DNA from: an uncultured Candidatus Saccharibacteria bacterium
GTDB lineage: Bacteria > Patescibacteriota > Minisyncoccia > 2-02-FULL-40-12 > GWA2-44-9
DNA length: 64,000 nucleotides
Direction of reading: 5' to 3'
Assembly: GCA_964444955.1 (NCBI GenBank)
Contig: CAYUJB010000001.1
Coordinates: 1,816-65,815 of the forward strand
In this document: one piece after another, positions 1 to 64,000 of the stretch
Numbering within the stretch: position 1 is the first letter of the stretch
How the letters are laid out: every line of letters starts with the position of its first letter
Made by a program: the position numbers and the translations under genes
The notes under the pieces: generated by a model
Seen by the model: the letters and a program-made list of their open reading frames with translations, nothing else
Told to the model about the DNA's origin: nothing
The model's database searches: none

Positions 1-768
1 AAGCTCCAGCGCCGCTGCAAGTCCGCAGGCACCGGCAACATCTTCGGTGCCCGCACGTCGTCCCCGCTCTTGGCTGCCGCCCCGTACGCGAGGTACTATC
101 TGTACCCCTCGCCGCACAAAAAGTGCCGCCGCCCCGTGAGGACCGTATGCTTTAGCTCCATTGAAGCTGAGCAAATCCACCCCGAGTGTCTGCCCATTCA
201 TCGGAAGTGTTGTGGTTGCCTGACACGCGTCCACGTGAAAGAGCGGGAACGCTGATTGATGCTCCTTACGCCACGTCGCGATTGCTCGTCCAATCTTTGC
301 GATGGGTTGAATGGTGCCGATTTCATTATTGGCATACATGAGCGAAACCAGGGTTGTATTCGGAGTGATGCGCGATACTACATCCTCCACTCGCACAACA
401 CCCGTGACGTCGACGGGAATCCACGCGGTTGTGTATCCCTCGCCGCGCAGTGAAAGCGCGGACTCCAAAACAGACAAGTGCTCGCTGGGTGCAGTCAGTA
501 CTGTTCCCTTACCTCGAGCGGTTGCGGCTCCCAGAATCGCTAGCGCATTCGCTTCAGATCCCGACGAGCAAAATACAACCTCATCGGATCGTGCATTCAA
601 AAAGCGCGCGACTGTAACGCGGGCCTCATCCAACAGAGCGGCCGCAGAACGCCCCGCATCATTAAATGACGATGGGTTACCGAAGTGCTCATAGGCGCGC
701 AGCATCGCACGGCGCGCCTGAGGCGCGAGCGGTGTTGCCGCTGCATTGTCCAGATAGATATCGTGCAT
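1..768 (-). CDS. iscS: cysteine desulfurase (IscS/NifS class I), N-terminal 256 codons; the 3' end runs off the window
   Basis: Minus-strand translation from the ATG at 766-768 reads MHDIYLDNAAATPLAPQARRAMLRAYEHFGNPSSFNDAGR...DEVVFCSSGSEANALAILGAATARGKGTVLTAPSEH (HFGNPSS and SGxTEAN motifs). The frame is open down to position 1. It is missing from the ORF track because it has no stop inside the window. Confidence 0.75.
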   Translation of the reverse strand, partial: MHDIYLDNAAATPLAPQARRAMLRAYEHFGNPSSFNDAGRSAAALLDEARVTVARFLNARSDEVVFCSSGSEANALAILGAATARGKGTVLTAPSEHLSVLESALSLRGEGYTTAWIPVDVTGVVRVEDVVSRITPNTTLVSLMYANNEIGTIQPIAKIGRAIATWRKEHQSAFPLFHVDACQATTTLPMNGQTLGVDLLSFNGAKAYGPHGAAALFVRRGVQIVPRVRGGSQERGRRAGTEDVAGACGLAAALEL

Positions 769-772
769 ACGT

Positions 773-1189
773 TTAGCTATAGCGACGCTGCGGCCAAAGC
801 ATGAGCGCCAAGAGGCCGCCGATAATGCCAATGTCATACGCGGCTATGCTGCTAAAGCCGGTGACGACTATGGATGCTGCCAGAAAGAGTGCGCCAGCAG
901 GTGCAAACCACTGCTCAAAGAATGCCGTGATAAGACTCGTCGCCACCAATACTTCGAAAATCCCTGTGAGCACAAAAACATTCGTTGCACTCATACCAAG
1001 AACATCGGCGGTGTGAATAATCCACTGCGGAGTAGTCGATCCTATCCACGAGTGCGGTTCCATAAACTTCTCGATACCCAGCCACAGAAATACGATTGCT
1101 AAACCCATGCGGAGAAAGAGGTGCGAGTAATAGTGCGACTGAAACATACAGGTAGTATACGAACCTCCGACACACATCACAACGTGCAC
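773..1189 (-). CDS. DoxX-family small membrane protein (start may be internal, at 1147)
   Basis: 138 aa ORF with 3-4 hydrophobic helices and an LRMGLAIVFLWLGIEKF DoxX-like motif. It sits directly upstream of iscS on the same strand. Confidence 0.5.
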   Translation of the reverse strand: MHVVMCVGGSYTTCMFQSHYYSHLFLRMGLAIVFLWLGIEKFMEPHSWIGSTTPQWIIHTADVLGMSATNVFVLTGIFEVLVATSLITAFFEQWFAPAGALFLAASIVVTGFSSIAAYDIGIIGGLLALMLWPQRRYS

Positions 1190-1194
1190 AACTC

Positions 1195-2475
1195 TTACTC
1201 CTTACACGTTTTTTCCAGATACGCGAGGGTACGATCTGTCAGCATACGCTCCAAGAGCGCACTGCGTAACCGCTGCGGGTCCATTTGCTCCTCCGTTGCC
1301 TGTCCTTGTCGAATAAGCTCCGCCACTGTTTGATTGAGCATTGCCTCGAGCTCCTCAGGCGACACGGCAATCTTTGCGGTCTTTGCCGTCTCACGCAGCA
1401 CCAGGCGAATCTTCACCTGGCGTTGCGCCTCTGCTGTCCAGTCGCGGCGCAAATCTTCCTCAGTCTTTTTCATGCGCGCAAGATACATACTCAGGTCTGT
1501 CCCCCGCTCCTGCAGATCGTGGCCGAATCGGTGCACCATGTCATCGAGCTCGGACTTCACCTGATCCTCAGGCGCCGGCACGCTGGCCTTCTCAATAATT
1601 GCATCGAGGATTGCGAGCCGCAGACGTTGCTGTTCTTTGGCATTCTTCTCTTTAGTAAGGCCATCGCGAAGACTCGTGCGCAAATCGGAGAGTGACGCAA
1701 ATGACCCGAGCGACGCAGCAAAGGCATCATCTGCCACTGGCTTGAGCACCGCCTGCACTTTACGCATCGTCACCGAGAAGTCCACCTTTTTTCCCGCAAT
1801 AGTCTTCTCGTAGTAGTCGTCTGGTGCGGTGAGAGAAAACTCTTTCGTTTCCCCCGCTGCAAGACCAACGAGCTGTTCCTCGAATCCTGGCATAAAGTTC
1901 TTGCCACCAATCACCAGGGGGTGATTGCGGCTGGAGCCACCTTCGATGAGTTTGCCATTCATCATGGCATCGAAGTCAACCTCGCACCGATCTCCCTCGA
2001 GCGCCGGCTCGGTCTTATCAAAGAATGTTGCGCGCATGTTCCGGACCGTATCGAGTGCCTCATCAATCTCGACAGCGCTCACGTCGACAGGTTTTGCAGC
2101 GATGCGAATATCGGCTAGCTCGGGCAAAGTAACCTTCGGCCACAGGTGTACCTGAATCGAATAGCGCAAACCCGTCGCGTCATTTTTCTCCACGTTCAGA
2201 TCGGTCGTGCGCACTACATCCCAACCCTCGCTCGTCACCGCATCACTAAAGCTCGCCTCCAACGCTAGTTCGAGCGCGGTGCTGCCGATAACTTCGGGCT
2301 TCACCTGCTTCTCGATGAGATGCTGCGGTGCTTTGCCCTTCCGAAATCCTTCCACGGTAACATCCTGAGCAATACGCTTCTTTGCTTCGTCGATAAACTT
2401 CTTGAGTTCATCTGCCTCCAGCTCGATATGCGCCGTGAGCGCGTACGGTGAAACCGTTGTGGTAGTAGTTTTCAT
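1195..2475 (-). CDS. tig: trigger factor
   Basis: 426 aa. Has an N-terminal ribosome-binding domain (GFRKGKAP), a central PPIase-like region and a C-terminal helical domain typical of trigger factor. Confidence 0.85.
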   Translation of the reverse strand: MKTTTTTVSPYALTAHIELEADELKKFIDEAKKRIAQDVTVEGFRKGKAPQHLIEKQVKPEVIGSTALELALEASFSDAVTSEGWDVVRTTDLNVEKNDATGLRYSIQVHLWPKVTLPELADIRIAAKPVDVSAVEIDEALDTVRNMRATFFDKTEPALEGDRCEVDFDAMMNGKLIEGGSSRNHPLVIGGKNFMPGFEEQLVGLAAGETKEFSLTAPDDYYEKTIAGKKVDFSVTMRKVQAVLKPVADDAFAASLGSFASLSDLRTSLRDGLTKEKNAKEQQRLRLAILDAIIEKASVPAPEDQVKSELDDMVHRFGHDLQERGTDLSMYLARMKKTEEDLRRDWTAEAQRQVKIRLVLRETAKTAKIAVSPEELEAMLNQTVAELIRQGQATEEQMDPQRLRSALLERMLTDRTLAYLEKTCKE

Positions 2476-2489
2476 CGATGAACACGTAA

Positions 2490-3755
2490 TTACTCAGCTG
2501 CAACGACTGTCTCTGAAGCGGACGCGAGCGCTTCTGCCTCAGCGAGTACCTCGTCGGATGACGCAACTTCTTTTGGACTACGCACATCAATCTTCCAGCC
2601 CGTAATCTTTGCGGCGAGGCGCACGTTTTGACCACCCTTGCCGATAGCAAGCGAGAATTGGTCGTCAGCTACTTCGGCGAGTGCAACCTTGTGCTCCTGG
2701 TCAGTGAGGTTCACCTGAAGAATCTTTGCGGGAGAAAGCGCATTGGCAATAAAGCGTGCTGCGTCGGTGTCGTGCTGGATAATATCAATCTTCTCACCAG
2801 CCAAATCATTGATGACGGTCTGTACGCGAACACCGCGTTGGCCCACCAGCGAACCAATGGGGTCCACGCCTTCTTGCGTCGATGCGACGGCGATCTTTGT
2901 GCGACTGCCCGGCTCGCGAGCGATGCCCATCACCGCCACTGCGCCGCTGTCGATTTCAGGAACCTCCATACGGAAGAGTTCGCGGACAAGATTTGGGTGG
3001 GCGCGCGAGAGCACAATCACCGGACCACGAGCGGCATCTTCTACTTTCATAATATAGAAGCGCAAACGCTGACCGATACGATAGTGGTCTGCGGGCATCT
3101 GCTCCGCCACCGGCAAAAGACCGTTAGTCTTTCCAAGATCGACAAACACCAGTGGGCCCTCGCGGCGCTGCACCATGCCGCTCACGAGTGTGCCTTCTTT
3201 TCCGCGATACTCTGCCATCACCGCGCCGCGCTCCGCTTCACGCAAACGCTGGATGACCACCTGCTTGGCGGTCTGTGCGGCAATGCGACCAAAGTCTTCT
3301 TTGGCCTCAAGCGCTTCAACCACTTCGTCACCGATCTCAATCTTCTTTTGCTTTTTCTTCGCATCCGCAAGAAGCATGTGCTTCTCGGGATTAAACTTCA
3401 CACGAATAGTGCCTTCGGCGGTAACCTCTTGGTCGCCAGTAATTGCTTGTCCCGCTTCACGCTGACGCTGCATATCGACGATATCGATACGGTCCTGCGT
3501 CACCTTCTCGGGCAGCGTTCCGGTGATGTATCCCTCCTCGTCAAAACCCTCCACAACGTAGTGGGTTTGCGTGATATCCATGGCGCCGGTTTCGGCATTG
3601 AGCTTCACTTTGATAATCTGTCCCTTCTTGCCGTAGTCACGCTTATACGCGGCCGCGAGTGCAGCTTCTACGGTATCCAGCACGCTCTCCTGCGCAATCC
3701 CCTTCTCTTCTGCAATCTGCTTGATGGCTGACATGAACTGCTTGATGTCGATCAT
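2490..3755 (-). CDS. nusA: transcription termination/antitermination factor NusA
   Basis: 421 aa. Has an N-terminal NusA domain, an S1 domain and KH1/KH2 domains (GPVIVLSRAHPNLVRELF, GQRGVRVQTV, IGKGGQNVRLAAKITGWKIDV). Confidence 0.9.
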   Translation of the reverse strand: MIDIKQFMSAIKQIAEEKGIAQESVLDTVEAALAAAYKRDYGKKGQIIKVKLNAETGAMDITQTHYVVEGFDEEGYITGTLPEKVTQDRIDIVDMQRQREAGQAITGDQEVTAEGTIRVKFNPEKHMLLADAKKKQKKIEIGDEVVEALEAKEDFGRIAAQTAKQVVIQRLREAERGAVMAEYRGKEGTLVSGMVQRREGPLVFVDLGKTNGLLPVAEQMPADHYRIGQRLRFYIMKVEDAARGPVIVLSRAHPNLVRELFRMEVPEIDSGAVAVMGIAREPGSRTKIAVASTQEGVDPIGSLVGQRGVRVQTVINDLAGEKIDIIQHDTDAARFIANALSPAKILQVNLTDQEHKVALAEVADDQFSLAIGKGGQNVRLAAKITGWKIDVRSPKEVASSDEVLAEAEALASASETVVAAE

Positions 3756-3919
3756 ACTTAAGTTGTTATTTAATTGTTACTCTCTACAATTCGAGGCCCA
3801 CTCTTCAGTGGACCTCGGTGTTAAAGACATAATAGCAAATCTGTTGAGAATGTCAACATATCCATAGGTCTCCAAAACTTTGTCCACAAAATCTCGTTTA
3901 CAAAAAGGCGCTCTCGCGT

Positions 3920-5608
3920 ATGGTACCTTCAGATATGGCAACGCCTCCCACTGACCCCAAAAAACGAGATGTAAATGCTGAACTCGAGGAAAAGTTGGCA
4001 TCCATTGGCCAGCACGAGCAAGAGTTGGCTGCGCAAACGCTCGCTACCGAACTCTCTCTCCCGTTTCTCAATCTCCAAGGCCTTCAAGTTGATCCCGCAG
4101 CACTCAAAGCAATCTCGGAGGACGAATCTCGCGCGTCTGGTGTTGCGCTTATCCAAGCTCACAGTGCAACTGGCGTTGCGGTGGCCCTTGATCCGCGAAC
4201 GCCCTCTGCGCAAGAAGTGCTGGCGCGCCTCAAAGATACATACGCCGATCTCAAGGTTGTCATTGTGTCCACCGAGACCATGCAATCGGTTTGGCAGCGC
4301 TATGCGACCATCAAGACGGTTGATGTGTTTGAGGTTGGTGCCATCGATGTCGATGACGCAGCGCTCGCAAACGCTACTGCATCTATCAAGAGCATCAACG
4401 ACATCAAGTCCAGGATGGATACCGTAGCAGTGACCGAGCTTTTTGAAATGCTCATCGCCGGAGCGCTCTCCACGCGCTCGTCGGATATTCACTTCGAGCC
4501 CGAGGCGGAAATTGTTCGCCTACGCTATCGCCTCGACGGACTCCTCCATGAAGTAGCCACGATCGATAAAGTGCGATACCAGCGCGTGCTCAATCGCGTC
4601 AAGGTACTCTCGAAGATGAAGCTCAACATTACCAAGGCGCCACAAGACGGACGCTTTACCATTCGCCAGAGTGATATCGCCATCGAAGTGCGCGTCTCGG
4701 TGCTCCCCAGCGAATATGGCGAGTCGATTGTGATGCGACTTCTCGACCCTCGCGGTATTCAGGCAAAACTCGAAGATCTCGGAATGCGCCCCGATGTGCT
4801 GGCAAAGGTCAAAGAGCTGCTCGCTCGTCCCCAGGGAGCTCTCCTCACCACAGGACCAACCGGCTCTGGAAAAACCACCACCCTCTACGCGTTTCTCAAC
4901 TTCCTCAACACTCCCGACATGAAGATCATTACAGTTGAGGACCCTATCGAATACCACATCACGGGAGTCAACCAAACACAGGTAGATCCATCGAAGGGTT
5001 ATACCTTTGCGGGAGGATTGCGTGCAATCGTACGCCAAGACCCCGATATCATTCTTATCGGAGAAATACGCGATCTCGAGACTGCCGGTATCGCACTTGA
5101 AGCAGCGCTCACCGGACACATGGTGCTCTCGACCATTCACACCAATGATGCAGCGGGCACCGTGCCACGTCTTATTGATATCGGTGTGCGTCCTGATACG
5201 GTCGCACCCGCACTCACTATGGCGATGGGCCAGCGCCTGGTACGAAAACTCTGCGAGGAGTGCAAAAAAGAAATCCCCTTGAGTGCTGCGGACAGTGAAA
5301 AACTTCAGGCCAGCCTCAGTGGACTCACTGAGCGCTTTGGACTGGCCTCGTTGACCGCCGGTCTTAAAATCTTCGGCCCCGTCGGCTGTGAGGCCTGCAA
5401 CCATATTGGATACAAGGGCCGCATTGGAGTGTACGAGGTATTCGAAGTTACCCGTTCGATGGAGCGCCTTATTCTTGATGCGGCATCCGTGACCGATATT
5501 CGTGACCTGGCTATCAAAGAAGGGATGGTCACGATGGTGCAGGACGGATACCTAAAACTCCTCAACGGAATCACGTCCATTGAGGAGCTCAGGAGAGTGT
5601 TGGGCTAG
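3920..5608 (+). CDS. pilB: type II secretion / type IV pilus assembly ATPase, GspE/PilB family
   Basis: 562 aa. Has a T2SSE_N-like N-terminus, Walker A GPTGSGKTT, Asp/His boxes, and a tetracysteine motif CEEC...CEAC typical of PilB/GspE. Confidence 0.85.
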   Translation: MVPSDMATPPTDPKKRDVNAELEEKLASIGQHEQELAAQTLATELSLPFLNLQGLQVDPAALKAISEDESRASGVALIQAHSATGVAVALDPRTPSAQEVLARLKDTYADLKVVIVSTETMQSVWQRYATIKTVDVFEVGAIDVDDAALANATASIKSINDIKSRMDTVAVTELFEMLIAGALSTRSSDIHFEPEAEIVRLRYRLDGLLHEVATIDKVRYQRVLNRVKVLSKMKLNITKAPQDGRFTIRQSDIAIEVRVSVLPSEYGESIVMRLLDPRGIQAKLEDLGMRPDVLAKVKELLARPQGALLTTGPTGSGKTTTLYAFLNFLNTPDMKIITVEDPIEYHITGVNQTQVDPSKGYTFAGGLRAIVRQDPDIILIGEIRDLETAGIALEAALTGHMVLSTIHTNDAAGTVPRLIDIGVRPDTVAPALTMAMGQRLVRKLCEECKKEIPLSAADSEKLQASLSGLTERFGLASLTAGLKIFGPVGCEACNHIGYKGRIGVYEVFEVTRSMERLILDAASVTDIRDLAIKEGMVTMVQDGYLKLLNGITSIEELRRVLG

Positions 5609-5838
5609 TAAGGACCTTTATAACCTGTAGGCAAAATCCGCAACCATAGGGCCGCGGGACAGGATAATTCCGAGGAGAGATCCAGTCGAAACCAAATCTT
5701 CCGAGCTAAGAGAGTATCCCGACTGAGTCGTCGTGCGTGGAGCATTGGACTCAGTTGCCTACAGATTATAGAGGTTCTTGCAGCTTCGTCACCCGACACG
5801 GGTTGCCAGCGACTGCTACTATTCTATTCTATTTTTAT

Positions 5839-6861
5839 ATGAATGTCAAGACCCCCACCACAGCCCCTTCGGGCGCCCCTGATGACCAGGTTTTAGACCT
5901 TACCCTTCGGCCAAGGGATTTTAATGAATATGTGGGGCAGGAAAAAACAAAGGAAAACCTGCGTATTGTGCTTGGAGCTGCCCGAAAACGCAACGAAACC
6001 CCTGAACACATCCTCTTTCACGGCCCTTCAGGACTAGGAAAGACCACCCTTGCCTACCTGGTAGCAAAAGAGCTCAACAGCAACCTCCGTATGACCTCGG
6101 GGACGGCTCTGGAGAAGGCCGGCGACGTCGGCTCTATCCTCACCGGACTTTCTGATGGCGACGTGCTCTTCATCGACGAGGTGCACCGCCTCAATAAGAT
6201 GGTGGAGGAGGTCATCTATCCCGCCATGGAGAACTTCAAGCTCGATATCGTCATCGGGAAGGGCAACGCCGCAAAAACACTCCAGATCGATCTTCCTCAC
6301 TTCACGCTTGTTGCCGCGACCACCAAGATTTCGATGCTCTCTGCGCCATTTCGTTCGCGCTTTGGATCTAACTTCCGTCTTGAGTACTACGAGACGCCCG
6401 AGATCGAACGCATCATCACCCGCTCCGCGCAGTTGCTGGGTCTCAACATCACCAAACCCTCACTGAGCTTGATTGCACGCTCTGCACGCGCAACTCCTCG
6501 CGTTGCCAATCGCCTCCTCAAGCGAGTACGCGACTATTCGCAGGTACACAACATTCCTGTTGTCGACGAAAGCACAACCGCCACCGCGCTTGAAATGCTC
6601 GAAGTAGACGCGCAGGGATTGGAGGAAACGGATCGCAAGATTTTGCGCACCATTGCGACTACATTTTCGGGCGGACCGGTGGGCCTCAAGTCAATCGCGG
6701 CAACCGTCTCCGAAGAGGAAAGCACCATCGAGGATGTCTACGAACCTTACCTCATGCGGCTCGGGTTTATCGCACGCACCACCAAGGGACGCGTCATCAC
6801 AAAAGCAGGACGAGATCACATTGGCGTCGCCGACCCCGACTCTCTCCATCTGGATTTCTAG
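5839..6861 (+). CDS. ruvB: Holliday junction branch migration ATPase RuvB
   Basis: Start corrected to ATG 5839 (MNVKTPTT...). The ORF-track start at 5737 adds an unconserved leader. Has the AAA+ motifs GPSGLGKTTLA and LFIDEVHRL and a C-terminal winged helix. Confidence 0.9.
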   Translation: MNVKTPTTAPSGAPDDQVLDLTLRPRDFNEYVGQEKTKENLRIVLGAARKRNETPEHILFHGPSGLGKTTLAYLVAKELNSNLRMTSGTALEKAGDVGSILTGLSDGDVLFIDEVHRLNKMVEEVIYPAMENFKLDIVIGKGNAAKTLQIDLPHFTLVAATTKISMLSAPFRSRFGSNFRLEYYETPEIERIITRSAQLLGLNITKPSLSLIARSARATPRVANRLLKRVRDYSQVHNIPVVDESTTATALEMLEVDAQGLEETDRKILRTIATTFSGGPVGLKSIAATVSEEESTIEDVYEPYLMRLGFIARTTKGRVITKAGRDHIGVADPDSLHLDF

Positions 6862-6888
6862 CGCCAGCTCAGGTATCCTAGGGACGCT

Positions 6889-7428
6889 ATGTCCGGACAT
6901 TCAAAGTGGTCCCAAATTAAACACAAGAAAGCACTTGCCGATTCTAAAAAGGGCAAGGCCTTTGGCAAGCTTGCGCAAGCAATCTCAATGGCGGCGCGCG
7001 CAAACCCCGATCCTGCAAAGAACCTCCGTCTCAAGGGCGAGATCGAGCGAGCCAGAGCGGTGAATATGCCCAATGAGAGTATTCAACGTGCTATTCGCCG
7101 CGTGAGTGAAAAAGATGCTTCGGCGCTCGTGGATATTCAACTCGAATTCATTGGCCCCGAAAACTCGGCGATCATTGTTTCTGCAATCACCGATAATAGT
7201 AATCGCACCATTGGTGATCTCAAAAAGATAGCGGCGTCATTTGGGGTGCATATGGTTGGTCGAGGCGCTGTATTGTGGATGTTCCAAAAAATTGACGGCG
7301 AGTTCGTACCATTTACTCCCCTCGATATCACCGATAGCACCGCGCGAGAACACCTTGAGAGCTTCTTGGAGGCGCTCGATGACCATGACGACGTGCAGGA
7401 GCTGGCAACGAATGTAAACCGCTCATGA
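6889..7428 (+). CDS. yebC: YebC/PmpR-family probable transcriptional regulator (short form)
   Basis: N-terminus MSGHSKWSQIKHKKALADSKKGKAFGKL matches the YebC signature. It is only 179 aa and lacks the usual central domain. Located between ruvB and ruvC as in many bacteria. Confidence 0.7.
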   Translation: MSGHSKWSQIKHKKALADSKKGKAFGKLAQAISMAARANPDPAKNLRLKGEIERARAVNMPNESIQRAIRRVSEKDASALVDIQLEFIGPENSAIIVSAITDNSNRTIGDLKKIAASFGVHMVGRGAVLWMFQKIDGEFVPFTPLDITDSTAREHLESFLEALDDHDDVQELATNVNRS

Positions 7429-7898
7429 CACGGTATCTAGGAGTCGACCCCGGCACAACGCGCATCGGCTACGGTATCATTGAAGAAGACCGCGGGTCAT
7501 TTCGTTCACTCGCCTGGGGGATCATCGATAATCCCGGAACGGACTCATCGAAAGATAAAGCTGCAACAGCAATACAACTCAAAGCGCTCATCGATGAATT
7601 CCACCCTACCAGCGCCGGCGTGGAGCGACTTTTTTTCATGAACAACCAGCGCACAGCTATGGCGGTGGCGGAGATGCGCGGTGTTATTATGCTCACTCTT
7701 CAGCAGTCGCAGATTCCGGTACACGAATTCACTCCGCAACAGGTGAAGCTCACCGTGTGTGGCCATGGACAAGCCACCAAACGACAGATGCAAGATATGA
7801 TACAAATGCTTCTGCACATCAAGGAGCGCGTATCGCCAGATGATGCAGCCGACGGACTCGCACTCGCCCTCTGCTGCGCCACCGCAAAATCATATTGA
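7425..7898 (+). CDS. ruvC: crossover junction endodeoxyribonuclease RuvC
   Basis: 157 aa, MTRYLGVDPGTTRIGYGII, RNase H-like fold with catalytic acidic residues. Start overlaps the yebC stop as ATGA. Confidence 0.85.
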   Translation: MTRYLGVDPGTTRIGYGIIEEDRGSFRSLAWGIIDNPGTDSSKDKAATAIQLKALIDEFHPTSAGVERLFFMNNQRTAMAVAEMRGVIMLTLQQSQIPVHEFTPQQVKLTVCGHGQATKRQMQDMIQMLLHIKERVSPDDAADGLALALCCATAKSY

Positions 7899-7946
7899 CA
7901 ACGATAGTCGTCTCGATACAATAACGCCATATATAACGTAAAACCT

Positions 7947-8102
7947 ATGGACGACGAAAAGAAACTACATATGTTCGCCGAGACAGAAGAGACTGAGGTA
8001 GAAGATCCCGACGAAGACGAAGAGGATGAAGATGATGAGGACGACGAAGATGAGGACGAGGAAGATGATGAGCTCGACGAGGATGAAGAGAAGCTCGTCT
8101 AA
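7947..8102 (+). CDS. hyper-acidic 51-aa small protein (hypothetical)
   Basis: ORF MDDEKKLHMFAETEETEVEDPDEDEEDEDDEDDEDEDEEDDELDEDEEKLV, followed at 8106-8127 by a canonical intrinsic terminator. Below the ORF-track size cutoff. Confidence 0.3.
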   Translation: MDDEKKLHMFAETEETEVEDPDEDEEDEDDEDDEDEDEEDDELDEDEEKLV

Positions 8103-8105
8103 TAT

Positions 8106-8127
8106 AAAATCCCCTTCGGGGGATTTT
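8106..8127. terminator. bidirectional Rho-independent terminator between the small acidic ORF (+) and tyrS (-)
   Basis: AAAATCCCC-TTCG-GGGGATTTT: a perfect 9-bp stem with a tetraloop, flanked by an A-run on one side and a T-run on the other. Confidence 0.5.
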
Positions 8128-9253
8128 ATATTACTTTAAACAATTTTCCCTTTCCGACGCGTATCTCGTCTCCGCGCTTCACTTCAACTCCCCACTGCTT
8201 TTCGAGTACTCCGTTCACCGAAACTGCGCCTTGATCTATGAGTGCCTTCGCTGTAGTCGAGGAAGACGCGACTCCATTATCCTTGAGAAATTGAACCAGT
8301 GTGCTGGCTGGAGCTGAAGGAATGGGCTCTGCCGCAGCCTCAACCGCTGCATCGCCTTGGTACATGCGCACCAATTCGGCGGCGAGCGCTTCTTTTGCTG
8401 TGCGGGGATCTTGAGCGCAAATCTCGTGAATATCCTGGATCGACTGTATGGTGCACAGCTCAAACATCTGAGCAATCATCGTATCGTCAATCGCGAGAAT
8501 TTTCCGACGTATTTCTTGCGCCGGATCATTGACCGCAATCAACGTCCCCTCGCTCTTGGCCATCTTCTTTCCCGATGACGCATCAACGAGCAATTTTGTG
8601 GCGAGAACAAGTTTATCCTTCCCGAGAATCTCGCGCTCCAATTCGCGACCCATGAGCATGTTGAATGTTTGGTCATTGCCGCCCACCTCGCCGTCGGTAC
8701 GCAGTGCGACCGAGTCGTATCCCTGCATGAGCGGATACAAGAACTCGTTGAGGTAAATGGGCTTCTCAGCTTTCAAGCGCTCTTGAAACATATCCCGCTG
8801 AATCATTTGTTGCACCGTCACCATACCGGTGAGGCGCAAAATCTCCCCCATAGTAAGCGCGCCAAGCCATTCACTATTATAGACGACTCGAAACGTACCG
8901 GGCTCGAGAATCTTTTCCACCTGCTGCACGTACGAGCTCATATTCGCTTCGATATCCTCAATACTCAGTGCAACACGAGCAGAACCCTTCCCTGTGGGAT
9001 CACCTATACGTGCTGTAAAATCACCAATGAGCAGTACAATGTCGTGACCAAGCACGGCAAGATCACGCAATACTAAGAGTGGGATAGTGTGCCCGAGATG
9101 AAGCTCGGATCCTGTGGGATCGATGCCGAGATAGAACGTAAGGCGCTCAGATCCAGCAAGGCGCGAAATCATCGCTTCGCGAGTTGGATACACTCCTTCA
9201 ACGCGTCGTGCAATGAATGCCTCTACAAATAGTGTTCGCTCTTGTGGACTCAT
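8126..9253 (-). CDS. tyrS: tyrosine--tRNA ligase
   Basis: HLGH (HIGH-class) and KMAKS (KMSKS) motifs, plus a C-terminal S4-like domain (ALIDQGAVSVNGV). Start moved to ATG 9253 (MSPQERTLFVEAF...). The longer 9388 start would overlap the PBP gene and its promoter. Confidence 0.85.
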   Translation of the reverse strand: MSPQERTLFVEAFIARRVEGVYPTREAMISRLAGSERLTFYLGIDPTGSELHLGHTIPLLVLRDLAVLGHDIVLLIGDFTARIGDPTGKGSARVALSIEDIEANMSSYVQQVEKILEPGTFRVVYNSEWLGALTMGEILRLTGMVTVQQMIQRDMFQERLKAEKPIYLNEFLYPLMQGYDSVALRTDGEVGGNDQTFNMLMGRELEREILGKDKLVLATKLLVDASSGKKMAKSEGTLIAVNDPAQEIRRKILAIDDTMIAQMFELCTIQSIQDIHEICAQDPRTAKEALAAELVRMYQGDAAVEAAAEPIPSAPASTLVQFLKDNGVASSSTTAKALIDQGAVSVNGVLEKQWGVEVKRGDEIRVGKGKLFKVI

Positions 9254-9281
9254 ATCAGTAGTATAGCGATTCACGAAATTA

Positions 9282-9310
9282 TTGTAAATACGTCTTTTTT
9301 GTGGTATAGT
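9282..9310 (+). promoter_or_regulatory. sigma70-like promoter for the PBP gene (-35 TTGTAA, 17-bp spacer, extended -10 TGgTATAGT)
   Basis: TTGTAA at 9282-9287 and TATAGT at 9305-9310, with TGG immediately upstream. The ATG at 9318 follows without a Shine-Dalgarno sequence, so the mRNA is leaderless or has a very short leader. Confidence 0.35.
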
Positions 9311-9317
9311 TTCACCT

Positions 9318-11408
9318 ATGCGTCGTCCCAAGAAGTCATGGCGTGTCTGGCTTACCCACGGATCCACCCTTTTGGCGTGGATTGTCACGCTGGGCGTTAT
9401 TGGTGTGTCTCTCTTTGTTTTGTACGCAAAAAGTCAGGTTCCTGACCCAGAATCCATCGTGTCGCGACAGATCAAAGAGTCCACCAAGATCTACGACCGA
9501 ACAGGCACTATCGTGCTCTACGACATCTACGACGAAGAGCGCCGTACGGTTGTTGATTTTGCGCATATCAGCGACAGCATCAAGAAAGCAACCCTTGCCA
9601 CGGAGGATAGTCGCTTCTACGAGCACAAAGGATTTGACCTCCGCGGTATCGCTCGATCGCTCCTCAACAATATCGAACAGGGGTTTGGTTCTGGTGGTGG
9701 TTCAACACTGACCCAGCAGTTGGTGGGTAATGCGCTTGTTGGTCGACAGAAAAATCTTACCCGTAAAGTGCAGGAGCTTATTTTAGCCATCGAAGTTGAG
9801 CAACGATACACCAAGGATCAAATCTTTGAGATGTATCTCAATCAAGTCCCCTATGGGGATAATGCGTACGGTGTTGAGGCGGCAAGCCAAACGTATTTCG
9901 GTGTTCCTGCTGCCGAGCTCTCGGTGGCGCAAGGTGCGTTATTGGCATCGCTCGTACAGCGACCATCGTACTACTCACCCTACGGCACACACCTCGACGA
10001 GCTCTTGGGACGCAAAGACTATGTCCTAGGGCGGATGCGCGATCTTGGATACATCTCTGATGATGCCCACCAATCAGCAAAAAACGAACAGCTCGTATTT
10101 AAAGAGAAGTCGAGCATTCTCGCTGCTCCCCATTTCGTGCTTATGGCGAGAGACTACGTTACGCAAAAGTATGGCAAAGACATTGTCTCATCGGGTGGGT
10201 TTAAGATTATTACCACCCTTGATGCTGACCTCCAAAAGAAAGCGGAGGAGCTCGTAGCTAAGTATGCAAAGATAAATAAAGAAAAATACAAAGCGTCGAA
10301 TGCATCACTCACGGCCATCGATCCAAAAACCGGCGAAGTGCGCGCGCTCGTTGGTTCTGCAAATTACTTCGATATCGAAAATGAAGGAAATTTTAATGTG
10401 GCTCTCGCACAGCGACAGCCGGGTTCAGCATTCAAACCATTTGCATATGCAGCCGCGTTTGCTAATGGATACACCGATAGCACCATCTTGTGGGATGTGA
10501 AGACCGAGTTTAATCCACTCTGCGCTCCCGACGCATCACAAACTAGAACTACGTCGGGACAAGCGTGTTATCACCCCAAAAACTACAGTAACACCTACTC
10601 TGGTCCGGTGACAATGCGCCAATCTATAGCTCGATCACTTAATACCACCTCGGTTAAAACGCTCTATCTCGCAGGTGTTGATACCGTTATTGATCTTGCG
10701 ACGCGCATGGGAATCACCACACTCACTGACCGATCTCGCTTTGGCCTCTCTTTGGTGCTCGGTGGCGCTGAAGTGCGCCCTATTGATTTAGTTTCTGCGT
10801 ACGGTGTGTTTGCAAATGATGGCATTCGGGTTCCGTGGGGTTTTATCCAAAAGATAGAGCTCAACAACGGGTCGGTGCTCGAAGAAAGAATACCGGCGCC
10901 TGAGCGTGTCCTCGGCGCCCAAACGGCAAGGCTTATGAATGACGTGCTTAGTGATAATAATGCTCGTGCTTCGGTTTTTGGCGTTAATAATTCTCTGTAC
11001 CTCCCCGGACGAGACGTTGCAGCAAAAACAGGTACCACCCAAGAAAATCGTGATGCGTGGGTAGTGGGCTACACCCCCTCTCTTAGCGTTGGTGTCTGGG
11101 TAGGGAACAATCGCAACCAGTCGATGACCGCTGCGGGTGCCGGTATAAGCGCCGCAGGACCTCTGTGGAACGCTTTTATGTCCGCAGCCTTGTCTGGTAC
11201 CTCACCTGAGTATTTCACCAGCCCCGACCCTGTGAGCACGTCGAAGCCAGTTCTCAATGGTGTGCCATCTGACCACACAATCCTCTACTCTGTTTCACGG
11301 GATAACCCCCTTGGCCCAGAGCCCTCTCAACCAGAAACAGATCCTCAGTTCAAGAATTGGGAGTGGGCGGTCCAACAACGGGTTGTGCCCGTGGGAGTTA
11401 GCGAGTAA
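9318..11408 (+). CDS. class A penicillin-binding protein (bifunctional transglycosylase/transpeptidase, PBP1A-type)
   Basis: N-terminal TM anchor. GT51 motifs EDSRFYEHKGFD and RQKNLTRKVQE. Transpeptidase motifs SAFKPF (SxxK), SxN and KTGTT. Confidence 0.85.
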   Translation: MRRPKKSWRVWLTHGSTLLAWIVTLGVIGVSLFVLYAKSQVPDPESIVSRQIKESTKIYDRTGTIVLYDIYDEERRTVVDFAHISDSIKKATLATEDSRFYEHKGFDLRGIARSLLNNIEQGFGSGGGSTLTQQLVGNALVGRQKNLTRKVQELILAIEVEQRYTKDQIFEMYLNQVPYGDNAYGVEAASQTYFGVPAAELSVAQGALLASLVQRPSYYSPYGTHLDELLGRKDYVLGRMRDLGYISDDAHQSAKNEQLVFKEKSSILAAPHFVLMARDYVTQKYGKDIVSSGGFKIITTLDADLQKKAEELVAKYAKINKEKYKASNASLTAIDPKTGEVRALVGSANYFDIENEGNFNVALAQRQPGSAFKPFAYAAAFANGYTDSTILWDVKTEFNPLCAPDASQTRTTSGQACYHPKNYSNTYSGPVTMRQSIARSLNTTSVKTLYLAGVDTVIDLATRMGITTLTDRSRFGLSLVLGGAEVRPIDLVSAYGVFANDGIRVPWGFIQKIELNNGSVLEERIPAPERVLGAQTARLMNDVLSDNNARASVFGVNNSLYLPGRDVAAKTGTTQENRDAWVVGYTPSLSVGVWVGNNRNQSMTAAGAGISAAGPLWNAFMSAALSGTSPEYFTSPDPVSTSKPVLNGVPSDHTILYSVSRDNPLGPEPSQPETDPQFKNWEWAVQQRVVPVGVSE

Positions 11409-11679
11409 TAATACGATCTACGCGCACATTTCGTGCGGTAAGGTAGGCACGAATCTCTCGCGCATTGAGTGTGAGCTCCCCGGCGAGTGTTTTTGAGGGA
11501 GTAGAAATAATCAAGAGACGATCATCTGTTTGATATCGGACACCCACACTCATTAAAGCGTCGGGGTAGTTTTCCTGAAGATACCCCTGCACCGCTTGTC
11601 GCACCAAAACACCAACACTGCTTTGTGTGGTAAGGGTCTCTTGTCGTTGTGTGAGAGGGCCTTTGATGGACTGAAACAT
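11398..11679 (-). CDS. DUF721/DciA-like small protein (possible replicative helicase loader)
   Basis: 93 aa, immediately downstream of dnaN. The C-terminal LLIISTPSKTLAGELTLNAREIRAYL pattern resembles DUF721 (SAWAQEL-type) proteins. The assignment is from pattern memory only. Confidence 0.4.
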   Translation of the reverse strand: MFQSIKGPLTQRQETLTTQSSVGVLVRQAVQGYLQENYPDALMSVGVRYQTDDRLLIISTPSKTLAGELTLNAREIRAYLTARNVRVDRIITR

Positions 11680-11690
11680 AGTGCGTACGA

Positions 11691-12782
11691 TTAACCCCGT
11701 AGTGGCATTATCAAATACACAATGCGCGACTCGTCGTCATTGGGACGTAAAACGAAGGGGCTCCCCTTTCCTGTATACTCCAGTACAACCTTTTCGCTCG
11801 GTAGTATCTTGAGTCCCTCAAGAAAATAGTGGTAATTCATGGAGACCTCGAATGACTCTCCCTTCATATTCGACTCGACCCCGGCGGTCGCTTCGCCCTT
11901 ACTTGAGTTCTTTCCGCTTATGCGAAGTTCATGTTCATCGCACTCAATTTTAATATCTGAAATACTCGAGGAAAAAAGTGCGGCCACTTTCGCTGCATTC
12001 TCGACTTCATCACGCCGCACCAAAACTCGCGTGAGCGAATGCTCCGGTATTATCTTTCGATAATCAGGATACTTTCCGTCGATAAGACGCGAGATAACCT
12101 CAAACTCGTCGTGGGTAAATGCTATTTGGTTTTCCGCTATCCGGATCTGCAACCGACCCTCGATATCGCTAAGAATCCTTCCTAGTTCAGTGATGGTTCC
12201 TCGAGGAATGATGGCACTACCTCCGTGCGCAAACGCGCCTGGAATCCGTTGCTCGGCAAGGCGAAATATATCAGTTGCCGCCATTGTCATACTATCCTCC
12301 TCGAAGCGCAGAAACGCACCTGCGAGCTCTGGTCGCGAGTCAGAGGCAGCAATAGAGTCTGCTGTCGACGTTAGCAGGCTTCGAAAGTCCTGGGCTGCAA
12401 CATCAAACTCGTTCCCTCCGCTAATCTTGGGGATGATTGGATACTCCCCTGCGTCAAAACAGAGTATGGTGGTTCTATATTTCCCAGCTCTCACGGTTAG
12501 TGTATTTTGCTTCAGCTCGAGTCCGATATTCTCCTCTGAAACACCCCGAATAAAGTCGGAGAGAGTTTTTGCAGGAACAGCAATGCGTCCCTCGTCTTCA
12601 ACTTTCGCTCCAATGAGAGAACTCACTCCAATCTCTAGATTGGTTGCGGAAACACGAAGGCGCCCATTCTCAGTCTCAAGTAAGATATTACTCAGAATGG
12701 GGAGTGTTGCGCTTCGGGATGTGACTCGCTCAACGAACCCCAACACTCGCTGAAGCCTGTCTTTGTGTACGGTGATCTTCAT
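11691..12782 (-). CDS. dnaN: DNA polymerase III beta sliding clamp
   Basis: 363 aa with a three-domain clamp pattern (MKITVHKDRLQRVLGFVERV...). Sits directly downstream of dnaA across oriC. Confidence 0.9.
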   Translation of the reverse strand: MKITVHKDRLQRVLGFVERVTSRSATLPILSNILLETENGRLRVSATNLEIGVSSLIGAKVEDEGRIAVPAKTLSDFIRGVSEENIGLELKQNTLTVRAGKYRTTILCFDAGEYPIIPKISGGNEFDVAAQDFRSLLTSTADSIAASDSRPELAGAFLRFEEDSMTMAATDIFRLAEQRIPGAFAHGGSAIIPRGTITELGRILSDIEGRLQIRIAENQIAFTHDEFEVISRLIDGKYPDYRKIIPEHSLTRVLVRRDEVENAAKVAALFSSSISDIKIECDEHELRISGKNSSKGEATAGVESNMKGESFEVSMNYHYFLEGLKILPSEKVVLEYTGKGSPFVLRPNDDESRIVYLIMPLRG

Positions 12783-13015
12783 CGGGATAGTATATTAAGA
12801 GGATATATAATACTACTACTTACTACTAAGGGTGTGGATATGGGGATAGAGGATTGAAAATACTGCTGGGTAGCGACGGAAGTGCTGTGGGGCTATGTGG
12901 ATAGTGTGGGGATAGTTGTGGGGTATCTGTGGAAGAATTTCGCCGGAGTGGCCTATGGTCTGATTTTATGCGAGATCATCAACACACCTATCCCACTCTT
13001 CTGCACAGGTTGCGG
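12783..13015. promoter_or_regulatory. chromosomal replication origin (oriC): DnaA-box cluster plus AT-rich unwinding element
   Basis: At least six TGTGGATA-like boxes lie within 110 bp (TGTGGATAT 12832, TGTGGGGCT, TGTGGATAG, TGTGGGGAT, TGTGGGGTA, TGTGGAAGA). An AT-rich stretch at 12788-12828 (tatattaagaggatatataatactactac) precedes them. The location between dnaN and dnaA is classical. Confidence 0.6.
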
Positions 13016-14398
13016 CTAGTGTTCGAATGAATCATAAATGCGCTGACGAATCATAGTAAGCTCATTTTTGAGGGGCTCATCGACAGCCTCTTCTCGCCGG
13101 ATTTTTTCACACGCGTGAATAACCGTAGAGTGATCGCGTCCCCCAAGCTTCTGACCGATTTCAGGAAATGAGAGCTTAATTTCTTCGCGGAGGAGATACA
13201 TAGCAATTTGCCGTGGCTTCACTACTTCTTTTTTACGGCTGCGCTTCGTGAGGTCAGCGGCTGGGATATTAAAGAAATCAGCGACTGTTTTAAGAATAAC
13301 CTGCGGAGATGTTTTCCGGTACGGAACGGCAAGGTATGCGTTGAGGATGTTTTTAACCTCCTTCGTGTCCGGGATACGATTATAGACTTGTGATATCGCA
13401 ATTACACGATTGAGCGCTCCCTCGAGCTCACGAACATTTTTTTGAATATGGGTAGCAATATAGGACAACACGTCGTCGTTGAGTGCACAGCCCTTTTCCT
13501 GACTTTTTGTCTTCAAGATCGCGAGCCGCGTTTCATAATCAGGCATATTAATCTCGGCGAGCATCCCCCCTTCAAGGCGGGACTGGAGTCGCTCGGTGAT
13601 TGCCGGGATCGCTTTGGGTGGCCGATCCGACGTGCATACCACCTGTTTGTTGCGGTTGTGGAGTTCATTGAAGATAGTGAAAACGATCTCCTGCGTCTTG
13701 TCTTTGCCCGCGATGTACTGGATATCGTCGATGATAAGGAGATCAAGTTTTGAGTACTGAGTCTTCACATCTTCTGCGGTGCGGTTCTTGATGGATTCGA
13801 CGATAGTTGCGGTGAGTTTTTCCCCCGTCGTGTAGAGCACTTTCTTATCCGACCACTGTTGGAGCACCTGGTTGCCGATAGATTGGATGAGATGTGTCTT
13901 CCCAAGCCCCACTCCCCCATACACAAAGAGGGGGTTATAGTTTTTCCCAGGGCTACTCGCGACCGCCTGGGAACATGCAAAGGTAAATTCATTAGAGCCA
14001 CCAACAATAAAGGTATCAAACGAGTATTTTTTATTGAGGTGAGTTACCTTATCAACGTCCTGACTCTGGTCATATAAGACTTGTTCTTGAAATTCCTTTT
14101 CACTTATTATTTTTGAGATATCCTGGCGCGTTGGTTCTAGTTTTGGTTGTCCGACGATATACTTCACTTCACGTATCTCGTTGGAGAGCTTGCGGATTGA
14201 GGTGAGGATTTGGCGATTGTATTTACTTTCGAGCCACTCTTTCACAAATCCATTCGGAACACTTACCGTTACGGAGTTTTGATCTCGCGTGACGACGTTG
14301 GTGTTTTTAAACCACGTCGTGAAATGGGCGCGAGAAAGTGAAAGTTCCATTTCTCCTAAAACTGTTTTCCAAATATCGTCAGGGGTAACAGAGGTCAT
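13016..14398 (-). CDS. dnaA: chromosomal replication initiator DnaA
   Basis: Walker A GGVGLGKTHL, sensor motifs, and a C-terminal DnaA-box-binding HTH (VIHACEKI). Start set to ATG 14398 (MTSVTPDDIWKTVLGEM). The ORF-track start at 14575 adds 59 unconserved residues. Confidence 0.9.
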   Translation of the reverse strand: MTSVTPDDIWKTVLGEMELSLSRAHFTTWFKNTNVVTRDQNSVTVSVPNGFVKEWLESKYNRQILTSIRKLSNEIREVKYIVGQPKLEPTRQDISKIISEKEFQEQVLYDQSQDVDKVTHLNKKYSFDTFIVGGSNEFTFACSQAVASSPGKNYNPLFVYGGVGLGKTHLIQSIGNQVLQQWSDKKVLYTTGEKLTATIVESIKNRTAEDVKTQYSKLDLLIIDDIQYIAGKDKTQEIVFTIFNELHNRNKQVVCTSDRPPKAIPAITERLQSRLEGGMLAEINMPDYETRLAILKTKSQEKGCALNDDVLSYIATHIQKNVRELEGALNRVIAISQVYNRIPDTKEVKNILNAYLAVPYRKTSPQVILKTVADFFNIPAADLTKRSRKKEVVKPRQIAMYLLREEIKLSFPEIGQKLGGRDHSTVIHACEKIRREEAVDEPLKNELTMIRQRIYDSFEH

Positions 14399-14586
14399 TG
14401 ATGGAGGGGTGTGCACGTGTCGCCAGTATACAGTCCTGTGAAACTCTCTCAAGCGAGCCAACATCACGAATACGTTGATAGAGTGTTTATAACAGGTGGA
14501 AAACTGTGGGTAAATATTGACTCGCACCATCAAACATAGTAGACTGCTCAGTGAAGCGTCGAAGAACGCACACATAAAAAGAACGT

Positions 14587-14724
14587 ATGAAAATTACACG
14601 ATTCAGACCAAAGAAGGTGAAGCGGAGCCGCAAACATGGGTTTCTCTCTCGCATGGTGACAAAGTCGGGACGAAAAGTCGTCGCTCGTCGCAGAGCAAAG
14701 GGACGAACTCGCCTCTCTGTATAG
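14587..14724 (+). CDS. rpmH: 50S ribosomal protein L34
   Basis: 45 aa, [45 protein letters not shown]. Below the ORF-track size cutoff; found by reading the sequence. Confidence 0.85.
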
Positions 14725-14776
14725 TCAACACCGCCCCGAAACGGGGCGGTGTTCTGTGCGCGCCCTCAAGAACCAT

Positions 14777-15124
14777 ATGGCACTCACCAAAAAACTTCGT
14801 CTCAAAGATGCAAAAAGTATTTCTCGTGTATTCCGCGAGACGCGCCCCCGTCACGAGGCTGGTCTTTCACTGCGCGCCTCCGACAGCAAGAATACACCGA
14901 CTGTTTTTGCCGTACTCGTCCCAACCAGTGTTGCCGCGCGCGCTCTAGCTCGTAATGCGCTGCGCCGGAAGGTCACCGAAGCTTTACGTCGCGTCTTACG
15001 CGCGCATGATGTTATTGTGGGAAAGAAGGTTGTTCTTACCGTTCGGAGCGTCCCTCCTATCGCACGCGATCTTGAGAAGTCGCTCGTGCTGCTGTTGAAT
15101 AAATCTGCTATCCTACAAAAGTGA
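14777..15124 (+). CDS. rnpA: RNase P protein component
   Basis: Basic 115-aa protein directly after rpmH (MALTKKLRLKDAKSISRVFRETRP...). The rpmH-rnpA-yidD-yidC-jag order is conserved. Confidence 0.7.
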   Translation: MALTKKLRLKDAKSISRVFRETRPRHEAGLSLRASDSKNTPTVFAVLVPTSVAARALARNALRRKVTEALRRVLRAHDVIVGKKVVLTVRSVPPIARDLEKSLVLLLNKSAILQK

Positions 15125-15351
15125 AACTCCTACTTCTCAAAATTATTCGCGCCTATCAGGATCTCACGCGTGCCGGTATTAGCACTCCGTTTTTTCTGGG
15201 GGCATACTCGGGATGCCGATCGTGGCCAACATGTTCTGAGTTCGCGTATGAGCAGATTACCACCCAAGGCGTCGTGGTAGGCGTCATGCACGCAACCAAG
15301 CGTGTACTTCGCTGCCACTCCTTTTCAGTAGCAACTACACACCACTCATGA
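15121..15351 (+). CDS. yidD: membrane protein insertion efficiency factor YidD
   Basis: 76 aa starting at a GTG. Has the conserved Cys motif CRSWPTCSEFAYE. Confidence 0.75.
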   Translation: MKLLLLKIIRAYQDLTRAGISTPFFLGAYSGCRSWPTCSEFAYEQITTQGVVVGVMHATKRVLRCHSFSVATTHHS

Positions 15352-16046
15352 GTTCTCTTTTCTCCCTCTTCATTTATAAGCCAATACTCAACCTCACCGT
15401 GGTGTTATATGCCACGATCGGGTTTCATGATCTCGGTATAGCCATTATTGCGATGACGATTCTGGTGCGCGCAGCACTTCTCCCGCTGTCTATCAGAACA
15501 GCTCGCTCGCAAAAAGCGATGGCGGAACTTGCGCCGCATATTGAGAAACTCAAAGAAACACATAAAGGAAACACCACTGCTCAGTCAGAGGCGGTGATGG
15601 CGCTGTATCGTGAGAAGGGCGTCAGTCCCCTCGCGGGTTGTTTACCACTTCTCATCCAGCTCCCCATTCTTATTGGCGTATATCAAGTCTTCTTAAAAAT
15701 ATTCCGCCCTGAAACGCTCAACCTTCTCTATAGTTTTATTCCACACCCGGGTGAGATTTCTCATATTATGTTGGGACTCCTTGATATCAGCGCCCCTAGT
15801 CCGGTGCTTGCAGTGATCGCTGGCGCAGCACAATTTTTCCAAGCGCGCGCGGCTATGGCGCAGCAGGCGGCATCGCCGCAGGCTGCTGCAATAGGAAAAC
15901 AAATGATGTACATGCTCCCGGTGATGATTGTGGTCATCAGTTGGAGCTTGCCTGCCGGCCTCGCACTCTACTGGATTACCACATCGCTGTGGTCGATCGG
16001 AGAGCAGTTGTATTTGCGCCGATCTTCGGGCATACTGGCGAAATGA
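15348..16046 (+). CDS. yidC: membrane protein insertase YidC (short Oxa1-type)
   Basis: 232 aa, five TM helices, conserved amphipathic region and a C-terminal basic tail. Start overlaps the yidD stop as ATGA. Confidence 0.8.
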   Translation: MSSLFSLFIYKPILNLTVVLYATIGFHDLGIAIIAMTILVRAALLPLSIRTARSQKAMAELAPHIEKLKETHKGNTTAQSEAVMALYREKGVSPLAGCLPLLIQLPILIGVYQVFLKIFRPETLNLLYSFIPHPGEISHIMLGLLDISAPSPVLAVIAGAAQFFQARAAMAQQAASPQAAAIGKQMMYMLPVMIVVISWSLPAGLALYWITTSLWSIGEQLYLRRSSGILAK

Positions 16047-16501
16047 GCCAGCAGGATACTGCCACTATCGAAGAATTTATTCGGCAAGCAACACAGTATA
16101 TGCAAATCCCCTGTGATATCACGGTGTCTCGTGAAATCACAGGTGCCATGACTGTTGCACTACAGACCAACGAAGATGGCCGTCTCTTAATTGGCAAAAA
16201 TGGACAAAACCTCAAGGCGCTCGAGCATATTGTGCGGCTCGTTTCGATACGTCAAAATCCTGAGCACCACCCCGTGCTTATTGATGTAAATAATTATCGC
16301 GCAGAACAGAAACAGCAGCTCGTCGAGATGATCCGTGCCACGGCAGAGCGCGTGCAACAAACGCAACGCTCAGAGGCGCTTGAACCGATGACATCGTACC
16401 AGCGACGTGTGGTGCACACTGAACTTGCTGCATATAGTGGACTCGCCACAGAGAGTGTGGGACAGGATCCCCATCGCCGCGTCGTCATCAAACCACTCTA
16501 G
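16043..16501 (+). CDS. jag: Jag/SpoIIIJ-associated RNA-binding protein (KH + R3H domains)
   Basis: Start at ATG 16043, overlapping the yidC stop. Has a KH-like IGKNGQNLKALEHIVRL and a C-terminal R3H region YQRRVVHTELA. Confidence 0.7.
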   Translation: MSQQDTATIEEFIRQATQYMQIPCDITVSREITGAMTVALQTNEDGRLLIGKNGQNLKALEHIVRLVSIRQNPEHHPVLIDVNNYRAEQKQQLVEMIRATAERVQQTQRSEALEPMTSYQRRVVHTELAAYSGLATESVGQDPHRRVVIKPL

Positions 16502-16507
16502 AGCAGA

Positions 16508-17650
16508 CTAGTGCAATGGGAGTGCGTAGAGTCTGCTATCAAACATATTCGTGAAAACGAAATAGTCTCCTGACGAAGACATAAGTGGCGCGGTGACTCC
16601 TAGGAGTGTTCCTTGGACGCCCGTATAATTTCTCGTCCGTTCTCCACTCGTAAAATCGAGTGTTTCTATATGATCAACTGTTGCAGTGCGATCGGCCGGC
16701 ACATCTCGCGTGAGGGTGTTTTGCATCGGCACACCACACGTAATAGACATACTGTCAGTTGCCCACGCGCACTTCGCGGCGCTTGTCTCTATCGCAAGAG
16801 GGGTGCTCTCCCCGGATGAAATCCTGTAGTGCCAAAGGGAGATTCCCGTTTCTGGGGTAAAGTACGATATAAGTGCCTGCGTTCCATCGGGAGACCAAGT
16901 GGTTTCGAGATTTTCGCGATTTGTCAGAATGGTAGTTATCTTCCCTCGTTGATCGACGAGCGAGAGATCCCGACCTGGTCGATCGGGGCGCTGGGTCAGC
17001 AGCGCGAGCGTCGAGTCGTCGATCCACTGCACCACGGCACTCTCGGTGCGAGTAGCGAGTATGGTGGCGCCGTTCTCTCCGCTTGAATCTGCAATTCTCA
17101 ACACTGAACCGTCATCACTTGGAGTGAAATAGGCGATACTTTTTCCGTTGGGTGAAGCGGTGGCTCCGGTGAACTCGCTACTCATCCGTTCTGCTGTCGG
17201 TCGCGTATAATTCCGATGATACCACTGTGTCCCCTTCGGTGTCTGAACAGAATAGAGTGACTGCTGTGCTTGGGGGATCCAGAGCGCACCTTGGAAGCCG
17301 AGAATCTTCTCAGATGAAACGCTTGTTGTTTTTTGCGTACGTACGTTCACGGAAAATGCCTTCCCTGTTCCCTCTTCGAAGTAACGGATCTCGTCAGATG
17401 ATATACCGAGTGCAGCGACTCGTATTTTATTCTCACTTACAGCGCGTGGTTGCGTTGTCACGTGGGGTACGATAGTTGGTGATGGTGTTGCGAGCGTATC
17501 GGCAATGGTAGCTGTGGTTGCACCGCCGCGATACAACAGCGCCGATCCCATCACTACGCACCCCAGCAGCGCCACAAAGGTTCCCGCCTGGAGTAGGCGA
17601 AGGTTGGTGGAGTGGCGAGGTATGAAGTTGAGGTTGTTAGCTTTGCGCAT
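16508..17650 (-). CDS. TolB-like beta-propeller protein with an N-terminal membrane anchor
   Basis: PD40/WD40-like repeats (SPNGKSIAYFTPSDDG, SPDGTQALISYF) after an N-terminal TM helix. Last gene of the T4SS-like operon. Confidence 0.5.
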   Translation of the reverse strand: MRKANNLNFIPRHSTNLRLLQAGTFVALLGCVVMGSALLYRGGATTATIADTLATPSPTIVPHVTTQPRAVSENKIRVAALGISSDEIRYFEEGTGKAFSVNVRTQKTTSVSSEKILGFQGALWIPQAQQSLYSVQTPKGTQWYHRNYTRPTAERMSSEFTGATASPNGKSIAYFTPSDDGSVLRIADSSGENGATILATRTESAVVQWIDDSTLALLTQRPDRPGRDLSLVDQRGKITTILTNRENLETTWSPDGTQALISYFTPETGISLWHYRISSGESTPLAIETSAAKCAWATDSMSITCGVPMQNTLTRDVPADRTATVDHIETLDFTSGERTRNYTGVQGTLLGVTAPLMSSSGDYFVFTNMFDSRLYALPLH

Positions 17651-18551
17651 ACGACTGAGAAATTACAGCGAGCCGCGTTTTATAGAGCGAATCGGTGAGG
17701 CCAACAACTTCTTGTTTTCCGGTGGAGTAGCTTTGCAGTACTCCTTGCGCCTCACGCCAATCTGCTCGGTGTGATATGTAGGTCGCAAAAGCACCAATTG
17801 TCCACCAGGGCATAATATTCCATAAAGGAATTGATTCACTAATACGAGTGAAGATTGGGTTCCGTAGCCATTTTAACCACTTTGACTCATTGACGAAGAT
17901 TGCCGCCTTTCCTGAATATTTAATGAGATTTGTTTTTTTTGCGAGAGCTCCAGCTTTTACCAGTAAGGCGCCGCCCTGCTCAGCAAGTTGAGGGAATTGA
18001 TTTTTCGCGTTGCCTATCCATGTCAGGAGGTTGTTGTATTCTTGACGCACTATCTGCACGTCACGTGAGAGATCTTTCCCCCTCTCTTGGAGTTCGTCGC
18101 GATGTTCCTGAACCTGTTTTGCGTATTTGCCTAGTAAAACGCGCGAGCCGATCCACATGACAATAGTCACAAATAGAGTCGCAGCAATCCCGAGTATAAT
18201 ACCAATGCCAAAAACCTCCGTTAGTGCAAAGCCACCTGAAATGAGAGCGGCACCAGCGGTGTCGGCGACAACGCATAGAAGTCCGAAAAGGAAATATCGG
18301 GTCTTTGAGGGTTCTTTTATTTTTTTAGCACTTTCCACGTTAACATCGGATAACTCACGCGTATGTTTATTGCGCGTTTTTGCGTATGCCTGCGTAACCG
18401 TTTGGTGGGCTGATTGCAGAGCTTGTCGGAGTGCACTGACACGAGCAACGCCATCAGCGTGGAGTTGCTGAAGTGGAATTCGTTGCACCACAGCGCGCGC
18501 AACTGGTGGTGGCGCTATATCGCGGACGGTTGTGGATGTCGTTGCGGGCAT
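17637..18551 (-). CDS. two-TM membrane protein with a coiled-coil domain (T4SS-like operon component, function unknown)
   Basis: 304 aa. Two adjacent TM helices (YFLFGLLCVVADTAGAALISGGF, FGIGIILGIAATLFVTIVMWIGSRVLL) followed by a charged helical domain. Coding regions overlap both neighbours. Confidence 0.4.
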   Translation of the reverse strand: MPATTSTTVRDIAPPPVARAVVQRIPLQQLHADGVARVSALRQALQSAHQTVTQAYAKTRNKHTRELSDVNVESAKKIKEPSKTRYFLFGLLCVVADTAGAALISGGFALTEVFGIGIILGIAATLFVTIVMWIGSRVLLGKYAKQVQEHRDELQERGKDLSRDVQIVRQEYNNLLTWIGNAKNQFPQLAEQGGALLVKAGALAKKTNLIKYSGKAAIFVNESKWLKWLRNPIFTRISESIPLWNIMPWWTIGAFATYISHRADWREAQGVLQSYSTGKQEVVGLTDSLYKTRLAVISQSYAQS

Positions 18552-18554
18552 GGG

Positions 18555-20309
18555 TTACGCTGTTGTTTGTCCTATTTTTGCCCACTCTTGCTTTGCCTTT
18601 TCGATCTCCAGAAGCTGCTTAGGGTCAGAGGTAATGATTTGATCTTCTGCGTATGCCGCCATCACACGTAGACCGACGTGGTTTGAGCCAAGGAAGAACA
18701 AACCGAACCCAACGCGTGCCTCGAGGAGGTAGTACTTTTCTGAGTCGGTGAGATTGAACGTCTGCTGGATGATGTCGATCGCTGCCGTTGATTGCTTCAT
18801 GAGCATTTGCATCGAGGAGTTGGTCACAATCGCCTTTCCCTGCGGGCTCGACATAAAATCAGGAATGTCTTGGCTGATGGTGGAGAGGCCGCAGTAATAT
18901 TTGCGGCCACGCTTGGCGATGTTGAACAAAAATTCAGCGCCCGTCTGGTATTTCATGAGCACCCACGCCTCATCCACCACGAGGAGTCGTTTTTTGCGCT
19001 CTCGACGTACTTGCGCCCAGATGTAGTTGAGCACCGAATACATCGCGATGGGGCGTAGCTCGTCTTCCAGATCACGCAAACCAAAGACGATGAGTTGGTT
19101 ATCGAGCGGAATATTGGTCGGATGGTTGAGAAATCCCGCAAAAGTTCCGGTGGTGAATTTCTCAAGTCGTACCGCCATACGCTCTGCACCCGTGATGCCC
19201 GAGAGGATGTTCTGGAGATCGCTCAGGACTGGCGGAGGAAGTTTTGAGAAGTCAGCATCGGGCACGATATCTTTAATCGCGTACGTTTGGATGAGCGCCT
19301 GGTCCAAAAGCGACTCTTCCTCGGGCGTGAGTCCCCCACCCATGATGAGCTTCACGAGGCCGGCCAGGTTGAGCACGTGGGAGTTGAATGCATCCGCCCA
19401 CGTCTCTTCATCTTTGGGCGTGGGGAGATCAAACGGATTGATGTGCTGGTCAGAATTGATGGAGATTTTGATCGATGTTCCTCCGACGGTATCGGAGAGG
19501 AAGCTATATTCGTTTTCGGGGTCGATGACCATGATTTGTGTGCCCAGGTACAGGTAGCGCAAGAGTTCGAGTTTGACGGTGTAGCTTTTACCGGCACCAG
19601 ATTTTGCGAACATGACTGAATTAGCGTTCTCCAGTGAGAATCGGTCAAAGATGACCATACTGTTGTTGGTGGTGTTGATGCCGTAGAGAACACCCGAATT
19701 CGAGGTAAGGTCACTGGAGACAAACGGGAACATCGATGCGATGGGTTGCGTGTTCAGTGGCGTCAGCGATAAGATGCGATCGTCAGCGAGTGGTGAGGTG
19801 GTGAGAAACCCTTCCAGCATACGAAACGATGTCTGCTTGGGGATCACGAGGAGTCCGTCGAGCATGCTTTTGATCTTGCCTTCGGTTTCATCGAGGTCGT
19901 GGAGTGAGTTTTCGTAGAGCGTGACGTAGAGACCAACTTGAAAGAATCGCTCGGTCCCCTGCTGAAGCTCGTCACGGAGTGCCTCCAAGTCTCCCACAGC
20001 CGTCTGGAGCACCGGATTACGTACCTTACCCGCTGCCTCTTCTTCCATGAGCTGTGCCTGTACCCTGGTGAGCTGGTCGCGCAGCTGCTTGAGCACCTCC
20101 GATGTCTCTTGGGGTGAGACAAAGATGGCAATATCGAGCACTTTGTCGAGGTTTACAATCGGTGAGAGCCAGTTCGCGTTCAGAAAGCGCGGATAGGTTG
20201 CAATAAAGATAGTGCGTGCAAACTTATCCCCTACTTGGATGTAGTTGGAAGATATTTTGATTGCTGATGGTGCCAGTGTTGTGGATGCTCCGACAGGGGT
20301 TGGTTCCAT
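18555..20309 (-). CDS. VirB4/TraC/TrbE-family type IV secretion ATPase (C-terminal ATPase module)
   Basis: Walker A AKSGAGKSYT, Walker B RLLVVDEAWVLM and an arginine finger region, in a DUF87/AAA-like domain organisation. Confidence 0.75.
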   Translation of the reverse strand: MEPTPVGASTTLAPSAIKISSNYIQVGDKFARTIFIATYPRFLNANWLSPIVNLDKVLDIAIFVSPQETSEVLKQLRDQLTRVQAQLMEEEAAGKVRNPVLQTAVGDLEALRDELQQGTERFFQVGLYVTLYENSLHDLDETEGKIKSMLDGLLVIPKQTSFRMLEGFLTTSPLADDRILSLTPLNTQPIASMFPFVSSDLTSNSGVLYGINTTNNSMVIFDRFSLENANSVMFAKSGAGKSYTVKLELLRYLYLGTQIMVIDPENEYSFLSDTVGGTSIKISINSDQHINPFDLPTPKDEETWADAFNSHVLNLAGLVKLIMGGGLTPEEESLLDQALIQTYAIKDIVPDADFSKLPPPVLSDLQNILSGITGAERMAVRLEKFTTGTFAGFLNHPTNIPLDNQLIVFGLRDLEDELRPIAMYSVLNYIWAQVRRERKKRLLVVDEAWVLMKYQTGAEFLFNIAKRGRKYYCGLSTISQDIPDFMSSPQGKAIVTNSSMQMLMKQSTAAIDIIQQTFNLTDSEKYYLLEARVGFGLFFLGSNHVGLRVMAAYAEDQIITSDPKQLLEIEKAKQEWAKIGQTTA

Positions 20310-20315
20310 GGGTGG

Positions 20316-20954
20316 TTAGGCGTTAGGTTGAGTAGGAGCTGGTACTACGGGGTTGTAGACATCATTGAACAGCTGCACGAGTTCTTCCTGGCCGAGCATC
20401 GCTCCGCGAAGTCCCATGCCTGATAGGCCACCGATAATGAGATCGGCGCGCTGCTGGAGCTGTGTCTTGTAACTGGCAAGCTGCTCTGGCGGAATGCCAT
20501 GTGCGGTTGGCGCTTTCTTGAACATATCCTTAATACCCGCAAAAAATCCTTTGCTCTCTTTGGTCGCCACGACCATGAGTGGGAGGACGACATAAAAATT
20601 CTTCTGCATGATGTTGGCAAGATCGGAAAGCTCACCCACAAACCGCATGTATTCGGTCGCCTGAATCTTGAGCAGGTCGTTGGTGAGCTGGTCAGCTGCG
20701 GTGCGCACAGATGCCAGGTACGTGGAGATGTCGTAGCGGCGTGAATGCGCAACCATCTGGATGGGAAAGTCGATGGAATTAAGAAACGCCCCAAATTGCT
20801 GGAGTATCCCCTGCTGTTCGTCGGATGAGCGCAGCTCAAAATTAATTGCCGATACCTTCACAACCGCGCGAAGCGAGCCGTCTTTGAGAAGGAGTACACC
20901 TTCGGTGAGTTCCTGAATTTGAATCAGGTCTGCGGTTGATGGTTCATTTGCCAT
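20316..20954 (-). CDS. hypothetical protein, possibly the separated N-terminal domain of VirB4
   Basis: 212 aa soluble protein immediately upstream of the VirB4-like ATPase on the same strand. Combined length 212+584 matches full-length VirB4 proteins. This is positional inference only. Confidence 0.35.
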   Translation of the reverse strand: MANEPSTADLIQIQELTEGVLLLKDGSLRAVVKVSAINFELRSSDEQQGILQQFGAFLNSIDFPIQMVAHSRRYDISTYLASVRTAADQLTNDLLKIQATEYMRFVGELSDLANIMQKNFYVVLPLMVVATKESKGFFAGIKDMFKKAPTAHGIPPEQLASYKTQLQQRADLIIGGLSGMGLRGAMLGQEELVQLFNDVYNPVVPAPTQPNA

Positions 20955-21294
20955 TGCCAGGAAGGTTAAATTGATTGTCGTTGGGTTTTATTTTGTAGAT
21001 TGCACGCTTCGCGCCGAGACTATACGCCAACATGTAGGCAAGATAATTCAACAATGGTTGCCCATCTACCCTCACGAAAGCGAGCGAACCAAAGAAGCTC
21101 AAGATGACAATTGCAGCGACGAAAAAAAAGATTCCGTTGAGCACAATCCATGCCACAGCCGTCATACTCACGCCACCAGCCACAAACAAAAACTGCATGA
21201 GTGTGAGCGGCCCCACAAGTTTTGTCTCCGTCTGAATAAATTGTGGCACTTGAAATCTCATCCCGTTAGAAGCGACAGGGCAACATGCTACCAC
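20944..21294 (-). CDS. small two-TM membrane protein, VirB3-like by position
   Basis: 116 aa with two hydrophobic helices (LMQFLFVAGGVSMTAVAWIVL, IFFFVAAIVILSFFGSLAF). Size and position upstream of VirB4 match VirB3/TrbD-type subunits. Confidence 0.35.
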   Translation of the reverse strand: MVACCPVASNGMRFQVPQFIQTETKLVGPLTLMQFLFVAGGVSMTAVAWIVLNGIFFFVAAIVILSFFGSLAFVRVDGQPLLNYLAYMLAYSLGAKRAIYKIKPNDNQFNLPGNGK

Positions 21295-21363
21295 CTAGTG
21301 GCAGAAAATGCGCTTGTCCTTTTGTTATTATGACATACATTAGTTGTTCGCTTCTAACGGGAC

Positions 21364-21834
21364 TCATGCGGTTGGTTTGTTTCGTAAGTCTATTGTATTA
21401 CGCGGGAGGGTCGGTGCGCTAGGAGGAAGTGGTGGGATCGGGGTCGGAGCTTGTTGCTGCGCTTCAACTTCTTCATCATCAATAAATATTTCAGTCATAT
21501 TCAAGATTTCTTGCATCAGTTGGGCGATAGATGATTCAGGGATGCCAATGCCCGTTAAGAGTTGCGCAATAGATTCTCGTAGTGACGGATCTTCAAGGGC
21601 GATCATCCCGATAAGCTTTGAGATCGCGAGCGCGTGAGTCTCAGGCAAGAGTCCGCTCGAAATCCAACTCCGAATAGTATTGAGTGTTCCTTCTCCAACG
21701 AGAATATCCTGGACATGGTCGTCAAGCGACAGAAATACCGACGAAAGAATGTATTGCTCGTCTTCATCCCTCCCTAATATCAAAGCCATGTAGGGCGACT
21801 GAATCGCTGAAGTTTGTTCGCTTTGATCCATCAT
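21364..21834 (-). CDS. acidic cytoplasmic hypothetical protein
   Basis: 156 aa, acidic, with a Pro-rich C-terminus (APTPIPPLPPSAPTLP). Coding region overlaps the upstream gene. Confidence 0.35.
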   Translation of the reverse strand: MMDQSEQTSAIQSPYMALILGRDEDEQYILSSVFLSLDDHVQDILVGEGTLNTIRSWISSGLLPETHALAISKLIGMIALEDPSLRESIAQLLTGIGIPESSIAQLMQEILNMTEIFIDDEEVEAQQQAPTPIPPLPPSAPTLPRNTIDLRNKPTA

Positions 21835-24542
21835 GATTGTGTTGTTTCCTTCCTTAATTTCTGCAAGTCTCCATTCATGTCACTGCGACGACTTTCAAGA
21901 TCTTCGATCCATGCATCTAATCGTTTCTTCATCTTCTTATCGGTAGTTTTGTCTTGCTTTTTTCTGAGCCGTTTGATTCCTTGATTAAATTTCCGATCTT
22001 TTGCCTCTAACTCTTTGATATTTTTTCTTGCCGCTGAGCTTTTGATTTTTATGTTCGCGTACTCGTCTAAAATGCGTAGTTGCTGTTCAGGACTAGATAC
22101 ATTTCGGAGTATCTTCCCGAACTTTTCAGGCTTTTTAAGAGATTCTTTTAGCTTCTTTTGCAATTCATCGGGCATTTTTTCTTTTGTGGTGCCAACGGGC
22201 AGTGCTGCGTTCCTCTTCGCTAGCTCGTCTTCAAAATCGAGGACATCGAGATCGGAAAGAGAATCTGCACGATCTGACATTGCTTCGGCGGTAGTAACTT
22301 TCTTTCCATTTCTATCAGTTATAAGACCCATTCCGGCCATGAGTTCAATAGAAGCTACCTTGCTTCTGCCGTTTTTGGATGTTGCTTCAAGAAATGCTCG
22401 CTGATCCTCCGGGCTTTCCTTCATGAGTTCTGTAAGTTTGGTGAGTTGCGATTGATCAAATTTTGCTTTATTGCCAACTTCACCGCGCATAGCGGCATCC
22501 AAAAATTTGCGCACATCTTCTGGCTTGCCCGCACTTTTTGCTGCAGCGGCAAACTTATCAAATTCGAAATCTCCACTAGTGGGATCGAGATAAGTATCCC
22601 AAGCATTAGCCGAGCCCTTTTGAAGTTGCTCGGTAAGGCGCTTTTGGAATTCTTTGCGTGCGACAGGCGATACATCTCCATATTTCTTCAGAAGTAGTTG
22701 CCGTTCTGGTTCCGAGAGCTTGCCCTGCTTCATAAGTATCTCTCCTGCGGCGAGTGCGGCATCTCGATTACCGCTATTGAATTGCGAGCGCAAGTACGCT
22801 TCCTTCTTATCTTTATCAGTGATCTTGTTTGCCGCCGCCTCGATCATCCCCTTCTGCGCCTCAATACGCTTCTGCGCTAGCTTATCAACTTCGGCATCAG
22901 CACCACGAACACCATACTGCATCTTTTTATAGGCAACCGCTTCTTCCTGTGAACGAAATAGATTTGGCGCTCGTCCCTTGATGTTAGCCCCCATGTCTCC
23001 GAATGTCTGCGCCCCGCTGGCCTTAAGAGCTTCGTATGATGAAGTCATGCCGAGTTTATTCGCTACCGCATTAAATCCAAAGTTCGCCTTCTCCCCTACG
23101 CCAAGAGAGTCCGCGGCACCCCCGACATATTTCTTCAGGGAGTCGCTGAGAGAGAACGCATATTTCCATGCAGCGCCAGCTCCGCCGATAAATATCGAAC
23201 CAGCGAGCATGTAAAAAAGTCCAATACCGAAAACTCCAGCAAATGCCCCGGCATCTTTGAGGCCCGAAAGGAGCGAGTTCTGCTGACTCAAAACAAACAT
23301 TCCGATATAGATTACAAAGAGATAGAGTGGCGAAAAAATATTCCAACCAACCATGTTTCCGAACCACTCTTTATGCACCTTCGAACCGGGTACGCCGATA
23401 CTAAAGAATGCGAGGGCGGATAGTGATAGATAGAACCAGGTTACCGGAATTCGCACCACCATAACCACAACAGCGGTAACAAAAGAAAATGCGAGCACAC
23501 CCAAGAAGAAGTTGTTGATGAATAAGCTCAAGATCTTGAGCGCTTGCTCCGATGGCGAGGCGTGCCCTGCTTCTGTGGGCGGCGGCAATGATTGGGCGCT
23601 AGCCCAGGCTCCTTTTGCTGCTCCACTTAATACGCCAGTTCCAAATACGTAGCCCTCCGCGGCACCCGCTACGCCCCCTTTTGCGTTGTTTATCCAGTAA
23701 TTCCCCGCATCTTTTAACGTATCCCACCAACCAGGAGACGTACTCAGCCGCTGTATTTCCTTGTCGATAGCGGCGCTCGTTATAGGTGCTTGTACGCGCG
23801 CAGCTCCTGCGCTACACGCTGACATATTCTGACCAGATGCAAGGCAGTCTTCAAAATATTTCTTTGGCGCGCCAACATATCCTCTCTTTGCTACAAGTTG
23901 CGCAGGATCGAGTTGGTCATCAGGCACACTTGATAGCGGTGCCGCCACTAATGAAAGTCCATTACTACCTGCTGCGACCTGAAGCAGTTGTCCCTGCACC
24001 AAAACGGTGTCAGCGATGTCGATACTCTTACCATCGAGGCCCTTTCCCGTCATAAGACCTGCAACGAGCGAACTCGCTTGGTTTCCAGCCCAGATAATAA
24101 TCTGACCGATGGGAAGACTGAAATTAATAAGGAGAGCGGCGAGGATGACTCCTTTGAGCGCGCTGCTGTAGTAGTATGCTTTTGCCCCTTTTGGTGCGAT
24201 CGAATTGAAAATGGTGCTAAATGCAATAAGGATAAAGAAAATAATAAAGAGCGAGTTGCATATATCGCGAAATACTTTCCAGACGTTATAGACGGCGGCT
24301 CCTCCGTAATTAATCTCGCTTCCAATAATCCAATTTATTAGTTGTCCTCCCCAGACAATGATTTGAACGATTATGTCATGAACGGTCTCTAGGAGCCCGA
24401 CAAAAAGACCAAGAATATCCGATGCTATCCCGTCGCCGGCTGCGTGCGCAGGTGTCGGAACCAGCACGACGAGCGTCGTAATGATAAGGAGCGCAACGAT
24501 TGTAGAGCGATAGGATTTCATCATTGAACACCTTCGGTACAT
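21831..24542 (-). CDS. large polytopic membrane protein with a Lys/Glu-rich coiled-coil tail (VirB6/TrbL-like candidate)
   Basis: 903 aa. Signal-like N-terminus, two blocks of multiple TM helices, and a C-terminal roughly 350-aa charged helical region (KKMKKRLDAWIEDLESRRSDMNGDLQKLRKE). An alternative start at 24524 is possible. Confidence 0.5.
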   Translation of the reverse strand: MYRRCSMMKSYRSTIVALLIITTLVVLVPTPAHAAGDGIASDILGLFVGLLETVHDIIVQIIVWGGQLINWIIGSEINYGGAAVYNVWKVFRDICNSLFIIFFILIAFSTIFNSIAPKGAKAYYYSSALKGVILAALLINFSLPIGQIIIWAGNQASSLVAGLMTGKGLDGKSIDIADTVLVQGQLLQVAAGSNGLSLVAAPLSSVPDDQLDPAQLVAKRGYVGAPKKYFEDCLASGQNMSACSAGAARVQAPITSAAIDKEIQRLSTSPGWWDTLKDAGNYWINNAKGGVAGAAEGYVFGTGVLSGAAKGAWASAQSLPPPTEAGHASPSEQALKILSLFINNFFLGVLAFSFVTAVVVMVVRIPVTWFYLSLSALAFFSIGVPGSKVHKEWFGNMVGWNIFSPLYLFVIYIGMFVLSQQNSLLSGLKDAGAFAGVFGIGLFYMLAGSIFIGGAGAAWKYAFSLSDSLKKYVGGAADSLGVGEKANFGFNAVANKLGMTSSYEALKASGAQTFGDMGANIKGRAPNLFRSQEEAVAYKKMQYGVRGADAEVDKLAQKRIEAQKGMIEAAANKITDKDKKEAYLRSQFNSGNRDAALAAGEILMKQGKLSEPERQLLLKKYGDVSPVARKEFQKRLTEQLQKGSANAWDTYLDPTSGDFEFDKFAAAAKSAGKPEDVRKFLDAAMRGEVGNKAKFDQSQLTKLTELMKESPEDQRAFLEATSKNGRSKVASIELMAGMGLITDRNGKKVTTAEAMSDRADSLSDLDVLDFEDELAKRNAALPVGTTKEKMPDELQKKLKESLKKPEKFGKILRNVSSPEQQLRILDEYANIKIKSSAARKNIKELEAKDRKFNQGIKRLRKKQDKTTDKKMKKRLDAWIEDLESRRSDMNGDLQKLRKETTQS

Positions 24543-26143
24543 GCTGCGACGGGTGATCCTCCATCTGTACGGACAAACCCATCACCCGTGATGACATCAA
24601 AGGAGGTAGAAATGCCTGAATCACCCAGCACGATTTCATCATCTTGAGCAGGATGTAGATGACATACTCCTGCGCCGATGATGTCGCAGATGGCCTGCAG
24701 CACCAGTCGGAAGTCTACCCCAGGAGCGATCTTGCTAGTTCCGCTCTCAAACAGAGCAGGTTGATTTTGCATGACCGATGCGATCACTTGAGATATCACC
24801 CCCGAGGCAACAGCCCGCGCGGTGGGATCATCTTTCACACAGGTGCAGCGGGCGTCACCGCCAGTGCATGCTGGATCGTTGGGCGATGTCTCTCCTGGCG
24901 CCGGCGTCGGTGTGGGTTCTGGCGTGAAGTTGGCTGGGTCTCGCTCGGGGCCGAGCTCGAGCTTGAATGGTAGTGGAGCGTTGGAGAGGTCGAGAATACG
25001 TGTTTGGATGCGCGCCGCGATATCATCCATGAGTCCGCCATCACCGATGGCTACGGTCATGCGCGAGTAGTAGCCCTCGAGGTCGGACTTGATGATATCG
25101 CGCACGGCGCCTGGGACTTGCTTCATGACACCATCGTCAATACATTTTCCGTCGGGGTCTTTTGAGCACTCACCGCGAGTTCCTGAAAATCCCCCACCCG
25201 CAAGAGCCTCTGTGTAAGCTTCTGCAACGCGCGTGGATTTGAGCGTTTCAAATTCAGCGAGCGCCATAGCCTCAAAGTCGCGCCAGTTATTTTGGGGCTG
25301 CTCCATCAAGGCCAAAAACATGTAGCCACTATTTTTCCCCTCCTGATCAGGATCGGTACTCGTCACATCGAAACTCTCGGGAAGCGTGCATTTTGCGCGT
25401 AACTCGAAGGGCGCCCGCTCATCAGTTCGAAATCCAGCGATAGTAATATTAGGCGGACTGTCGCGATATGATTTCGGCACACCGAGATCGTTGAGCACTT
25501 TGTCTCGAAAGGCGGGGCAGATATCAGTGTTAGCCAAGAGCGCCCACCATTGTCGCTGCGCCAATTCTGCTGGGCGTACATTCAGGAAACGAGACCAGTC
25601 GGTTGCTGCGGCAATTCCCCCATCCAACCCCTGCGTTTGGAGCATAGTCGTCGCAGTTTCTGTGACGATGTTCTGCATGACGGTCGTGGTGCAGTTCACC
25701 AAGAAGTTTGATTTGAGGCGCGCTTTAAATTCAGTTTTCAGCTCTGCCTTTGCATCGGAAATTGGTACTTGCACGCATTCAATGGCAAGCGCTTTCCCAA
25801 CAAGAGGGATTTGTTTAATCAGCCCATTGAGCTTGCACATCGCATTTCCAACGGCAATATTCTTCGTCATCTGAAGGAGATCGTTGATCGTGTCCTGTGC
25901 CCAGTTTTTTACCTGCTGCGCTAGTTGGCCATTAAAAAGATTGAGCAGGTTGCCGCGGCACTCGGAGTATTTTGATCCATTAATCCCCTGCTCTTCAGAG
26001 ATTACTTGTACATCTACACTCGCTGGTCGGCGAATACCTAAGTCATTGAGGCTGATAGCTCGACTCACCGTGCCCACGAGAAGCAAGCCCGTGAAGACGA
26101 GTTCAGCGACGAGTAGTGCGGTTGTTAGACGTGGGAGTTTCAT
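24521..26143 (-). CDS. secreted Cys-rich protein (T4SS-like operon component)
   Basis: 540 aa. N-terminal hydrophobic signal/anchor (LLVAELVFTGLLLVGTV), many cysteines, and a PT-rich linker (PEPTPTPAPGETSP). Confidence 0.45.
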   Translation of the reverse strand: MKLPRLTTALLVAELVFTGLLLVGTVSRAISLNDLGIRRPASVDVQVISEEQGINGSKYSECRGNLLNLFNGQLAQQVKNWAQDTINDLLQMTKNIAVGNAMCKLNGLIKQIPLVGKALAIECVQVPISDAKAELKTEFKARLKSNFLVNCTTTVMQNIVTETATTMLQTQGLDGGIAAATDWSRFLNVRPAELAQRQWWALLANTDICPAFRDKVLNDLGVPKSYRDSPPNITIAGFRTDERAPFELRAKCTLPESFDVTSTDPDQEGKNSGYMFLALMEQPQNNWRDFEAMALAEFETLKSTRVAEAYTEALAGGGFSGTRGECSKDPDGKCIDDGVMKQVPGAVRDIIKSDLEGYYSRMTVAIGDGGLMDDIAARIQTRILDLSNAPLPFKLELGPERDPANFTPEPTPTPAPGETSPNDPACTGGDARCTCVKDDPTARAVASGVISQVIASVMQNQPALFESGTSKIAPGVDFRLVLQAICDIIGAGVCHLHPAQDDEIVLGDSGISTSFDVITGDGFVRTDGGSPVAACTEGVQ

Positions 26144-27060
26144 TTGCTATTGAGTGTTGTAGCCATGCGGTGTTGGAACGCAAGCGTGAGGTCGAGAGGC
26201 GTTTCGGAGGTGAGCGTGTTGAGCACCTGAAGAGATATCACTCCCATAAGTGGGTCACTGGCAATATTTTTTACCGCGCGATAGCGCTGCTGCGTTCCAC
26301 GGAGATACAAAATGAGAGATCGATGGAAATCAACCATGGGTGTCGGTACTCGAATGCTCTTGAGTGTGCGGATACGATCTTCGAACGCTACCGCTTCCGA
26401 ATCGGCAGACGCTACGAACGCTTGGAAGACTGATGGTTGTGTAGTGTTGAGTTTTGGGAGATCGGCCAGCGATGCGTTCCCCGCTGTTGCAAGAAAAGCG
26501 CGGTAGTTAGCACTAATCTCAGTAAACATAGGCGCGAGGATGCTTGCCATCTTGAAGCTGTACGCCATCAAGTTGTCTCTGCTGGTGGACGCGACAGCAA
26601 TCGAGTCTAATTCTGAGGCGACATTGGTGGTGTACTGATTGAATATTTCATCGACGAGGTCATCGACGGAGGTGTTGTAGGTTGGATTTTTCGGATCAAG
26701 GTTGCCGGCAGCCACGCCACCCATCAAGAGTGTTGACGCGCGTTGGGTGAGGTTGCGCTTGTTGTCGAGGAAATCATTCGGGCCGGCTTTGGCGGGATCG
26801 TGGCCGGAGAGCACCTCTTCCCCATCCTTATACCCATCACCATCAGTGTCGGGATTTTTGAAGTCGGTATTCCAGTAGGTCTCGTCGTAGTCGCACAGAC
26901 CGTCACCATCTTGATCGTTGCAGTTCGCTGGCGTGGGGGTGGGTTGCGTGATGCTATCGGAGATGGTGGCAGTGGTGAGTGTTGAGCGGAGAGCGTACCA
27001 AAAAGACAAGCCGGCACCCACGGCCAAAACAGCGAGCAGGAATTTAAGTCTTCCACTCAT
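26140..27060 (-). CDS. secreted protein with thrombospondin-type-3-like Ca-binding Asp repeats
   Basis: Start corrected to ATG 27060 (MSGRLKFLLAVLAVGAGLSF), with a GAGG 7 nt upstream. The ORF-track start at 27081 is a GTG lying inside the promoter. Repeats include DQDGDGLCDYDE and NPDTDGDGYKDGEE. Confidence 0.45.
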   Translation of the reverse strand: MSGRLKFLLAVLAVGAGLSFWYALRSTLTTATISDSITQPTPTPANCNDQDGDGLCDYDETYWNTDFKNPDTDGDGYKDGEEVLSGHDPAKAGPNDFLDNKRNLTQRASTLLMGGVAAGNLDPKNPTYNTSVDDLVDEIFNQYTTNVASELDSIAVASTSRDNLMAYSFKMASILAPMFTEISANYRAFLATAGNASLADLPKLNTTQPSVFQAFVASADSEAVAFEDRIRTLKSIRVPTPMVDFHRSLILYLRGTQQRYRAVKNIASDPLMGVISLQVLNTLTSETPLDLTLAFQHRMATTLNSK

Positions 27061-27071
27061 AGATTGCCTCA

Positions 27072-27080
27072 ATTCTACCA
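27072..27080 (-). promoter_or_regulatory. extended -10 promoter element (TGgTAGAAT) for the T4SS-like operon
   Basis: Minus-strand sequence gtggtagaat lies 12 nt upstream of the ATG at 27060. The same TGgTAGAAT element precedes the tRNA-Ser pair at 38991-39000. Confidence 0.4.
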
Positions 27081-27118
27081 CGTTTGAGGCGCAGAAAATC
27101 TACACTTCGTGTGTATAT

Positions 27119-27886
27119 CTAATTGAGCGAGGCGGCGAGTCTTCGCCACTCCTCTACCGAGAGCTCCTGGGGACGCACCGTGGGGGTAATTCCAGCGCGC
27201 GCGAGCGTCTCGGCGGCTATGGTTGCAGTCAGTTGCTTACGTTTTTGACCAAATGCTGGCTTAGCGAGTGCAAGTATCTGTTTGTTTCTTTCTCGCTCCT
27301 CACCCCTTACCGCTACAAGCTTCAGTGACACTACCGCCGAATCCACGTCGGGCATAGGGCGGAAGCTACCCGGCGATACCCGCATAACGATGGAGGGTGT
27401 GGCATAGAGTTGCACTGAGAGGGCTAGTAGATTCATATCCGGCGGCGTGGCGAGCATGCGCTGAGCAACTTCATATTGCACCATGAGTATTGCGAGCGAT
27501 GGCGATGGCCACGACTCGAGCATGAGGCGGATGAGGTGTGAGGTCAGGTAATACGGAATGTTAGCGACGACTTTGTACGCAGAAGGGGTAAGCGTGAAGG
27601 GGTAAGCGTGAAGATCAAGAATATCCCCTTCGATAATCGAGACATTAGGTGTTTGCGCGAATTCGTCACGGAGTGGCTCGATGAGGCGCCTATCTTTTTC
27701 GATGGCGATCACCGTAGCGCCCGTTGCCGCAAGGCGCCTCGTCAGCGCTCCTGTCCCCGGCCCCACCTCAACGATAGTATCTGTAGGTGAAATGTCTGCA
27801 GCTACAATAATACGATCGAGCACGCCCTCGTTGACGAGGAAATTTTGTCCCAATGATTTCTTCGCGTGTACTTTGATGTCAGTCAT
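27119..27886 (-). CDS. rsmA: 16S rRNA (adenine1518/1519-N6)-dimethyltransferase
   Basis: 255 aa. SAM-binding motif VVEVGPGTGALT and a KsgA/Dim1 family pattern. Confidence 0.85.
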   Translation of the reverse strand: MTDIKVHAKKSLGQNFLVNEGVLDRIIVAADISPTDTIVEVGPGTGALTRRLAATGATVIAIEKDRRLIEPLRDEFAQTPNVSIIEGDILDLHAYPFTLTPSAYKVVANIPYYLTSHLIRLMLESWPSPSLAILMVQYEVAQRMLATPPDMNLLALSVQLYATPSIVMRVSPGSFRPMPDVDSAVVSLKLVAVRGEERERNKQILALAKPAFGQKRKQLTATIAAETLARAGITPTVRPQELSVEEWRRLAASLN

Positions 27887-29843
27887 CGTAGAGAATGCGT
27901 TCTTCGCGGTCGGGCATGTCGTCGAGTTCGAGCTTGTGCCACGAGAGCAATCGCGCAGGTATTTCGTCGAGGAACCGCGAAGGAATGTTCGCGTGCCGCG
28001 ATCCGTAGATGGTACGCCATTTTGCCATGCTCACATAGAGTTTCTCTTTTGCGCGCGTCACTGCCACATAGCAAAGGCGGCGCTCCTCTTCGAGCTCATG
28101 GGGCGCATAGATGGTTCTACTGTGCGGGAAGAGCCCCTCTTCCATACCGGCAATGAACACCACCGGAAACTCAAGCCCTTTTGCCGCATGCATGGTCATG
28201 AGGGTGACCGCCTTATCCCCCACGGCGAGCGTGTCGGTGTCTTGCAAGAGCGCGACTTCTTCAAGGAGCTGTCCCAGTCCCGCCGGCCCGGCGGCGTCGT
28301 ATTTCTTTGCCACGGTGAGTAGTTCACGAACGTTTTCGATGCGCTCCTCGGCGTTGTCTGCTTCGGCATTTTTAGGCGCGCGCAGGTACTCTTCGTACTT
28401 GGTGACTTTGAGAATTTCGCCCAGCAGCTCGCTCGGCTTCCTCTCATGGGCAAGGCGCGACAGGCGCACCAACAGTGCGTGGAGTCCCGACAGCGCCTTA
28501 CCTGCGCGACTAGTAGGCGGATAGTCTTGCGCGAGGATGCCGATGGCTGAGATGCGATCAGGTGCTTCGATGCTTGCTAAGCGATCGACGGTTGCTTTGC
28601 CGATGCCACGCGTTGGTACATTGGCAATGCGCTCGAGACTCACCACGTCAGCGCTGTTATTGAGCAGGCGCGCATAGGCGAGCAGGTCTTTGACTTCGCG
28701 ACGTTCATAGAAACGAATGCCACCTACAATGCGATACGGCACTCCTTCGCGTACGAGTTGTTCTTCAAGCGCGCGACTCTGGGCGTGGGTGCGATAAAGT
28801 ACCGCGACATCCGAGAGCGTGTAGCGTTGTTTTTGGAGTTTGCGAATCGTTTCAATCAGGTGTTGCGCCTCGTGGCGTTCGTTGATGGTCTCGGTAACTG
28901 CGATGAGGTCCCCCTCCGTGTTGTGTGTCCACAGATCTTTGGGGATCTGTGCCTTGTTATTTGAAATAACTGCCTGCGCTGCCGCAAGAATTGTTTTCGT
29001 GGATCGATAATTTTGCTCAAGCAGGATTATTTTACCCTTCGGCCAGTCGCGCTGGAAATTCAGAATGTTGCGAATGTCAGCTTGGCGAAAAAGGTAGATG
29101 GATTGCGCGTCATCGCCGATGCAAAACAGATTGCCGTGCTGCGCGGCCAGCATGCCGATGAGCGTGTACTGGTCGTGGCTGGTATCTTGGTATTCGTCTA
29201 CCAGGAGGTATCGCCACTGATCCTGGTAGCGCGCCAAAACGTCGGGATGCTCGCGAAAGAGTCGCACCGGCAGCATGATAAGGTCGCCAAAATCCACCGA
29301 GTTCATCGATTCGAGCTTCGATTGATAGGAGTGATATACACGAGCGACAATTTTTTCTGTGTAGCTCGAGCCCACATAGTCGTGTGACCGCACCAGTTCG
29401 GTCTTGAGTTTCTGTACTTTACTGAGCATCCCTCCCGGCGTGTGTCGCTTGGGGTCCAGTTCGAGTTCGGCAATCACTCGTCGCATGAGCGCAATCTGAT
29501 CACTTGAATCTATAATGGTGAAATTGGTTCCATAGCCAAGCTTTTCCGCATGACGTCGCATGATGCGCAGTCCCACCGAGTGAAACGTTCCCAGTGTCGG
29601 CTGTGATGTACGCGTGCCCAAAAGCTTGTGCACGCGTTCGCGAATTTCTGCCGCGGCTTTGTTGGTAAACGTGACTGCGAGAATTGATGACGCAGGGATG
29701 CCCGAGGTAATCAGGTGTGCAATGCGATGCGTGAGCGCGCGCGTTTTTCCTGAGCCGGGCCCCGAGATAACCAAAACAGGCCCTTCCGTTGTGGTGACGG
29801 CCTCAATTTGCTTCTCATTGAGACCCTCAAGAATAGAATTCAT
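27879..29843 (-). CDS. pcrA: ATP-dependent DNA helicase, UvrD/PcrA family
   Basis: 654 aa. Superfamily 1 helicase motifs (GPGSGKT, DEYQDT, and motifs III-VI). Confidence 0.85.
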   Translation of the reverse strand: MNSILEGLNEKQIEAVTTTEGPVLVISGPGSGKTRALTHRIAHLITSGIPASSILAVTFTNKAAAEIRERVHKLLGTRTSQPTLGTFHSVGLRIMRRHAEKLGYGTNFTIIDSSDQIALMRRVIAELELDPKRHTPGGMLSKVQKLKTELVRSHDYVGSSYTEKIVARVYHSYQSKLESMNSVDFGDLIMLPVRLFREHPDVLARYQDQWRYLLVDEYQDTSHDQYTLIGMLAAQHGNLFCIGDDAQSIYLFRQADIRNILNFQRDWPKGKIILLEQNYRSTKTILAAAQAVISNNKAQIPKDLWTHNTEGDLIAVTETINERHEAQHLIETIRKLQKQRYTLSDVAVLYRTHAQSRALEEQLVREGVPYRIVGGIRFYERREVKDLLAYARLLNNSADVVSLERIANVPTRGIGKATVDRLASIEAPDRISAIGILAQDYPPTSRAGKALSGLHALLVRLSRLAHERKPSELLGEILKVTKYEEYLRAPKNAEADNAEERIENVRELLTVAKKYDAAGPAGLGQLLEEVALLQDTDTLAVGDKAVTLMTMHAAKGLEFPVVFIAGMEEGLFPHSRTIYAPHELEEERRLCYVAVTRAKEKLYVSMAKWRTIYGSRHANIPSRFLDEIPARLLSWHKLELDDMPDREERILYDD

Positions 29844-29930
29844 ACTGGCGCTGAGTATAGCAGAAAAACGCTTATAACAAAGAAAAAAAGACGAGCATTG
29901 TTGCTCGTCTTGTCGAGGGGGCCGCCTCCC

Positions 29931-30212
29931 TCACCGCCCGCTCACCTTTTCAAGCGTCTGGCGGATCTCGTGCGGATCCTGTGTGGTGCACACCCGAAAG
30001 TTCATCATCATGATTCCGTCATGATAAGCGGGGCCAGCCCACACGAACACGCACGCCGGCTTCTCCATGCTACTCAGATAGGCCTGGACTGCCCTGAACT
30101 GCTTCCAGTTGAGACTGAGCTCGATCATAGTGTTTTTCACGACGGCTCCTTTTTCTCGAGTTGCTGCTGTTGCGTTGTTGGCGCATCCTGAACCGTCAGG
30201 AGTATGGCCCAC
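29931..30212 (-). CDS. small hypothetical ORF (uncertain)
   Basis: 93 aa ORF with no recognisable motif. It borders the ORF-free structured region and could be non-coding. Confidence 0.2.
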   Translation of the reverse strand: MGHTPDGSGCANNATAATREKGAVVKNTMIELSLNWKQFRAVQAYLSSMEKPACVFVWAGPAYHDGIMMMNFRVCTTQDPHEIRQTLEKVSGR

Positions 30213-30683
30213 CCCGCGATTTTATCGAGTAGTGCTACGGTCTCTTTGTCGCCGGTATGCTTTTTGAGTAGCTCCTGAAGGCTCCGCTCAATAATACTCC
30301 AGGCTTCTTTCTGCGTTTCCACGATGCTTCTACTAAATAATTATGAGTTGTAAAGGTGAATCTCTACAAGGTCTCGAGATAGTCTCAAGAGCTTGAGTGA
30401 GTGGGCGATAATTGGTCACAAGGTATCGCCCCTATCCTCGGGTCTGCGTGCGGGATTACTCCCCCACCAGTTGCCAGAACAACTCCTCCGCCTCCTTCTC
30501 CTTCCCTTCTCTGAAGAGTCGGTTGAAGACTGCATCGAAGTTGCGTCTCGCCTCTTCCGGGAGCGAGACCTGGGGCTCCCGGACGACACGTCCGGTAGTC
30601 CAGCTGTACGCACCAACACGCTCGCCGTCAATCTTGACTAGCTCCATGACACCCTCCTTTAGGGTTGCGGGCGAAATGCCCGA

Positions 30684-30737
30684 TTTCTGTTTCGGCCTGC
30701 TGGCCTCATCAGTCGGAGCGAATACTCCGAGACAGAG
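30684..30737. repeat. 54-nt structured element, copy A
   Basis: ttctgtttcggcctgCtggcctcatcagtcggagcgaatactccgagacagaga. Folds as an outer 10-bp stem (ucuguuucgg/ccgagacaga with one G-U pair) enclosing the hairpins GGCC-ugcu-GGCC and CGGAG-cgaaua-CUCCG. Confidence 0.5.
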
Positions 30738-31099
30738 AGGAAGTTTAAAGAGATTCCTCAGCTCGTATTTTCAGGTTTCCGTTGTAGCGGATTCCCGACT
30801 AACATTGCGATGTGGGTATAACGAACCCTCCATCCAACGCTCTTGCATTAGCTTGACTGCAAGAGAGGCGTGCCGAGGGAAAAGCGTCCCCCGACTTTAG
30901 GCCCTTATAAACTAAACAGAAGTTTATAGCCTACCCGTTCGGATTATGAATGACGTATCACTCATAATATGGGCTCTCCTTCGACGGGAATACCCGATGA
31001 TACGTGCCCCAAGCTGGCACGGGATGGAGTCTCTACAAAGACTCCGGTTGATGCGCGTTTCCCTCGCGGCTGGTGTTCGACACCAGCCGCCATCAACTC

Positions 31100-31153
31100 T
31101 TCTGTTTCGGCCTGTTGGCCTCATCAGTCGGAGCGAATACTCCGAGACAGAGA
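31100..31153. repeat. 54-nt structured element, copy B (53/54 identical to copy A)
   Basis: Direct repeat of copy A, 416 bp downstream, with one C/T difference. Both lie inside the 1.85 kb ORF-free region. Confidence 0.5.
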
Positions 31154-32170
31154 CTGTTAAGGGTGGTCATCCCATCGATTTGTTGACTCGGCCGATACCG
31201 AGCATGCATTTTCTGTTCCCAGGACTGCGATGACACCCCGGCGCGCTGCATTTCAGCAGTCGCAGGATTCGTAGGCGGCCCTTCCATAAAGCAGGGTCTC
31301 GGGGGGCTTCCCAGGCATCTTGCGAGAACACTGACTGCCGTTCAAGCCGGGATTGCTGGATCTCACCCAGCAATGCCCCAAGAGATAGTGCCTTCTCGAA
31401 ATCTGCCTCGAGCGGCGGCTACCCCGGATAAGCTCCTCGGAAGACTTCCAGAACTTCGTGCCTGTCCTAGAGGAATACCCTCCGCGCCTACTAGAGTCGT
31501 TGCCCTGGAGACGCACTTCTTCGGTGCTGCCCTTGCGTCGCACAGTCAACTTTCTAGTATAGTATACTGTTGCCATGTCCCCTCCTAGGGAAAATTGTGC
31601 GGGATTATGCCCGCATCGGAGCGTCCAATAACATTAGGCGCTTTGATGTGGGACCCAGTAGGAAAACTGGGTTGGGGAAGTTTTGTGAGATTCCCCAGCT
31701 CACGGAAGTAGAAGATGAGCGTGACCCCCATTGTGGAATAGCAAGTCCTTCTACTGCCAAAGTTTATGTGAGTTCGGGTTTTTTGTCGGACAGCACGACG
31801 GCATGTCGGACTTTTTAACATTTACCGCGTCTCCCACTCGGGGGGACGGTACCATGTTCCCACTGGGCTATGTAATTATCCCCCTCAAACTTTTCAGCGA
31901 GGAAAGACCCGACCATAGCTTGACTCCCATTTTCGAAGGACTTTGACCTCCGCTTAACTTCAGACATGAGTACTCTTGACTACTTCCAAGAGATCATCTA
32001 TGTCCTCCCACGCTCACTTACCAGTATACGCGTGATTCCATTGACAGAGAAGTATTGACGGTTTCTAATATGTTCTAAGTAAAGAAAATGGCTTAGTACA
32101 AGGTGAATTTATCCACTTTTGTATGTCGAAAAAACTTGACAGATTGGTCTGTTTTTGATAAACTACCCCT

Positions 32171-33007
32171 ATGAACGGTGAAAAAGCACTCGATATTCTC
32201 AAGTTATCCAACAACGAACAGCGGGTACTCCAAGCTGTTCAAGAAGGTTTGGGTACCCCGCTGGCTATTTCGCGCAGTTCAGGTGTTTCCCGAACGACCA
32301 TCTACACTGTACTGGAGAGCCTGAAGGAGCGCGGCCTCGTTAAGTCGACGATTCAGGAGGGACGCAAATCGTGGATTGTCGCTCCTGAACAAGCTATCTC
32401 CGAGGCGACTCGGCATGTTCGTCAGGGGCTATTCACTCAATCCCCCGTCGGGAGAGAGGTTGGTGGCGTCACTGCCACTTCGGACGCCGCGGTAGTTGCC
32501 TACCGTGACGCGCGCGACATCAAGGCGCTTCTCCTTAAGATGCTTTCAGAGCATTCACAGGAAAAACTCTACATCCTCCAGGGCGATACTGCGACAATCG
32601 GGTGGGATAAGATATTCAGCGTTGAGGAGACCAATGCTCTCAATGCTATTATCAAAAAAAACGATATCGTCGTGGAAGCATTTTTACCGCCCGGATGGTT
32701 CGAAAAACATTTTGAACTTCTTGGTAAAGAGTGGGCAACAGAGTTTCATGGTCGTGCTACGCGCGCCAACATTATCCCCGCTGAGTACTTCAAACATGGC
32801 GGTCAAGTTTATGTGTTTAAAGATGCAACCTATTTTCTCGCGCTCCACGATGAGCTCGTTGTTGAGATAAAAAATCCCGATATTCAAAAAGTTATCCTCT
32901 CTTTGTTAGAGTTTCTCCAAGAACATTCCCGGCCTATCGATGTGAACGCTACGCTGCGAAAGTTAGCAGGCATTGGGGAGTACAGAACGAATGATGATAC
33001 AATTTAG
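32171..33007 (+). CDS. winged-HTH transcriptional regulator (TrmB/MarR-like N-terminus) with an uncharacterised C-terminal domain
   Basis: N-terminal LSNNEQRVLQAVQEGLGTPLAISRSSGVSRTTIYTVLESLKERGLV is a typical wHTH. 278 aa. Confidence 0.5.
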   Translation: MNGEKALDILKLSNNEQRVLQAVQEGLGTPLAISRSSGVSRTTIYTVLESLKERGLVKSTIQEGRKSWIVAPEQAISEATRHVRQGLFTQSPVGREVGGVTATSDAAVVAYRDARDIKALLLKMLSEHSQEKLYILQGDTATIGWDKIFSVEETNALNAIIKKNDIVVEAFLPPGWFEKHFELLGKEWATEFHGRATRANIIPAEYFKHGGQVYVFKDATYFLALHDELVVEIKNPDIQKVILSLLEFLQEHSRPIDVNATLRKLAGIGEYRTNDDTI

Positions 33008-33012
33008 GAGTT

Positions 33013-33543
33013 ATGAAGTTGTTTGTAACACGACACGGGATAACCAAAGATAATGAGAACGCTATTATTTCGGGGTGGCGCCCCGGAGAATTAAGCGAGG
33101 TCGGCAAAGCGCAGATGGAGCGTGTTGCCATGCAACTTCGGGACGTCCATATCGATGTAATCTACTCGAGCGACCTTGCTCGATGTCGTGACTCTGTGGC
33201 TATCATCAATACGTTTCACAATGCCCCTGTTGAGTATTTAGAGTTGCTTCGGGAGTTGAGCTCGGGCGAATTCGATGGCCGAGTGGCCGCAGATATGCAG
33301 GCAGCACTACGAGAGCATAAAGGTGAACGTGACCTCTTTGAACCTGAGGGTGGTGAGAGTATGGTCGCGTTTCGTGAGCGTGTTTTGCAATTTCGCACGT
33401 TTCTTGCGAGGGAATCAGAAAAGTTCAAGGATAAAACGATTCTTATCTGTTCGCATAGTACTTGGGTTAGAATATTCCTTGAGCTCGACGAAATGGACCC
33501 CATTGCATTAGAGCTGGTCGAGTATATTGATCCACAAAAATAA
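33013..33543 (+). CDS. histidine phosphatase family protein (phosphoglycerate mutase-like)
   Basis: RHG catalytic motif (LFVTRHGITKDN) and a second His region (ICSHSTWVR). 176 aa. Confidence 0.7.
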   Translation: MKLFVTRHGITKDNENAIISGWRPGELSEVGKAQMERVAMQLRDVHIDVIYSSDLARCRDSVAIINTFHNAPVEYLELLRELSSGEFDGRVAADMQAALREHKGERDLFEPEGGESMVAFRERVLQFRTFLARESEKFKDKTILICSHSTWVRIFLELDEMDPIALELVEYIDPQK

Positions 33544-33572
33544 TAGGCATCGCTAGATACAAGAAATACAGC

Positions 33573-33597
33573 AAAAGCCCCTCTCGGGGCTTTTGCT
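33573..33597 (+). terminator. Rho-independent terminator
   Basis: AAAAGCCCC-TCTC-GGGGCTTTTG immediately after the histidine phosphatase gene. A second long hairpin (acacttggccagccactc...gagtggccaagtgt, 33628-33680) follows and abuts the 3' end of the minus-strand tRNA-Ala. Confidence 0.55.
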
Positions 33598-33680
33598 GGC
33601 GGTAGTCCTGCGCGCCTATGCGCTTGAGGACACTTGGCCAGCCACTCTCTTATGAATGCAGAATAAGGAGTGGCCAAGTG

Positions 33681-33751
33681 TGGACCTGGGGAGAATCGAA
33701 CTCCCGCCTCAGCAATGCGAATGCCGTGTAATGCCACTTTACTACAGGCCC
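33681..33751 (-). tRNA. tRNA-Ala (anticodon CGC), CCA not encoded
   Basis: Hand-folded cloverleaf. Acceptor GGGCCUG/CAGGUCC with the G3:U70 Ala identity pair. D-stem GTAA/TTAC. Anticodon stem CGGCA/TGCTG with loop TTCGCAT. T-arm GGGAG-TTCGATT-CTCCC. Confidence 0.8.
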
Positions 33752-33856
33752 GAAACTTCAAGAAAATACCACAAAACTGGCGTTTCTGCTAGTGCGGTAA
33801 GGATTTGGCTCCTGCTGCGTCTTACGTAGTGTAACAACTTCATATATACTCCTCAC

Positions 33857-34459
33857 ATGAACAAACACCTCGTAGCCATCGTAACCCTCGGTGCAGTGAT
33901 GGGCGGTTCGGTAATGCCAGCGCTTGCCAAGGAAGGTTCCGGAATGTCTCGCGCATCATTTAAAGAAGTTCGCCAAGAACGACAGGATCAGCGTGAGATG
34001 AACGGCATTAAGAATCAAGCCAATCGCGACGCACTCCGCACCACCCTCGATGCCAAGCGTGCACAGCAGAGCAAGGATCGCGTCTCGAAGTTTTGGAGCA
34101 AATCGTCCGCACAGCTTCAGAAGTTGATCGATCGTGAAACGAAAATGTCGGCAAAAATTGCCGAGCGCCTCGCGAAGTTCAAGGCAGCCGGCAAGAATAC
34201 GTCCAGCCAAGAGGCATTGCTCGCGACCGCGAACGCATCGATAGCAACTGCGCAAACTGCCCTCACGAATGCACGTGTAACTATCCAGGCGATGATTACC
34301 GCCAATGCGTCACCAGCTGATATTACCGCGAAGACGCGCGAACTCCATAAGGATGTCACCACGAAGATTCGCGCTGCGCACAAGGCGCTTGTCGATGTGA
34401 TTGTTGCTACACGTGGCATGTCTGCAACAGCGACGCCCTCGGTAACCCCTACGCCGTAA
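33857..34459 (+). CDS. secreted all-helical protein (hypothetical)
   Basis: Signal peptide MNKHLVAIVTLGAVMGGSVMPALA, then a Lys/Ala/Gln-rich helical region and a PT tail. Sits upstream of the ECF sigma factor gene. Confidence 0.4.
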   Translation: MNKHLVAIVTLGAVMGGSVMPALAKEGSGMSRASFKEVRQERQDQREMNGIKNQANRDALRTTLDAKRAQQSKDRVSKFWSKSSAQLQKLIDRETKMSAKIAERLAKFKAAGKNTSSQEALLATANASIATAQTALTNARVTIQAMITANASPADITAKTRELHKDVTTKIRAAHKALVDVIVATRGMSATATPSVTPTP

Positions 34460-34465
34460 GCACGT

Positions 34466-34963
34466 ATGACAGAAACTGTGGAAGAGCGGTTCGTATCGGC
34501 CTATGATCAGCATGGCGACGCCATCTTCCGTTTCTGTTACGCACAAACCGGGCGACGTGAGCTTGCGCTCGATCTGACGCAAGACACGTTTGCCCGGGTG
34601 TGGCGCCACCTCGTACAAGGCAAGACAATCACTGATATACGTCCCTTTCTCTATACGACGGCTCGTCACGCCATCATCGACAATGCTCGACGTGGATCAG
34701 CTCAATCGCTGGATGCACTGCGTGAAGAAGGATTTGATGTAGTCGATGAACGTGCAGCTGATCCCCTACTGTCGGCTTCCGCAACTCACGCGCTCCGCGT
34801 GCTCGGCAAACTTGAGCCGATGTATCGCGAAGCAGTCACGCTTCGCTACGTCGACGATCTGATGCCGCGAGAGATTGCTGGGATCACCGGTGAAAACGAA
34901 AACACTATTTCAGTACGCATCACCCGCGGCCTCACACAGCTCAAAGAACTTCTCCACCTATGA
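34466..34963 (+). CDS. ECF-type RNA polymerase sigma-70 factor
   Basis: 165 aa. Sigma region 2 (FRFCYAQTGRRELALDLTQDTFARVW) and region 4 HTH (REAVTLRYVDDLMPREIAGITGENENTISVRITRG). Confidence 0.8.
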   Translation: MTETVEERFVSAYDQHGDAIFRFCYAQTGRRELALDLTQDTFARVWRHLVQGKTITDIRPFLYTTARHAIIDNARRGSAQSLDALREEGFDVVDERAADPLLSASATHALRVLGKLEPMYREAVTLRYVDDLMPREIAGITGENENTISVRITRGLTQLKELLHL

Positions 34964-35481
34964 CAAACCCCGAAAACAATCTAGCTGAACTTCGCACCGT
35001 TGCACTCACCGACAGTGAACGCAGTGCTATGCGCCAGCAACTCCGCGCGTTTACTTCTCCGCATATCGCCTCTCGCGCTCCGTCCTTTTTTGCTCGCCAC
35101 AGCGCCCTGGCATTGGGTATGGCGGTGATACTCATCGGTGGCGTCACAAGCGTCTCGGCAAACTCAGCAAATCCTGGCGATGCACTGTATGGATTTCGTA
35201 CTCACGTGAATGATCGGGTACAAACCGCATTAACTCTTGATGATGAGCGGCGCCTTGATGTTGAGCTCGAGCAAATCCAACGCATGATTGACGGAGAAGA
35301 TTCGTATCGTATGGATGAATTGAGTGTCTCCGCCGACGACGAAACCGATGCCGTCGAAACCGAAGATCGCGAAGATACTCCCGATGAAACCATAGAAGGC
35401 GCGGATGATTTTGATCGTGAGCTCAAAGGTATTGAGCACGATCTCAACGTCGAGTCAGACTCCGGTATCGAGCTGGAATAA
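34960..35481 (+). CDS. putative anti-sigma factor (single TM, acidic C-terminus)
   Basis: Start overlaps the sigma factor stop as ATGA. One TM helix (ALALGMAVILIGGVTSV) and a very acidic extracytoplasmic tail. Assignment is positional inference. Confidence 0.4.
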   Translation: MTNPENNLAELRTVALTDSERSAMRQQLRAFTSPHIASRAPSFFARHSALALGMAVILIGGVTSVSANSANPGDALYGFRTHVNDRVQTALTLDDERRLDVELEQIQRMIDGEDSYRMDELSVSADDETDAVETEDREDTPDETIEGADDFDRELKGIEHDLNVESDSGIELE

Positions 35482-35485
35482 AGGA

Positions 35486-36226
35486 CTATCCTTTTAGGAT
35501 TCCAAGTTTGTTTTCAAGGGATTGTTGAGGATAGAGGTCTGATGGATAAAGCTCGATGAGTGCAATCTTATAAGCTTGGCAGATTTCCTGTTTCTTTTTC
35601 ACTGAGTGATCGTAGCGCGGACTATCTTTCGCGAGACCGAAGTACTCGATGAATGTGTCCCCTACACGCCAATCAGCCCGATGCTTTGTGGTGGGGTAGC
35701 GGGCATCTCTTTCGTGAGGAATGTCATGCTGAGTAAGCCAATTATCTATTAGTGCCTCGGATATGGAATCGCAGATATGTCCATCGCGCGCCTTTGTTTT
35801 TGTTCGGCGATACATCTGACTATCGTGAGAGCGATTTGGTAGGAGACCTACTTCTTGCAGAAGAGCATTCCACGAACCATACTCACGGATTGCAGCGTAC
35901 GAAATACTTCCGAGTTCTCGACGGGAAGGAGTCCTCTTGAGAGTCTCCGAAAGCTTCTTTACTTCATTTATTATTTGCAGGGAAGTGTATTTTTGTTTTC
36001 CGAGTTCTCGACATGCAACTGAACAAAAAATACTCTTCGCGGTCTTACGAAATGTAATCCCGCAGGAGGCGCAAGTCTTTTCAGGCGCGGGTCTTTTGGG
36101 GTAGCGTTTGTTGTTAACGCTAGCTGAACACGAGCGTGAGCAATAATTGTGGAGTGAAATTGCAGAATCGGGACGTAAAAATGTCTTCCCACAGCTCGCA
36201 TTTTCACACGTGAGCATTTGATTCAT
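35486..36226 (-). CDS. zinc-ribbon protein with an uncharacterised C-terminal domain (hypothetical)
   Basis: Three CxxC/CxxxC pairs in the first 75 aa (CENASCGKTF...CSRSC, CASCGITF...CSVAC). The C-terminus has a DSISEALIDNW...ADWRVGDTFIEYFG pattern, possibly nuclease-like. Embedded among tRNA genes. Confidence 0.4.
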   Translation of the reverse strand: MNQMLTCENASCGKTFLRPDSAISLHNYCSRSCSASVNNKRYPKRPAPEKTCASCGITFRKTAKSIFCSVACRELGKQKYTSLQIINEVKKLSETLKRTPSRRELGSISYAAIREYGSWNALLQEVGLLPNRSHDSQMYRRTKTKARDGHICDSISEALIDNWLTQHDIPHERDARYPTTKHRADWRVGDTFIEYFGLAKDSPRYDHSVKKKQEICQAYKIALIELYPSDLYPQQSLENKLGILKG

Positions 36227-36232
36227 AAATTG

Positions 36233-36304
36233 TCAGGCTGCCGGGATTTGAACCCGGAGTCTCACCGACCCGAACGGTGCGTGTTACCGTTACACTACAG
36301 CCTG
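36233..36304 (-). tRNA. tRNA-Pro (anticodon CGG), CCA not encoded
   Basis: Acceptor CAGGCUG/CAGCCUG with C1:G72 as in bacterial tRNA-Pro. D-arm GTGT-AACGGTA-ACAC. Anticodon stem CACCG/CGGTG with loop TTCGGGT (G37). T-arm CCGGG-TTCAAAT-CCCGG. Confidence 0.8.
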
Positions 36305-36435
36305 TTGTATCTGCACAGTATACTGCATTTTACTTGATATTACTAGCATTCTAAGCTCCAGCAGCGCGAGCGCGATTATAAAAAAAACCGAGCACTTCAG
36401 TGCTCGGTTTGGCGTTACTAATTTCTTCCGTCCAG

Positions 36436-37872
36436 CTATACGTAGTATTTTTTCATACGCTCCTGCTCCTCGTCGTCGAGGGCTTTTTTAATGCGCTCAA
36501 GGGCGGTCGCCAGCTCCTCTGGCGTCTTGGCGTCGAGTTTTTTGGCGCGAGCTAAGAGCGTCTCTTTTTCGTTGAGCGTGGGATCGTCGAGCACTTCTGC
36601 CAGCAGCGAGCTCAGGATTAGTCCGAGTTTGGGGCCAGGCGGCATCGCCAGTGCTTCCATAATGTCTTTGCCGTCCACCTTGAGCATCTTCACCGAGATG
36701 GCGTCGTGGCTCACTTTGTCGATCATGTACTTGAGGTGGCGGAGCTTGTACGGTACGGCCTTGGGTGTGCCAGAGCCAATGCGATCCCCTTCTCGCAGTC
36801 GCAACAGGTCGTCGATATTTTCGAGACCAACGTTGGCGATGAGGCGGCGCACGGATGATTCGGTGACTTCACCGACGCTGTAGTAGAACATATGGTAGCG
36901 CACTAAGAGCGCGACTTTATCGCTCAGGTCTTTGGGAAACTTCAGTCGCTCCATGATTTTCTTGGTCATCGTGCCACCGACGGCATCATGCGCATAAAAA
37001 GTGCAGTGACGTCCCTCGCCCCGCTTGGTGCGAGGTTTACCCACATCGTGGAGCAGACACGCCATGCGAACAGCAAACGAGTATTTCTTGTCGGCCGCGT
37101 ACTTCATGGTGCGCAAGTTGTGTTCCCAGACGGAATAGATGTGGTGGAGGTTTTGCTCAACGCCCAATCCTTCGCGCAGTTCAGGGAGAATGTATTTGAG
37201 CAAACCGACATCTTCGAGCAATTGGATGCCCTCGAATGCGCGCGGTGCATCGATAATTTTAATGAGCTCATCGCGCACGCGCTCAATAGAAATTTCCTTG
37301 AGCGCATCGGCATGGGCGATGAGCGCCTTGAGTGTCGCGTCTTCGATGGTGAAATCAAGCGACGTCGCAAACCGCACTGCGCGCATCATGCGCAGCGCAT
37401 CTTCGCCAAATCGTTCCGTTGCTTCCCCTACCGCGCGCAGGGTGCGCGCCTCGATATCGCGCTGCCCGCCATAGGGATCAACGATATCCCCATTACTTCG
37501 TGCCGCGATGGCGTTGACGGTGAAATCGCGGCGCGACAAATCTTCTTCGACGGTCTTTGCAAAGGTAATTGAGTCGGGGTGCCGTTTGTCGGTGTAGCCT
37601 CCTTCGGTACGAAACGGTGTTACCTGCACGGTGCGCACGATAGGGTCATCATCACGCGTCTTGATAGTGACTGTACCGAACGCATTGTCATAGAAATGAT
37701 CAGGAAAGAGCTCCTGGATTTTTTCTGGTGCTGCACCGGTGGTGATATCCCAATCGGTGGGGTGGCGACCCATCAACATGTCGCGCACGCATCCGCCTAC
37801 TATATAGGAAGGGTATCCCGCGTCTTCGAGCGTTTGCAATATCCCGCTTACTTTCGGATGAATTTCTAGCAT
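36436..37872 (-). CDS. cca: CCA-adding tRNA nucleotidyltransferase with an HD domain
   Basis: Pol-beta head YIVGGCVRDMLMGRHPTDWDITT, an HD motif (LLHDVGK), and a C-terminal tRNA-binding region. Confidence 0.8.
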   Translation of the reverse strand: MLEIHPKVSGILQTLEDAGYPSYIVGGCVRDMLMGRHPTDWDITTGAAPEKIQELFPDHFYDNAFGTVTIKTRDDDPIVRTVQVTPFRTEGGYTDKRHPDSITFAKTVEEDLSRRDFTVNAIAARSNGDIVDPYGGQRDIEARTLRAVGEATERFGEDALRMMRAVRFATSLDFTIEDATLKALIAHADALKEISIERVRDELIKIIDAPRAFEGIQLLEDVGLLKYILPELREGLGVEQNLHHIYSVWEHNLRTMKYAADKKYSFAVRMACLLHDVGKPRTKRGEGRHCTFYAHDAVGGTMTKKIMERLKFPKDLSDKVALLVRYHMFYYSVGEVTESSVRRLIANVGLENIDDLLRLREGDRIGSGTPKAVPYKLRHLKYMIDKVSHDAISVKMLKVDGKDIMEALAMPPGPKLGLILSSLLAEVLDDPTLNEKETLLARAKKLDAKTPEELATALERIKKALDDEEQERMKKYYV

Positions 37873-37877
37873 TCGTG

Positions 37878-37952
37878 TGGTGCCCCCGAAAGGAATCGAA
37901 CCTCCATCGTACCCTTAGGACGGGTCTGCTCTATCCGTTGAGCTACGGGGGC
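37878..37952 (-). tRNA. tRNA-Arg (anticodon CCU), CCA encoded
   Basis: Acceptor GCCCCCG/CGGGGGC plus discriminator A and CCA. D-arm GCTC-AACGGATA-GAGC. Anticodon loop GTCCTAA. The anticodon stem has one G27-A43 mismatch. The T-stem GGAGG/CCTTT has two G-U pairs. Confidence 0.65.
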
Positions 37953-38095
37953 GACGGATTACCAAATACCTTGCTAGAGTACCCTTTTTATGATATTTTT
38001 TCAAACGCATTCATTACGAAATGGGCCCATATGAATACATATAGGGCCCGGCGCTCACATCCATAAGATTTAGACAATCTTCTGTATGCTCACTT

Positions 38096-38169
38096 GGGCC
38101 CATAGTGAAGCGGTATCACGCATCCATGGCATGGATGAAGTCGGGGTTCGACTCCCCGTGGGTCCACCA
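38096..38169 (+). tRNA. tRNA-Ala (anticodon GGC), CCA encoded
   Basis: Acceptor GGGCCCA/UGGGUCC with G3:U70. D-arm GTGA-AGCGGTA-TCAC. Anticodon stem CATCC/GGATG with loop ATGGCAT. T-arm CGGGG-TTCGACT-CCCCG. Confidence 0.8.
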
Positions 38170-38218
38170 ACACACAAACGCTCCGCATCGCGCGGAGCGT
38201 TTGTGATATACTCTTGGT

Positions 38219-38950
38219 ATGGATGAAGAGAAGAAGGGTTCAATGAATCTCCCGGAATCGAAGTTGCCCCTGGAGAATGAGATGAAGGATATGCCACTCG
38301 ACTTTCGTTCCAGTTTTCACTGGCGTGTTTTTCGTATCATGGCGGAGTTTGTCGATGGATGGCAGTTTATCACCGACTATAAGAACACGGTCTCTATCCT
38401 CGGTTCAGCCCGTTTTACCGAAGAGAATAAATGGTACCAGGTAGCGCGTGAGTTAGGCGGCTTACTGGCAAAACAGAAAATTGGTGTCGTCACTGGCGGC
38501 GGGCCAGGCATCATGGAGGGCGGCAATCGCGGCGCCTATGAAGCCGGTGGCGAAAGCATCGGCATCACCATTCGCCTCCCCTTCGAGCAGCGCACCAACG
38601 CCTACATCACCAAGAGCCAACCATTCTACTATTTCTTTGTGCGCAAAGTGATGCTCTACTACACCGCGCAGGCGTACGTGTTTTTCCCTGGTGGATTTGG
38701 CACTCTCGATGAATTTTTTGAGCTGGTCACACTGGTGCAGACACACAAGGTAGACCGTGGCTCAGTGCCGATCATTCTGGTGGGCAAGGATTTTTGGGCT
38801 CCCCTGCTCGCCTTCATCAACGACACCGTTTTAGAAAAATATAAAACGATCGATAAAGATGATATGGCGATCTACCACCTCGTCGATACCGCGCAAGAAG
38901 CATTCGATATCATCGCGAAGTACCCGCCTCGCAAGGAGATCTATTACTAG
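38219..38950 (+). CDS. LOG family protein (cytokinin riboside 5'-monophosphate phosphoribohydrolase-like, TIGR00730-type)
   Basis: GGGPGIMEGGNRGA and PGGFGTLDEFFE motifs. The true start may be an internal Met (MNLPESK or MKDMPLD). Confidence 0.75.
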   Translation: MDEEKKGSMNLPESKLPLENEMKDMPLDFRSSFHWRVFRIMAEFVDGWQFITDYKNTVSILGSARFTEENKWYQVARELGGLLAKQKIGVVTGGGPGIMEGGNRGAYEAGGESIGITIRLPFEQRTNAYITKSQPFYYFFVRKVMLYYTAQAYVFFPGGFGTLDEFFELVTLVQTHKVDRGSVPIILVGKDFWAPLLAFINDTVLEKYKTIDKDDMAIYHLVDTAQEAFDIIAKYPPRKEIYY

Positions 38951-38971
38951 TTTCTCGTTCGTCCCAACTAT

Positions 38972-39000
38972 TTGATAAAAGCCGCCAAAAGTGGTAGAAT
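38972..39000 (+). promoter_or_regulatory. promoter for the tRNA-Ser pair (-35 TTGATA, 17-bp spacer, extended -10 TGgTAGAAT)
   Basis: TTGATA at 38972-38977 and TAGAAT at 38995-39000 preceded by TGG. The first tRNA starts at 39012. Confidence 0.45.
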
Positions 39001-39011
39001 TTGCGGCTGAA

Positions 39012-39098
39012 GGAAGCGTGGCTGAGTGGTTGAAGGCACCACACTCGAAATGTGGCATGGGGGTAACCCCATCGGAGGTTCGAATCCTCCCGCTTCCG
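39012..39098 (+). tRNA. tRNA-Ser (anticodon CGA), long variable arm
   Basis: GGAAGCG...CGCUUCC acceptor with discriminator G. Anticodon stem CCACA/TGTGG with loop CTCGAAA. 18-nt variable arm CATGGGGGTAACCCCATC. T-arm GGAGG-TTCGAAT-CCTCC. Confidence 0.8.
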
Positions 39099-39104
39099 CA
39101 GGTA

Positions 39105-39191
39105 GGTGGGGTGGCCGAGTGGTTGAAGGCACCGCTCTTGAAAAGCGGCATACGGGTAACCGTATCGTGAGTTCGAATCTCACCCCCACCG
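39105..39191 (+). tRNA. tRNA-Ser (anticodon UGA), long variable arm
   Basis: GGTGGGG/CCCCACC acceptor with discriminator G. Anticodon stem CCGCT/AGCGG with loop CTTGAAA. Variable arm CATACGGGTAACCGTATC. T-arm GTGAG-TTCGAAT-CTCAC. Confidence 0.8.
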
Positions 39192-39218
39192 CAGTGAAAT
39201 TGGTGTATACTTGCCGAT

Positions 39219-39842
39219 ATGAGTAATGTGCTTGATTTGAAGGATCATCAGCCGGGCGATGCGGTGCCCGAGCAGTTAGTTGCCGAAGTTGCGCCACTCG
39301 CGATTGCGCAGACCACATCGATCGACGAGATGGGTGAGATGCAAAGCGAAGGGTTGCCGCCAGCGACGTTGGCCGGTTTTCATTTTCCCACCGCCACTGA
39401 ATGGACGGCGCATCATCCTCTCCAGGGTTCAGCGCGCAAGCGCCACATGCTTTTCTCTGGGCTCATCGTACTGTTGGGCGTTTTGATTTCACTCTGGCAG
39501 CGCAGTCCCGCAGCGTTTATCGTGCTTCTTATCGGTGCTGGTGTACTCGAGCTACGCGAGCATATGAGTAAGCCCATGACCGTTGGCGTCGATGATCGTG
39601 GCATCAAGATTGATGATCATCGCTATGACCACGCGTCGTTTTCGTCATTTCACATTCACCGTATGCCAGATGATACGCTCGAGTTGAGTCTCCGTTCAGA
39701 TCAGCGCTTCCTCCCCCATCTACGCTTGCCGCTGGGCCAGCAGGATCCTCATCAGCTCCACGCTATTCTTACCCAGTACATTCCCCAGGGCGATCACAAG
39801 ATCCCGCTGGTGGACTACCTGATTCGGAAGCCGCGGGAGTAG
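39219..39842 (+). CDS. membrane protein, possibly a bacterial PH (bPH_2-like) domain protein
   Basis: 207 aa. Two adjacent TM helices (LFSGLIVLLGVLISLW, AAFIVLLIGAGVLEL) followed by a roughly 90-aa soluble domain. Confidence 0.35.
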   Translation: MSNVLDLKDHQPGDAVPEQLVAEVAPLAIAQTTSIDEMGEMQSEGLPPATLAGFHFPTATEWTAHHPLQGSARKRHMLFSGLIVLLGVLISLWQRSPAAFIVLLIGAGVLELREHMSKPMTVGVDDRGIKIDDHRYDHASFSSFHIHRMPDDTLELSLRSDQRFLPHLRLPLGQQDPHQLHAILTQYIPQGDHKIPLVDYLIRKPRE

Positions 39843-39998
39843 CGCACTCGGTAGGACGCTCGCTCCGCTCTCAGTAAAGCGGTTGTGCTCTCGGTATGCG
39901 GACATACCGAGCGACCTCGCTCGAAAGCAAAAGGAACGCGACGCGTTCCTTTTGCTTCACTCACTCAGTGCTCTCGGTAGGACGCTCGCTCCGCTCGC
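39843..39998. repeat. direct repeats derived from the 3' end of tRNA-Arg(GCG), plus palindromic hairpins
   Basis: Copy C3 (39966-39996) shares gtgctctcggtagga with the tRNA 3' end at 40176-40190, and shares ctcggtaggacgctcgctccgctc with copy C1 (39846-39870). A partial copy at 39884 (gtgctctcggta) runs into the palindrome CTCGGTATG-cgga-CATACCGAG. Confidence 0.5.
39929..39953. terminator. bidirectional intrinsic terminator hairpin
   Basis: AAAAGGAACGCG-a-CGCGTTCCTTTT: a perfect 8-bp GC-rich stem flanked by an A-run and a T-run. Confidence 0.5.
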
Positions 39999-40138
39999 TA
40001 TCTCACGCGAGTCGGGCTCGATTGCCTATGGCTATTCTCGCCCTCACTTTCTGAAACCATGCGGTTTCAGTTCTTCCACCACGGGAGAGACTTTCTCTCC
40101 CGACCCCTCTCTGTTCGATTCCTGCCCAGGACGAGTAA

Positions 40139-40170
40139 CAACAACGCCCAGATATATCTGGGCGTTGTTG
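40139..40170. terminator. perfect 32-nt palindrome hairpin at the 3' end of tRNA-Arg(GCG)
   Basis: CAACAACGCCCAGATA|TATCTGGGCGTTGTTG ends 8 nt from the tRNA 3' end, so it is a likely tRNA transcript terminator. Confidence 0.5.
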
Positions 40171-40177
40171 TACCTGT

Positions 40178-40248
40178 GCTCTCGGTAGGAATCGAACCTA
40201 CATTGCTAGCTCCGCAAGCTAGCGTCCTATCCATTGAACGACGAGAGC
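40178..40248 (-). tRNA. tRNA-Arg (anticodon GCG by hand fold), CCA not encoded
   Basis: Acceptor GCTCTCG/CGAGAGC with discriminator A. Anticodon stem CTAGC/GCTAG is perfect, with loop TTGCGGA. T-arm GTAGG-TTCGATT-CCTAC. An Arg GCG anticodon is unusual, so the identity call is moderate. Confidence 0.65.
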
Positions 40249-40391
40249 GTTCGTAGCCGAGCCAGCATACCTGATTATTCCCCTATTTACAATACTGTGT
40301 CGTAATCTTACGACGCGGAAAAGCTTGACTAATTTACAATAATAATGTAGTATAGTGTACGTTCCACTACGTTCTTTACCAAGGAGAAGTC

Positions 40392-41495
40392 ATGAAATAC
40401 ACATCAGTCGTTGCCGTTTTCGCCGTTGTATTGACGGCCTCTGTCGCTTCGGCGCAGCCGCCGGTCAAGCCGATCGTCTTTGCTGGTCCGTCCGGCAAAC
40501 AGCTGTGCGCCGCCGCTCTCGCATCCGGCAATTACCGGGTGTACGAGCCGACGTACTTCAATCTCCACGACCGAAATCCCACCAACGGGATGGATCGGAT
40601 TCGTGTGCAGCTCGAAGTCGACATGTGTATCAAGATGCGCATTGTCGGCGGCGTGCAGTTCGTCGTGCAGCGTGCCGGGACCTGGTTTCGTGCTCTGAAA
40701 ATGAGCGACGGTTCCTTGGCCCTCTACGCTCGCGATGATTGCGGCAACGAAGTTTTCGATGTCAGCTTTCCCGCTCCCCCGCTCCCAGTTGAGCCCCAGC
40801 GGTTGGTCATTCCGGAAATCGTATCGCAACCCGAGCGTCCTCGGCAGTTGATGACGCCGGTTGTGATCCAACCGCCTCCCCCTCCTGACGACGAAGAGGA
40901 GAGCGAGGGCGATTCTCGCTGGGGCATCACGGCTGGTGCAATGCTCGGCGAGTTTGACTCCGTTCCTATCGGGCGTGCAATCAACAGGATCTCGGGCCGC
41001 ACCGTATGCATGAAGGGTCGCGAGTTTGATCTGGGCGTGGCGCACGGTGACGTCGAGTCATCGGTGTGGCGACTCACCTTCGCTCTCAAATCGATCCGCG
41101 AAGGATCGTTTACCCAGCGTGACTGTCCCAACTGTGGTGAAGAGGTCAAAACGATTGCATCATCGGGGGTGCACGTCCTGGGAGTTCAACTCGAACGGCA
41201 ATTCCGCATCTCAGTACACGAAGGTCGTGGCATCCAGCCCATGGTGGAAGTCCACGTGGGTGCTGGCCTCATCAGTGGTAAAGCGCACGAGCAAACGCTC
41301 CGCAATTCCGTTGTCACCGCAACGCGAAATGTGGATGCAAGCGCGCTGATGAACTCCAAGGTCTTCCCCATCGCAGGGGCGGGTGTCGGCTTCATGGGTG
41401 CACTCAGTGACCATGTCGGCTATGCCGTCACGGTGGCAGGCATTGAGTATCCCGGTCGGTACTACGGGCGCATCGCGCTCACGTACTGGCCGTAA
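40392..41495 (+). CDS. secreted protein with a poly-Pro/acidic linker (hypothetical)
   Basis: Signal peptide MKYTSVVAVFAVVLTASVASA, then a PPPPPDDEEESEGD segment. The C-terminus ends in the aromatic TYWP. Followed by a terminator at 41518-41545. Confidence 0.5.
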   Translation: MKYTSVVAVFAVVLTASVASAQPPVKPIVFAGPSGKQLCAAALASGNYRVYEPTYFNLHDRNPTNGMDRIRVQLEVDMCIKMRIVGGVQFVVQRAGTWFRALKMSDGSLALYARDDCGNEVFDVSFPAPPLPVEPQRLVIPEIVSQPERPRQLMTPVVIQPPPPPDDEEESEGDSRWGITAGAMLGEFDSVPIGRAINRISGRTVCMKGREFDLGVAHGDVESSVWRLTFALKSIREGSFTQRDCPNCGEEVKTIASSGVHVLGVQLERQFRISVHEGRGIQPMVEVHVGAGLISGKAHEQTLRNSVVTATRNVDASALMNSKVFPIAGAGVGFMGALSDHVGYAVTVAGIEYPGRYYGRIALTYWP

Positions 41496-41517
41496 CGCAG
41501 TATCGTTCCTTTTCCAC

Positions 41518-41545
41518 GGGGCCTCTTCGGAGGCCCCATTTTTTT
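41518..41545 (+). terminator. Rho-independent terminator (GGGGCCTC-TTCG-GAGGCCCC plus a T-run)
   Basis: Perfect 8-bp GC stem with a TTCG tetraloop and seven T. Paired with a minus-strand terminator at 41549-41592 (GAGGGAGAGT...ACTCTCCCTC preceded by an A-run). Confidence 0.6.
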
Positions 41546-41598
41546 GTATAAAAAAAGAGGGAGAGTCGCCGGGCGGTGGCGAACTCTCCCTCGAAGAC

Positions 41599-42156
41599 TT
41601 ACCGCGTTGCCTGCACGATCGTTATGGTCTTGCCGGCAATCATTCCCGTGACCGTTCGAGCAGGTCCCGAGTTTCCCGATATGAAGAAGTTCGTACTTCC
41701 CTTCCCCAACCCAGACGCCCCACTCGTGATGATTACCCATCCTGGGTTTGAGTTCAGGCTTGCGGTCCACGGACAGTCGGCTCTCGACGCAGTTACCTGG
41801 AGGACTCCGGGCCCTCCTTGATATCCGATTGTGAGCGTAGGATCAACCTTGAGCGTACACGCAAGTGTCGGCGTCGGCGTTGGTGGTGCTGGGGGTGGCG
41901 TCGACTGTGGAGGCGCCACGGTCGGCGTAGGAGCCGGCGGCCGAGGCGTCGGCTGTGGAGGCGCCGGCGTAGGCGCAACCGTCGGAGGTCGCGGCGTCGG
42001 GGTTGCTGTCACTGACGGCCCTGATGGTGTACCGCAGCCGTCCTTGTCGCACCCGCATCCGGGCACGACGACAACGACACAAAGAACGATGATGAGACTG
42101 ATTGTTCGGAATAGACGTGAGATCACGGGCTTCCCTCCTGGGTTGTTAAAAAGCAT
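41599..42156 (-). CDS. secreted protein with a Pro/Thr-rich linker and a C-terminal beta-rich domain
   Basis: N-terminal TM/signal (ISLIIVLCVVVVVP), a roughly 60-aa PT-rich linker (PTPRPPTVAPTPAPPQPTPRPPAPTPT), and a 100-aa C-terminal domain. Confidence 0.5.
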   Translation of the reverse strand: MLFNNPGGKPVISRLFRTISLIIVLCVVVVVPGCGCDKDGCGTPSGPSVTATPTPRPPTVAPTPAPPQPTPRPPAPTPTVAPPQSTPPPAPPTPTPTLACTLKVDPTLTIGYQGGPGVLQVTASRADCPWTASLNSNPGWVIITSGASGLGKGSTNFFISGNSGPARTVTGMIAGKTITIVQATR

Positions 42157-42245
42157 TGCTAGAGCTTTGAGATAATACTTTACTCCTAATTCAAACCGAT
42201 GTCAATATGTACAAAAAACAAAGATGAAGGGATGATGAAGGACTA

Positions 42246-42274
42246 TTGACAAAAAATAATCAGTAGTATATACT
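42246..42274 (+). promoter_or_regulatory. candidate promoter (-35 TTGACA, 17-bp spacer, -10 TATACT) in an AT-rich leader
   Basis: TTGACA at 42246-42251 and TATACT at 42269-42274, roughly 60 nt upstream of the surface-protein gene at 42335. Confidence 0.3.
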
Positions 42275-42334
42275 ATATATACCTAAGAAAAGTACTTGTG
42301 CGCAGGGGCGTATTAATGTAGAAAACTAACTATT

Positions 42335-43615
42335 ATGAACATAAAAACCTCGTTTTTGCAGGGTTTCCGAGTATCAACCGTTATGGGACTTTTGAGCCTT
42401 CTTTTACTGTCTCCGCTCATGTTCGTGCCCCAAGCTAACGCCGACACTCTTTTGGTGTCTGCTGGGCTGACCGCTTCCCCTGGTACGATATGTATCGGCC
42501 AGTCGACGCATTTGAACTGGACATCTACGAATGCCACAAGCATCGTCATCAGCCCAGGGGTTGGCTCTGTTAACCCGTACGGAGGATTGGATGTGTATCC
42601 TACTCAGACTACGACATATACCATCACCGCGAGCAACACTACGGGCGGATATGGTTCATCGAACACCGGATCGGTTACGGTGTACGTCACTGGTTCTTGC
42701 GGCACCCCCACCCCTACTCCGTACAACAACGCACTCTACTGCTCGGCTACCTACTCCTACGCAAACTCTGGTGACCTCGTTTCCTTCAACGCATGGGGTG
42801 GTAACGGTACCTTCTCGTGGAATGCGACCGATGGTACCCCTTCGTACGGTTACGGTTCTTCCTTTTCGTCCCGCTTCTACAACCCGTCCTGGTACTCGGT
42901 GAGCCGTATGGTGACGGTCACGAGTGGCTATCAGACTGCCAACTGCAATGTGACCATCTATGCCGGTGGTACGACATGGACACCAACCCCAACGCCCTGG
43001 GTGAATCCCGCAGTTGATCTTGCGTTAACACAGGTTGGCCGCAACGTGACCCGTGGGCAGAGTGGTGAGTATGCTTCTTTGACGGCTCGCGGTGGCGACA
43101 CACTCGACCTGATCGTGCGCACGCGCTCGGTGAACAACTCGTACCTCTACAACACCTTTGTGACTGAGCAGCTCCCTACCGGTTTCAACTACATCCCTGG
43201 TTCTACCACGGTCAATGGGTATGTTGTTGCCGATGGTATCACCTCGACCGGCATCAATGTGGGTACTGTTGCTCCGTATGCACAGACAACCATCAAGTTC
43301 TCGGTTCGCGTTGATGGTGCCTACGTTCCTACCTGGGGCACTACGACCGTCAACAGCATCGCACAGGCACGCGCCGACAATGTTGTGACGCGCTCGGTAT
43401 CCTTGCCGATTACCCTCGGATCAAACGCGAGTATCGCAAACATTTCTTCCGTGAAGACCGGTCCTACCGACTCGCTCTGGCTCGCCCTCATGGTTGCCTT
43501 TTTGGCAACGGGTGCTTACGCCGTGTACCTGCGCACTGATCGTTTCGGTCGCCGCATGGCGCTCGCCGAAGTCGCTACACTCGCTCGCACCTCCGGTCCG
43601 AACTTTGTGAAGTAA
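42335..43615 (+). CDS. cell-surface protein with an Ig-like domain, a DUF11-like domain and a C-terminal VKTGP-TM sorting signal
   Basis: Signal peptide. Cys-bracketed Ig-like domain (CSATYSYANSGD...ANCNVTIYAG). DUF11-like block (RGGDTLDLIVRTRSVNN...EQLPTGFNYIPGSTTVNGY). C-terminus SSVKTGPTD, then TM LWLALMVAFLATGAYAVYL, then RTDRFGRR. Confidence 0.6.
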   Translation: MNIKTSFLQGFRVSTVMGLLSLLLLSPLMFVPQANADTLLVSAGLTASPGTICIGQSTHLNWTSTNATSIVISPGVGSVNPYGGLDVYPTQTTTYTITASNTTGGYGSSNTGSVTVYVTGSCGTPTPTPYNNALYCSATYSYANSGDLVSFNAWGGNGTFSWNATDGTPSYGYGSSFSSRFYNPSWYSVSRMVTVTSGYQTANCNVTIYAGGTTWTPTPTPWVNPAVDLALTQVGRNVTRGQSGEYASLTARGGDTLDLIVRTRSVNNSYLYNTFVTEQLPTGFNYIPGSTTVNGYVVADGITSTGINVGTVAPYAQTTIKFSVRVDGAYVPTWGTTTVNSIAQARADNVVTRSVSLPITLGSNASIANISSVKTGPTDSLWLALMVAFLATGAYAVYLRTDRFGRRMALAEVATLARTSGPNFVK

Positions 43616-43636
43616 CTCGCGAGATTCTCGCAAAAC

Positions 43637-43669
43637 AAAACCACCCACTCTACGGGGTGGTTTTGTTTT
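43637..43669 (+). terminator. Rho-independent terminator (AAAACCACCC-actctacg-GGGTGGTTTT plus gtttt)
   Basis: 10-bp stem followed by a T-run. A TATACT -10-like hexamer at 43672-43677 follows directly, ahead of the sortase gene. Confidence 0.5.
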
Positions 43670-43683
43670 GGTATACTACGTCT

Positions 43684-44340
43684 ATGCGTCTTCACCATCG
43701 CGGGCGGACGATTGCTATTCGCTTGTTTGTTATTTTCATTATTACCTTTGCCGGAGCGTTTTTCTTGTTGAACATTAAGTTTGTCGAAAAGAACGTGCAG
43801 TACATTCTGGCGCCCAGCACCATCACGTCGCGCGACACGCTCGGTGACGCAATCCGCCTCCTCCCCCTCTCTGAGAAGATCGAAGAGAAACCACTTTCCA
43901 ACAAGGCGACACTCGTGATTGATAAGCTGGGCATTCGCGCGCCCATCGTGTTCAATGTTGCCAACGACAACGACACCATCTACAAGCAGCTGGAGCAAGG
44001 TGTGGTGCATTATAGCGACACCGCCAAGCCGGGACTCCCCGGTGTGTCCATTGTGCTGGGGCACAGCTCTGCTTACCCGTGGTACAAGGGCGACTACGGT
44101 GCGGTCTTTGCGCTCTTGAGCAAGCTCGCTGTGGGCGATCGTTTCTATGTGCAGTACGACGATAACCGCACGTTCGTGTATGAGATGACGCAGTCGCTCA
44201 TTTTCAACCCCTTCGTCAAAGACGATCGCCTCACCGCACTTGAGAACGCACCAGGAAGCACTCTGCTTTTGATTAGCTGCTACCCGGTGGGAACGAACTA
44301 CAAACGTATTGCGATTCAGGCGATACTAGTGAAGATATAA
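43684..44340 (+). CDS. sortase (class uncertain)
   Basis: N-terminal TM anchor. Catalytic His in SIVLGHSSAY, Cys in the TLxTC-like STLLLISCYPVG, and Arg in YKRIAIQAILV. Start set to ATG 43684 because the ORF-track start at 43657 lies inside the upstream terminator. Confidence 0.75.
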   Translation: MRLHHRGRTIAIRLFVIFIITFAGAFFLLNIKFVEKNVQYILAPSTITSRDTLGDAIRLLPLSEKIEEKPLSNKATLVIDKLGIRAPIVFNVANDNDTIYKQLEQGVVHYSDTAKPGLPGVSIVLGHSSAYPWYKGDYGAVFALLSKLAVGDRFYVQYDDNRTFVYEMTQSLIFNPFVKDDRLTALENAPGSTLLLISCYPVGTNYKRIAIQAILVKI

Positions 44341-44366
44341 GACATGGAGCATGGTACACTATACAT

Positions 44367-46421
44367 ATGAATGAGCGCCTCGAGAGTATTCGAGAATTTT
44401 TTCGAGAAAATCCACGCATGTGGATTGTGGCTGTTGGCGCGGTGCTCATCGCCGGTGGCGTCGCGTGGTATGTATTCCGTGGAACGTCGGTTGATCTTGG
44501 TAAATCGAATGCCCAACAGAGTGGCGGAGTTTGTGGTGACGGGGTGTGTGATGTAACAGAAGATAGCACATGCCCATCAGACTGTGGTCCCGGAACAGGC
44601 GGGGGTGGAGGCGTTGTTTGTAGTGCGACATTTCGATCGTGCCAAGGCACCGATGTGTTTCAGCACTACTCAAATTGCAACGGAGCTATCATCGAGCAGT
44701 GTGCAAGCGGGTGCAATCCGGGTAACGCCGATAACACCGCGGCTTTCTGTATCGGATCTTCGACGACACCGGGAATCACGCCGAAGGCTACACCCCCAAC
44801 CCCCCCACCTCCTACTCCGAGCGGCGACTGCACCAAGGGAGCAGATGGGTTGTGGTACTGCAAAAACCTGTCCTGTGGTCTAGCGGGCAATGGCTCCAAT
44901 CCCCCTGCAGGCCCGGCCAGTAGTATCCAGGTAGTCCAGTACCGCACCGTGTGTGACGACGTCGAGGGTCCTAATAATCCTCAAGTTGGGTGCAAGATCT
45001 TTATGGATGCGACGCCAAAGATTGGCGGACAAGAAGGATATCCACCACGAGATCCGTCCTGGAGCTGCACCAACTCGATGACCATCCCCGAGACCGACGG
45101 TCGCTACTGCTACACGCCATTTGGGAAAACAACCGTCACGGGTCCGGTGACCTGCTGCGCCAACACGGGACTACCGGGTGATTGCGTTTCATTTACCGTG
45201 CAACCCCGGTCGGGAGGCACCACGTCCCCCACCGCCAGCCCTGCGCCTGCGCTGCTGAAAGTCTCGTGCAGCGCAAACGCGGCAACGCTCACGTGGAATA
45301 TTCCTGCGCGTGCAAACTCGAATGCCGTGCAGCGTATGGTCCCCGGTGGTACGTGGACATGGGTGCTCCAAGACGCTACGGGAGCGCAAACTAGCTTTGT
45401 TGATTCGCCCTTGATCGCGGGTGCGCAGTGGCGCGTGAAGTCTGCGCCAAGCGTCGCGTCCAATGTGGTTTCCTGCGCTGGTCCGGTGAGCACACCCATT
45501 TCTGGTATTCCGCCCGCACAAGGCGATCCGGTTGAGTGTTTTCCCGCTCGTCAATCAGTGAGTCTCAATGAGACTGCACATCTGCAGGCGCAAGGCGGTA
45601 CGAATGTGTTCACGTGGAATGTGACGCAAGGAGGAGCAATTCAGGAGGGTGGCAACGAGTACATCGGTGTGTCATATCGTACATCTGGATTGAAAACATT
45701 ACGCGTCAGTAGTGGCGGCACGAGCGCAACGTGCACGATCGATGTGGCCGGAAGCATCGCGGGTGGTTCGCCGACGCCAACGCCTTCAAGTACCGTTGCC
45801 CCAGGACAGGCGTCATTGGTAGTTGAGAAGACCGCGCAAAATACTACTACCGGAGATCCCGTTGAGCGATCAGCCGTTACGGTTTTTCCTGGTCAAACGG
45901 TACAGTTTCGAGTCCGAATTACCAACGTGGGGTCGGCGCCCGCTATCGGGGTGAGCGCAGAGGATACGCTCCCTGCTGGTATGAGTTTTGTACCAGATTC
46001 AACCACGTTGAATGGGCAGACCGTTTCGGATGATTCGATTATCTTTGGCGGGCTTACTGTAGGAACGGTCGCACCTGGAGCGTCTACCATTGTCGAATGG
46101 TCAGCTGTTGCCGATCAGGCGGCTACACTTGCTTCGGGTCCCAATCGATCTACGCCCGAAGTGGTGGTGACCACGGATAATACTGATACCGGTGGAACCG
46201 ACAAGACGCGGGCGCAGATGCCGGTGGTGGTGTATGGTGCCGGCTCATCGGCGGGTGCCGGCGAAGTTCCAACGGGTCCGGGAGGTGCAGTAATCGTGGC
46301 GCTTATGACGGCCGCTGCTCTCACCCTTCTCTACAGCGGCTACACACGCTCCCCTACGTATCGACGTCGTGAGGCAGAGGACGTGAGCGAAGATCCGGGC
46401 CCACTCGATTTTCGTAGCTAA
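44367..46421 (+). CDS. large surface protein (Cys-rich module, PT linker, Ig-like and DUF11-like domains) with a C-terminal EVPTGP-TM-YTRSPTYRRREAEDVSEDPGPLDFRS signal
   Basis: 684 aa. N-terminal TM (MWIVAVGAVLIAGGVAWYVF), PT linker (ITPKATPPTPPPPTPSGD), Cys-bracketed Ig-like repeat (CFPARQS...CTIDVAG), DUF11-like block (TVFPGQTVQFRVRITNVGSAPAIGVSAEDTLPAGMSFVPDST). Confidence 0.6.
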   Translation: MNERLESIREFFRENPRMWIVAVGAVLIAGGVAWYVFRGTSVDLGKSNAQQSGGVCGDGVCDVTEDSTCPSDCGPGTGGGGGVVCSATFRSCQGTDVFQHYSNCNGAIIEQCASGCNPGNADNTAAFCIGSSTTPGITPKATPPTPPPPTPSGDCTKGADGLWYCKNLSCGLAGNGSNPPAGPASSIQVVQYRTVCDDVEGPNNPQVGCKIFMDATPKIGGQEGYPPRDPSWSCTNSMTIPETDGRYCYTPFGKTTVTGPVTCCANTGLPGDCVSFTVQPRSGGTTSPTASPAPALLKVSCSANAATLTWNIPARANSNAVQRMVPGGTWTWVLQDATGAQTSFVDSPLIAGAQWRVKSAPSVASNVVSCAGPVSTPISGIPPAQGDPVECFPARQSVSLNETAHLQAQGGTNVFTWNVTQGGAIQEGGNEYIGVSYRTSGLKTLRVSSGGTSATCTIDVAGSIAGGSPTPTPSSTVAPGQASLVVEKTAQNTTTGDPVERSAVTVFPGQTVQFRVRITNVGSAPAIGVSAEDTLPAGMSFVPDSTTLNGQTVSDDSIIFGGLTVGTVAPGASTIVEWSAVADQAATLASGPNRSTPEVVVTTDNTDTGGTDKTRAQMPVVVYGAGSSAGAGEVPTGPGGAVIVALMTAAALTLLYSGYTRSPTYRRREAEDVSEDPGPLDFRS

Positions 46422-46494
46422 AATGTTGATATGTCGGTGTATAAGAAATCTCCCAGGGTGTATACTCAAGGGAGATTTTCTTAATCGTATATCC

Positions 46495-46932
46495 ATGAAT
46501 ACACGGCAAACCATTCTCGTATCGATTGCAATTCTTCTTGTCGCTGTACTAGCTCTCTGGTGGTACTTCGGATTTTCGCTTGAGTTTATGAAATTCTTTG
46601 CCGCCGATTCAGCAACAACCAATACTGCCACCACGAGTGCGTCCCCTACAGTTTCACCATTGGGAGATAATTCTACCGCAAGTGTAGTAGTTGCCTGCTC
46701 GCCGCGCCTACAGAGTGTAAAGACCGGTGTGGCTGCGCAGTTCACCGCCAGTGGTGGATCTGGCAGCTATGAATGGTTCGCACCAAGTGGCACGCCAGAT
46801 ACCGGAACCGCGAAAGACTTTTCGGTAGTGTATACAGTGGCGGGTACCAAGAAGGTCACGGTGCAAGCTGCGCGGGGAGATGATTCAGGGAAAGTAGACA
46901 GCGTTGAGTGCACGGTACAAGTGGCCCCATAA
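46495..46932 (+). CDS. small anchored protein with the GFSLEFMKFFAA N-terminal motif and one Cys-bracketed Ig-like domain
   Basis: Start at ATG 46495 (MNTRQTILVSIAILLVAVLALWWYFGFSLEFMKFFAAD). Single domain CSPRLQSVKTGVAAQFTASGGSGSYEWFAP...VECTVQVAP. A TATACT hexamer lies at 46461-46466. Confidence 0.5.
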   Translation: MNTRQTILVSIAILLVAVLALWWYFGFSLEFMKFFAADSATTNTATTSASPTVSPLGDNSTASVVVACSPRLQSVKTGVAAQFTASGGSGSYEWFAPSGTPDTGTAKDFSVVYTVAGTKKVTVQAARGDDSGKVDSVECTVQVAP

Positions 46933-46939
46933 TGTGAAC

Positions 46940-49021
46940 ATGCAATCACCCCTCTCAGTAATCGCGGCATTCTTTCGTGCTAATAAGACATTCTTTACGA
47001 TTCTCTTGGGAGTCGTATTCGTGACCGCCGGATACTTTTGGTGGCAGGCAGGATTCACGCTGGATGTGAGTCGTTTCTTTGCGGCAGGTTGCGATGCTGA
47101 GCAGCTCAACGGTACATTTCGTCGCGGGCAAGTTTCGATCGTCAATAATAATGATTCCACGTGTGATGTGCACGTAACGGTGTGGGAGGTGTATTACCCG
47201 GCATCTGATCCACGTTTTATTAGTACCCAGGTGCTTTTCGATCAGGCATATGAGGGGTCGGTGGCACCCGGAGCCACTGCCACATTATCAGTGGATATCC
47301 CGGACTGTGTGTACCAGTATGATATTGGAACCGGAACGCCGCGCAGTACCCTCCCCTACGGATACGATCTTATCGATAGCGGTATCGTTTCACCCACCGG
47401 CTTGTACTGCGGCGAAACGGGTCCGACTCCAACCCCAACTCGTACCCCAACCCCATCCGTGTCTCCGACCCCGACACCTATAGCACTTGCGTGTGCAGTG
47501 GTACCGACGCAAGTTGTCGTGGGTTCGCCTGCAACCGTTACAGCAACGGGCGGCACCGGCGCGTACACCTGGTCTGCACCTGGCGGCACACTATCTTCGA
47601 CTACTACAAATCCTGCCAATGTCTCCTATGCAACTGCGGGCAGTAAGACGGTGACTGTGACAAGCGGTGGCAATCAAAACACCTGCTCGGTCGTGGTTGT
47701 TGCCGTGACGTTACCAACTCCTACGCCATCTGTTTCTGCATCGCCGTCTCCGACGGTTTCCCCACTCACGTGCGCTCCTTCGAGTCAGACAGTGGCTATT
47801 GGAGCTCAGGTACAAGCCGCGTCATCTGGCGGCGGAACGCAGATCTATAGTTGGTCTGCACCTGGAGGAAATCCGAGTACGTCCACGAATACCGGCTCTT
47901 TGTTTACCACATCGTATGGTGCCGCGGGCAGCTTCATAATTACTGTTACTGGTGGCGGGCAGAGCGCTACGTGCGCAGTGACGGTGCAGGGCCCCACGGC
48001 ATCCCAGCCGCATATCTTACTAACGAAACTTGCAAGAAATATCACCCATGGCTCCAATGAAGCCGACAGCGTTACCGCTTCACCGGGTAATGATATCGAG
48101 TTCTCGCTCCGCGTTCTCTCTGATGGTGTCGGCACGGTGGTGGGAGCAACCATTCGCGACGCTCTTCCGGCAGGCCTGACCTACGTTCGGGGATCAACGA
48201 GAATTGATTCCGCAACTGCCGCGGACGGCATCGTTTCCACAGGACTCGCCCTGGGCGATATAGCAGCCGGGCGCGCAATCACGATTCGATTCCGCGCCCT
48301 CGTATCCCCTGCTTCGTTCTTTGCTGCCGGAACCAGCGTGCTCACCAATACTGCGTATGCGCGCGGCACGAATACGCCAGAAGTGAGTGATGTCGCGTTT
48401 GTTTCAGTGATGAACGCTCCAGCGCAGCTAAGTGCTTCTCTTGCCAAGATGGGCCGTAACACCACGCGCGGTGAAACTGGTGAGCATTCGCCCGTTCGAT
48501 CCTCTCCAGGTGAGACGATTCAATTTGTATTACGAGCTCGCAATACGTCCTCGGGGACACTAACCAACGTTCTACTACGAGATATTCTTCCTTCGGAGAT
48601 TACGCTTGTTCCGGGTAGCGTTCGTATTGGCACCACGACTGCTTCAGACACGCTCGTGACCACAGGTGCATCATTGGGAACGCTCGTGCCAGGACAGGAG
48701 GTGCTCGTTACCTTTTCCGGAGTCGTAGCTGCAGCCGGAGCTCTTCCTGCAGGAGCTACTACGGTGCTTAATACTGCAACGCTTATGGGAACCGGAATCG
48801 GTACTATTACCGCGCAGCTGCCAGTCGTGATTACGAATGGTGGCGTTGCGGTGCCACCCGTGAACACTGGCCCCGCTGAAACCACTATGCTTGCACTTAT
48901 CATTTCCGCAGTCGTTACACTGCTCTACGTGGGGTATACGAGTACGGATACGTATCGACGACACGAAGCGAGCATACTCGCACAAGAGTCGCGCAACGAG
49001 CCATCTGATTTTAATTCCTAA
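46940..49021 (+). CDS. large surface protein: GFTLDVSRFFAA N-terminal motif, PT linker, two Ig-like repeats, DUF11-like domains, C-terminal PVNTGP-TM-YTSTDTYRRHEA signal
   Basis: Start at ATG 46940 (MQSPLSVIAAFFRANKTFFTILLGVVFVTAGYFWWQAGFTLDVSRFFAAG). PT linker PTPTPTRTPTPSVSPTPTP. Two Cys-bracketed repeats (CAVVPTQ..., CAPSSQT...). Tail SILAQESRNEPSDFNS. Confidence 0.6.
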   Translation: MQSPLSVIAAFFRANKTFFTILLGVVFVTAGYFWWQAGFTLDVSRFFAAGCDAEQLNGTFRRGQVSIVNNNDSTCDVHVTVWEVYYPASDPRFISTQVLFDQAYEGSVAPGATATLSVDIPDCVYQYDIGTGTPRSTLPYGYDLIDSGIVSPTGLYCGETGPTPTPTRTPTPSVSPTPTPIALACAVVPTQVVVGSPATVTATGGTGAYTWSAPGGTLSSTTTNPANVSYATAGSKTVTVTSGGNQNTCSVVVVAVTLPTPTPSVSASPSPTVSPLTCAPSSQTVAIGAQVQAASSGGGTQIYSWSAPGGNPSTSTNTGSLFTTSYGAAGSFIITVTGGGQSATCAVTVQGPTASQPHILLTKLARNITHGSNEADSVTASPGNDIEFSLRVLSDGVGTVVGATIRDALPAGLTYVRGSTRIDSATAADGIVSTGLALGDIAAGRAITIRFRALVSPASFFAAGTSVLTNTAYARGTNTPEVSDVAFVSVMNAPAQLSASLAKMGRNTTRGETGEHSPVRSSPGETIQFVLRARNTSSGTLTNVLLRDILPSEITLVPGSVRIGTTTASDTLVTTGASLGTLVPGQEVLVTFSGVVAAAGALPAGATTVLNTATLMGTGIGTITAQLPVVITNGGVAVPPVNTGPAETTMLALIISAVVTLLYVGYTSTDTYRRHEASILAQESRNEPSDFNS

Positions 49022-49022
49022 T

Positions 49023-50807
49023 ATGCAAATTCCGCAAAAATTGAAAGATGCATTCGGTGTGGTGCAGCAGAAATTCTCCAGTGTATTTGATGCAACGCTG
49101 CGTTTCTATCGAGCCAACACTGCGATATCACTGAGCGCATTTACGATTTTTAGCGTATTGCTGATCATGTGGGCACGCATCGGATTTACCTTTGACGTGA
49201 GTCGCTTCTTCGCAGCAGAGGTGCATACCCCATCGGCACTCAACGTGCAGTGCGGTGCAACGCAGAATGTACTTACCTGGACACTGCCCGCGGGACATGA
49301 TTCCAATAGCATCATTCGAAACGTCGATGGTGGCACTGGTGTCTGGGTGTGTGGTGGGCCAAGCAATATCGCTCCCTGCACAACGCTCTCGGTGGCAACC
49401 TATACTGATAGAAATATCCAACCAGGACACACGTATGCCTATCGACACAAGGCGTGGGCGGATACGCCGTCAAACACCGTGACCTGTTCGACGGTTACTG
49501 CACCCACCCCGACTCCTTCCACAACTAGTACACCGACGCCGACGCCATCGCTTACCCCCACTCCCACACCACTCATTCCTCCCGCGGGGACCATTCTTGG
49601 CGCTTGTACTGGTGGTCGAAATCCAGTTATTACGGTACGTTACAGTAAGTTTCCTCCCCCAGGCGGAGATCAGACCGTCAACAGCAATGGCATGAACAAG
49701 ACCACCACTCCATTGGGTGGCACACCGACCGTGGTGCAATTGCCAGATTATAATCCTGTCGATCGAGGGCAATATTGGGAATTTCAGGATTCGCAAGTCA
49801 TCAGCGGCTATACCTATTCGTATCGAGCCAAATACACGCCAGCAGTGGGCACGAATACCATTACGTTTGTCGCATCAGAAGCGAATTGTGGTCCGTCGCT
49901 TCCTCCTCCGAGTCCCACGCCGTCTACAACCCCGACACCGATCTCCACACCGACACCGAGCGCAACACCCACTCCCTCCCCCACGCCACTGGTGTGCGCA
50001 CCCGCAACCCAGACAGTAGCGGCAGGCCAGGTGTTCTCGCTCACTGCGCAGGGTGGTACCGGGGTATATCAGTGGACCTACGGTGCATCGCAGACTGCTA
50101 CCGGAGCGGCATTGGTGACATCGCTCGCCACACCGGGGACGAGTGGGATTACACTCACATCTGGCGGTCAGTCGACAACCTGCCAGGTAATTGTACAGCC
50201 GGCGGTTGTAGCTCGAGGTACTGCAGCAGTTTCTAGTACGGGAAAGAACGTCTCAACGAATGGTGTCGAGTCTTCTTCAGTTCAGGTTCGTACCGGCCAG
50301 CAACTTCAGGTGCTGATACGCGCTCGGAATGCGGCAACACAAGCAAATATTACTGGCGTTCTGGTGCGCTCGCAGCTCCCCGAAGGTTTAGTATATGTAC
50401 CCGGATCAACGCTTATCGCAGGAGTTGCGGCAGGAAGCGACGTAATCGTCACCACGGGGCTACCCCTTGGCGCTATTGGTCCTGGTCAAGAAATTCTCGT
50501 AACGTATCGCGCGACAGTGAATGCCGCTGCCTTTGCGGTTGGTACGACAGGCGTACGCGTGCAATCATCCGTGCAAGCCACTGACGTGCCAGGTGCAAGC
50601 GATGATCTTGATGTTGTCGTGACAAAGCCGACGCCCGGCACATCGGGGACGGTCCAAACTGGTCCCGGCGATGCGCTCTTGGCGGCATTTCTGGTCTCGT
50701 CAATCATCACACTGCTCTACGTCTCCTACACGCATACATCGACATACAAGCGTCACGAGATTGGGGCGATTACTGAAGATCGTGACCCCCTCGACTTCAG
50801 AAGCTAA
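49023..50807 (+). CDS. large surface protein: GFTFDVSRFFAA N-terminal motif, PT linkers, Ig-like repeat, DUF11-like domain, C-terminal TVQTGP-TM-YTHTSTYKRHE...DPLDFRS signal
   Basis: Start at ATG 49023 (MQIPQKLKD...) one nt after the upstream stop. The ORF-track start at 48891 overlaps the previous gene. Motifs TFDVSRFFAAE, PTPTPSTTSTPTPTPSLTPTPTP, CAPATQTVAAGQ...CQVIVQP. Confidence 0.6.
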   Translation: MQIPQKLKDAFGVVQQKFSSVFDATLRFYRANTAISLSAFTIFSVLLIMWARIGFTFDVSRFFAAEVHTPSALNVQCGATQNVLTWTLPAGHDSNSIIRNVDGGTGVWVCGGPSNIAPCTTLSVATYTDRNIQPGHTYAYRHKAWADTPSNTVTCSTVTAPTPTPSTTSTPTPTPSLTPTPTPLIPPAGTILGACTGGRNPVITVRYSKFPPPGGDQTVNSNGMNKTTTPLGGTPTVVQLPDYNPVDRGQYWEFQDSQVISGYTYSYRAKYTPAVGTNTITFVASEANCGPSLPPPSPTPSTTPTPISTPTPSATPTPSPTPLVCAPATQTVAAGQVFSLTAQGGTGVYQWTYGASQTATGAALVTSLATPGTSGITLTSGGQSTTCQVIVQPAVVARGTAAVSSTGKNVSTNGVESSSVQVRTGQQLQVLIRARNAATQANITGVLVRSQLPEGLVYVPGSTLIAGVAAGSDVIVTTGLPLGAIGPGQEILVTYRATVNAAAFAVGTTGVRVQSSVQATDVPGASDDLDVVVTKPTPGTSGTVQTGPGDALLAAFLVSSIITLLYVSYTHTSTYKRHEIGAITEDRDPLDFRS

Positions 50808-50895
50808 GCATCTTCGTCTCGTGTTTCGTGTCTCATGTCACATGATGCGTGGCCCGCTTTCTTTCGTGATGCTGCCGTGGTATTGATACTAGGAC

Positions 50896-53058
<2,163 letters not shown>

Positions 53059-53135
53059 AAATTGACAAGATGCATTATTAGTACTAAATGTAGATATTCG
53101 CTCACTGACAATTCAACTTTGAGAAAGGAGTTTGT

Positions 53136-53813
53136 ATGGCTGAAAAAACGGCTCAACAGAGCCAGATGGTGCAGATTTACGAAACCCTCATGGGTGCGGT
53201 TCCTGATCTGACCGAAGCTCAGGCTGGCAATCTGCAAGGCAACCGACACAAGCTTGCGAGCAGCGTGCGCGCGCTTCTCATGACGATGGCCGGAGGGCAC
53301 TTCAATCAACTACTAGAGTGGGAGAAGCTCTATCGAGAGATCGATCTTCCCATTGATCTCTCGCATATGCATGTTCCCCTACGACAAGATGACGCATCTA
53401 CCCTCGTTGTAGTGCATCCAGCGTTTACGATCGAGAAGCTCTTGTTCATTTGTTCGCGATTCTTTCCTGTTTGGCGCTGGACTGAAGAGTGCCTGGACAC
53501 GATTACATTCTCCGACAGAGTGGTAGAACTCGACCCGTATGCCATCTGGATTCGTGAAAGCACAAGCGCTACTCCCGACGCTGGCCGGAGAGTCGACGAA
53601 GTTCTTGATGGTTACCGCGTCGGCGGGAGCACACTCATGGAGCGCATCCTGTACGAATTCAAGCGTTGCCACGAGTCTCAATCGCCTCAAGATACAAGTA
53701 CTATTACGTTGTGTCGGGGCACGCGGGACGTTGAGGGAGGAATCCCGGGTGTTAGCTGGATTGATGGTGCGCTCTGCATTCATCCGTTTGTGCCGCCACC
53801 GAATGCAGAATGA
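53136..53813 (+). CDS. hypothetical protein
   Basis: 225 aa with no recognisable motif. Has a good Shine-Dalgarno sequence (AAGGAG 8 nt upstream) and is followed by a terminator. Confidence 0.4.
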   Translation: MAEKTAQQSQMVQIYETLMGAVPDLTEAQAGNLQGNRHKLASSVRALLMTMAGGHFNQLLEWEKLYREIDLPIDLSHMHVPLRQDDASTLVVVHPAFTIEKLLFICSRFFPVWRWTEECLDTITFSDRVVELDPYAIWIRESTSATPDAGRRVDEVLDGYRVGGSTLMERILYEFKRCHESQSPQDTSTITLCRGTRDVEGGIPGVSWIDGALCIHPFVPPPNAE

Positions 53814-53830
53814 GTTTTCGAAGTTCACTT

Positions 53831-53856
53831 CCCGACCAAAAGGTCGGGATTTTTTT
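53831..53856 (+). terminator. Rho-independent terminator (CCCGACC-aaaa-GGTCGGG plus T7)
   Basis: 7-bp GC stem followed by seven T, 18 nt after the stop of the preceding gene. Confidence 0.55.
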
Positions 53857-53925
53857 GGGCAATAAAAATCCCCCACCCCAACGACGTGTCTGTCGGTAGG
53901 CAGGGGTCCGAGCGATCTTTCCTCG

Positions 53926-54049
53926 TTGACGCAGAACATCGTGTGCTTGGTAGAATGTCCTCCCCTCTCCGGACCGCCAGATTCGGATGGGATTCAAGGC
54001 GCGAACGAGTCGTCTTGTTTGACGCAGAACATCTTGCGCTTGGTCGAGT
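53926..54049. repeat. two 31-bp direct repeats (ttgacgcagaacatcKtgYgcttggtMgaRt) spaced 93 bp apart
   Basis: Copy 1 at 53926-53956 and copy 2 at 54019-54049, with 27/31 identity. They lie in the convergent intergenic region between the hypothetical gene and the GT2 gene. Confidence 0.45.
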
Positions 54050-54158
54050 TCGAGGCGCGAGTGAGGACTAAACCGAACCGTATGGAGTATACGGTGAGGG
54101 AGGACTGGAGCGAGCAACGAAGAAATCGACCAAGCCCGAAGGGCGGGTAAGCCATCAA

Positions 54159-55733
54159 TTAGAGTGATGGTTCCCGCGCAGGTGTTCTGGACTTGGGGGT
54201 TACCCAGAAACCCATATATCTTCCAAGCATCAGCCGCGTCTGCGCATCCAGCGCAGGAATAGACCCGAAAAGAATGAAGTTGATGGGAAAGAGGAGCCAC
54301 TGAAGCACCATCCACACAAAGCGAAAACGACCGAAATTGGGTGGGCGTGGTGGTAGCATTACCAACGAGATTGCCGCAGATGAGATGAGCCCGACCATCG
54401 CCAAGAGCATGATGGTTTTGGTGATGTGAGGAAGATTATAGGAAAGAACATTCGCGCCGAAATGACCTGTGCCGATGGTCACGGGTAGCCATCCCAACAA
54501 GAAGATGATCAGAGCGTTGGTGGCACTGGAGTGTGTTTTTTCCATCATGTTGAACGCGTGGTGAAGTTTTGTGCGCCACGGGATGCGTGCATTGCGAATG
54601 AAGCCAAACAAGAAGTAGGGGTTATTTTCCACACCATAGTGCCAGCGGCGGATTTGTTTGTATTGATTCACCAGCGTCCCCCAGAAGGTGGGTGCGACGT
54701 TAGCGTCCATGTAGACGGGATAGTGCAGCGGTACCGTGCGCCAATCGCCATCGTAGCGGAGGAGGCACTTCCAGAAGATTTGCGAGTCTTCAGACACCAC
54801 ATTGACCTGCCAGAAGTCGACATCGACGAGGGCGGTGAGGCTGATGGATTGGCTCGAAAAAGTCACCAGCTGCTCAGGGCGTGCTTGCTGGATCATTTGC
54901 CAGAAGGTTGTGGAAAATGCGAACACGCGAGCAAACGCGGGAGCGTGCCAGATATTGTTACTGAAAATAGGAATGGGCTGATAGGAAGACCGGAGTGGGT
55001 GCTCTGCCGTGAGGTAGTGCCAGGTGAGGCAGGCAAAGAAATCATGGGGCGCGACGGTGTCGACATCGAAGACAGACACGATTACTCGTTCGTGCGGGAT
55101 GCCCAGGGCATTGATTTCGGCGAGCGCTTGTCGTCCCGCCCAGGATTCGTTGGATCCCTTACCGCGGAGCTCGCCTGCGATAGTATCGGGGTGTTCGGAA
55201 ATAATGAGGCGCAGAAATGCCTGTCCGAATTCTTCTTTGATGCGCATGGCGATGGCGCGCGCCGATTCCCCTACCCGACCCTCAATGGCGAGAACGACAA
55301 TCATCTTCTCGCGAGGCCAGGTAGTTTTCATGAGTCCCTCAAAACTCTCGCGCACGACTTCGTACGGCTCGGTTGCCATAGGGAGAATTACCAAGTGGCG
55401 GATATCATTGTGAGTGGTGCCGGGGAGTTTGGGAGATACGGGGCGCTCGGTCTCGAGGCGCTTCATCCAATCGATACGTTGCTGCGCGCGCATCGCACGA
55501 TAGGTGTGACTCATGTGCACCGACAAGAATATGGTCTTAATCAACCAGTAGATATCGAAGCCGATAATAAAAATGGACGCGGCTACGGGCAGCCAGTAGG
55601 CAGATGCGACCACTGCTAACAACGTCCCCCACGTAAAAAGCCCTGGCTGGAGCTCCAGGAGGCGGTAGAGGCGTCGATCACGGGGGTCTGCAATCTCAGA
55701 TGCTCGTCCGTACGAGAGGTATGGGTGCGGCAT
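54159..55733 (-). CDS. membrane-bound family-2 glycosyltransferase, processive type (cellulose/chitin-synthase-like)
   Basis: N-terminal TM pair, a GT-A domain with D, DxD and QIRRWHYGV (QxxRW) motifs, and C-terminal TM helices. Confidence 0.65.
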   Translation of the reverse strand: MPHPYLSYGRASEIADPRDRRLYRLLELQPGLFTWGTLLAVVASAYWLPVAASIFIIGFDIYWLIKTIFLSVHMSHTYRAMRAQQRIDWMKRLETERPVSPKLPGTTHNDIRHLVILPMATEPYEVVRESFEGLMKTTWPREKMIVVLAIEGRVGESARAIAMRIKEEFGQAFLRLIISEHPDTIAGELRGKGSNESWAGRQALAEINALGIPHERVIVSVFDVDTVAPHDFFACLTWHYLTAEHPLRSSYQPIPIFSNNIWHAPAFARVFAFSTTFWQMIQQARPEQLVTFSSQSISLTALVDVDFWQVNVVSEDSQIFWKCLLRYDGDWRTVPLHYPVYMDANVAPTFWGTLVNQYKQIRRWHYGVENNPYFLFGFIRNARIPWRTKLHHAFNMMEKTHSSATNALIIFLLGWLPVTIGTGHFGANVLSYNLPHITKTIMLLAMVGLISSAAISLVMLPPRPPNFGRFRFVWMVLQWLLFPINFILFGSIPALDAQTRLMLGRYMGFWVTPKSRTPAREPSL

Positions 55734-55783
55734 ACGAAGTACTTAGAATACCACAAAAAACGCTACTTGCAAAGATGCGCTGC

Positions 55784-56707
55784 CTAGAGCGCGAGCACCA
55801 CCGCGAAGAGCCCGTCGGTCATATCCATGCGCCCGTCTTTCGCTCCCCTATCCAATAAGGAGAGTGCAATGTGTGCGCGGCTGAGACGCTGAGCATCTGC
55901 GGTGCGAGCTCCGGCGAGCGTTTTGGAAATCACAAAAGGATGCAGTCCCGTGGCCTTGGCAATGCTCGCTGATGGCTGCTGGCGAGACGTGAGATCTTTG
56001 ACCATGAGGAGATTGCGCATTCCTGCAGCGAGCGAGCCCAAGAGCATCTGCTCGGGACTCCCCTCCTGGAGCTTGCGCCAGAGTGCAGCGATGACGGCGC
56101 GCTTGTCATAGGATGCGACGGCATTGGAAAGCTCCCACTCATCACGCTCGATGCGTGGTGGGGTGAGTGTGTGGATCATCGCTGCGGTGATTTGTGTGCT
56201 GCGCGCATATGCAATCAACTTGTCGAGTTCATTGGTGAGTGCGTGTGCATCTCCACCGACTCGTTGTGCAAGAAGCTTGGCAACATCGGGTGCGATTGTG
56301 CCGCTTTGCCCCGCACAGTATGACTGTATCCATGCCACCAGCTCGGCACCTGCTCGTGGTGTGGGCTCCGTGGTGGTGACTGCCTGTTTTTCGAGTCGCG
56401 TGAGTGCTTTTTTGTCGTAGCCTTTCTGCGCAGTATCTTGGATTGCGATGAGTACGATGTCGGCGATCTGATCGATGGCAAACTCATCGAGTACTTCGCC
56501 CATGGATTCATAAGCAGCGTTGGAGGCAACAATAATGCGGGTATCGCCAAAAAACGATGGATACTTCAGGTGGCGTCGAAGATCGTCGGCGGCCGTTTCA
56601 TCGTTGCAGTCGACGCGGATGACTTCAGACCCTGGGTAGCCCGCGATCAAATTCGCAGTTGCCTCGCGGAGTCTATAGGAGTCGTTGCCGTAGATAAGGT
56701 GGAGCAT
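55784..56707 (-). CDS. holA: DNA polymerase III delta subunit
   Basis: Start set to ATG 56707 (MLHLIYGNDSYRLREATANL...). The N-terminal pattern and a length of about 307 aa match HolA. Moderate confidence. Confidence 0.55.
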   Translation of the reverse strand: MLHLIYGNDSYRLREATANLIAGYPGSEVIRVDCNDETAADDLRRHLKYPSFFGDTRIIVASNAAYESMGEVLDEFAIDQIADIVLIAIQDTAQKGYDKKALTRLEKQAVTTTEPTPRAGAELVAWIQSYCAGQSGTIAPDVAKLLAQRVGGDAHALTNELDKLIAYARSTQITAAMIHTLTPPRIERDEWELSNAVASYDKRAVIAALWRKLQEGSPEQMLLGSLAAGMRNLLMVKDLTSRQQPSASIAKATGLHPFVISKTLAGARTADAQRLSRAHIALSLLDRGAKDGRMDMTDGLFAVVLAL

Positions 56708-56711
56708 ACGA

Positions 56712-57725
56712 TCATGGCGTTGGAAGCGGGGCGTCGATGAGTACCCAGATGGTGCCTGGCTCAAGCGCTATGGCCGTTCCTTTGCTATCAGTGAAAGTGA
56801 GCGTATCAGTTGCCTGCGCTTTCTTCCAGAGTGCACTGATACGCTGGCCACCTTGCCAGATGGTCGCTACCCCGGTGCCGAGCGTTCGCACATGGATGTA
56901 CTGATCGTGCAAGAATGTGGCCTCGGTCTGCATGATAATGACCACAGAGGCGCGCACCTGCGTGTTGGTGCTTTTGTCGTACTCGGGTGTGCCGCCGCGT
57001 GAGCGCAGGTAGGTATTGGTTGCGCCGTCATAGGTGAACTGTGCCGCCATCCCCTGCGGCCAGGCGACACCCGCACTGGTGGCGAGCGATCCCAGATTAC
57101 GCCCGGGCTTGGTGGCTTGGTGAGGATAGAATGCAAGGCTTGTGGTCGCGCGGTAGCCGAGCTCATCGATGCGCTTGGTGAGGAGCGAGCTCGAGGTAAA
57201 ACCGTTGTGTGGCTTCGGCGTACCTACCCTGCGAAAGAATGTGCTCCCTTCATATTTGAGCGCATCGATATTGTCGATGACGCCCCCATTGAGCGCGTCG
57301 AGCGCATCTTTTTCTCCTCCCCAGTGCACGAGAATCGCATCAAGTCCTTGCGCGAGCGCAATAAAATCCCCTCGAGCAGAGCGAATGGAGCCAAGCTCTT
57401 TCGGTTGATTGCACTGAAAGACAGCCATCATGCGGGTAATCCCATTAGGAGTAACGGGCATTTCAAATACCATATCAGCTTGGCCGATTGATGAGAGTGG
57501 TCGCGCTTCCGCATCAGAAGAGAGCATCACTGCCAGGGGGCGTCGCTGAGCGCCGTCGCAGATCTGGCCGCTGAGGCCACTGGTTTTTTGCGCGGCGAGC
57601 TTCTCGTTGTTGATGACAATCTCTTGGCCGTGAAATACCCAGTAGATGAGGGCGATGCCAACGAGTGCGGCGCAGATGAGTGCTGCCCCGACGACGCCAT
57701 TGAGTGATGGGATGCGTAATTTCAT
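56712..57725 (-). CDS. DUF3048 (YerB-like) secreted/lipoprotein family protein
   Basis: TM/signal (VVGAALICAALVGIALIYW) followed by a DUF3048-like core (RPLAVMLSSDAEARPLSSIGQADMVFEMPVTPNGITRMMAVF). Start chosen at MKLRIPSL (57725). Confidence 0.5.
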   Translation of the reverse strand: MKLRIPSLNGVVGAALICAALVGIALIYWVFHGQEIVINNEKLAAQKTSGLSGQICDGAQRRPLAVMLSSDAEARPLSSIGQADMVFEMPVTPNGITRMMAVFQCNQPKELGSIRSARGDFIALAQGLDAILVHWGGEKDALDALNGGVIDNIDALKYEGSTFFRRVGTPKPHNGFTSSSLLTKRIDELGYRATTSLAFYPHQATKPGRNLGSLATSAGVAWPQGMAAQFTYDGATNTYLRSRGGTPEYDKSTNTQVRASVVIIMQTEATFLHDQYIHVRTLGTGVATIWQGGQRISALWKKAQATDTLTFTDSKGTAIALEPGTIWVLIDAPLPTP

Positions 57726-60373
57726 ACCGTGGAAGTGTGTTCTATCGGTTTCAGATCCGTCCAATTGGGGCCAGCTTTTGCTTCAACTACCAGTGGCACA
57801 TCGAGGCTTACGACTTGCTCCATAGTGCGTGCAATATCGTGGGCAAGTGCAGGTAAGCTTCCCTCGGGCACCTCAAGGACAAGTTCATCGTGCACTTGCA
57901 GGAGTAGGCGCACACCACTCGTGGATCCGAGCTGCTGTATCTGTGCGTCAACCGCCACCATCGCCAATTTCACAATGTCGGCCCCGGCACCCTGGAGCGG
58001 GTGGTTGATGGCCATGCGTTCGGATTGTGCCTGCAGCTGCGGCATGGTGCTGCGAATATCGGGAAGCGGACGGCGGCGCCCCATGAGTGTGGTCACATAA
58101 CCCTTCTCGAATGCGGATTGCTTGGTTTCCTCCATGTAGCGTGCCACGCCCGGGAATCGTGCGAAGTATTCTTCGATGAATTTTTTGGCCACATCGCGAG
58201 AGACGCCAGCGGCGCGGGCGAACCCGAGCGTGCCCATACCGTAGATGATGCCGAAGTTGAGCACCTTTGCTTGGCGGCGCATATCTTTGGTGACCGCAAT
58301 GGGAGCAACACCGAAAATCTCTGATGCGGTGCGGGTATGAATATCTTCGCCATTACGAAATGCTTCTAGCATGGTCTCGTCGTGTGCGACGTGCGCTACC
58401 AGGCGAAGCTCGAGCTGGGAGTAATCGAGCGACAGAAGTTGGAACCCCGGTGGCGCAATAAAGGTAGCGCGAAAACGCTGCCCCAGCTCGGTGCGGGTAG
58501 GAATATTTTGGAGGTTGGGGTTGGATGACGAGAGTCGCCCCGTGGCCGCACCGGCTTGATTGTAGGTGGTGTGAATGCGACCATCGGCACCCACCAGCGA
58601 CGGAAATGGCTCGATGTAGGTGGTCTTGAGCTTGTTGAGCTCGCGGTACTGTAAGATGAGCTCGATGATGGGGTGTTCGTCGCGCAGCTTCTCGAGCTCG
58701 GCAGCCGCCGTGGAAAGCGCTCCCCCACCCGTGCGACGCACCTTCCCGCGTAGTCCAAGGGTGGTAAACAACACATCGCTGAGTTGTGAGGGTGAATTGA
58801 TATTAAAGGTGACGCCCGCGCTCTTGTAGATTTGTTCTTCGAGTGATGAGACTTCTCGATTGGCCATCGTGAGAAGTCCATCTATTTGTTCTGTGTCGAC
58901 GAGGATACCGGCACGCTCCATGGCGGCCAAAATTGCCACGAGTGGCATTTCGAGTTTGGTGAACACGTCCATGACCTCCATAGCGCGCATGCGCTCAAGC
59001 ATCAGCGGGTGGAGCTTTCCGATGGCACGCACCATATCGGTGGGGTCATCGGAAATCGAGATACCCGCGATGTCGTAGGCGATGCGACCAAGTTCGTACT
59101 CGCGTTGCTCGGGATTAACCAGCCACGCCGCAATACGGGTATCAAAGAGAGTGTGCCCCACCACATCGGTGGGATTAGCGAGCGCCTTGAGAATCGGCTT
59201 GAGGTCGTGACCAATGATGGTGGTGTAGCGAGTGAAAACGGCCAGCAGCTGCCCCGGCGTTGGTTTGCCCATGCGTGCCACAGCCTGCCCATCGGTGCTC
59301 AGGTAGAGCGCTTCGACGATGTCGCCACTCAGCTGCCCCCACACCACCATTTGGGATGCGTCGGGTAGCTCAGTTGCGCTTTTGATCTCTTGCACAGGTG
59401 ATGCGGAACGTGCAGGCGCAGCATCGAAATCGAGCGTCTGTACCGCGGCGGCTTTGATGGCAGGGTTGAGTGTTGTGGCAATGCGTTTGACGAGCGAGTA
59501 AAATCCCAATTCTTTGCACAATTCTTCGAGCGCCACCATATCCACGTGCGATCGCCAGTCGGCCGCTTCGATATCAAATGTCACGGGTACATCGCGGATA
59601 ATGGTCGACAATTTCTTACTAAAAAACGCCATGTCCTTTTGGTCCAGGAGCTTTGCCTTGAGTTTTTCGGAGATGCCCGTTGGCTTGCCCACGACGAATT
59701 CCGGCTTTTCCAGCTCTTCATAGAGGTGCTCGAGGGTTTCGTAGTTTTGGATGAGCATTGCGGCTGTTTTCTCACCAATACCACTCACGCCGGGAATGTT
59801 ATCGCTCTGGTCTCCCTTGAGTCCCTTGAGGTCGGCGACTTGCTCGGGTGCGATGCCGTAGCGTTCGTGTACGCCATCTTCGTCGTAGGTGACGGTATCG
59901 GTCATCCCCTTGCGTAGGGTGAACACCACAACTTTCTTGCCGTGCACGAGTTGGAGTGTATCGAGGTCGCCGGTGACGATGATGGTCTGGATATCGGGAA
60001 GTTTTTGCGTCTGCGCGCTGATGGTGCCAATGACATCATCAGCTTCGAAGCCCGCGTGTTCGAGAATGGGCACGCCTAACACGCCCAGCATGCGTTTCAC
60101 ATCCGGGATCTGCTCGTAGAGTTCATCGGGCGCTTTGACCCGGTGCGCTTTATATTGATCGTATTCGTCGTGGCGGAAGGTGGGACCTTCCAAATCAAAT
60201 GTCGCCACCATGTAGTCGGGCTTGAGATCACTGATCATTTTCAGGAGCACCGAGGTGAACCCGTAGACCGCATTGGTTTGTTTGCCCGTGGGTGACGAGA
60301 GTGGTGGGAGCGCGTGAAAAGCGCGGTGGACGAGCGCGTTGGAATCAATGAGGACGAACTTTTTCTGGGTCAT
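57722..60373 (-). CDS. polA: DNA polymerase I (5'-3' exonuclease, 3'-5' exonuclease-like and polymerase domains)
   Basis: 883 aa. Polymerase motif A DYSQLELRLVAH, motif B RRQAKVLNFGIIYG, motif C VHDELVLE, and an N-terminal FEN-like domain. Confidence 0.9.
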   Translation of the reverse strand: MTQKKFVLIDSNALVHRAFHALPPLSSPTGKQTNAVYGFTSVLLKMISDLKPDYMVATFDLEGPTFRHDEYDQYKAHRVKAPDELYEQIPDVKRMLGVLGVPILEHAGFEADDVIGTISAQTQKLPDIQTIIVTGDLDTLQLVHGKKVVVFTLRKGMTDTVTYDEDGVHERYGIAPEQVADLKGLKGDQSDNIPGVSGIGEKTAAMLIQNYETLEHLYEELEKPEFVVGKPTGISEKLKAKLLDQKDMAFFSKKLSTIIRDVPVTFDIEAADWRSHVDMVALEELCKELGFYSLVKRIATTLNPAIKAAAVQTLDFDAAPARSASPVQEIKSATELPDASQMVVWGQLSGDIVEALYLSTDGQAVARMGKPTPGQLLAVFTRYTTIIGHDLKPILKALANPTDVVGHTLFDTRIAAWLVNPEQREYELGRIAYDIAGISISDDPTDMVRAIGKLHPLMLERMRAMEVMDVFTKLEMPLVAILAAMERAGILVDTEQIDGLLTMANREVSSLEEQIYKSAGVTFNINSPSQLSDVLFTTLGLRGKVRRTGGGALSTAAAELEKLRDEHPIIELILQYRELNKLKTTYIEPFPSLVGADGRIHTTYNQAGAATGRLSSSNPNLQNIPTRTELGQRFRATFIAPPGFQLLSLDYSQLELRLVAHVAHDETMLEAFRNGEDIHTRTASEIFGVAPIAVTKDMRRQAKVLNFGIIYGMGTLGFARAAGVSRDVAKKFIEEYFARFPGVARYMEETKQSAFEKGYVTTLMGRRRPLPDIRSTMPQLQAQSERMAINHPLQGAGADIVKLAMVAVDAQIQQLGSTSGVRLLLQVHDELVLEVPEGSLPALAHDIARTMEQVVSLDVPLVVEAKAGPNWTDLKPIEHTSTV

Positions 60374-60831
60374 ACGCCGGAAATAATAATAGAGCGCTTG
60401 TCGCCGCCGGAATGTTCAAAATGAATCTCTATGTGGTCGCGTGGCACTCCCTCCCCTATTTTCTCTGGCCACTCGATGAGCACGATGTTGGTGGGAACCT
60501 CAAAGATGTGATGCAGGTCGAGGGTGACAAGATCTTGGTGGCCAGTGAGGCGGTAGCAGTCCAGGTGCCACAGAGCGTAGGAAGTGGTAGGTATGGAGTA
60601 TTCTTTGGCGAGTAAAAAGGTAGGACTCTTAGGCATTTGCGTGATGCCAAGTGCATGGGAGAGCCCTTGGGTAAAGGTGGTCTTACCCGCGCCCAGATCG
60701 CCTCGTAGGGCGATGACGAGTGCTGAAGTACGCCCGGGCATTTGGGCGCGAATGGTATCGGCGAATTTGGTAGCAATCGCGCGCGTATCGTCGGCGCTCT
60801 GGGAGATCAAGTGCATCCCTTTAGAAATCAT
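60370..60831 (-). CDS. tsaE: tRNA threonylcarbamoyladenosine biosynthesis protein TsaE
   Basis: 153 aa. P-loop LRGDLGAGKTTFTQGL, YjeE family. Coding region overlaps polA by 4 nt. Confidence 0.8.
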   Translation of the reverse strand: MISKGMHLISQSADDTRAIATKFADTIRAQMPGRTSALVIALRGDLGAGKTTFTQGLSHALGITQMPKSPTFLLAKEYSIPTTSYALWHLDCYRLTGHQDLVTLDLHHIFEVPTNIVLIEWPEKIGEGVPRDHIEIHFEHSGGDKRSIIISGV

Positions 60832-61082
60832 CGAGCAATACGTTTTCTCTCAACGTGAGAATGGACGCATGTTCGCCAATTAAATTACAACTTATTTTCG
60901 TTTGATTTCTAACGGGATGCATACACTCATGGTAGCTGGATATCGCGACAATTTCAATGAAACTCAGAATTGCTTAAGTCGCTGCGCGACTGCAATTCTG
61001 CCTATTTTGCTTTTGTTCGTACAAAAGCAAAATAAAAGCCCCGTAGCCCGACTCCTTGAGGGAGACGAACTACGGGGTTGCC

Positions 61083-61574
61083 CTACTGCCTGCCGCAGCA
61101 GGGCCCGGTGCCGATGTCGCGGGCGATCGGCGGGGTCGGAATGTTCACGGGCGCCGGCGTTGGCGGCAGGACACGCACGATGGGCGTTGGGCAGTAGAGC
61201 TTCGGATTGGCGACAATGCGCTCCACCTGCTTCCTGGTAATCGGCTGCAGCTCCACTCCGAGAGCGGGATGAAAGCCCTTACCATTGAAGCACTCCAGGT
61301 ACAGATTGGGGTATTCGTAGGTGTAGTACCTGGCCTCCTGCGTGACCCGATCGAACGCCTCCTGATAGATGTCGCCGCACTCGACGCGCTGGGCGGCGAC
61401 AGCGTTGACGATGTCGGCCGCCTTGCGCTGTTCGACGATTGCCGCTGCCTTCATCTTTGCGACTTCGACGGCGGTAGCGATGTGCGGCGCCGGCGGCGGC
61501 GCCTCCGGACCACCGCAGCCGATGGTGCTGACGACCGCGAGTGCGGCGACGAGAACGACGATACTCTGCTTCAT
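61083..61574 (-). CDS. putative lipoprotein (hypothetical)
   Basis: Signal peptide with lipobox VSTIGC. Pro-rich C-terminus. Strong Shine-Dalgarno sequence (AGGAGAAG) upstream. Terminator hairpin CCCCGTAG...CTACGGGG plus a U-run downstream. Confidence 0.45.
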   Translation of the reverse strand: MKQSIVVLVAALAVVSTIGCGGPEAPPPAPHIATAVEVAKMKAAAIVEQRKAADIVNAVAAQRVECGDIYQEAFDRVTQEARYYTYEYPNLYLECFNGKGFHPALGVELQPITRKQVERIVANPKLYCPTPIVRVLPPTPAPVNIPTPPIARDIGTGPCCGRQ

Positions 61575-61589
61575 AATGACTTCTCCTAA

Positions 61590-62228
61590 TTACTGGTTGA
61601 GGGGTTTAGTGGTGATCTCGTCAGGTGTTGCTCTGAGACTCGCGAGCGTGACCTGCCTGTGGGCGCCGAGGTAACTCCCCGGCGGTCCGATTTCCACGCC
61701 TCTAACGAAGACGCGGACCGGATAGTCGGTGTTGTTGCATAGTACCGATCCGTCCTTAATGAAGACTTCCTTTGGCCACGATACTTCGGGCGTCATGGCT
61801 TGAGGCGACGGCGGAACCGGGGTGTACGACAACTCTCGTTGAACTTGAGTCGCCACGGGCGTATTACCCGTGCAATAGGCCAGAATCGCTTGCTGGTCAA
61901 TCGCAGTGCCTTTTGGCGACGCGTCCTTGAGGGCCTTGGCGGCCTTCTTGACGCAATCGCCGGGCTTTTCGCGATTGTCCCGGTGAATAACGATTCCGCC
62001 GCCGAATCCGAATCGGCGAGCGAGCCCTGCCCTGTACTGGTCGGGGAACGTGTCGTAGCTGCCGTACCGACCCCGCGTCGCCAGGTCATACGCTTCCAGC
62101 AGCGGATCCGTTGCGGTGCGCAACAGATTCCTTCGAGCTCGCTGGAAGTCATCCTGCGCGCTGGCCGGAATGGCCAGAACGAACGAGACGACGATGGCCA
62201 CGAGGGCCAAAGAAATTGCCTTTTTCAT
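61590..62228 (-). CDS. secreted hypothetical protein
   Basis: Signal peptide MKKAISLALVAIVVSFVLAIPASA. 212 aa. Strong Shine-Dalgarno sequence (AAGGAGAA). Confidence 0.45.
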   Translation of the reverse strand: MKKAISLALVAIVVSFVLAIPASAQDDFQRARRNLLRTATDPLLEAYDLATRGRYGSYDTFPDQYRAGLARRFGFGGGIVIHRDNREKPGDCVKKAAKALKDASPKGTAIDQQAILAYCTGNTPVATQVQRELSYTPVPPSPQAMTPEVSWPKEVFIKDGSVLCNNTDYPVRVFVRGVEIGPPGSYLGAHRQVTLASLRATPDEITTKPLNQ

Positions 62229-62367
62229 TGGTATTCTCCTTGAATTGTGAAGGGGCTACTCACCTCCACTTGACCCTATAAGTATAGCATATCCATAAGA
62301 AAAAGTCAAGCGTCGCAGAAGCGCGAAAAATGGCGTAATATATGTGTTTATTGCGTGTTGGCGTCGA

Positions 62368-63216
62368 TTACCCTCGGATTTCCTTAAGTTTCGCTACGTC
62401 GTCTGCTCTGCCTTCTGGCTCGGTTTCAAGTATCCAGCTGATGCCGCGAAATGCCGGAGTGTCCAGGAGTGCCGCAAGACCGGCCTGGCCGACGTGCCCA
62501 GCGCCGATGTGTTCATGGCGGTCTTTGTTGCCACCCAGTGGCGTTTTGCTGTCGTTGACGTGGGAGAGCTTCAGCCAGGAAAGCCCGATAGTGGCATCGA
62601 AGGCATCGAGCATTATTTGTGCCTTTGCGGCATCAGTGTAGTCGTAGCCGGAGGCAAAGGCGTGACAAGTATCAAAGCAGACACCGCCAAAGCCCGGCGC
62701 CCCTTTGGCATCGCGTATGATCTCGGCTACTTCTTCAAACGTGTCCCCTAGCACGTCGCCTGCTCCCGCAGAGATCTCCACCAGCATCTTGCAGGTGCCG
62801 GTGTATCCATCGAGGATGGCGGAGAGTGATGTGCGCGCGTCGGCAATCCCTTCCTCGCGGGTGCGGCCTTTATGCGAGCCGGGGTGGTACATGACGTATG
62901 CCGCTCCCAGCGTGCTGCCACGCTCCAGCTCTTCACGTAGGATGCGGATGCTGGACTTGAGGATGCGTGCTTCGGTCGAGGCGGTGTTGATGTAGTAGGG
63001 GGCGTGAATGACAAAGGTGTTGATGCCCGCGTCGCGCATCCCCTGCTTAAATGACGCCACCAGCTCGGGGGTCAGGGGTGCAGCGGGTCCGCCTTGGGGT
63101 GAACGGCTAAAACACTGGAAGGTTTCCAGGCCTTCGGCTGCTGCACGTGCGGGTGCTTTGTCGATGCCACCAGCGATGCTGACGTGGGCGCCGATACGGG
63201 TAGTGTGGTTGATCAT
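62368..63216 (-). CDS. nfo: deoxyribonuclease IV (endonuclease IV, AP endonuclease)
   Basis: TIM-barrel xylose-isomerase-like. CFDTCHAFASGYD matches the Nfo metal-binding motif CIDTCHAF. Confidence 0.85.
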   Translation of the reverse strand: MINHTTRIGAHVSIAGGIDKAPARAAAEGLETFQCFSRSPQGGPAAPLTPELVASFKQGMRDAGINTFVIHAPYYINTASTEARILKSSIRILREELERGSTLGAAYVMYHPGSHKGRTREEGIADARTSLSAILDGYTGTCKMLVEISAGAGDVLGDTFEEVAEIIRDAKGAPGFGGVCFDTCHAFASGYDYTDAAKAQIMLDAFDATIGLSWLKLSHVNDSKTPLGGNKDRHEHIGAGHVGQAGLAALLDTPAFRGISWILETEPEGRADDVAKLKEIRG

Positions 63217-63623
63217 GTGATGTGTTCGAAATGCTCAAACTGCAGCTCGCTTCCCTTCATGATAACGGAGATTACATCAATCTGCCATTCGGTGTCGGGG
63301 TCGTAGTGGTGGGCGGCAAGCCAGCTCCGGGCGGTACGCTCTACTTTGTGCATCTTCGTGGCTCCTGCGCGCAGGTAGGGCTCAAAGCCGTCGGTGCGCT
63401 TCTCGGACGCCTTCACTTCGATGACATGGATGACCCCGTCTTTGTCGGCGACGATGTCCAGCTCGCCCCAGGGGCGCCGCCAGTTGCGATCGAGGATGCG
63501 GTACCCCAAGGTTTCCAGCCAGTGGCAGGCATGGGACTCGGCTGTGGCACCGAATGTTGACCAGGAAGAAGGCATTGACCGTTGGGTATCAAAAATGGTA
63601 TCCTCACCCGGTGATTCTCGCAA
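63213..63623 (-). CDS. yraN: YraN-family (UPF0102) endonuclease
   Basis: 136 aa. WLETLGYRILDRNWRRPWGELDIVADKDGVIHVIEVK, a PD-(D/E)xK-type motif. Confidence 0.75.
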   Translation of the reverse strand: MRESPGEDTIFDTQRSMPSSWSTFGATAESHACHWLETLGYRILDRNWRRPWGELDIVADKDGVIHVIEVKASEKRTDGFEPYLRAGATKMHKVERTARSWLAAHHYDPDTEWQIDVISVIMKGSELQFEHFEHIT

Positions 63624-63760
63624 GAGAATTTTTGCTTTATAGAGCGGGAATGCAAGGAAACCAGTGTATCTAAGGGTTTTCGCTCTATCGGCCTATTCGT
63701 ATATTACCCTCGATAATCAGTCCTGAGATCCGCAGGCGCATCGCCAGCAGTCGGGTCGGG

Positions 63761-64000
63761 ATGATCATACAGGCAATAGTGGATAATCGCTCCCTAGAGC
63801 TCTACGGGGCTATTTTTGCCGCTCTCACCGTTTTAGTCTTCTATGGCTCCACCAGTGATGGGCAGGCATCATTTTTTGGCTCGTGGATGCAGGGGCGCAG
63901 CGAGGACAGGACGCTCGCTCCTGTCGTACGGCAGCAGCCCTCCTATGCGCAGATGGCCGACATCAATAGTATTTACGCGGGCAGCACGGGCATTGGTTCC
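63761..64000 (+). CDS. hypothetical membrane/secreted protein, 5' fragment (continues beyond the window)
   Basis: ATG at 63761. The frame is open to the window end: MIIQAIVDNRSLELYGAIFAALTVLVFYGS..., an N-terminal hydrophobic segment. Confidence 0.3.
   Translation, partial: MIIQAIVDNRSLELYGAIFAALTVLVFYGSTSDGQASFFGSWMQGRSEDRTLAPVVRQQPSYAQMADINSIYAGSTGIGS

What the first reader, a model, noticed from the sequence alone, without database searches (positions are those of the whole stretch)
46495..46932. A roughly 75-aa Cys-bracketed Ig-like module is repeated at least seven times across the array, once as a stand-alone single-domain gene
The pattern C-x-P-x-x-Q-x-V-x-x-G-(x6-8)-A-x-G-G-x-G-x-Y-x-W-(x15-25)-Y-x-x-x-G-(x5)-T-(V/L)-T-S-G-G-x-x-x-x-C-x-V recurs in genes 42335, 44367, 46495, 46940 (twice) and 49023. 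Gene 46495-46932 is essentially the N-terminal anchor plus one such module. The modules are joined by Pro/Thr-rich linkers (PTPTPTRTPTPSVSPTPTP), which are likely O-glycosylation or extension stalks. This reads as a modular, rapidly diversifying adhesin or fibre family.
Basis: seen in the sequence. Interest (0 to 1): 0.5.

Follow-up and report, generated by a model that had tools for sequence, protein, structure and literature searches.

The report
Disulfide-bracketed PKD-like domains in surface proteins
The repeated roughly 70-residue cysteine-bracketed unit is real and is a divergent PKD-type immunoglobulin-like domain used in a conserved operon of sortase-anchored surface proteins in an uncultivated ultra-small bacterium; it is a solid but fairly ordinary finding.

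Summary
Window 46495-46932 is a real, conserved 145-aa gene made of a membrane helix, a disordered Thr/Ser linker and one beta-sandwich module. The module occurs six times in five adjacent genes, not seven or more. Leave-one-out profiles recover every copy (E 1e-8 to 1e-16).

The genes form an operon with a sortase. Four large proteins carry CLIPPER/DUF11 domains and a V-x-T-G-P sorting signal. The single-module gene never carries one. The same gene order, ending at recG, is found in six other Patescibacteria genome loci (Paceibacterota, Yanofskybacteria and others), with module-by-module orthology and no DNA-level repeats. This is therefore an old, stable locus, not a rapidly diversifying one.

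Most likely the modules are disulfide-stapled stalk or binding domains of cell-wall-anchored fibrillar surface proteins. I file it as a new member of a known kind, of modest interest.

The parts
42246..42274 (+). Sigma-70-like promoter candidate (TTGACA-17-TATACT) in front of the first gene of the operon
   Evidence: It matches 11 of 12 consensus positions. This is a consensus match only.
42335..43615 (+). Gene 1 (426 aa). It has a signal peptide, an unrelated Cys-bracketed Ig-like domain (C53-C122), one PKD-like module, a DUF11/CLIPPER-like C-terminal part and a VKTGP sorting signal (43451-43465).
   Evidence: (TIGR01451 at 22.6 bits, just below the cutoff of 24)
42737..42961 (+). PKD-like module of gene 1 (Cys136...Cys204)
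   Evidence: (leave-one-out E 1.6e-8)
43684..44340 (+). Sortase (218 aa; the ORF could also start at GTG 43657). It has an N-terminal membrane helix and an LLISC active-site motif.
   Evidence: Pfam PF04203 E 5.3e-19. It scores below every NCBIfam class cutoff. Gene calls of 218 aa appear. The motif is shown.
44367..46421 (+). Gene 2 (684 aa). It has a Cys-rich N-terminal region, an FN3-like Cys-bracketed domain, one PKD-like module, a CLIPPER/DUF11 domain and a VPTGP sorting signal (46266-46280).
   Evidence: (DUF11 at 36.9 bits, above the cutoff of 24.6). The FN3-like label comes from reading the sequence, not from a tool.
45534..45749 (+). PKD-like module of gene 2 (Cys391...Cys456)
   Evidence: (leave-one-out E 2.5e-14)
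46422..46494 (+). Intergenic region with two boxes conserved in seven genomes: ATGT[TG]GATATGT directly after the gene 2 stop, and TATA[AC]T about 30 nt downstream. It may be an internal promoter or regulatory site.
   Evidence: alignment of upstream regions. Function is inferred only.
46495..46932 (+). The flagged gene (145 aa). It consists of a membrane anchor, a linker and one PKD-like module, and has no sorting signal.
46501..46602 (+). N-terminal hydrophobic helix plus the conserved juxtamembrane motif WWYxGFSLEFMKFFA (aa 3-36)
   Evidence: The AF2 model shows a helix at aa 3-36. W22, W23, Y24, G26, F27, F31, F34, F35 and A36 are invariant. The motif is shared with genes 4 and 5.
46603..46692 (+). 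Thr/Ser-rich linker, predicted disordered (aa 37-66)
   Evidence: pLDDT is below 50 over aa 38-61. Its length varies between homologues, and some carry a Cys-rich insert.
46693..46926 (+). PKD-like module of the stand-alone gene (Cys68...Cys139)
46940..49021 (+). Gene 4 (693 aa). It has the anchor motif, a low-confidence N-terminal beta domain, two PKD-like modules, two CLIPPER domains (48014-48415 and 48434-48838) and a VNTGP sorting signal (48860-48874).
   Evidence: (precomputed PF00801 and PF01345)
47414..47485 (+). Pro/Thr linker ETGPTPTPTRTPTPSVSPTPTPIA
   Evidence: It lies within the segment 133-178 that has pLDDT below 50.
47489..47701 (+). PKD-like module 1 of gene 4 (Cys185...Cys249)
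   Evidence: E 2.4e-16; pLDDT 86-90, same strand pattern
47708..47770 (+). Pro/Thr/Ser linker TLPTPTPSVSASPSPTVSPLT
47768..47989 (+). PKD-like module 2 of gene 4 (Cys278...Cys345)
   Evidence: E 3.4e-16; pLDDT 61-85
49023..50807 (+). Gene 5 (594 aa). It has the anchor motif, FN3-like Cys-bracketed domains, long Pro/Thr linkers, one PKD-like module, a DUF11-like domain and a VQTGP sorting signal (50652-50666).
49992..50198 (+). PKD-like module of gene 5 (Cys325...Cys387)
   Evidence: (E 6.6e-15)

Best explanation
The repeated unit is a divergent member of the PKD family of Ig-like beta-sandwich domains. A cysteine at the start of its first strand and another near the start of its last strand most likely form an intradomain disulfide.

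Six copies sit in five neighbouring genes of one operon in a Patescibacteria (CPR; Paceibacterota-type) chromosome. The operon encodes one sortase and four large secreted proteins. [quoted passage not shown]

Proposed mechanism, all steps inferred:
1. The proteins are exported by Sec.
2. Their domains are oxidatively folded outside the membrane.
3. The sortase cleaves after the Thr of V-x-T-G-P and couples them to the cell wall.
4. They then project as fibrillar surface proteins. The PKD-like and CLIPPER domains form the stiff, covalently stapled stalk, and the variable N-terminal parts make contacts.

The disulfide joins the two ends of the module, so it would protect almost the whole domain from unfolding and proteolysis. 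This is functionally analogous to the isopeptide bonds of CnaA/CnaB domains.

The flagged 145-aa gene is an ancient, conserved paralogue, closest to the gene 4 modules. It keeps the family's N-terminal anchor motif and one module but has no sorting signal. It should therefore stay tethered to the cytoplasmic membrane, displaying a single PKD-like domain on a flexible linker. Most likely it is an accessory or partner of the wall-anchored proteins rather than a fibre subunit.
For: Shown:
- Homology of the six copies.
- Confident beta-sandwich models with the same strand pattern in three copies.
- Pfam PKD matches 5 of 6 modules. It is above the curated cutoff for the 46495 module alone (24.1 vs 23.5) and for gene 4 (33.8). 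It is much stronger in homologues, at E 1e-18 to 1e-25. The public precomputed annotation of gene 4 is PF00801 plus PF01345.
- Cys pair: 40 of 41 modules in the window, in four related genome loci and in the homologues of the stand-alone gene have both cysteines. The single exception has lost both (GISP...VYAWVTV), and none has lost only one.
- 190 of 195 modules in 65 homologous proteins have both cysteines. The other five are truncated alignments.
- All Cys counts in the five proteins are even.
- Sortase: PF04203 at E 5e-19.
- The sorting signal V-x-T-G-P plus helix plus basic tail is present in all four large genes in the window and in L005, L006 and L008, and in all four found on the short L007 contig. 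It is absent from every stand-alone orthologue in those four loci.
- CLIPPER/DUF11 is above cutoff. It is described as an isopeptide-bonded stalk domain of fibrillar adhesins that co-occurs with sorting domains and PKD_4 (PMC12617251).
- The same gene order up to recG is seen in six further genome loci.
- CPR genomes are enriched in sortase and in MdbA-like oxidoreductase/VKOR (PMC6744442).

Inferred: export, disulfide formation, sortase cleavage and wall attachment, stalk role, and the accessory role of the 145-aa protein.
Against: - The disulfide was not measured.
- The N-terminal helices of genes 4 and 5 and of the stand-alone gene look like uncleaved anchors. The hydrophobic stretch is 22 residues long, and Phe sits at -3 of the only Ala-Ala site. 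A wall-anchored protein would need this anchor removed, and no cleavage site or protease is identified.
- No recognisable adhesive domain was found. The N-terminal domain of gene 4 is modelled with low confidence.
- The strict one-to-one conservation of five genes next to housekeeping genes fits a fixed structural assembly at least as well as it fits adhesins.
- The sortase belongs to no defined class, so its acceptor substrate is unknown.
Confidence: 0.6

Rival explanations
1. The operon builds a sortase-polymerised pilus or fibre. The four V-x-T-G-P proteins would be covalently joined head to tail by the operon's own sortase. The membrane-anchored single-module protein would be the base, terminator or acceptor that holds the fibre to the cell.
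For: - A dedicated sortase is embedded among several substrates.
- CnaA-like CLIPPER domains carry conserved K/D/N triads, as in Gram-positive pilins.
- The sortase fits no housekeeping class.
- The five structural genes are conserved one to one, as expected for a defined assembly.
- A small single-domain member with invariant Lys119 exists.
- CPR bacteria do build lineage-specific Ig-like filaments with small single-domain components and membrane-anchored terminators (Pam pili).
Against: - No YPK pilin motif or E-box was found in any of the five proteins.
- The sortase scores 33 bits against a class C cutoff of 160.
- The substrates are large, with long disordered linkers, which is unlike compact pilins.
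- Lysines are very scarce (4 in 693 aa), and the conserved ones sit at the predicted intradomain isopeptide positions.
Confidence: 0.15
2. The proteins are constitutive envelope or S-layer-like structural components with no role in adhesion. The PKD-like modules would act as lattice or spacer domains.
For: - The locus is core and chromosomal, lying between the tRNA/CCA-enzyme/LOG genes and recG in every genome examined.
- PKD-type domains occur in the S-layer proteins that appear among the structural hits: Deinococcus HPI and an archaeal surface-layer protein, and the archaeal surface-layer protein and SbsC.
- Orthology is stable rather than diversifying.
Against: - The N-terminal regions do not align between orthologues, and module numbers differ. 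That is more typical of exposed interaction surfaces.
- Long flexible Pro/Thr linkers argue against a tight lattice.
- CLIPPER-containing proteins are mostly described as fibrillar adhesins.
Confidence: 0.2
3. The shared pattern is only G/T/S-rich composition, or the 145-aa ORF is a decayed fragment of a larger gene.
For: The modules are rich in G, T and S. The whole 145-aa protein scores below the Pfam PKD cutoff (19.4 vs 23.5).
Against: - Leave-one-out profile E-values are 1e-8 to 1e-16.
- Folds are confident and consistent.
- There are 22 invariant positions across 12 homologues, including the anchor motif and both cysteines.
- The same short gene sits at the same operon position in six other genome loci.
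Confidence: 0.02

Closest known systems
PKD domain (Pfam PF00801), for example the PKD domains of Clostridium histolyticum collagenases ColG/ColH (PDB 4tn9, 4u7k), archaeal surface-layer protein PKD domains (1l0q) and AAVR PKD domains
   Different: The conserved Cys pair brackets the domain. Canonical PKD domains such as those of ColG lack it, and the cysteine-free generic hits match only the middle of the profile. Identity to solved PKD domains is only 16-23%. Several copies fall below the Pfam cutoff.
Fibrillar adhesins with CLIPPER (DUF11, PF01345) stalks (PMC12617251)
   Same: The build is the same: signal, variable N-terminal part, repeated Ig-like stalk domains, C-terminal sorting signal. 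CLIPPER scores above cutoff, with K/D/N positions conserved at equal spacing in both domains of gene 4. PKD_4 is listed among the domains that co-occur with CLIPPER.
   Different: The host lineage is Patescibacteria. The sorting motif is V-x-T-G-P with a long conserved cytoplasmic tail. There is a conserved N-terminal anchor motif. Only one or two CLIPPER domains are present per protein. A sorting-signal-free single-module paralogue is a fixed member of the operon.
Sortase-dependent surface proteins and pili of Gram-positive bacteria, including Actinomyces oris FimA, whose folding needs the MdbA/VKOR disulfide machinery (as cited in PMC6744442)
   Same: A sortase gene sits among its substrates. 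The C-terminal signal is tripartite. Ig-like domains are stabilised by covalent internal bonds. CPR genomes are enriched in sortase and MdbA-like proteins.
   Different: No pilin motif or E-box is present. The sortase is outside classes A-F by NCBIfam cutoffs. The sorting motif is not LPXTG. Attachment chemistry is untested.
Pam pili of CPR bacteria (bioRxiv 10.64898/2026.03.03.709456)
   Same: It is a CPR-restricted operon of Ig-like surface proteins with paired cysteines. It includes a single-domain member and membrane-anchored components.
   Different: Pam pili assemble by donor-strand exchange with PapD/FimC-like chaperones and have no sortase. They occur in Saccharimonadia and Microgenomatia. 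I could not obtain Pam sequences, so no homology test was made.
Bacterial Ig-like domains of intimin and invasin (Big_1/Big_2)
   Different: The E-values are not significant. PKD profiles and PKD structures score better.

Membership tests
PKD domain (Pfam PF00801) | Profile score at or above the curated gathering cutoff (23.5 bits) | tested here: met
   The 46495 module alone scores 24.1 bits and gene 4 scores 33.8 bits. The precomputed annotation of gene 4 is PF00801. Caveats: the whole 145-aa protein scores 19.4, the gene 5 module reaches only PKD_4 at 13.8, and one module has no hit. Membership of the weaker copies therefore rests on their homology to the stronger ones.
PKD domain (Pfam PF00801) | Beta-sandwich fold superposable on solved PKD domains | tested here: met
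PKD domain (Pfam PF00801) | Conserved WDFGDG-type motif after strand C (feature recalled from my own knowledge) | tested here: inconclusive
   The modules keep Y-x-W, followed 3-4 residues later by G-G or S-G (W28 and G33 are invariant). The acidic residues are not conserved.
Sortase substrate (cell-wall sorting signal) | C-terminal tripartite signal (recognition pentapeptide, hydrophobic helix, basic tail) with a sortase encoded in the genome | tested here: met
   The four large genes carry VKTGP, VPTGP, VNTGP and VQTGP, followed by a helix and R/K-rich residues. The adjacent sortase matches PF04203 at E 5e-19. The pentapeptide is a variant, not LPXTG.
Sortase substrate (cell-wall sorting signal) | The flagged gene 46495-46932 carries the signal | tested here: not met
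   The protein ends ...ECTVQVAP directly after the module. None of the 12 homologues or the syntenic orthologues has a sorting signal.
Sortase substrate (cell-wall sorting signal) | Cleavage by sortase and covalent attachment to peptidoglycan | not testable with these tools
   This needs biochemistry.
Sortase-assembled Gram-positive pilus | Class C (pilus-specific) sortase | tested here: not met
   NF033745 class_C_sortase scores 33.4 bits against a cutoff of 160. The best class match is D, at 45.5 against 165.
Sortase-assembled Gram-positive pilus | Pilin motif (YPKN Lys) and E-box in the subunits | tested here: not met
   Regular-expression search found no [YFVI]PK motif and no E-box-like motif in any of the five proteins. 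A divergent acceptor lysine cannot be excluded.
CLIPPER / DUF11 (PF01345) isopeptide domain | Profile score above cutoff (24.6 bits) | tested here: met
   Gene 2 scores 36.9 bits and gene 4 scores 59.8 bits with two stretches. TIGR01451 scores 52.1 and 68.1. Genes 1 and 5 are just below the TIGR01451 cutoff (22.6 and 20.3 against 24).
CLIPPER / DUF11 (PF01345) isopeptide domain | Lys-Asn isopeptide with a catalytic Asp | tested here: inconclusive
   K363/D407/N470 and K503/D548/N611 are invariant or nearly so and have equal spacing. Genes 1 and 5 have Q or S at the Lys position. Geometry was not checked.
Fibrillar adhesin (stalk plus adhesive domain plus anchor) | Repeated stalk domains and a cell-surface anchor | tested here: met
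   PKD-like and CLIPPER domains plus a sorting signal.
Fibrillar adhesin (stalk plus adhesive domain plus anchor) | A recognisable adhesive (ligand-binding) domain | tested here: inconclusive
   The N-terminal regions have no Pfam or NCBIfam match. In gene 4 this region is modelled at low confidence.
Pam pilus system of CPR | Donor-strand-exchange pilins with PapD/FimC-like membrane-anchored chaperones | not tested
The operon here contains a sortase and no chaperone-like gene that Pfam recognises.

The most novel reading that the evidence does not exclude
The conserved six-gene set (gene 1, sortase, gene 2, single-module protein, gene 4, gene 5) is a Patescibacteria-specific, sortase-built surface fibre of fixed composition. 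The N-terminally anchored one-module protein would be its membrane base or acceptor. The shared N-terminal motif (F-F-R-A-N-K ... W-W-x-x-G-F-T-L-D-x-x-R-F-F-A-A) and the long conserved C-terminal tail (...D-P-L-D-F-R-S) would be dedicated targeting and assembly signals. End-to-end disulfide clamps on every non-CLIPPER domain would take over the mechanical role that isopeptide bonds play in Gram-positive pili.
Probability: 0.15. Interest if true: 0.6.

Novelty: new member of a known kind. Interest (0 to 1): 0.3.

Why it matters
Patescibacteria (CPR) are thought to live attached to other cells, yet few of their surface structures are known. This locus is a conserved, vertically inherited sortase operon whose products are built from disulfide-stapled PKD-like domains and CLIPPER domains. 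That makes it a concrete candidate for a cell-wall-anchored attachment apparatus in Paceibacterota-type lineages.

The module itself adds little to what is known about PKD domains beyond a well-defined Cys-bracketed subfamily. Among the best 150 of 3,843 protein clusters matching at E <= 1e-3, 420 of 629 modules have both cysteines.

The fixed single-module membrane protein and the conserved N- and C-terminal signals are the parts most worth experimental follow-up.

Tried and rejected
- Search for a seventh copy: none in any reading frame of the window. The first Ig-like domain of gene 1 and the 185-aa ORF at 41599-42156 (-) are different domains.
- Recent duplication or gene conversion: no DNA repeats link the modules. 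Only short Pro/Thr-codon repeats were found.
- Longer ORF from 46423: rejected. Its apparent conservation in P0006 is explained by conserved intergenic DNA boxes, and other genomes have stop codons there.
- PDB sequence search with the family profile gave only non-significant hits, to intimin and NCAM.
- Foldseek of the full-length gene 4 model against the PDB returned only generic multi-Ig chains with TM 0.1-0.2, which is uninformative.
- The AlphaFold-database fold search (afdb50) was not available.
- Measuring the Cys-Cys distance was not possible, because model coordinates are not exposed to the scripting tool.
- dN/dS across strains could not be done. The only near-identical contigs (L001-L004) encode the same proteins, and the next relatives are 37-66% identical, too far for synonymous rates.
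- Type IV pilin idea for the G-F-T-L-D motif: rejected. The motif follows the hydrophobic helix instead of preceding it, and the acidic residue is at +4, not +5 (my reading).
- Looking for disulfide-forming enzymes: no thioredoxin or VKOR family appeared among the 31 larger ORFs scanned in the window. Smaller ORFs and the rest of the genome were not examined.
Full report
**What is at the coordinates.** Window 46495-46932 is an ATG-to-TAA ORF of 145 aa on the + strand. The identical protein is called on independent metagenome contigs with the same neighbours. A search of 5.8 billion proteins found 12 homologues of 113-214 aa. Their alignment has 22 invariant positions:
- the N-terminal motif W22-W23-Y24-x-G26-F27...F31...F34-F35-A36;
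- both cysteines, C68 and C139;
- P70, Q73, V75, G88, Y92, W94, Y113, G117, K119 and D135.

A longer ORF from 46423 is not the gene. In five of seven genomes the upstream frame contains stop codons. The apparent conservation there is explained by two conserved DNA boxes in the intergenic region.

**The repeat.** A relaxed form matches six stretches in five genes:
- g42335 aa 136-206
- g44367 aa 391-458
- g46495 aa 68-141
- g46940 aa 185-251 and 278-347
- g49023 aa 325-389

A profile of the six, searched with filters off against all six reading frames of the 64-kb window, finds those six and nothing else (next E 1.5). The count is therefore six, not seven or more. The similarity is not compositional. 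Each copy is recovered by a profile built from the other five, at E 1.6e-8 to 2.4e-16. Pairwise identity is 21-46%. No DNA-level repeats connect the copies, so the duplications are old.

**Fold.**
- AlphaFold2 on the 12-sequence alignment gives a helix at aa 3-36, a low-confidence linker at aa 38-61, and a beta-sandwich at aa 66-145 with block pLDDT of 90-96.
- The top five Foldseek hits are ColG/ColH PKD domains, at E 2.6e-4 to 5.2e-4 and TM 0.65-0.69 per target.
- Pfam PKD (PF00801) matches 5 of 6 modules. It scores 24.1 bits against a cutoff of 23.5 for the 46495 module alone, and 33.8 bits for gene 4. Homologues with more copies score E 1e-18 to 1e-25.
- The full-length model of gene 4 shows the same strand pattern in both of its modules (pLDDT 86-90 and 61-85). 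It also shows two confident CLIPPER domains and disordered Pro/Thr linkers.

**The cysteine bracket.**
- Of 41 modules from the window, four related genome loci and the homologues of the stand-alone gene, 40 have both cysteines. One (L005, gene 1, second module) has lost both, reading I...A. None has lost only one.
- In 65 homologous proteins, 190 of 195 modules have both cysteines, and the other five are truncated alignments.
- All five proteins have even Cys counts, and their other non-CLIPPER domains are also bracketed by cysteines.
- The first Cys lies in the first strand. The second lies three residues into the last strand in the short-hairpin copies.

A disulfide that ties the two ends of the domain together is the natural reading.

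A profile search of 1.84 billion cluster representatives found 3,843 proteins at E <= 1e-3 and 1,154 at E <= 1e-10, some with up to 13 tandem copies. Among the best 150, 420 of 629 modules are Cys-bracketed. The very long proteins that lack the Cys pair match only the central part of the profile, so they are generic PKD-type arrays.

**Context.**
- The five genes form a tight + strand operon with a sortase. The gaps are 26, 73, 7 and 1 nt, and a strong promoter-like site lies at 42246-42274.
- The sortase (PF04203, E 5e-19) falls below every NCBIfam class cutoff.
- The four large proteins carry CLIPPER/DUF11 domains near the C-terminus. They end with V-[KPNQ]-T-G-P, a hydrophobic helix, a basic stretch and an unusually long conserved tail ending in D-P-L-D-F-R-S or a variant.
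- The 145-aa protein has none of this.
- CLIPPER was recently shown to be a CnaA-like, isopeptide-bonded stalk domain of fibrillar adhesins that co-occurs with sorting signals and PKD_4 (PMC12617251).
- In gene 4, K363/D407/N470 and K503/D548/N611 are conserved at equal spacing.
- The rest of the window is ordinary chromosome, including dnaA, dnaN, yidC, a class A PBP, polA and recG.

**Organism and conservation.**
- Related loci come from Candidatus Paceibacterota and Yanofskybacteria genomes and from one genome labelled Saccharibacteria, all assembled from metagenomes.
- In six further genome loci (L005-L010) the order is the same: gene 1, sortase, gene 2, single-module gene, gene 4, gene 5, recG. 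The CCA-adding enzyme and LOG genes often lie upstream.
- Identity to orthologues is 60-67% for RecG and 67-72% for the sortase. It is 57-61% for the C-terminal part of gene 1, 48-57% for gene 4 and 37-54% for the single-module gene. It is roughly 38-43% for genes 2 and 5 where the positional orthologue was the best hit. The N-terminal parts do not align.
- Each window module is usually most similar to the module at the same position in other genomes, at 47-66%.
- Module number per gene does vary: 1,1,1,2,1 here, against 2,1,1,2,1, then 2,1,1,1,0, then 2,1,1,1,1, then 2,1,1,2,0.

The family is therefore modular and old, with variable tips, but it is not rapidly duplicating.

**Mechanism.** Everything in this mechanism is inferred rather than shown. 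I think the most likely reading is that these are cell-wall-anchored fibrillar surface proteins. The PKD-like modules and CLIPPER domains would form a covalently stapled stalk, using disulfide and isopeptide bonds respectively, on flexible Pro/Thr linkers. The variable N-terminal domains would make the contacts.

A disulfide joining the first and last strands would shield nearly the whole domain from mechanical or proteolytic unfolding, much as isopeptide bonds do in Gram-positive pilins (my own knowledge). CPR genomes are enriched in sortase and in MdbA-like oxidoreductases with VKOR (PMC6744442). That would supply the chemistry, although none was seen in this window.

The 145-aa protein keeps the family's anchor motif and one module, lacks a sorting signal, and is fixed at one operon position. 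It should therefore remain on the membrane as an accessory or partner.

Open problems:
- The N-terminal helices of genes 4 and 5 look uncleavable.
- No adhesive domain is recognisable.
- The sortase's acceptor is unknown.

**Rivals.**
- A sortase-polymerised pilus with the small protein as base is possible. However, no pilin motif, E-box or class C sortase was found.
- A non-adhesive envelope scaffold is consistent with the core-genome context and with the S-layer structural hits.
- The composition-artefact and gene-fragment readings are refuted.
- The recently described Pam pili of CPR are a different system: they use donor-strand exchange and chaperones, have no sortase, and occur in other classes.

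**Verdict.** The unit is a Cys-bracketed subfamily of the known PKD domain, in a known kind of protein: a sortase-anchored, CLIPPER-containing surface protein. Public Pfam annotation already tags gene 4 as PKD plus CLIPPER. The interest lies in the conserved Patescibacteria operon and its fixed single-module member, not in the module itself.

Noticed in passing
window 46940-47080 and 49023-49200, and 46495-46602; also L005-L008 orthologues: The stand-alone gene and genes 4 and 5 share a conserved N-terminal motif with no Pfam or NCBIfam match. F-[FY]-R-A-N-[KR] precedes the hydrophobic helix in genes 4 and 5. W-[WA]-x-x-G-F-[ST]-[LF]-[DE]-x-x-[RK]-F-F-A-[AS] follows the helix in all three. It might play a role like the YSIRK-type signal-peptide motifs of Gram-positive sortase substrates. 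The only Ala-Ala site has Phe at -3, so signal-peptidase cleavage is doubtful.
   Followed up: partly
window 43451-43615, 46266-46421, 48860-49021, 50652-50807: The sorting signals have an unusually long cytoplasmic tail of about 25-30 aa, conserved across genomes. After the helix comes Y-x-x-[ST]-x-x-Y-[RK]-R-x-E, and the extreme C-terminus is [DE]-P-[LM]-D-F-[RK]-S. Gene 1 has its own conserved variant ending N-F-x-K. Classical LPXTG tails are short and merely basic. The conservation suggests that the tail is recognised by something.
   Followed up: partly
window 46422-46494: The intergenic DNA before the single-module gene has two boxes conserved in seven genomes. ATGT[TG]GATATGT lies right after the gene 2 stop codon. 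A TATA[AC]T box lies about 30 nt further on, 25-35 nt before the start codon. It may be an internal promoter or operator. The consensus scan did not call a canonical -35/-10 pair there.
   Followed up: partly
window 48014-48838 (gene 4 CLIPPER domains): K363/D407/N470 and K503/D548/N611 are invariant or nearly invariant across 19 orthologues and equally spaced in the two domains. They are candidate Lys-Asn isopeptide triads. The corresponding Lys is Q in gene 1 and S in gene 5.
   Followed up: partly
window 42335-43615 and 46940-49021: Lysine content is extremely low: 4 Lys in 426 aa (gene 1) and 4 Lys in 693 aa (gene 4). In gene 4, two of the four are the predicted isopeptide lysines.
   Followed up: no
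homologues P0006, P0007, P0008, P0010, P0011 and loci L006, L008 (linker of the stand-alone gene): Some orthologues of the 145-aa protein carry a Cys-rich insert in the linker, with the pattern G-C-x-x-Q-x-[VI]-Q-C-x-x-x-P-C-[DN]-P-x-[LI]-V-C-P. It is absent from the window copy.
   Followed up: no
window 42335-42730 (gene 1 aa 40-125), 45260-45480 (gene 2) and 49250-49490 (gene 5): The other extracellular domains of these proteins are also bracketed by a Cys pair (C53/C122, C301/C370, and others). These are an Ig-like domain in gene 1 and FN3-like domains in genes 2 and 5. Every protein has an even number of cysteines. The domain types are my reading of the sequences and were not tested.
   Followed up: no
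window 41599-42156 (- strand): A 185-aa ORF lies just upstream on the opposite strand. It has an N-terminal hydrophobic segment, a long Pro-rich linker (a 48-nt tandem repeat at the DNA level) and a C-terminal Cys-containing beta domain. It has no Pfam hit and does not contain this module.
   Followed up: no
window 16508-27081 (- strand): This is a block of large genes, mostly without Pfam matches. It includes a VirB4/TraG-like P-loop ATPase (18555-20309) and a protein with a bacterial TSP3 repeat (26140-27081). It may be a type IV secretion-like or conjugation-like cluster.
   Followed up: no
window 11691-14575 and 3920-5608: dnaA and dnaN are adjacent, so the window probably lies near the replication origin. 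A PilB-like type II/IV secretion ATPase (T2SSE, E 1e-120) is also present.
   Followed up: no
window 35486-36226 (- strand): An ORF with a homing-endonuclease-associated HNH repeat sits among a cluster of seven tRNA genes at 33680-40248.
   Followed up: no
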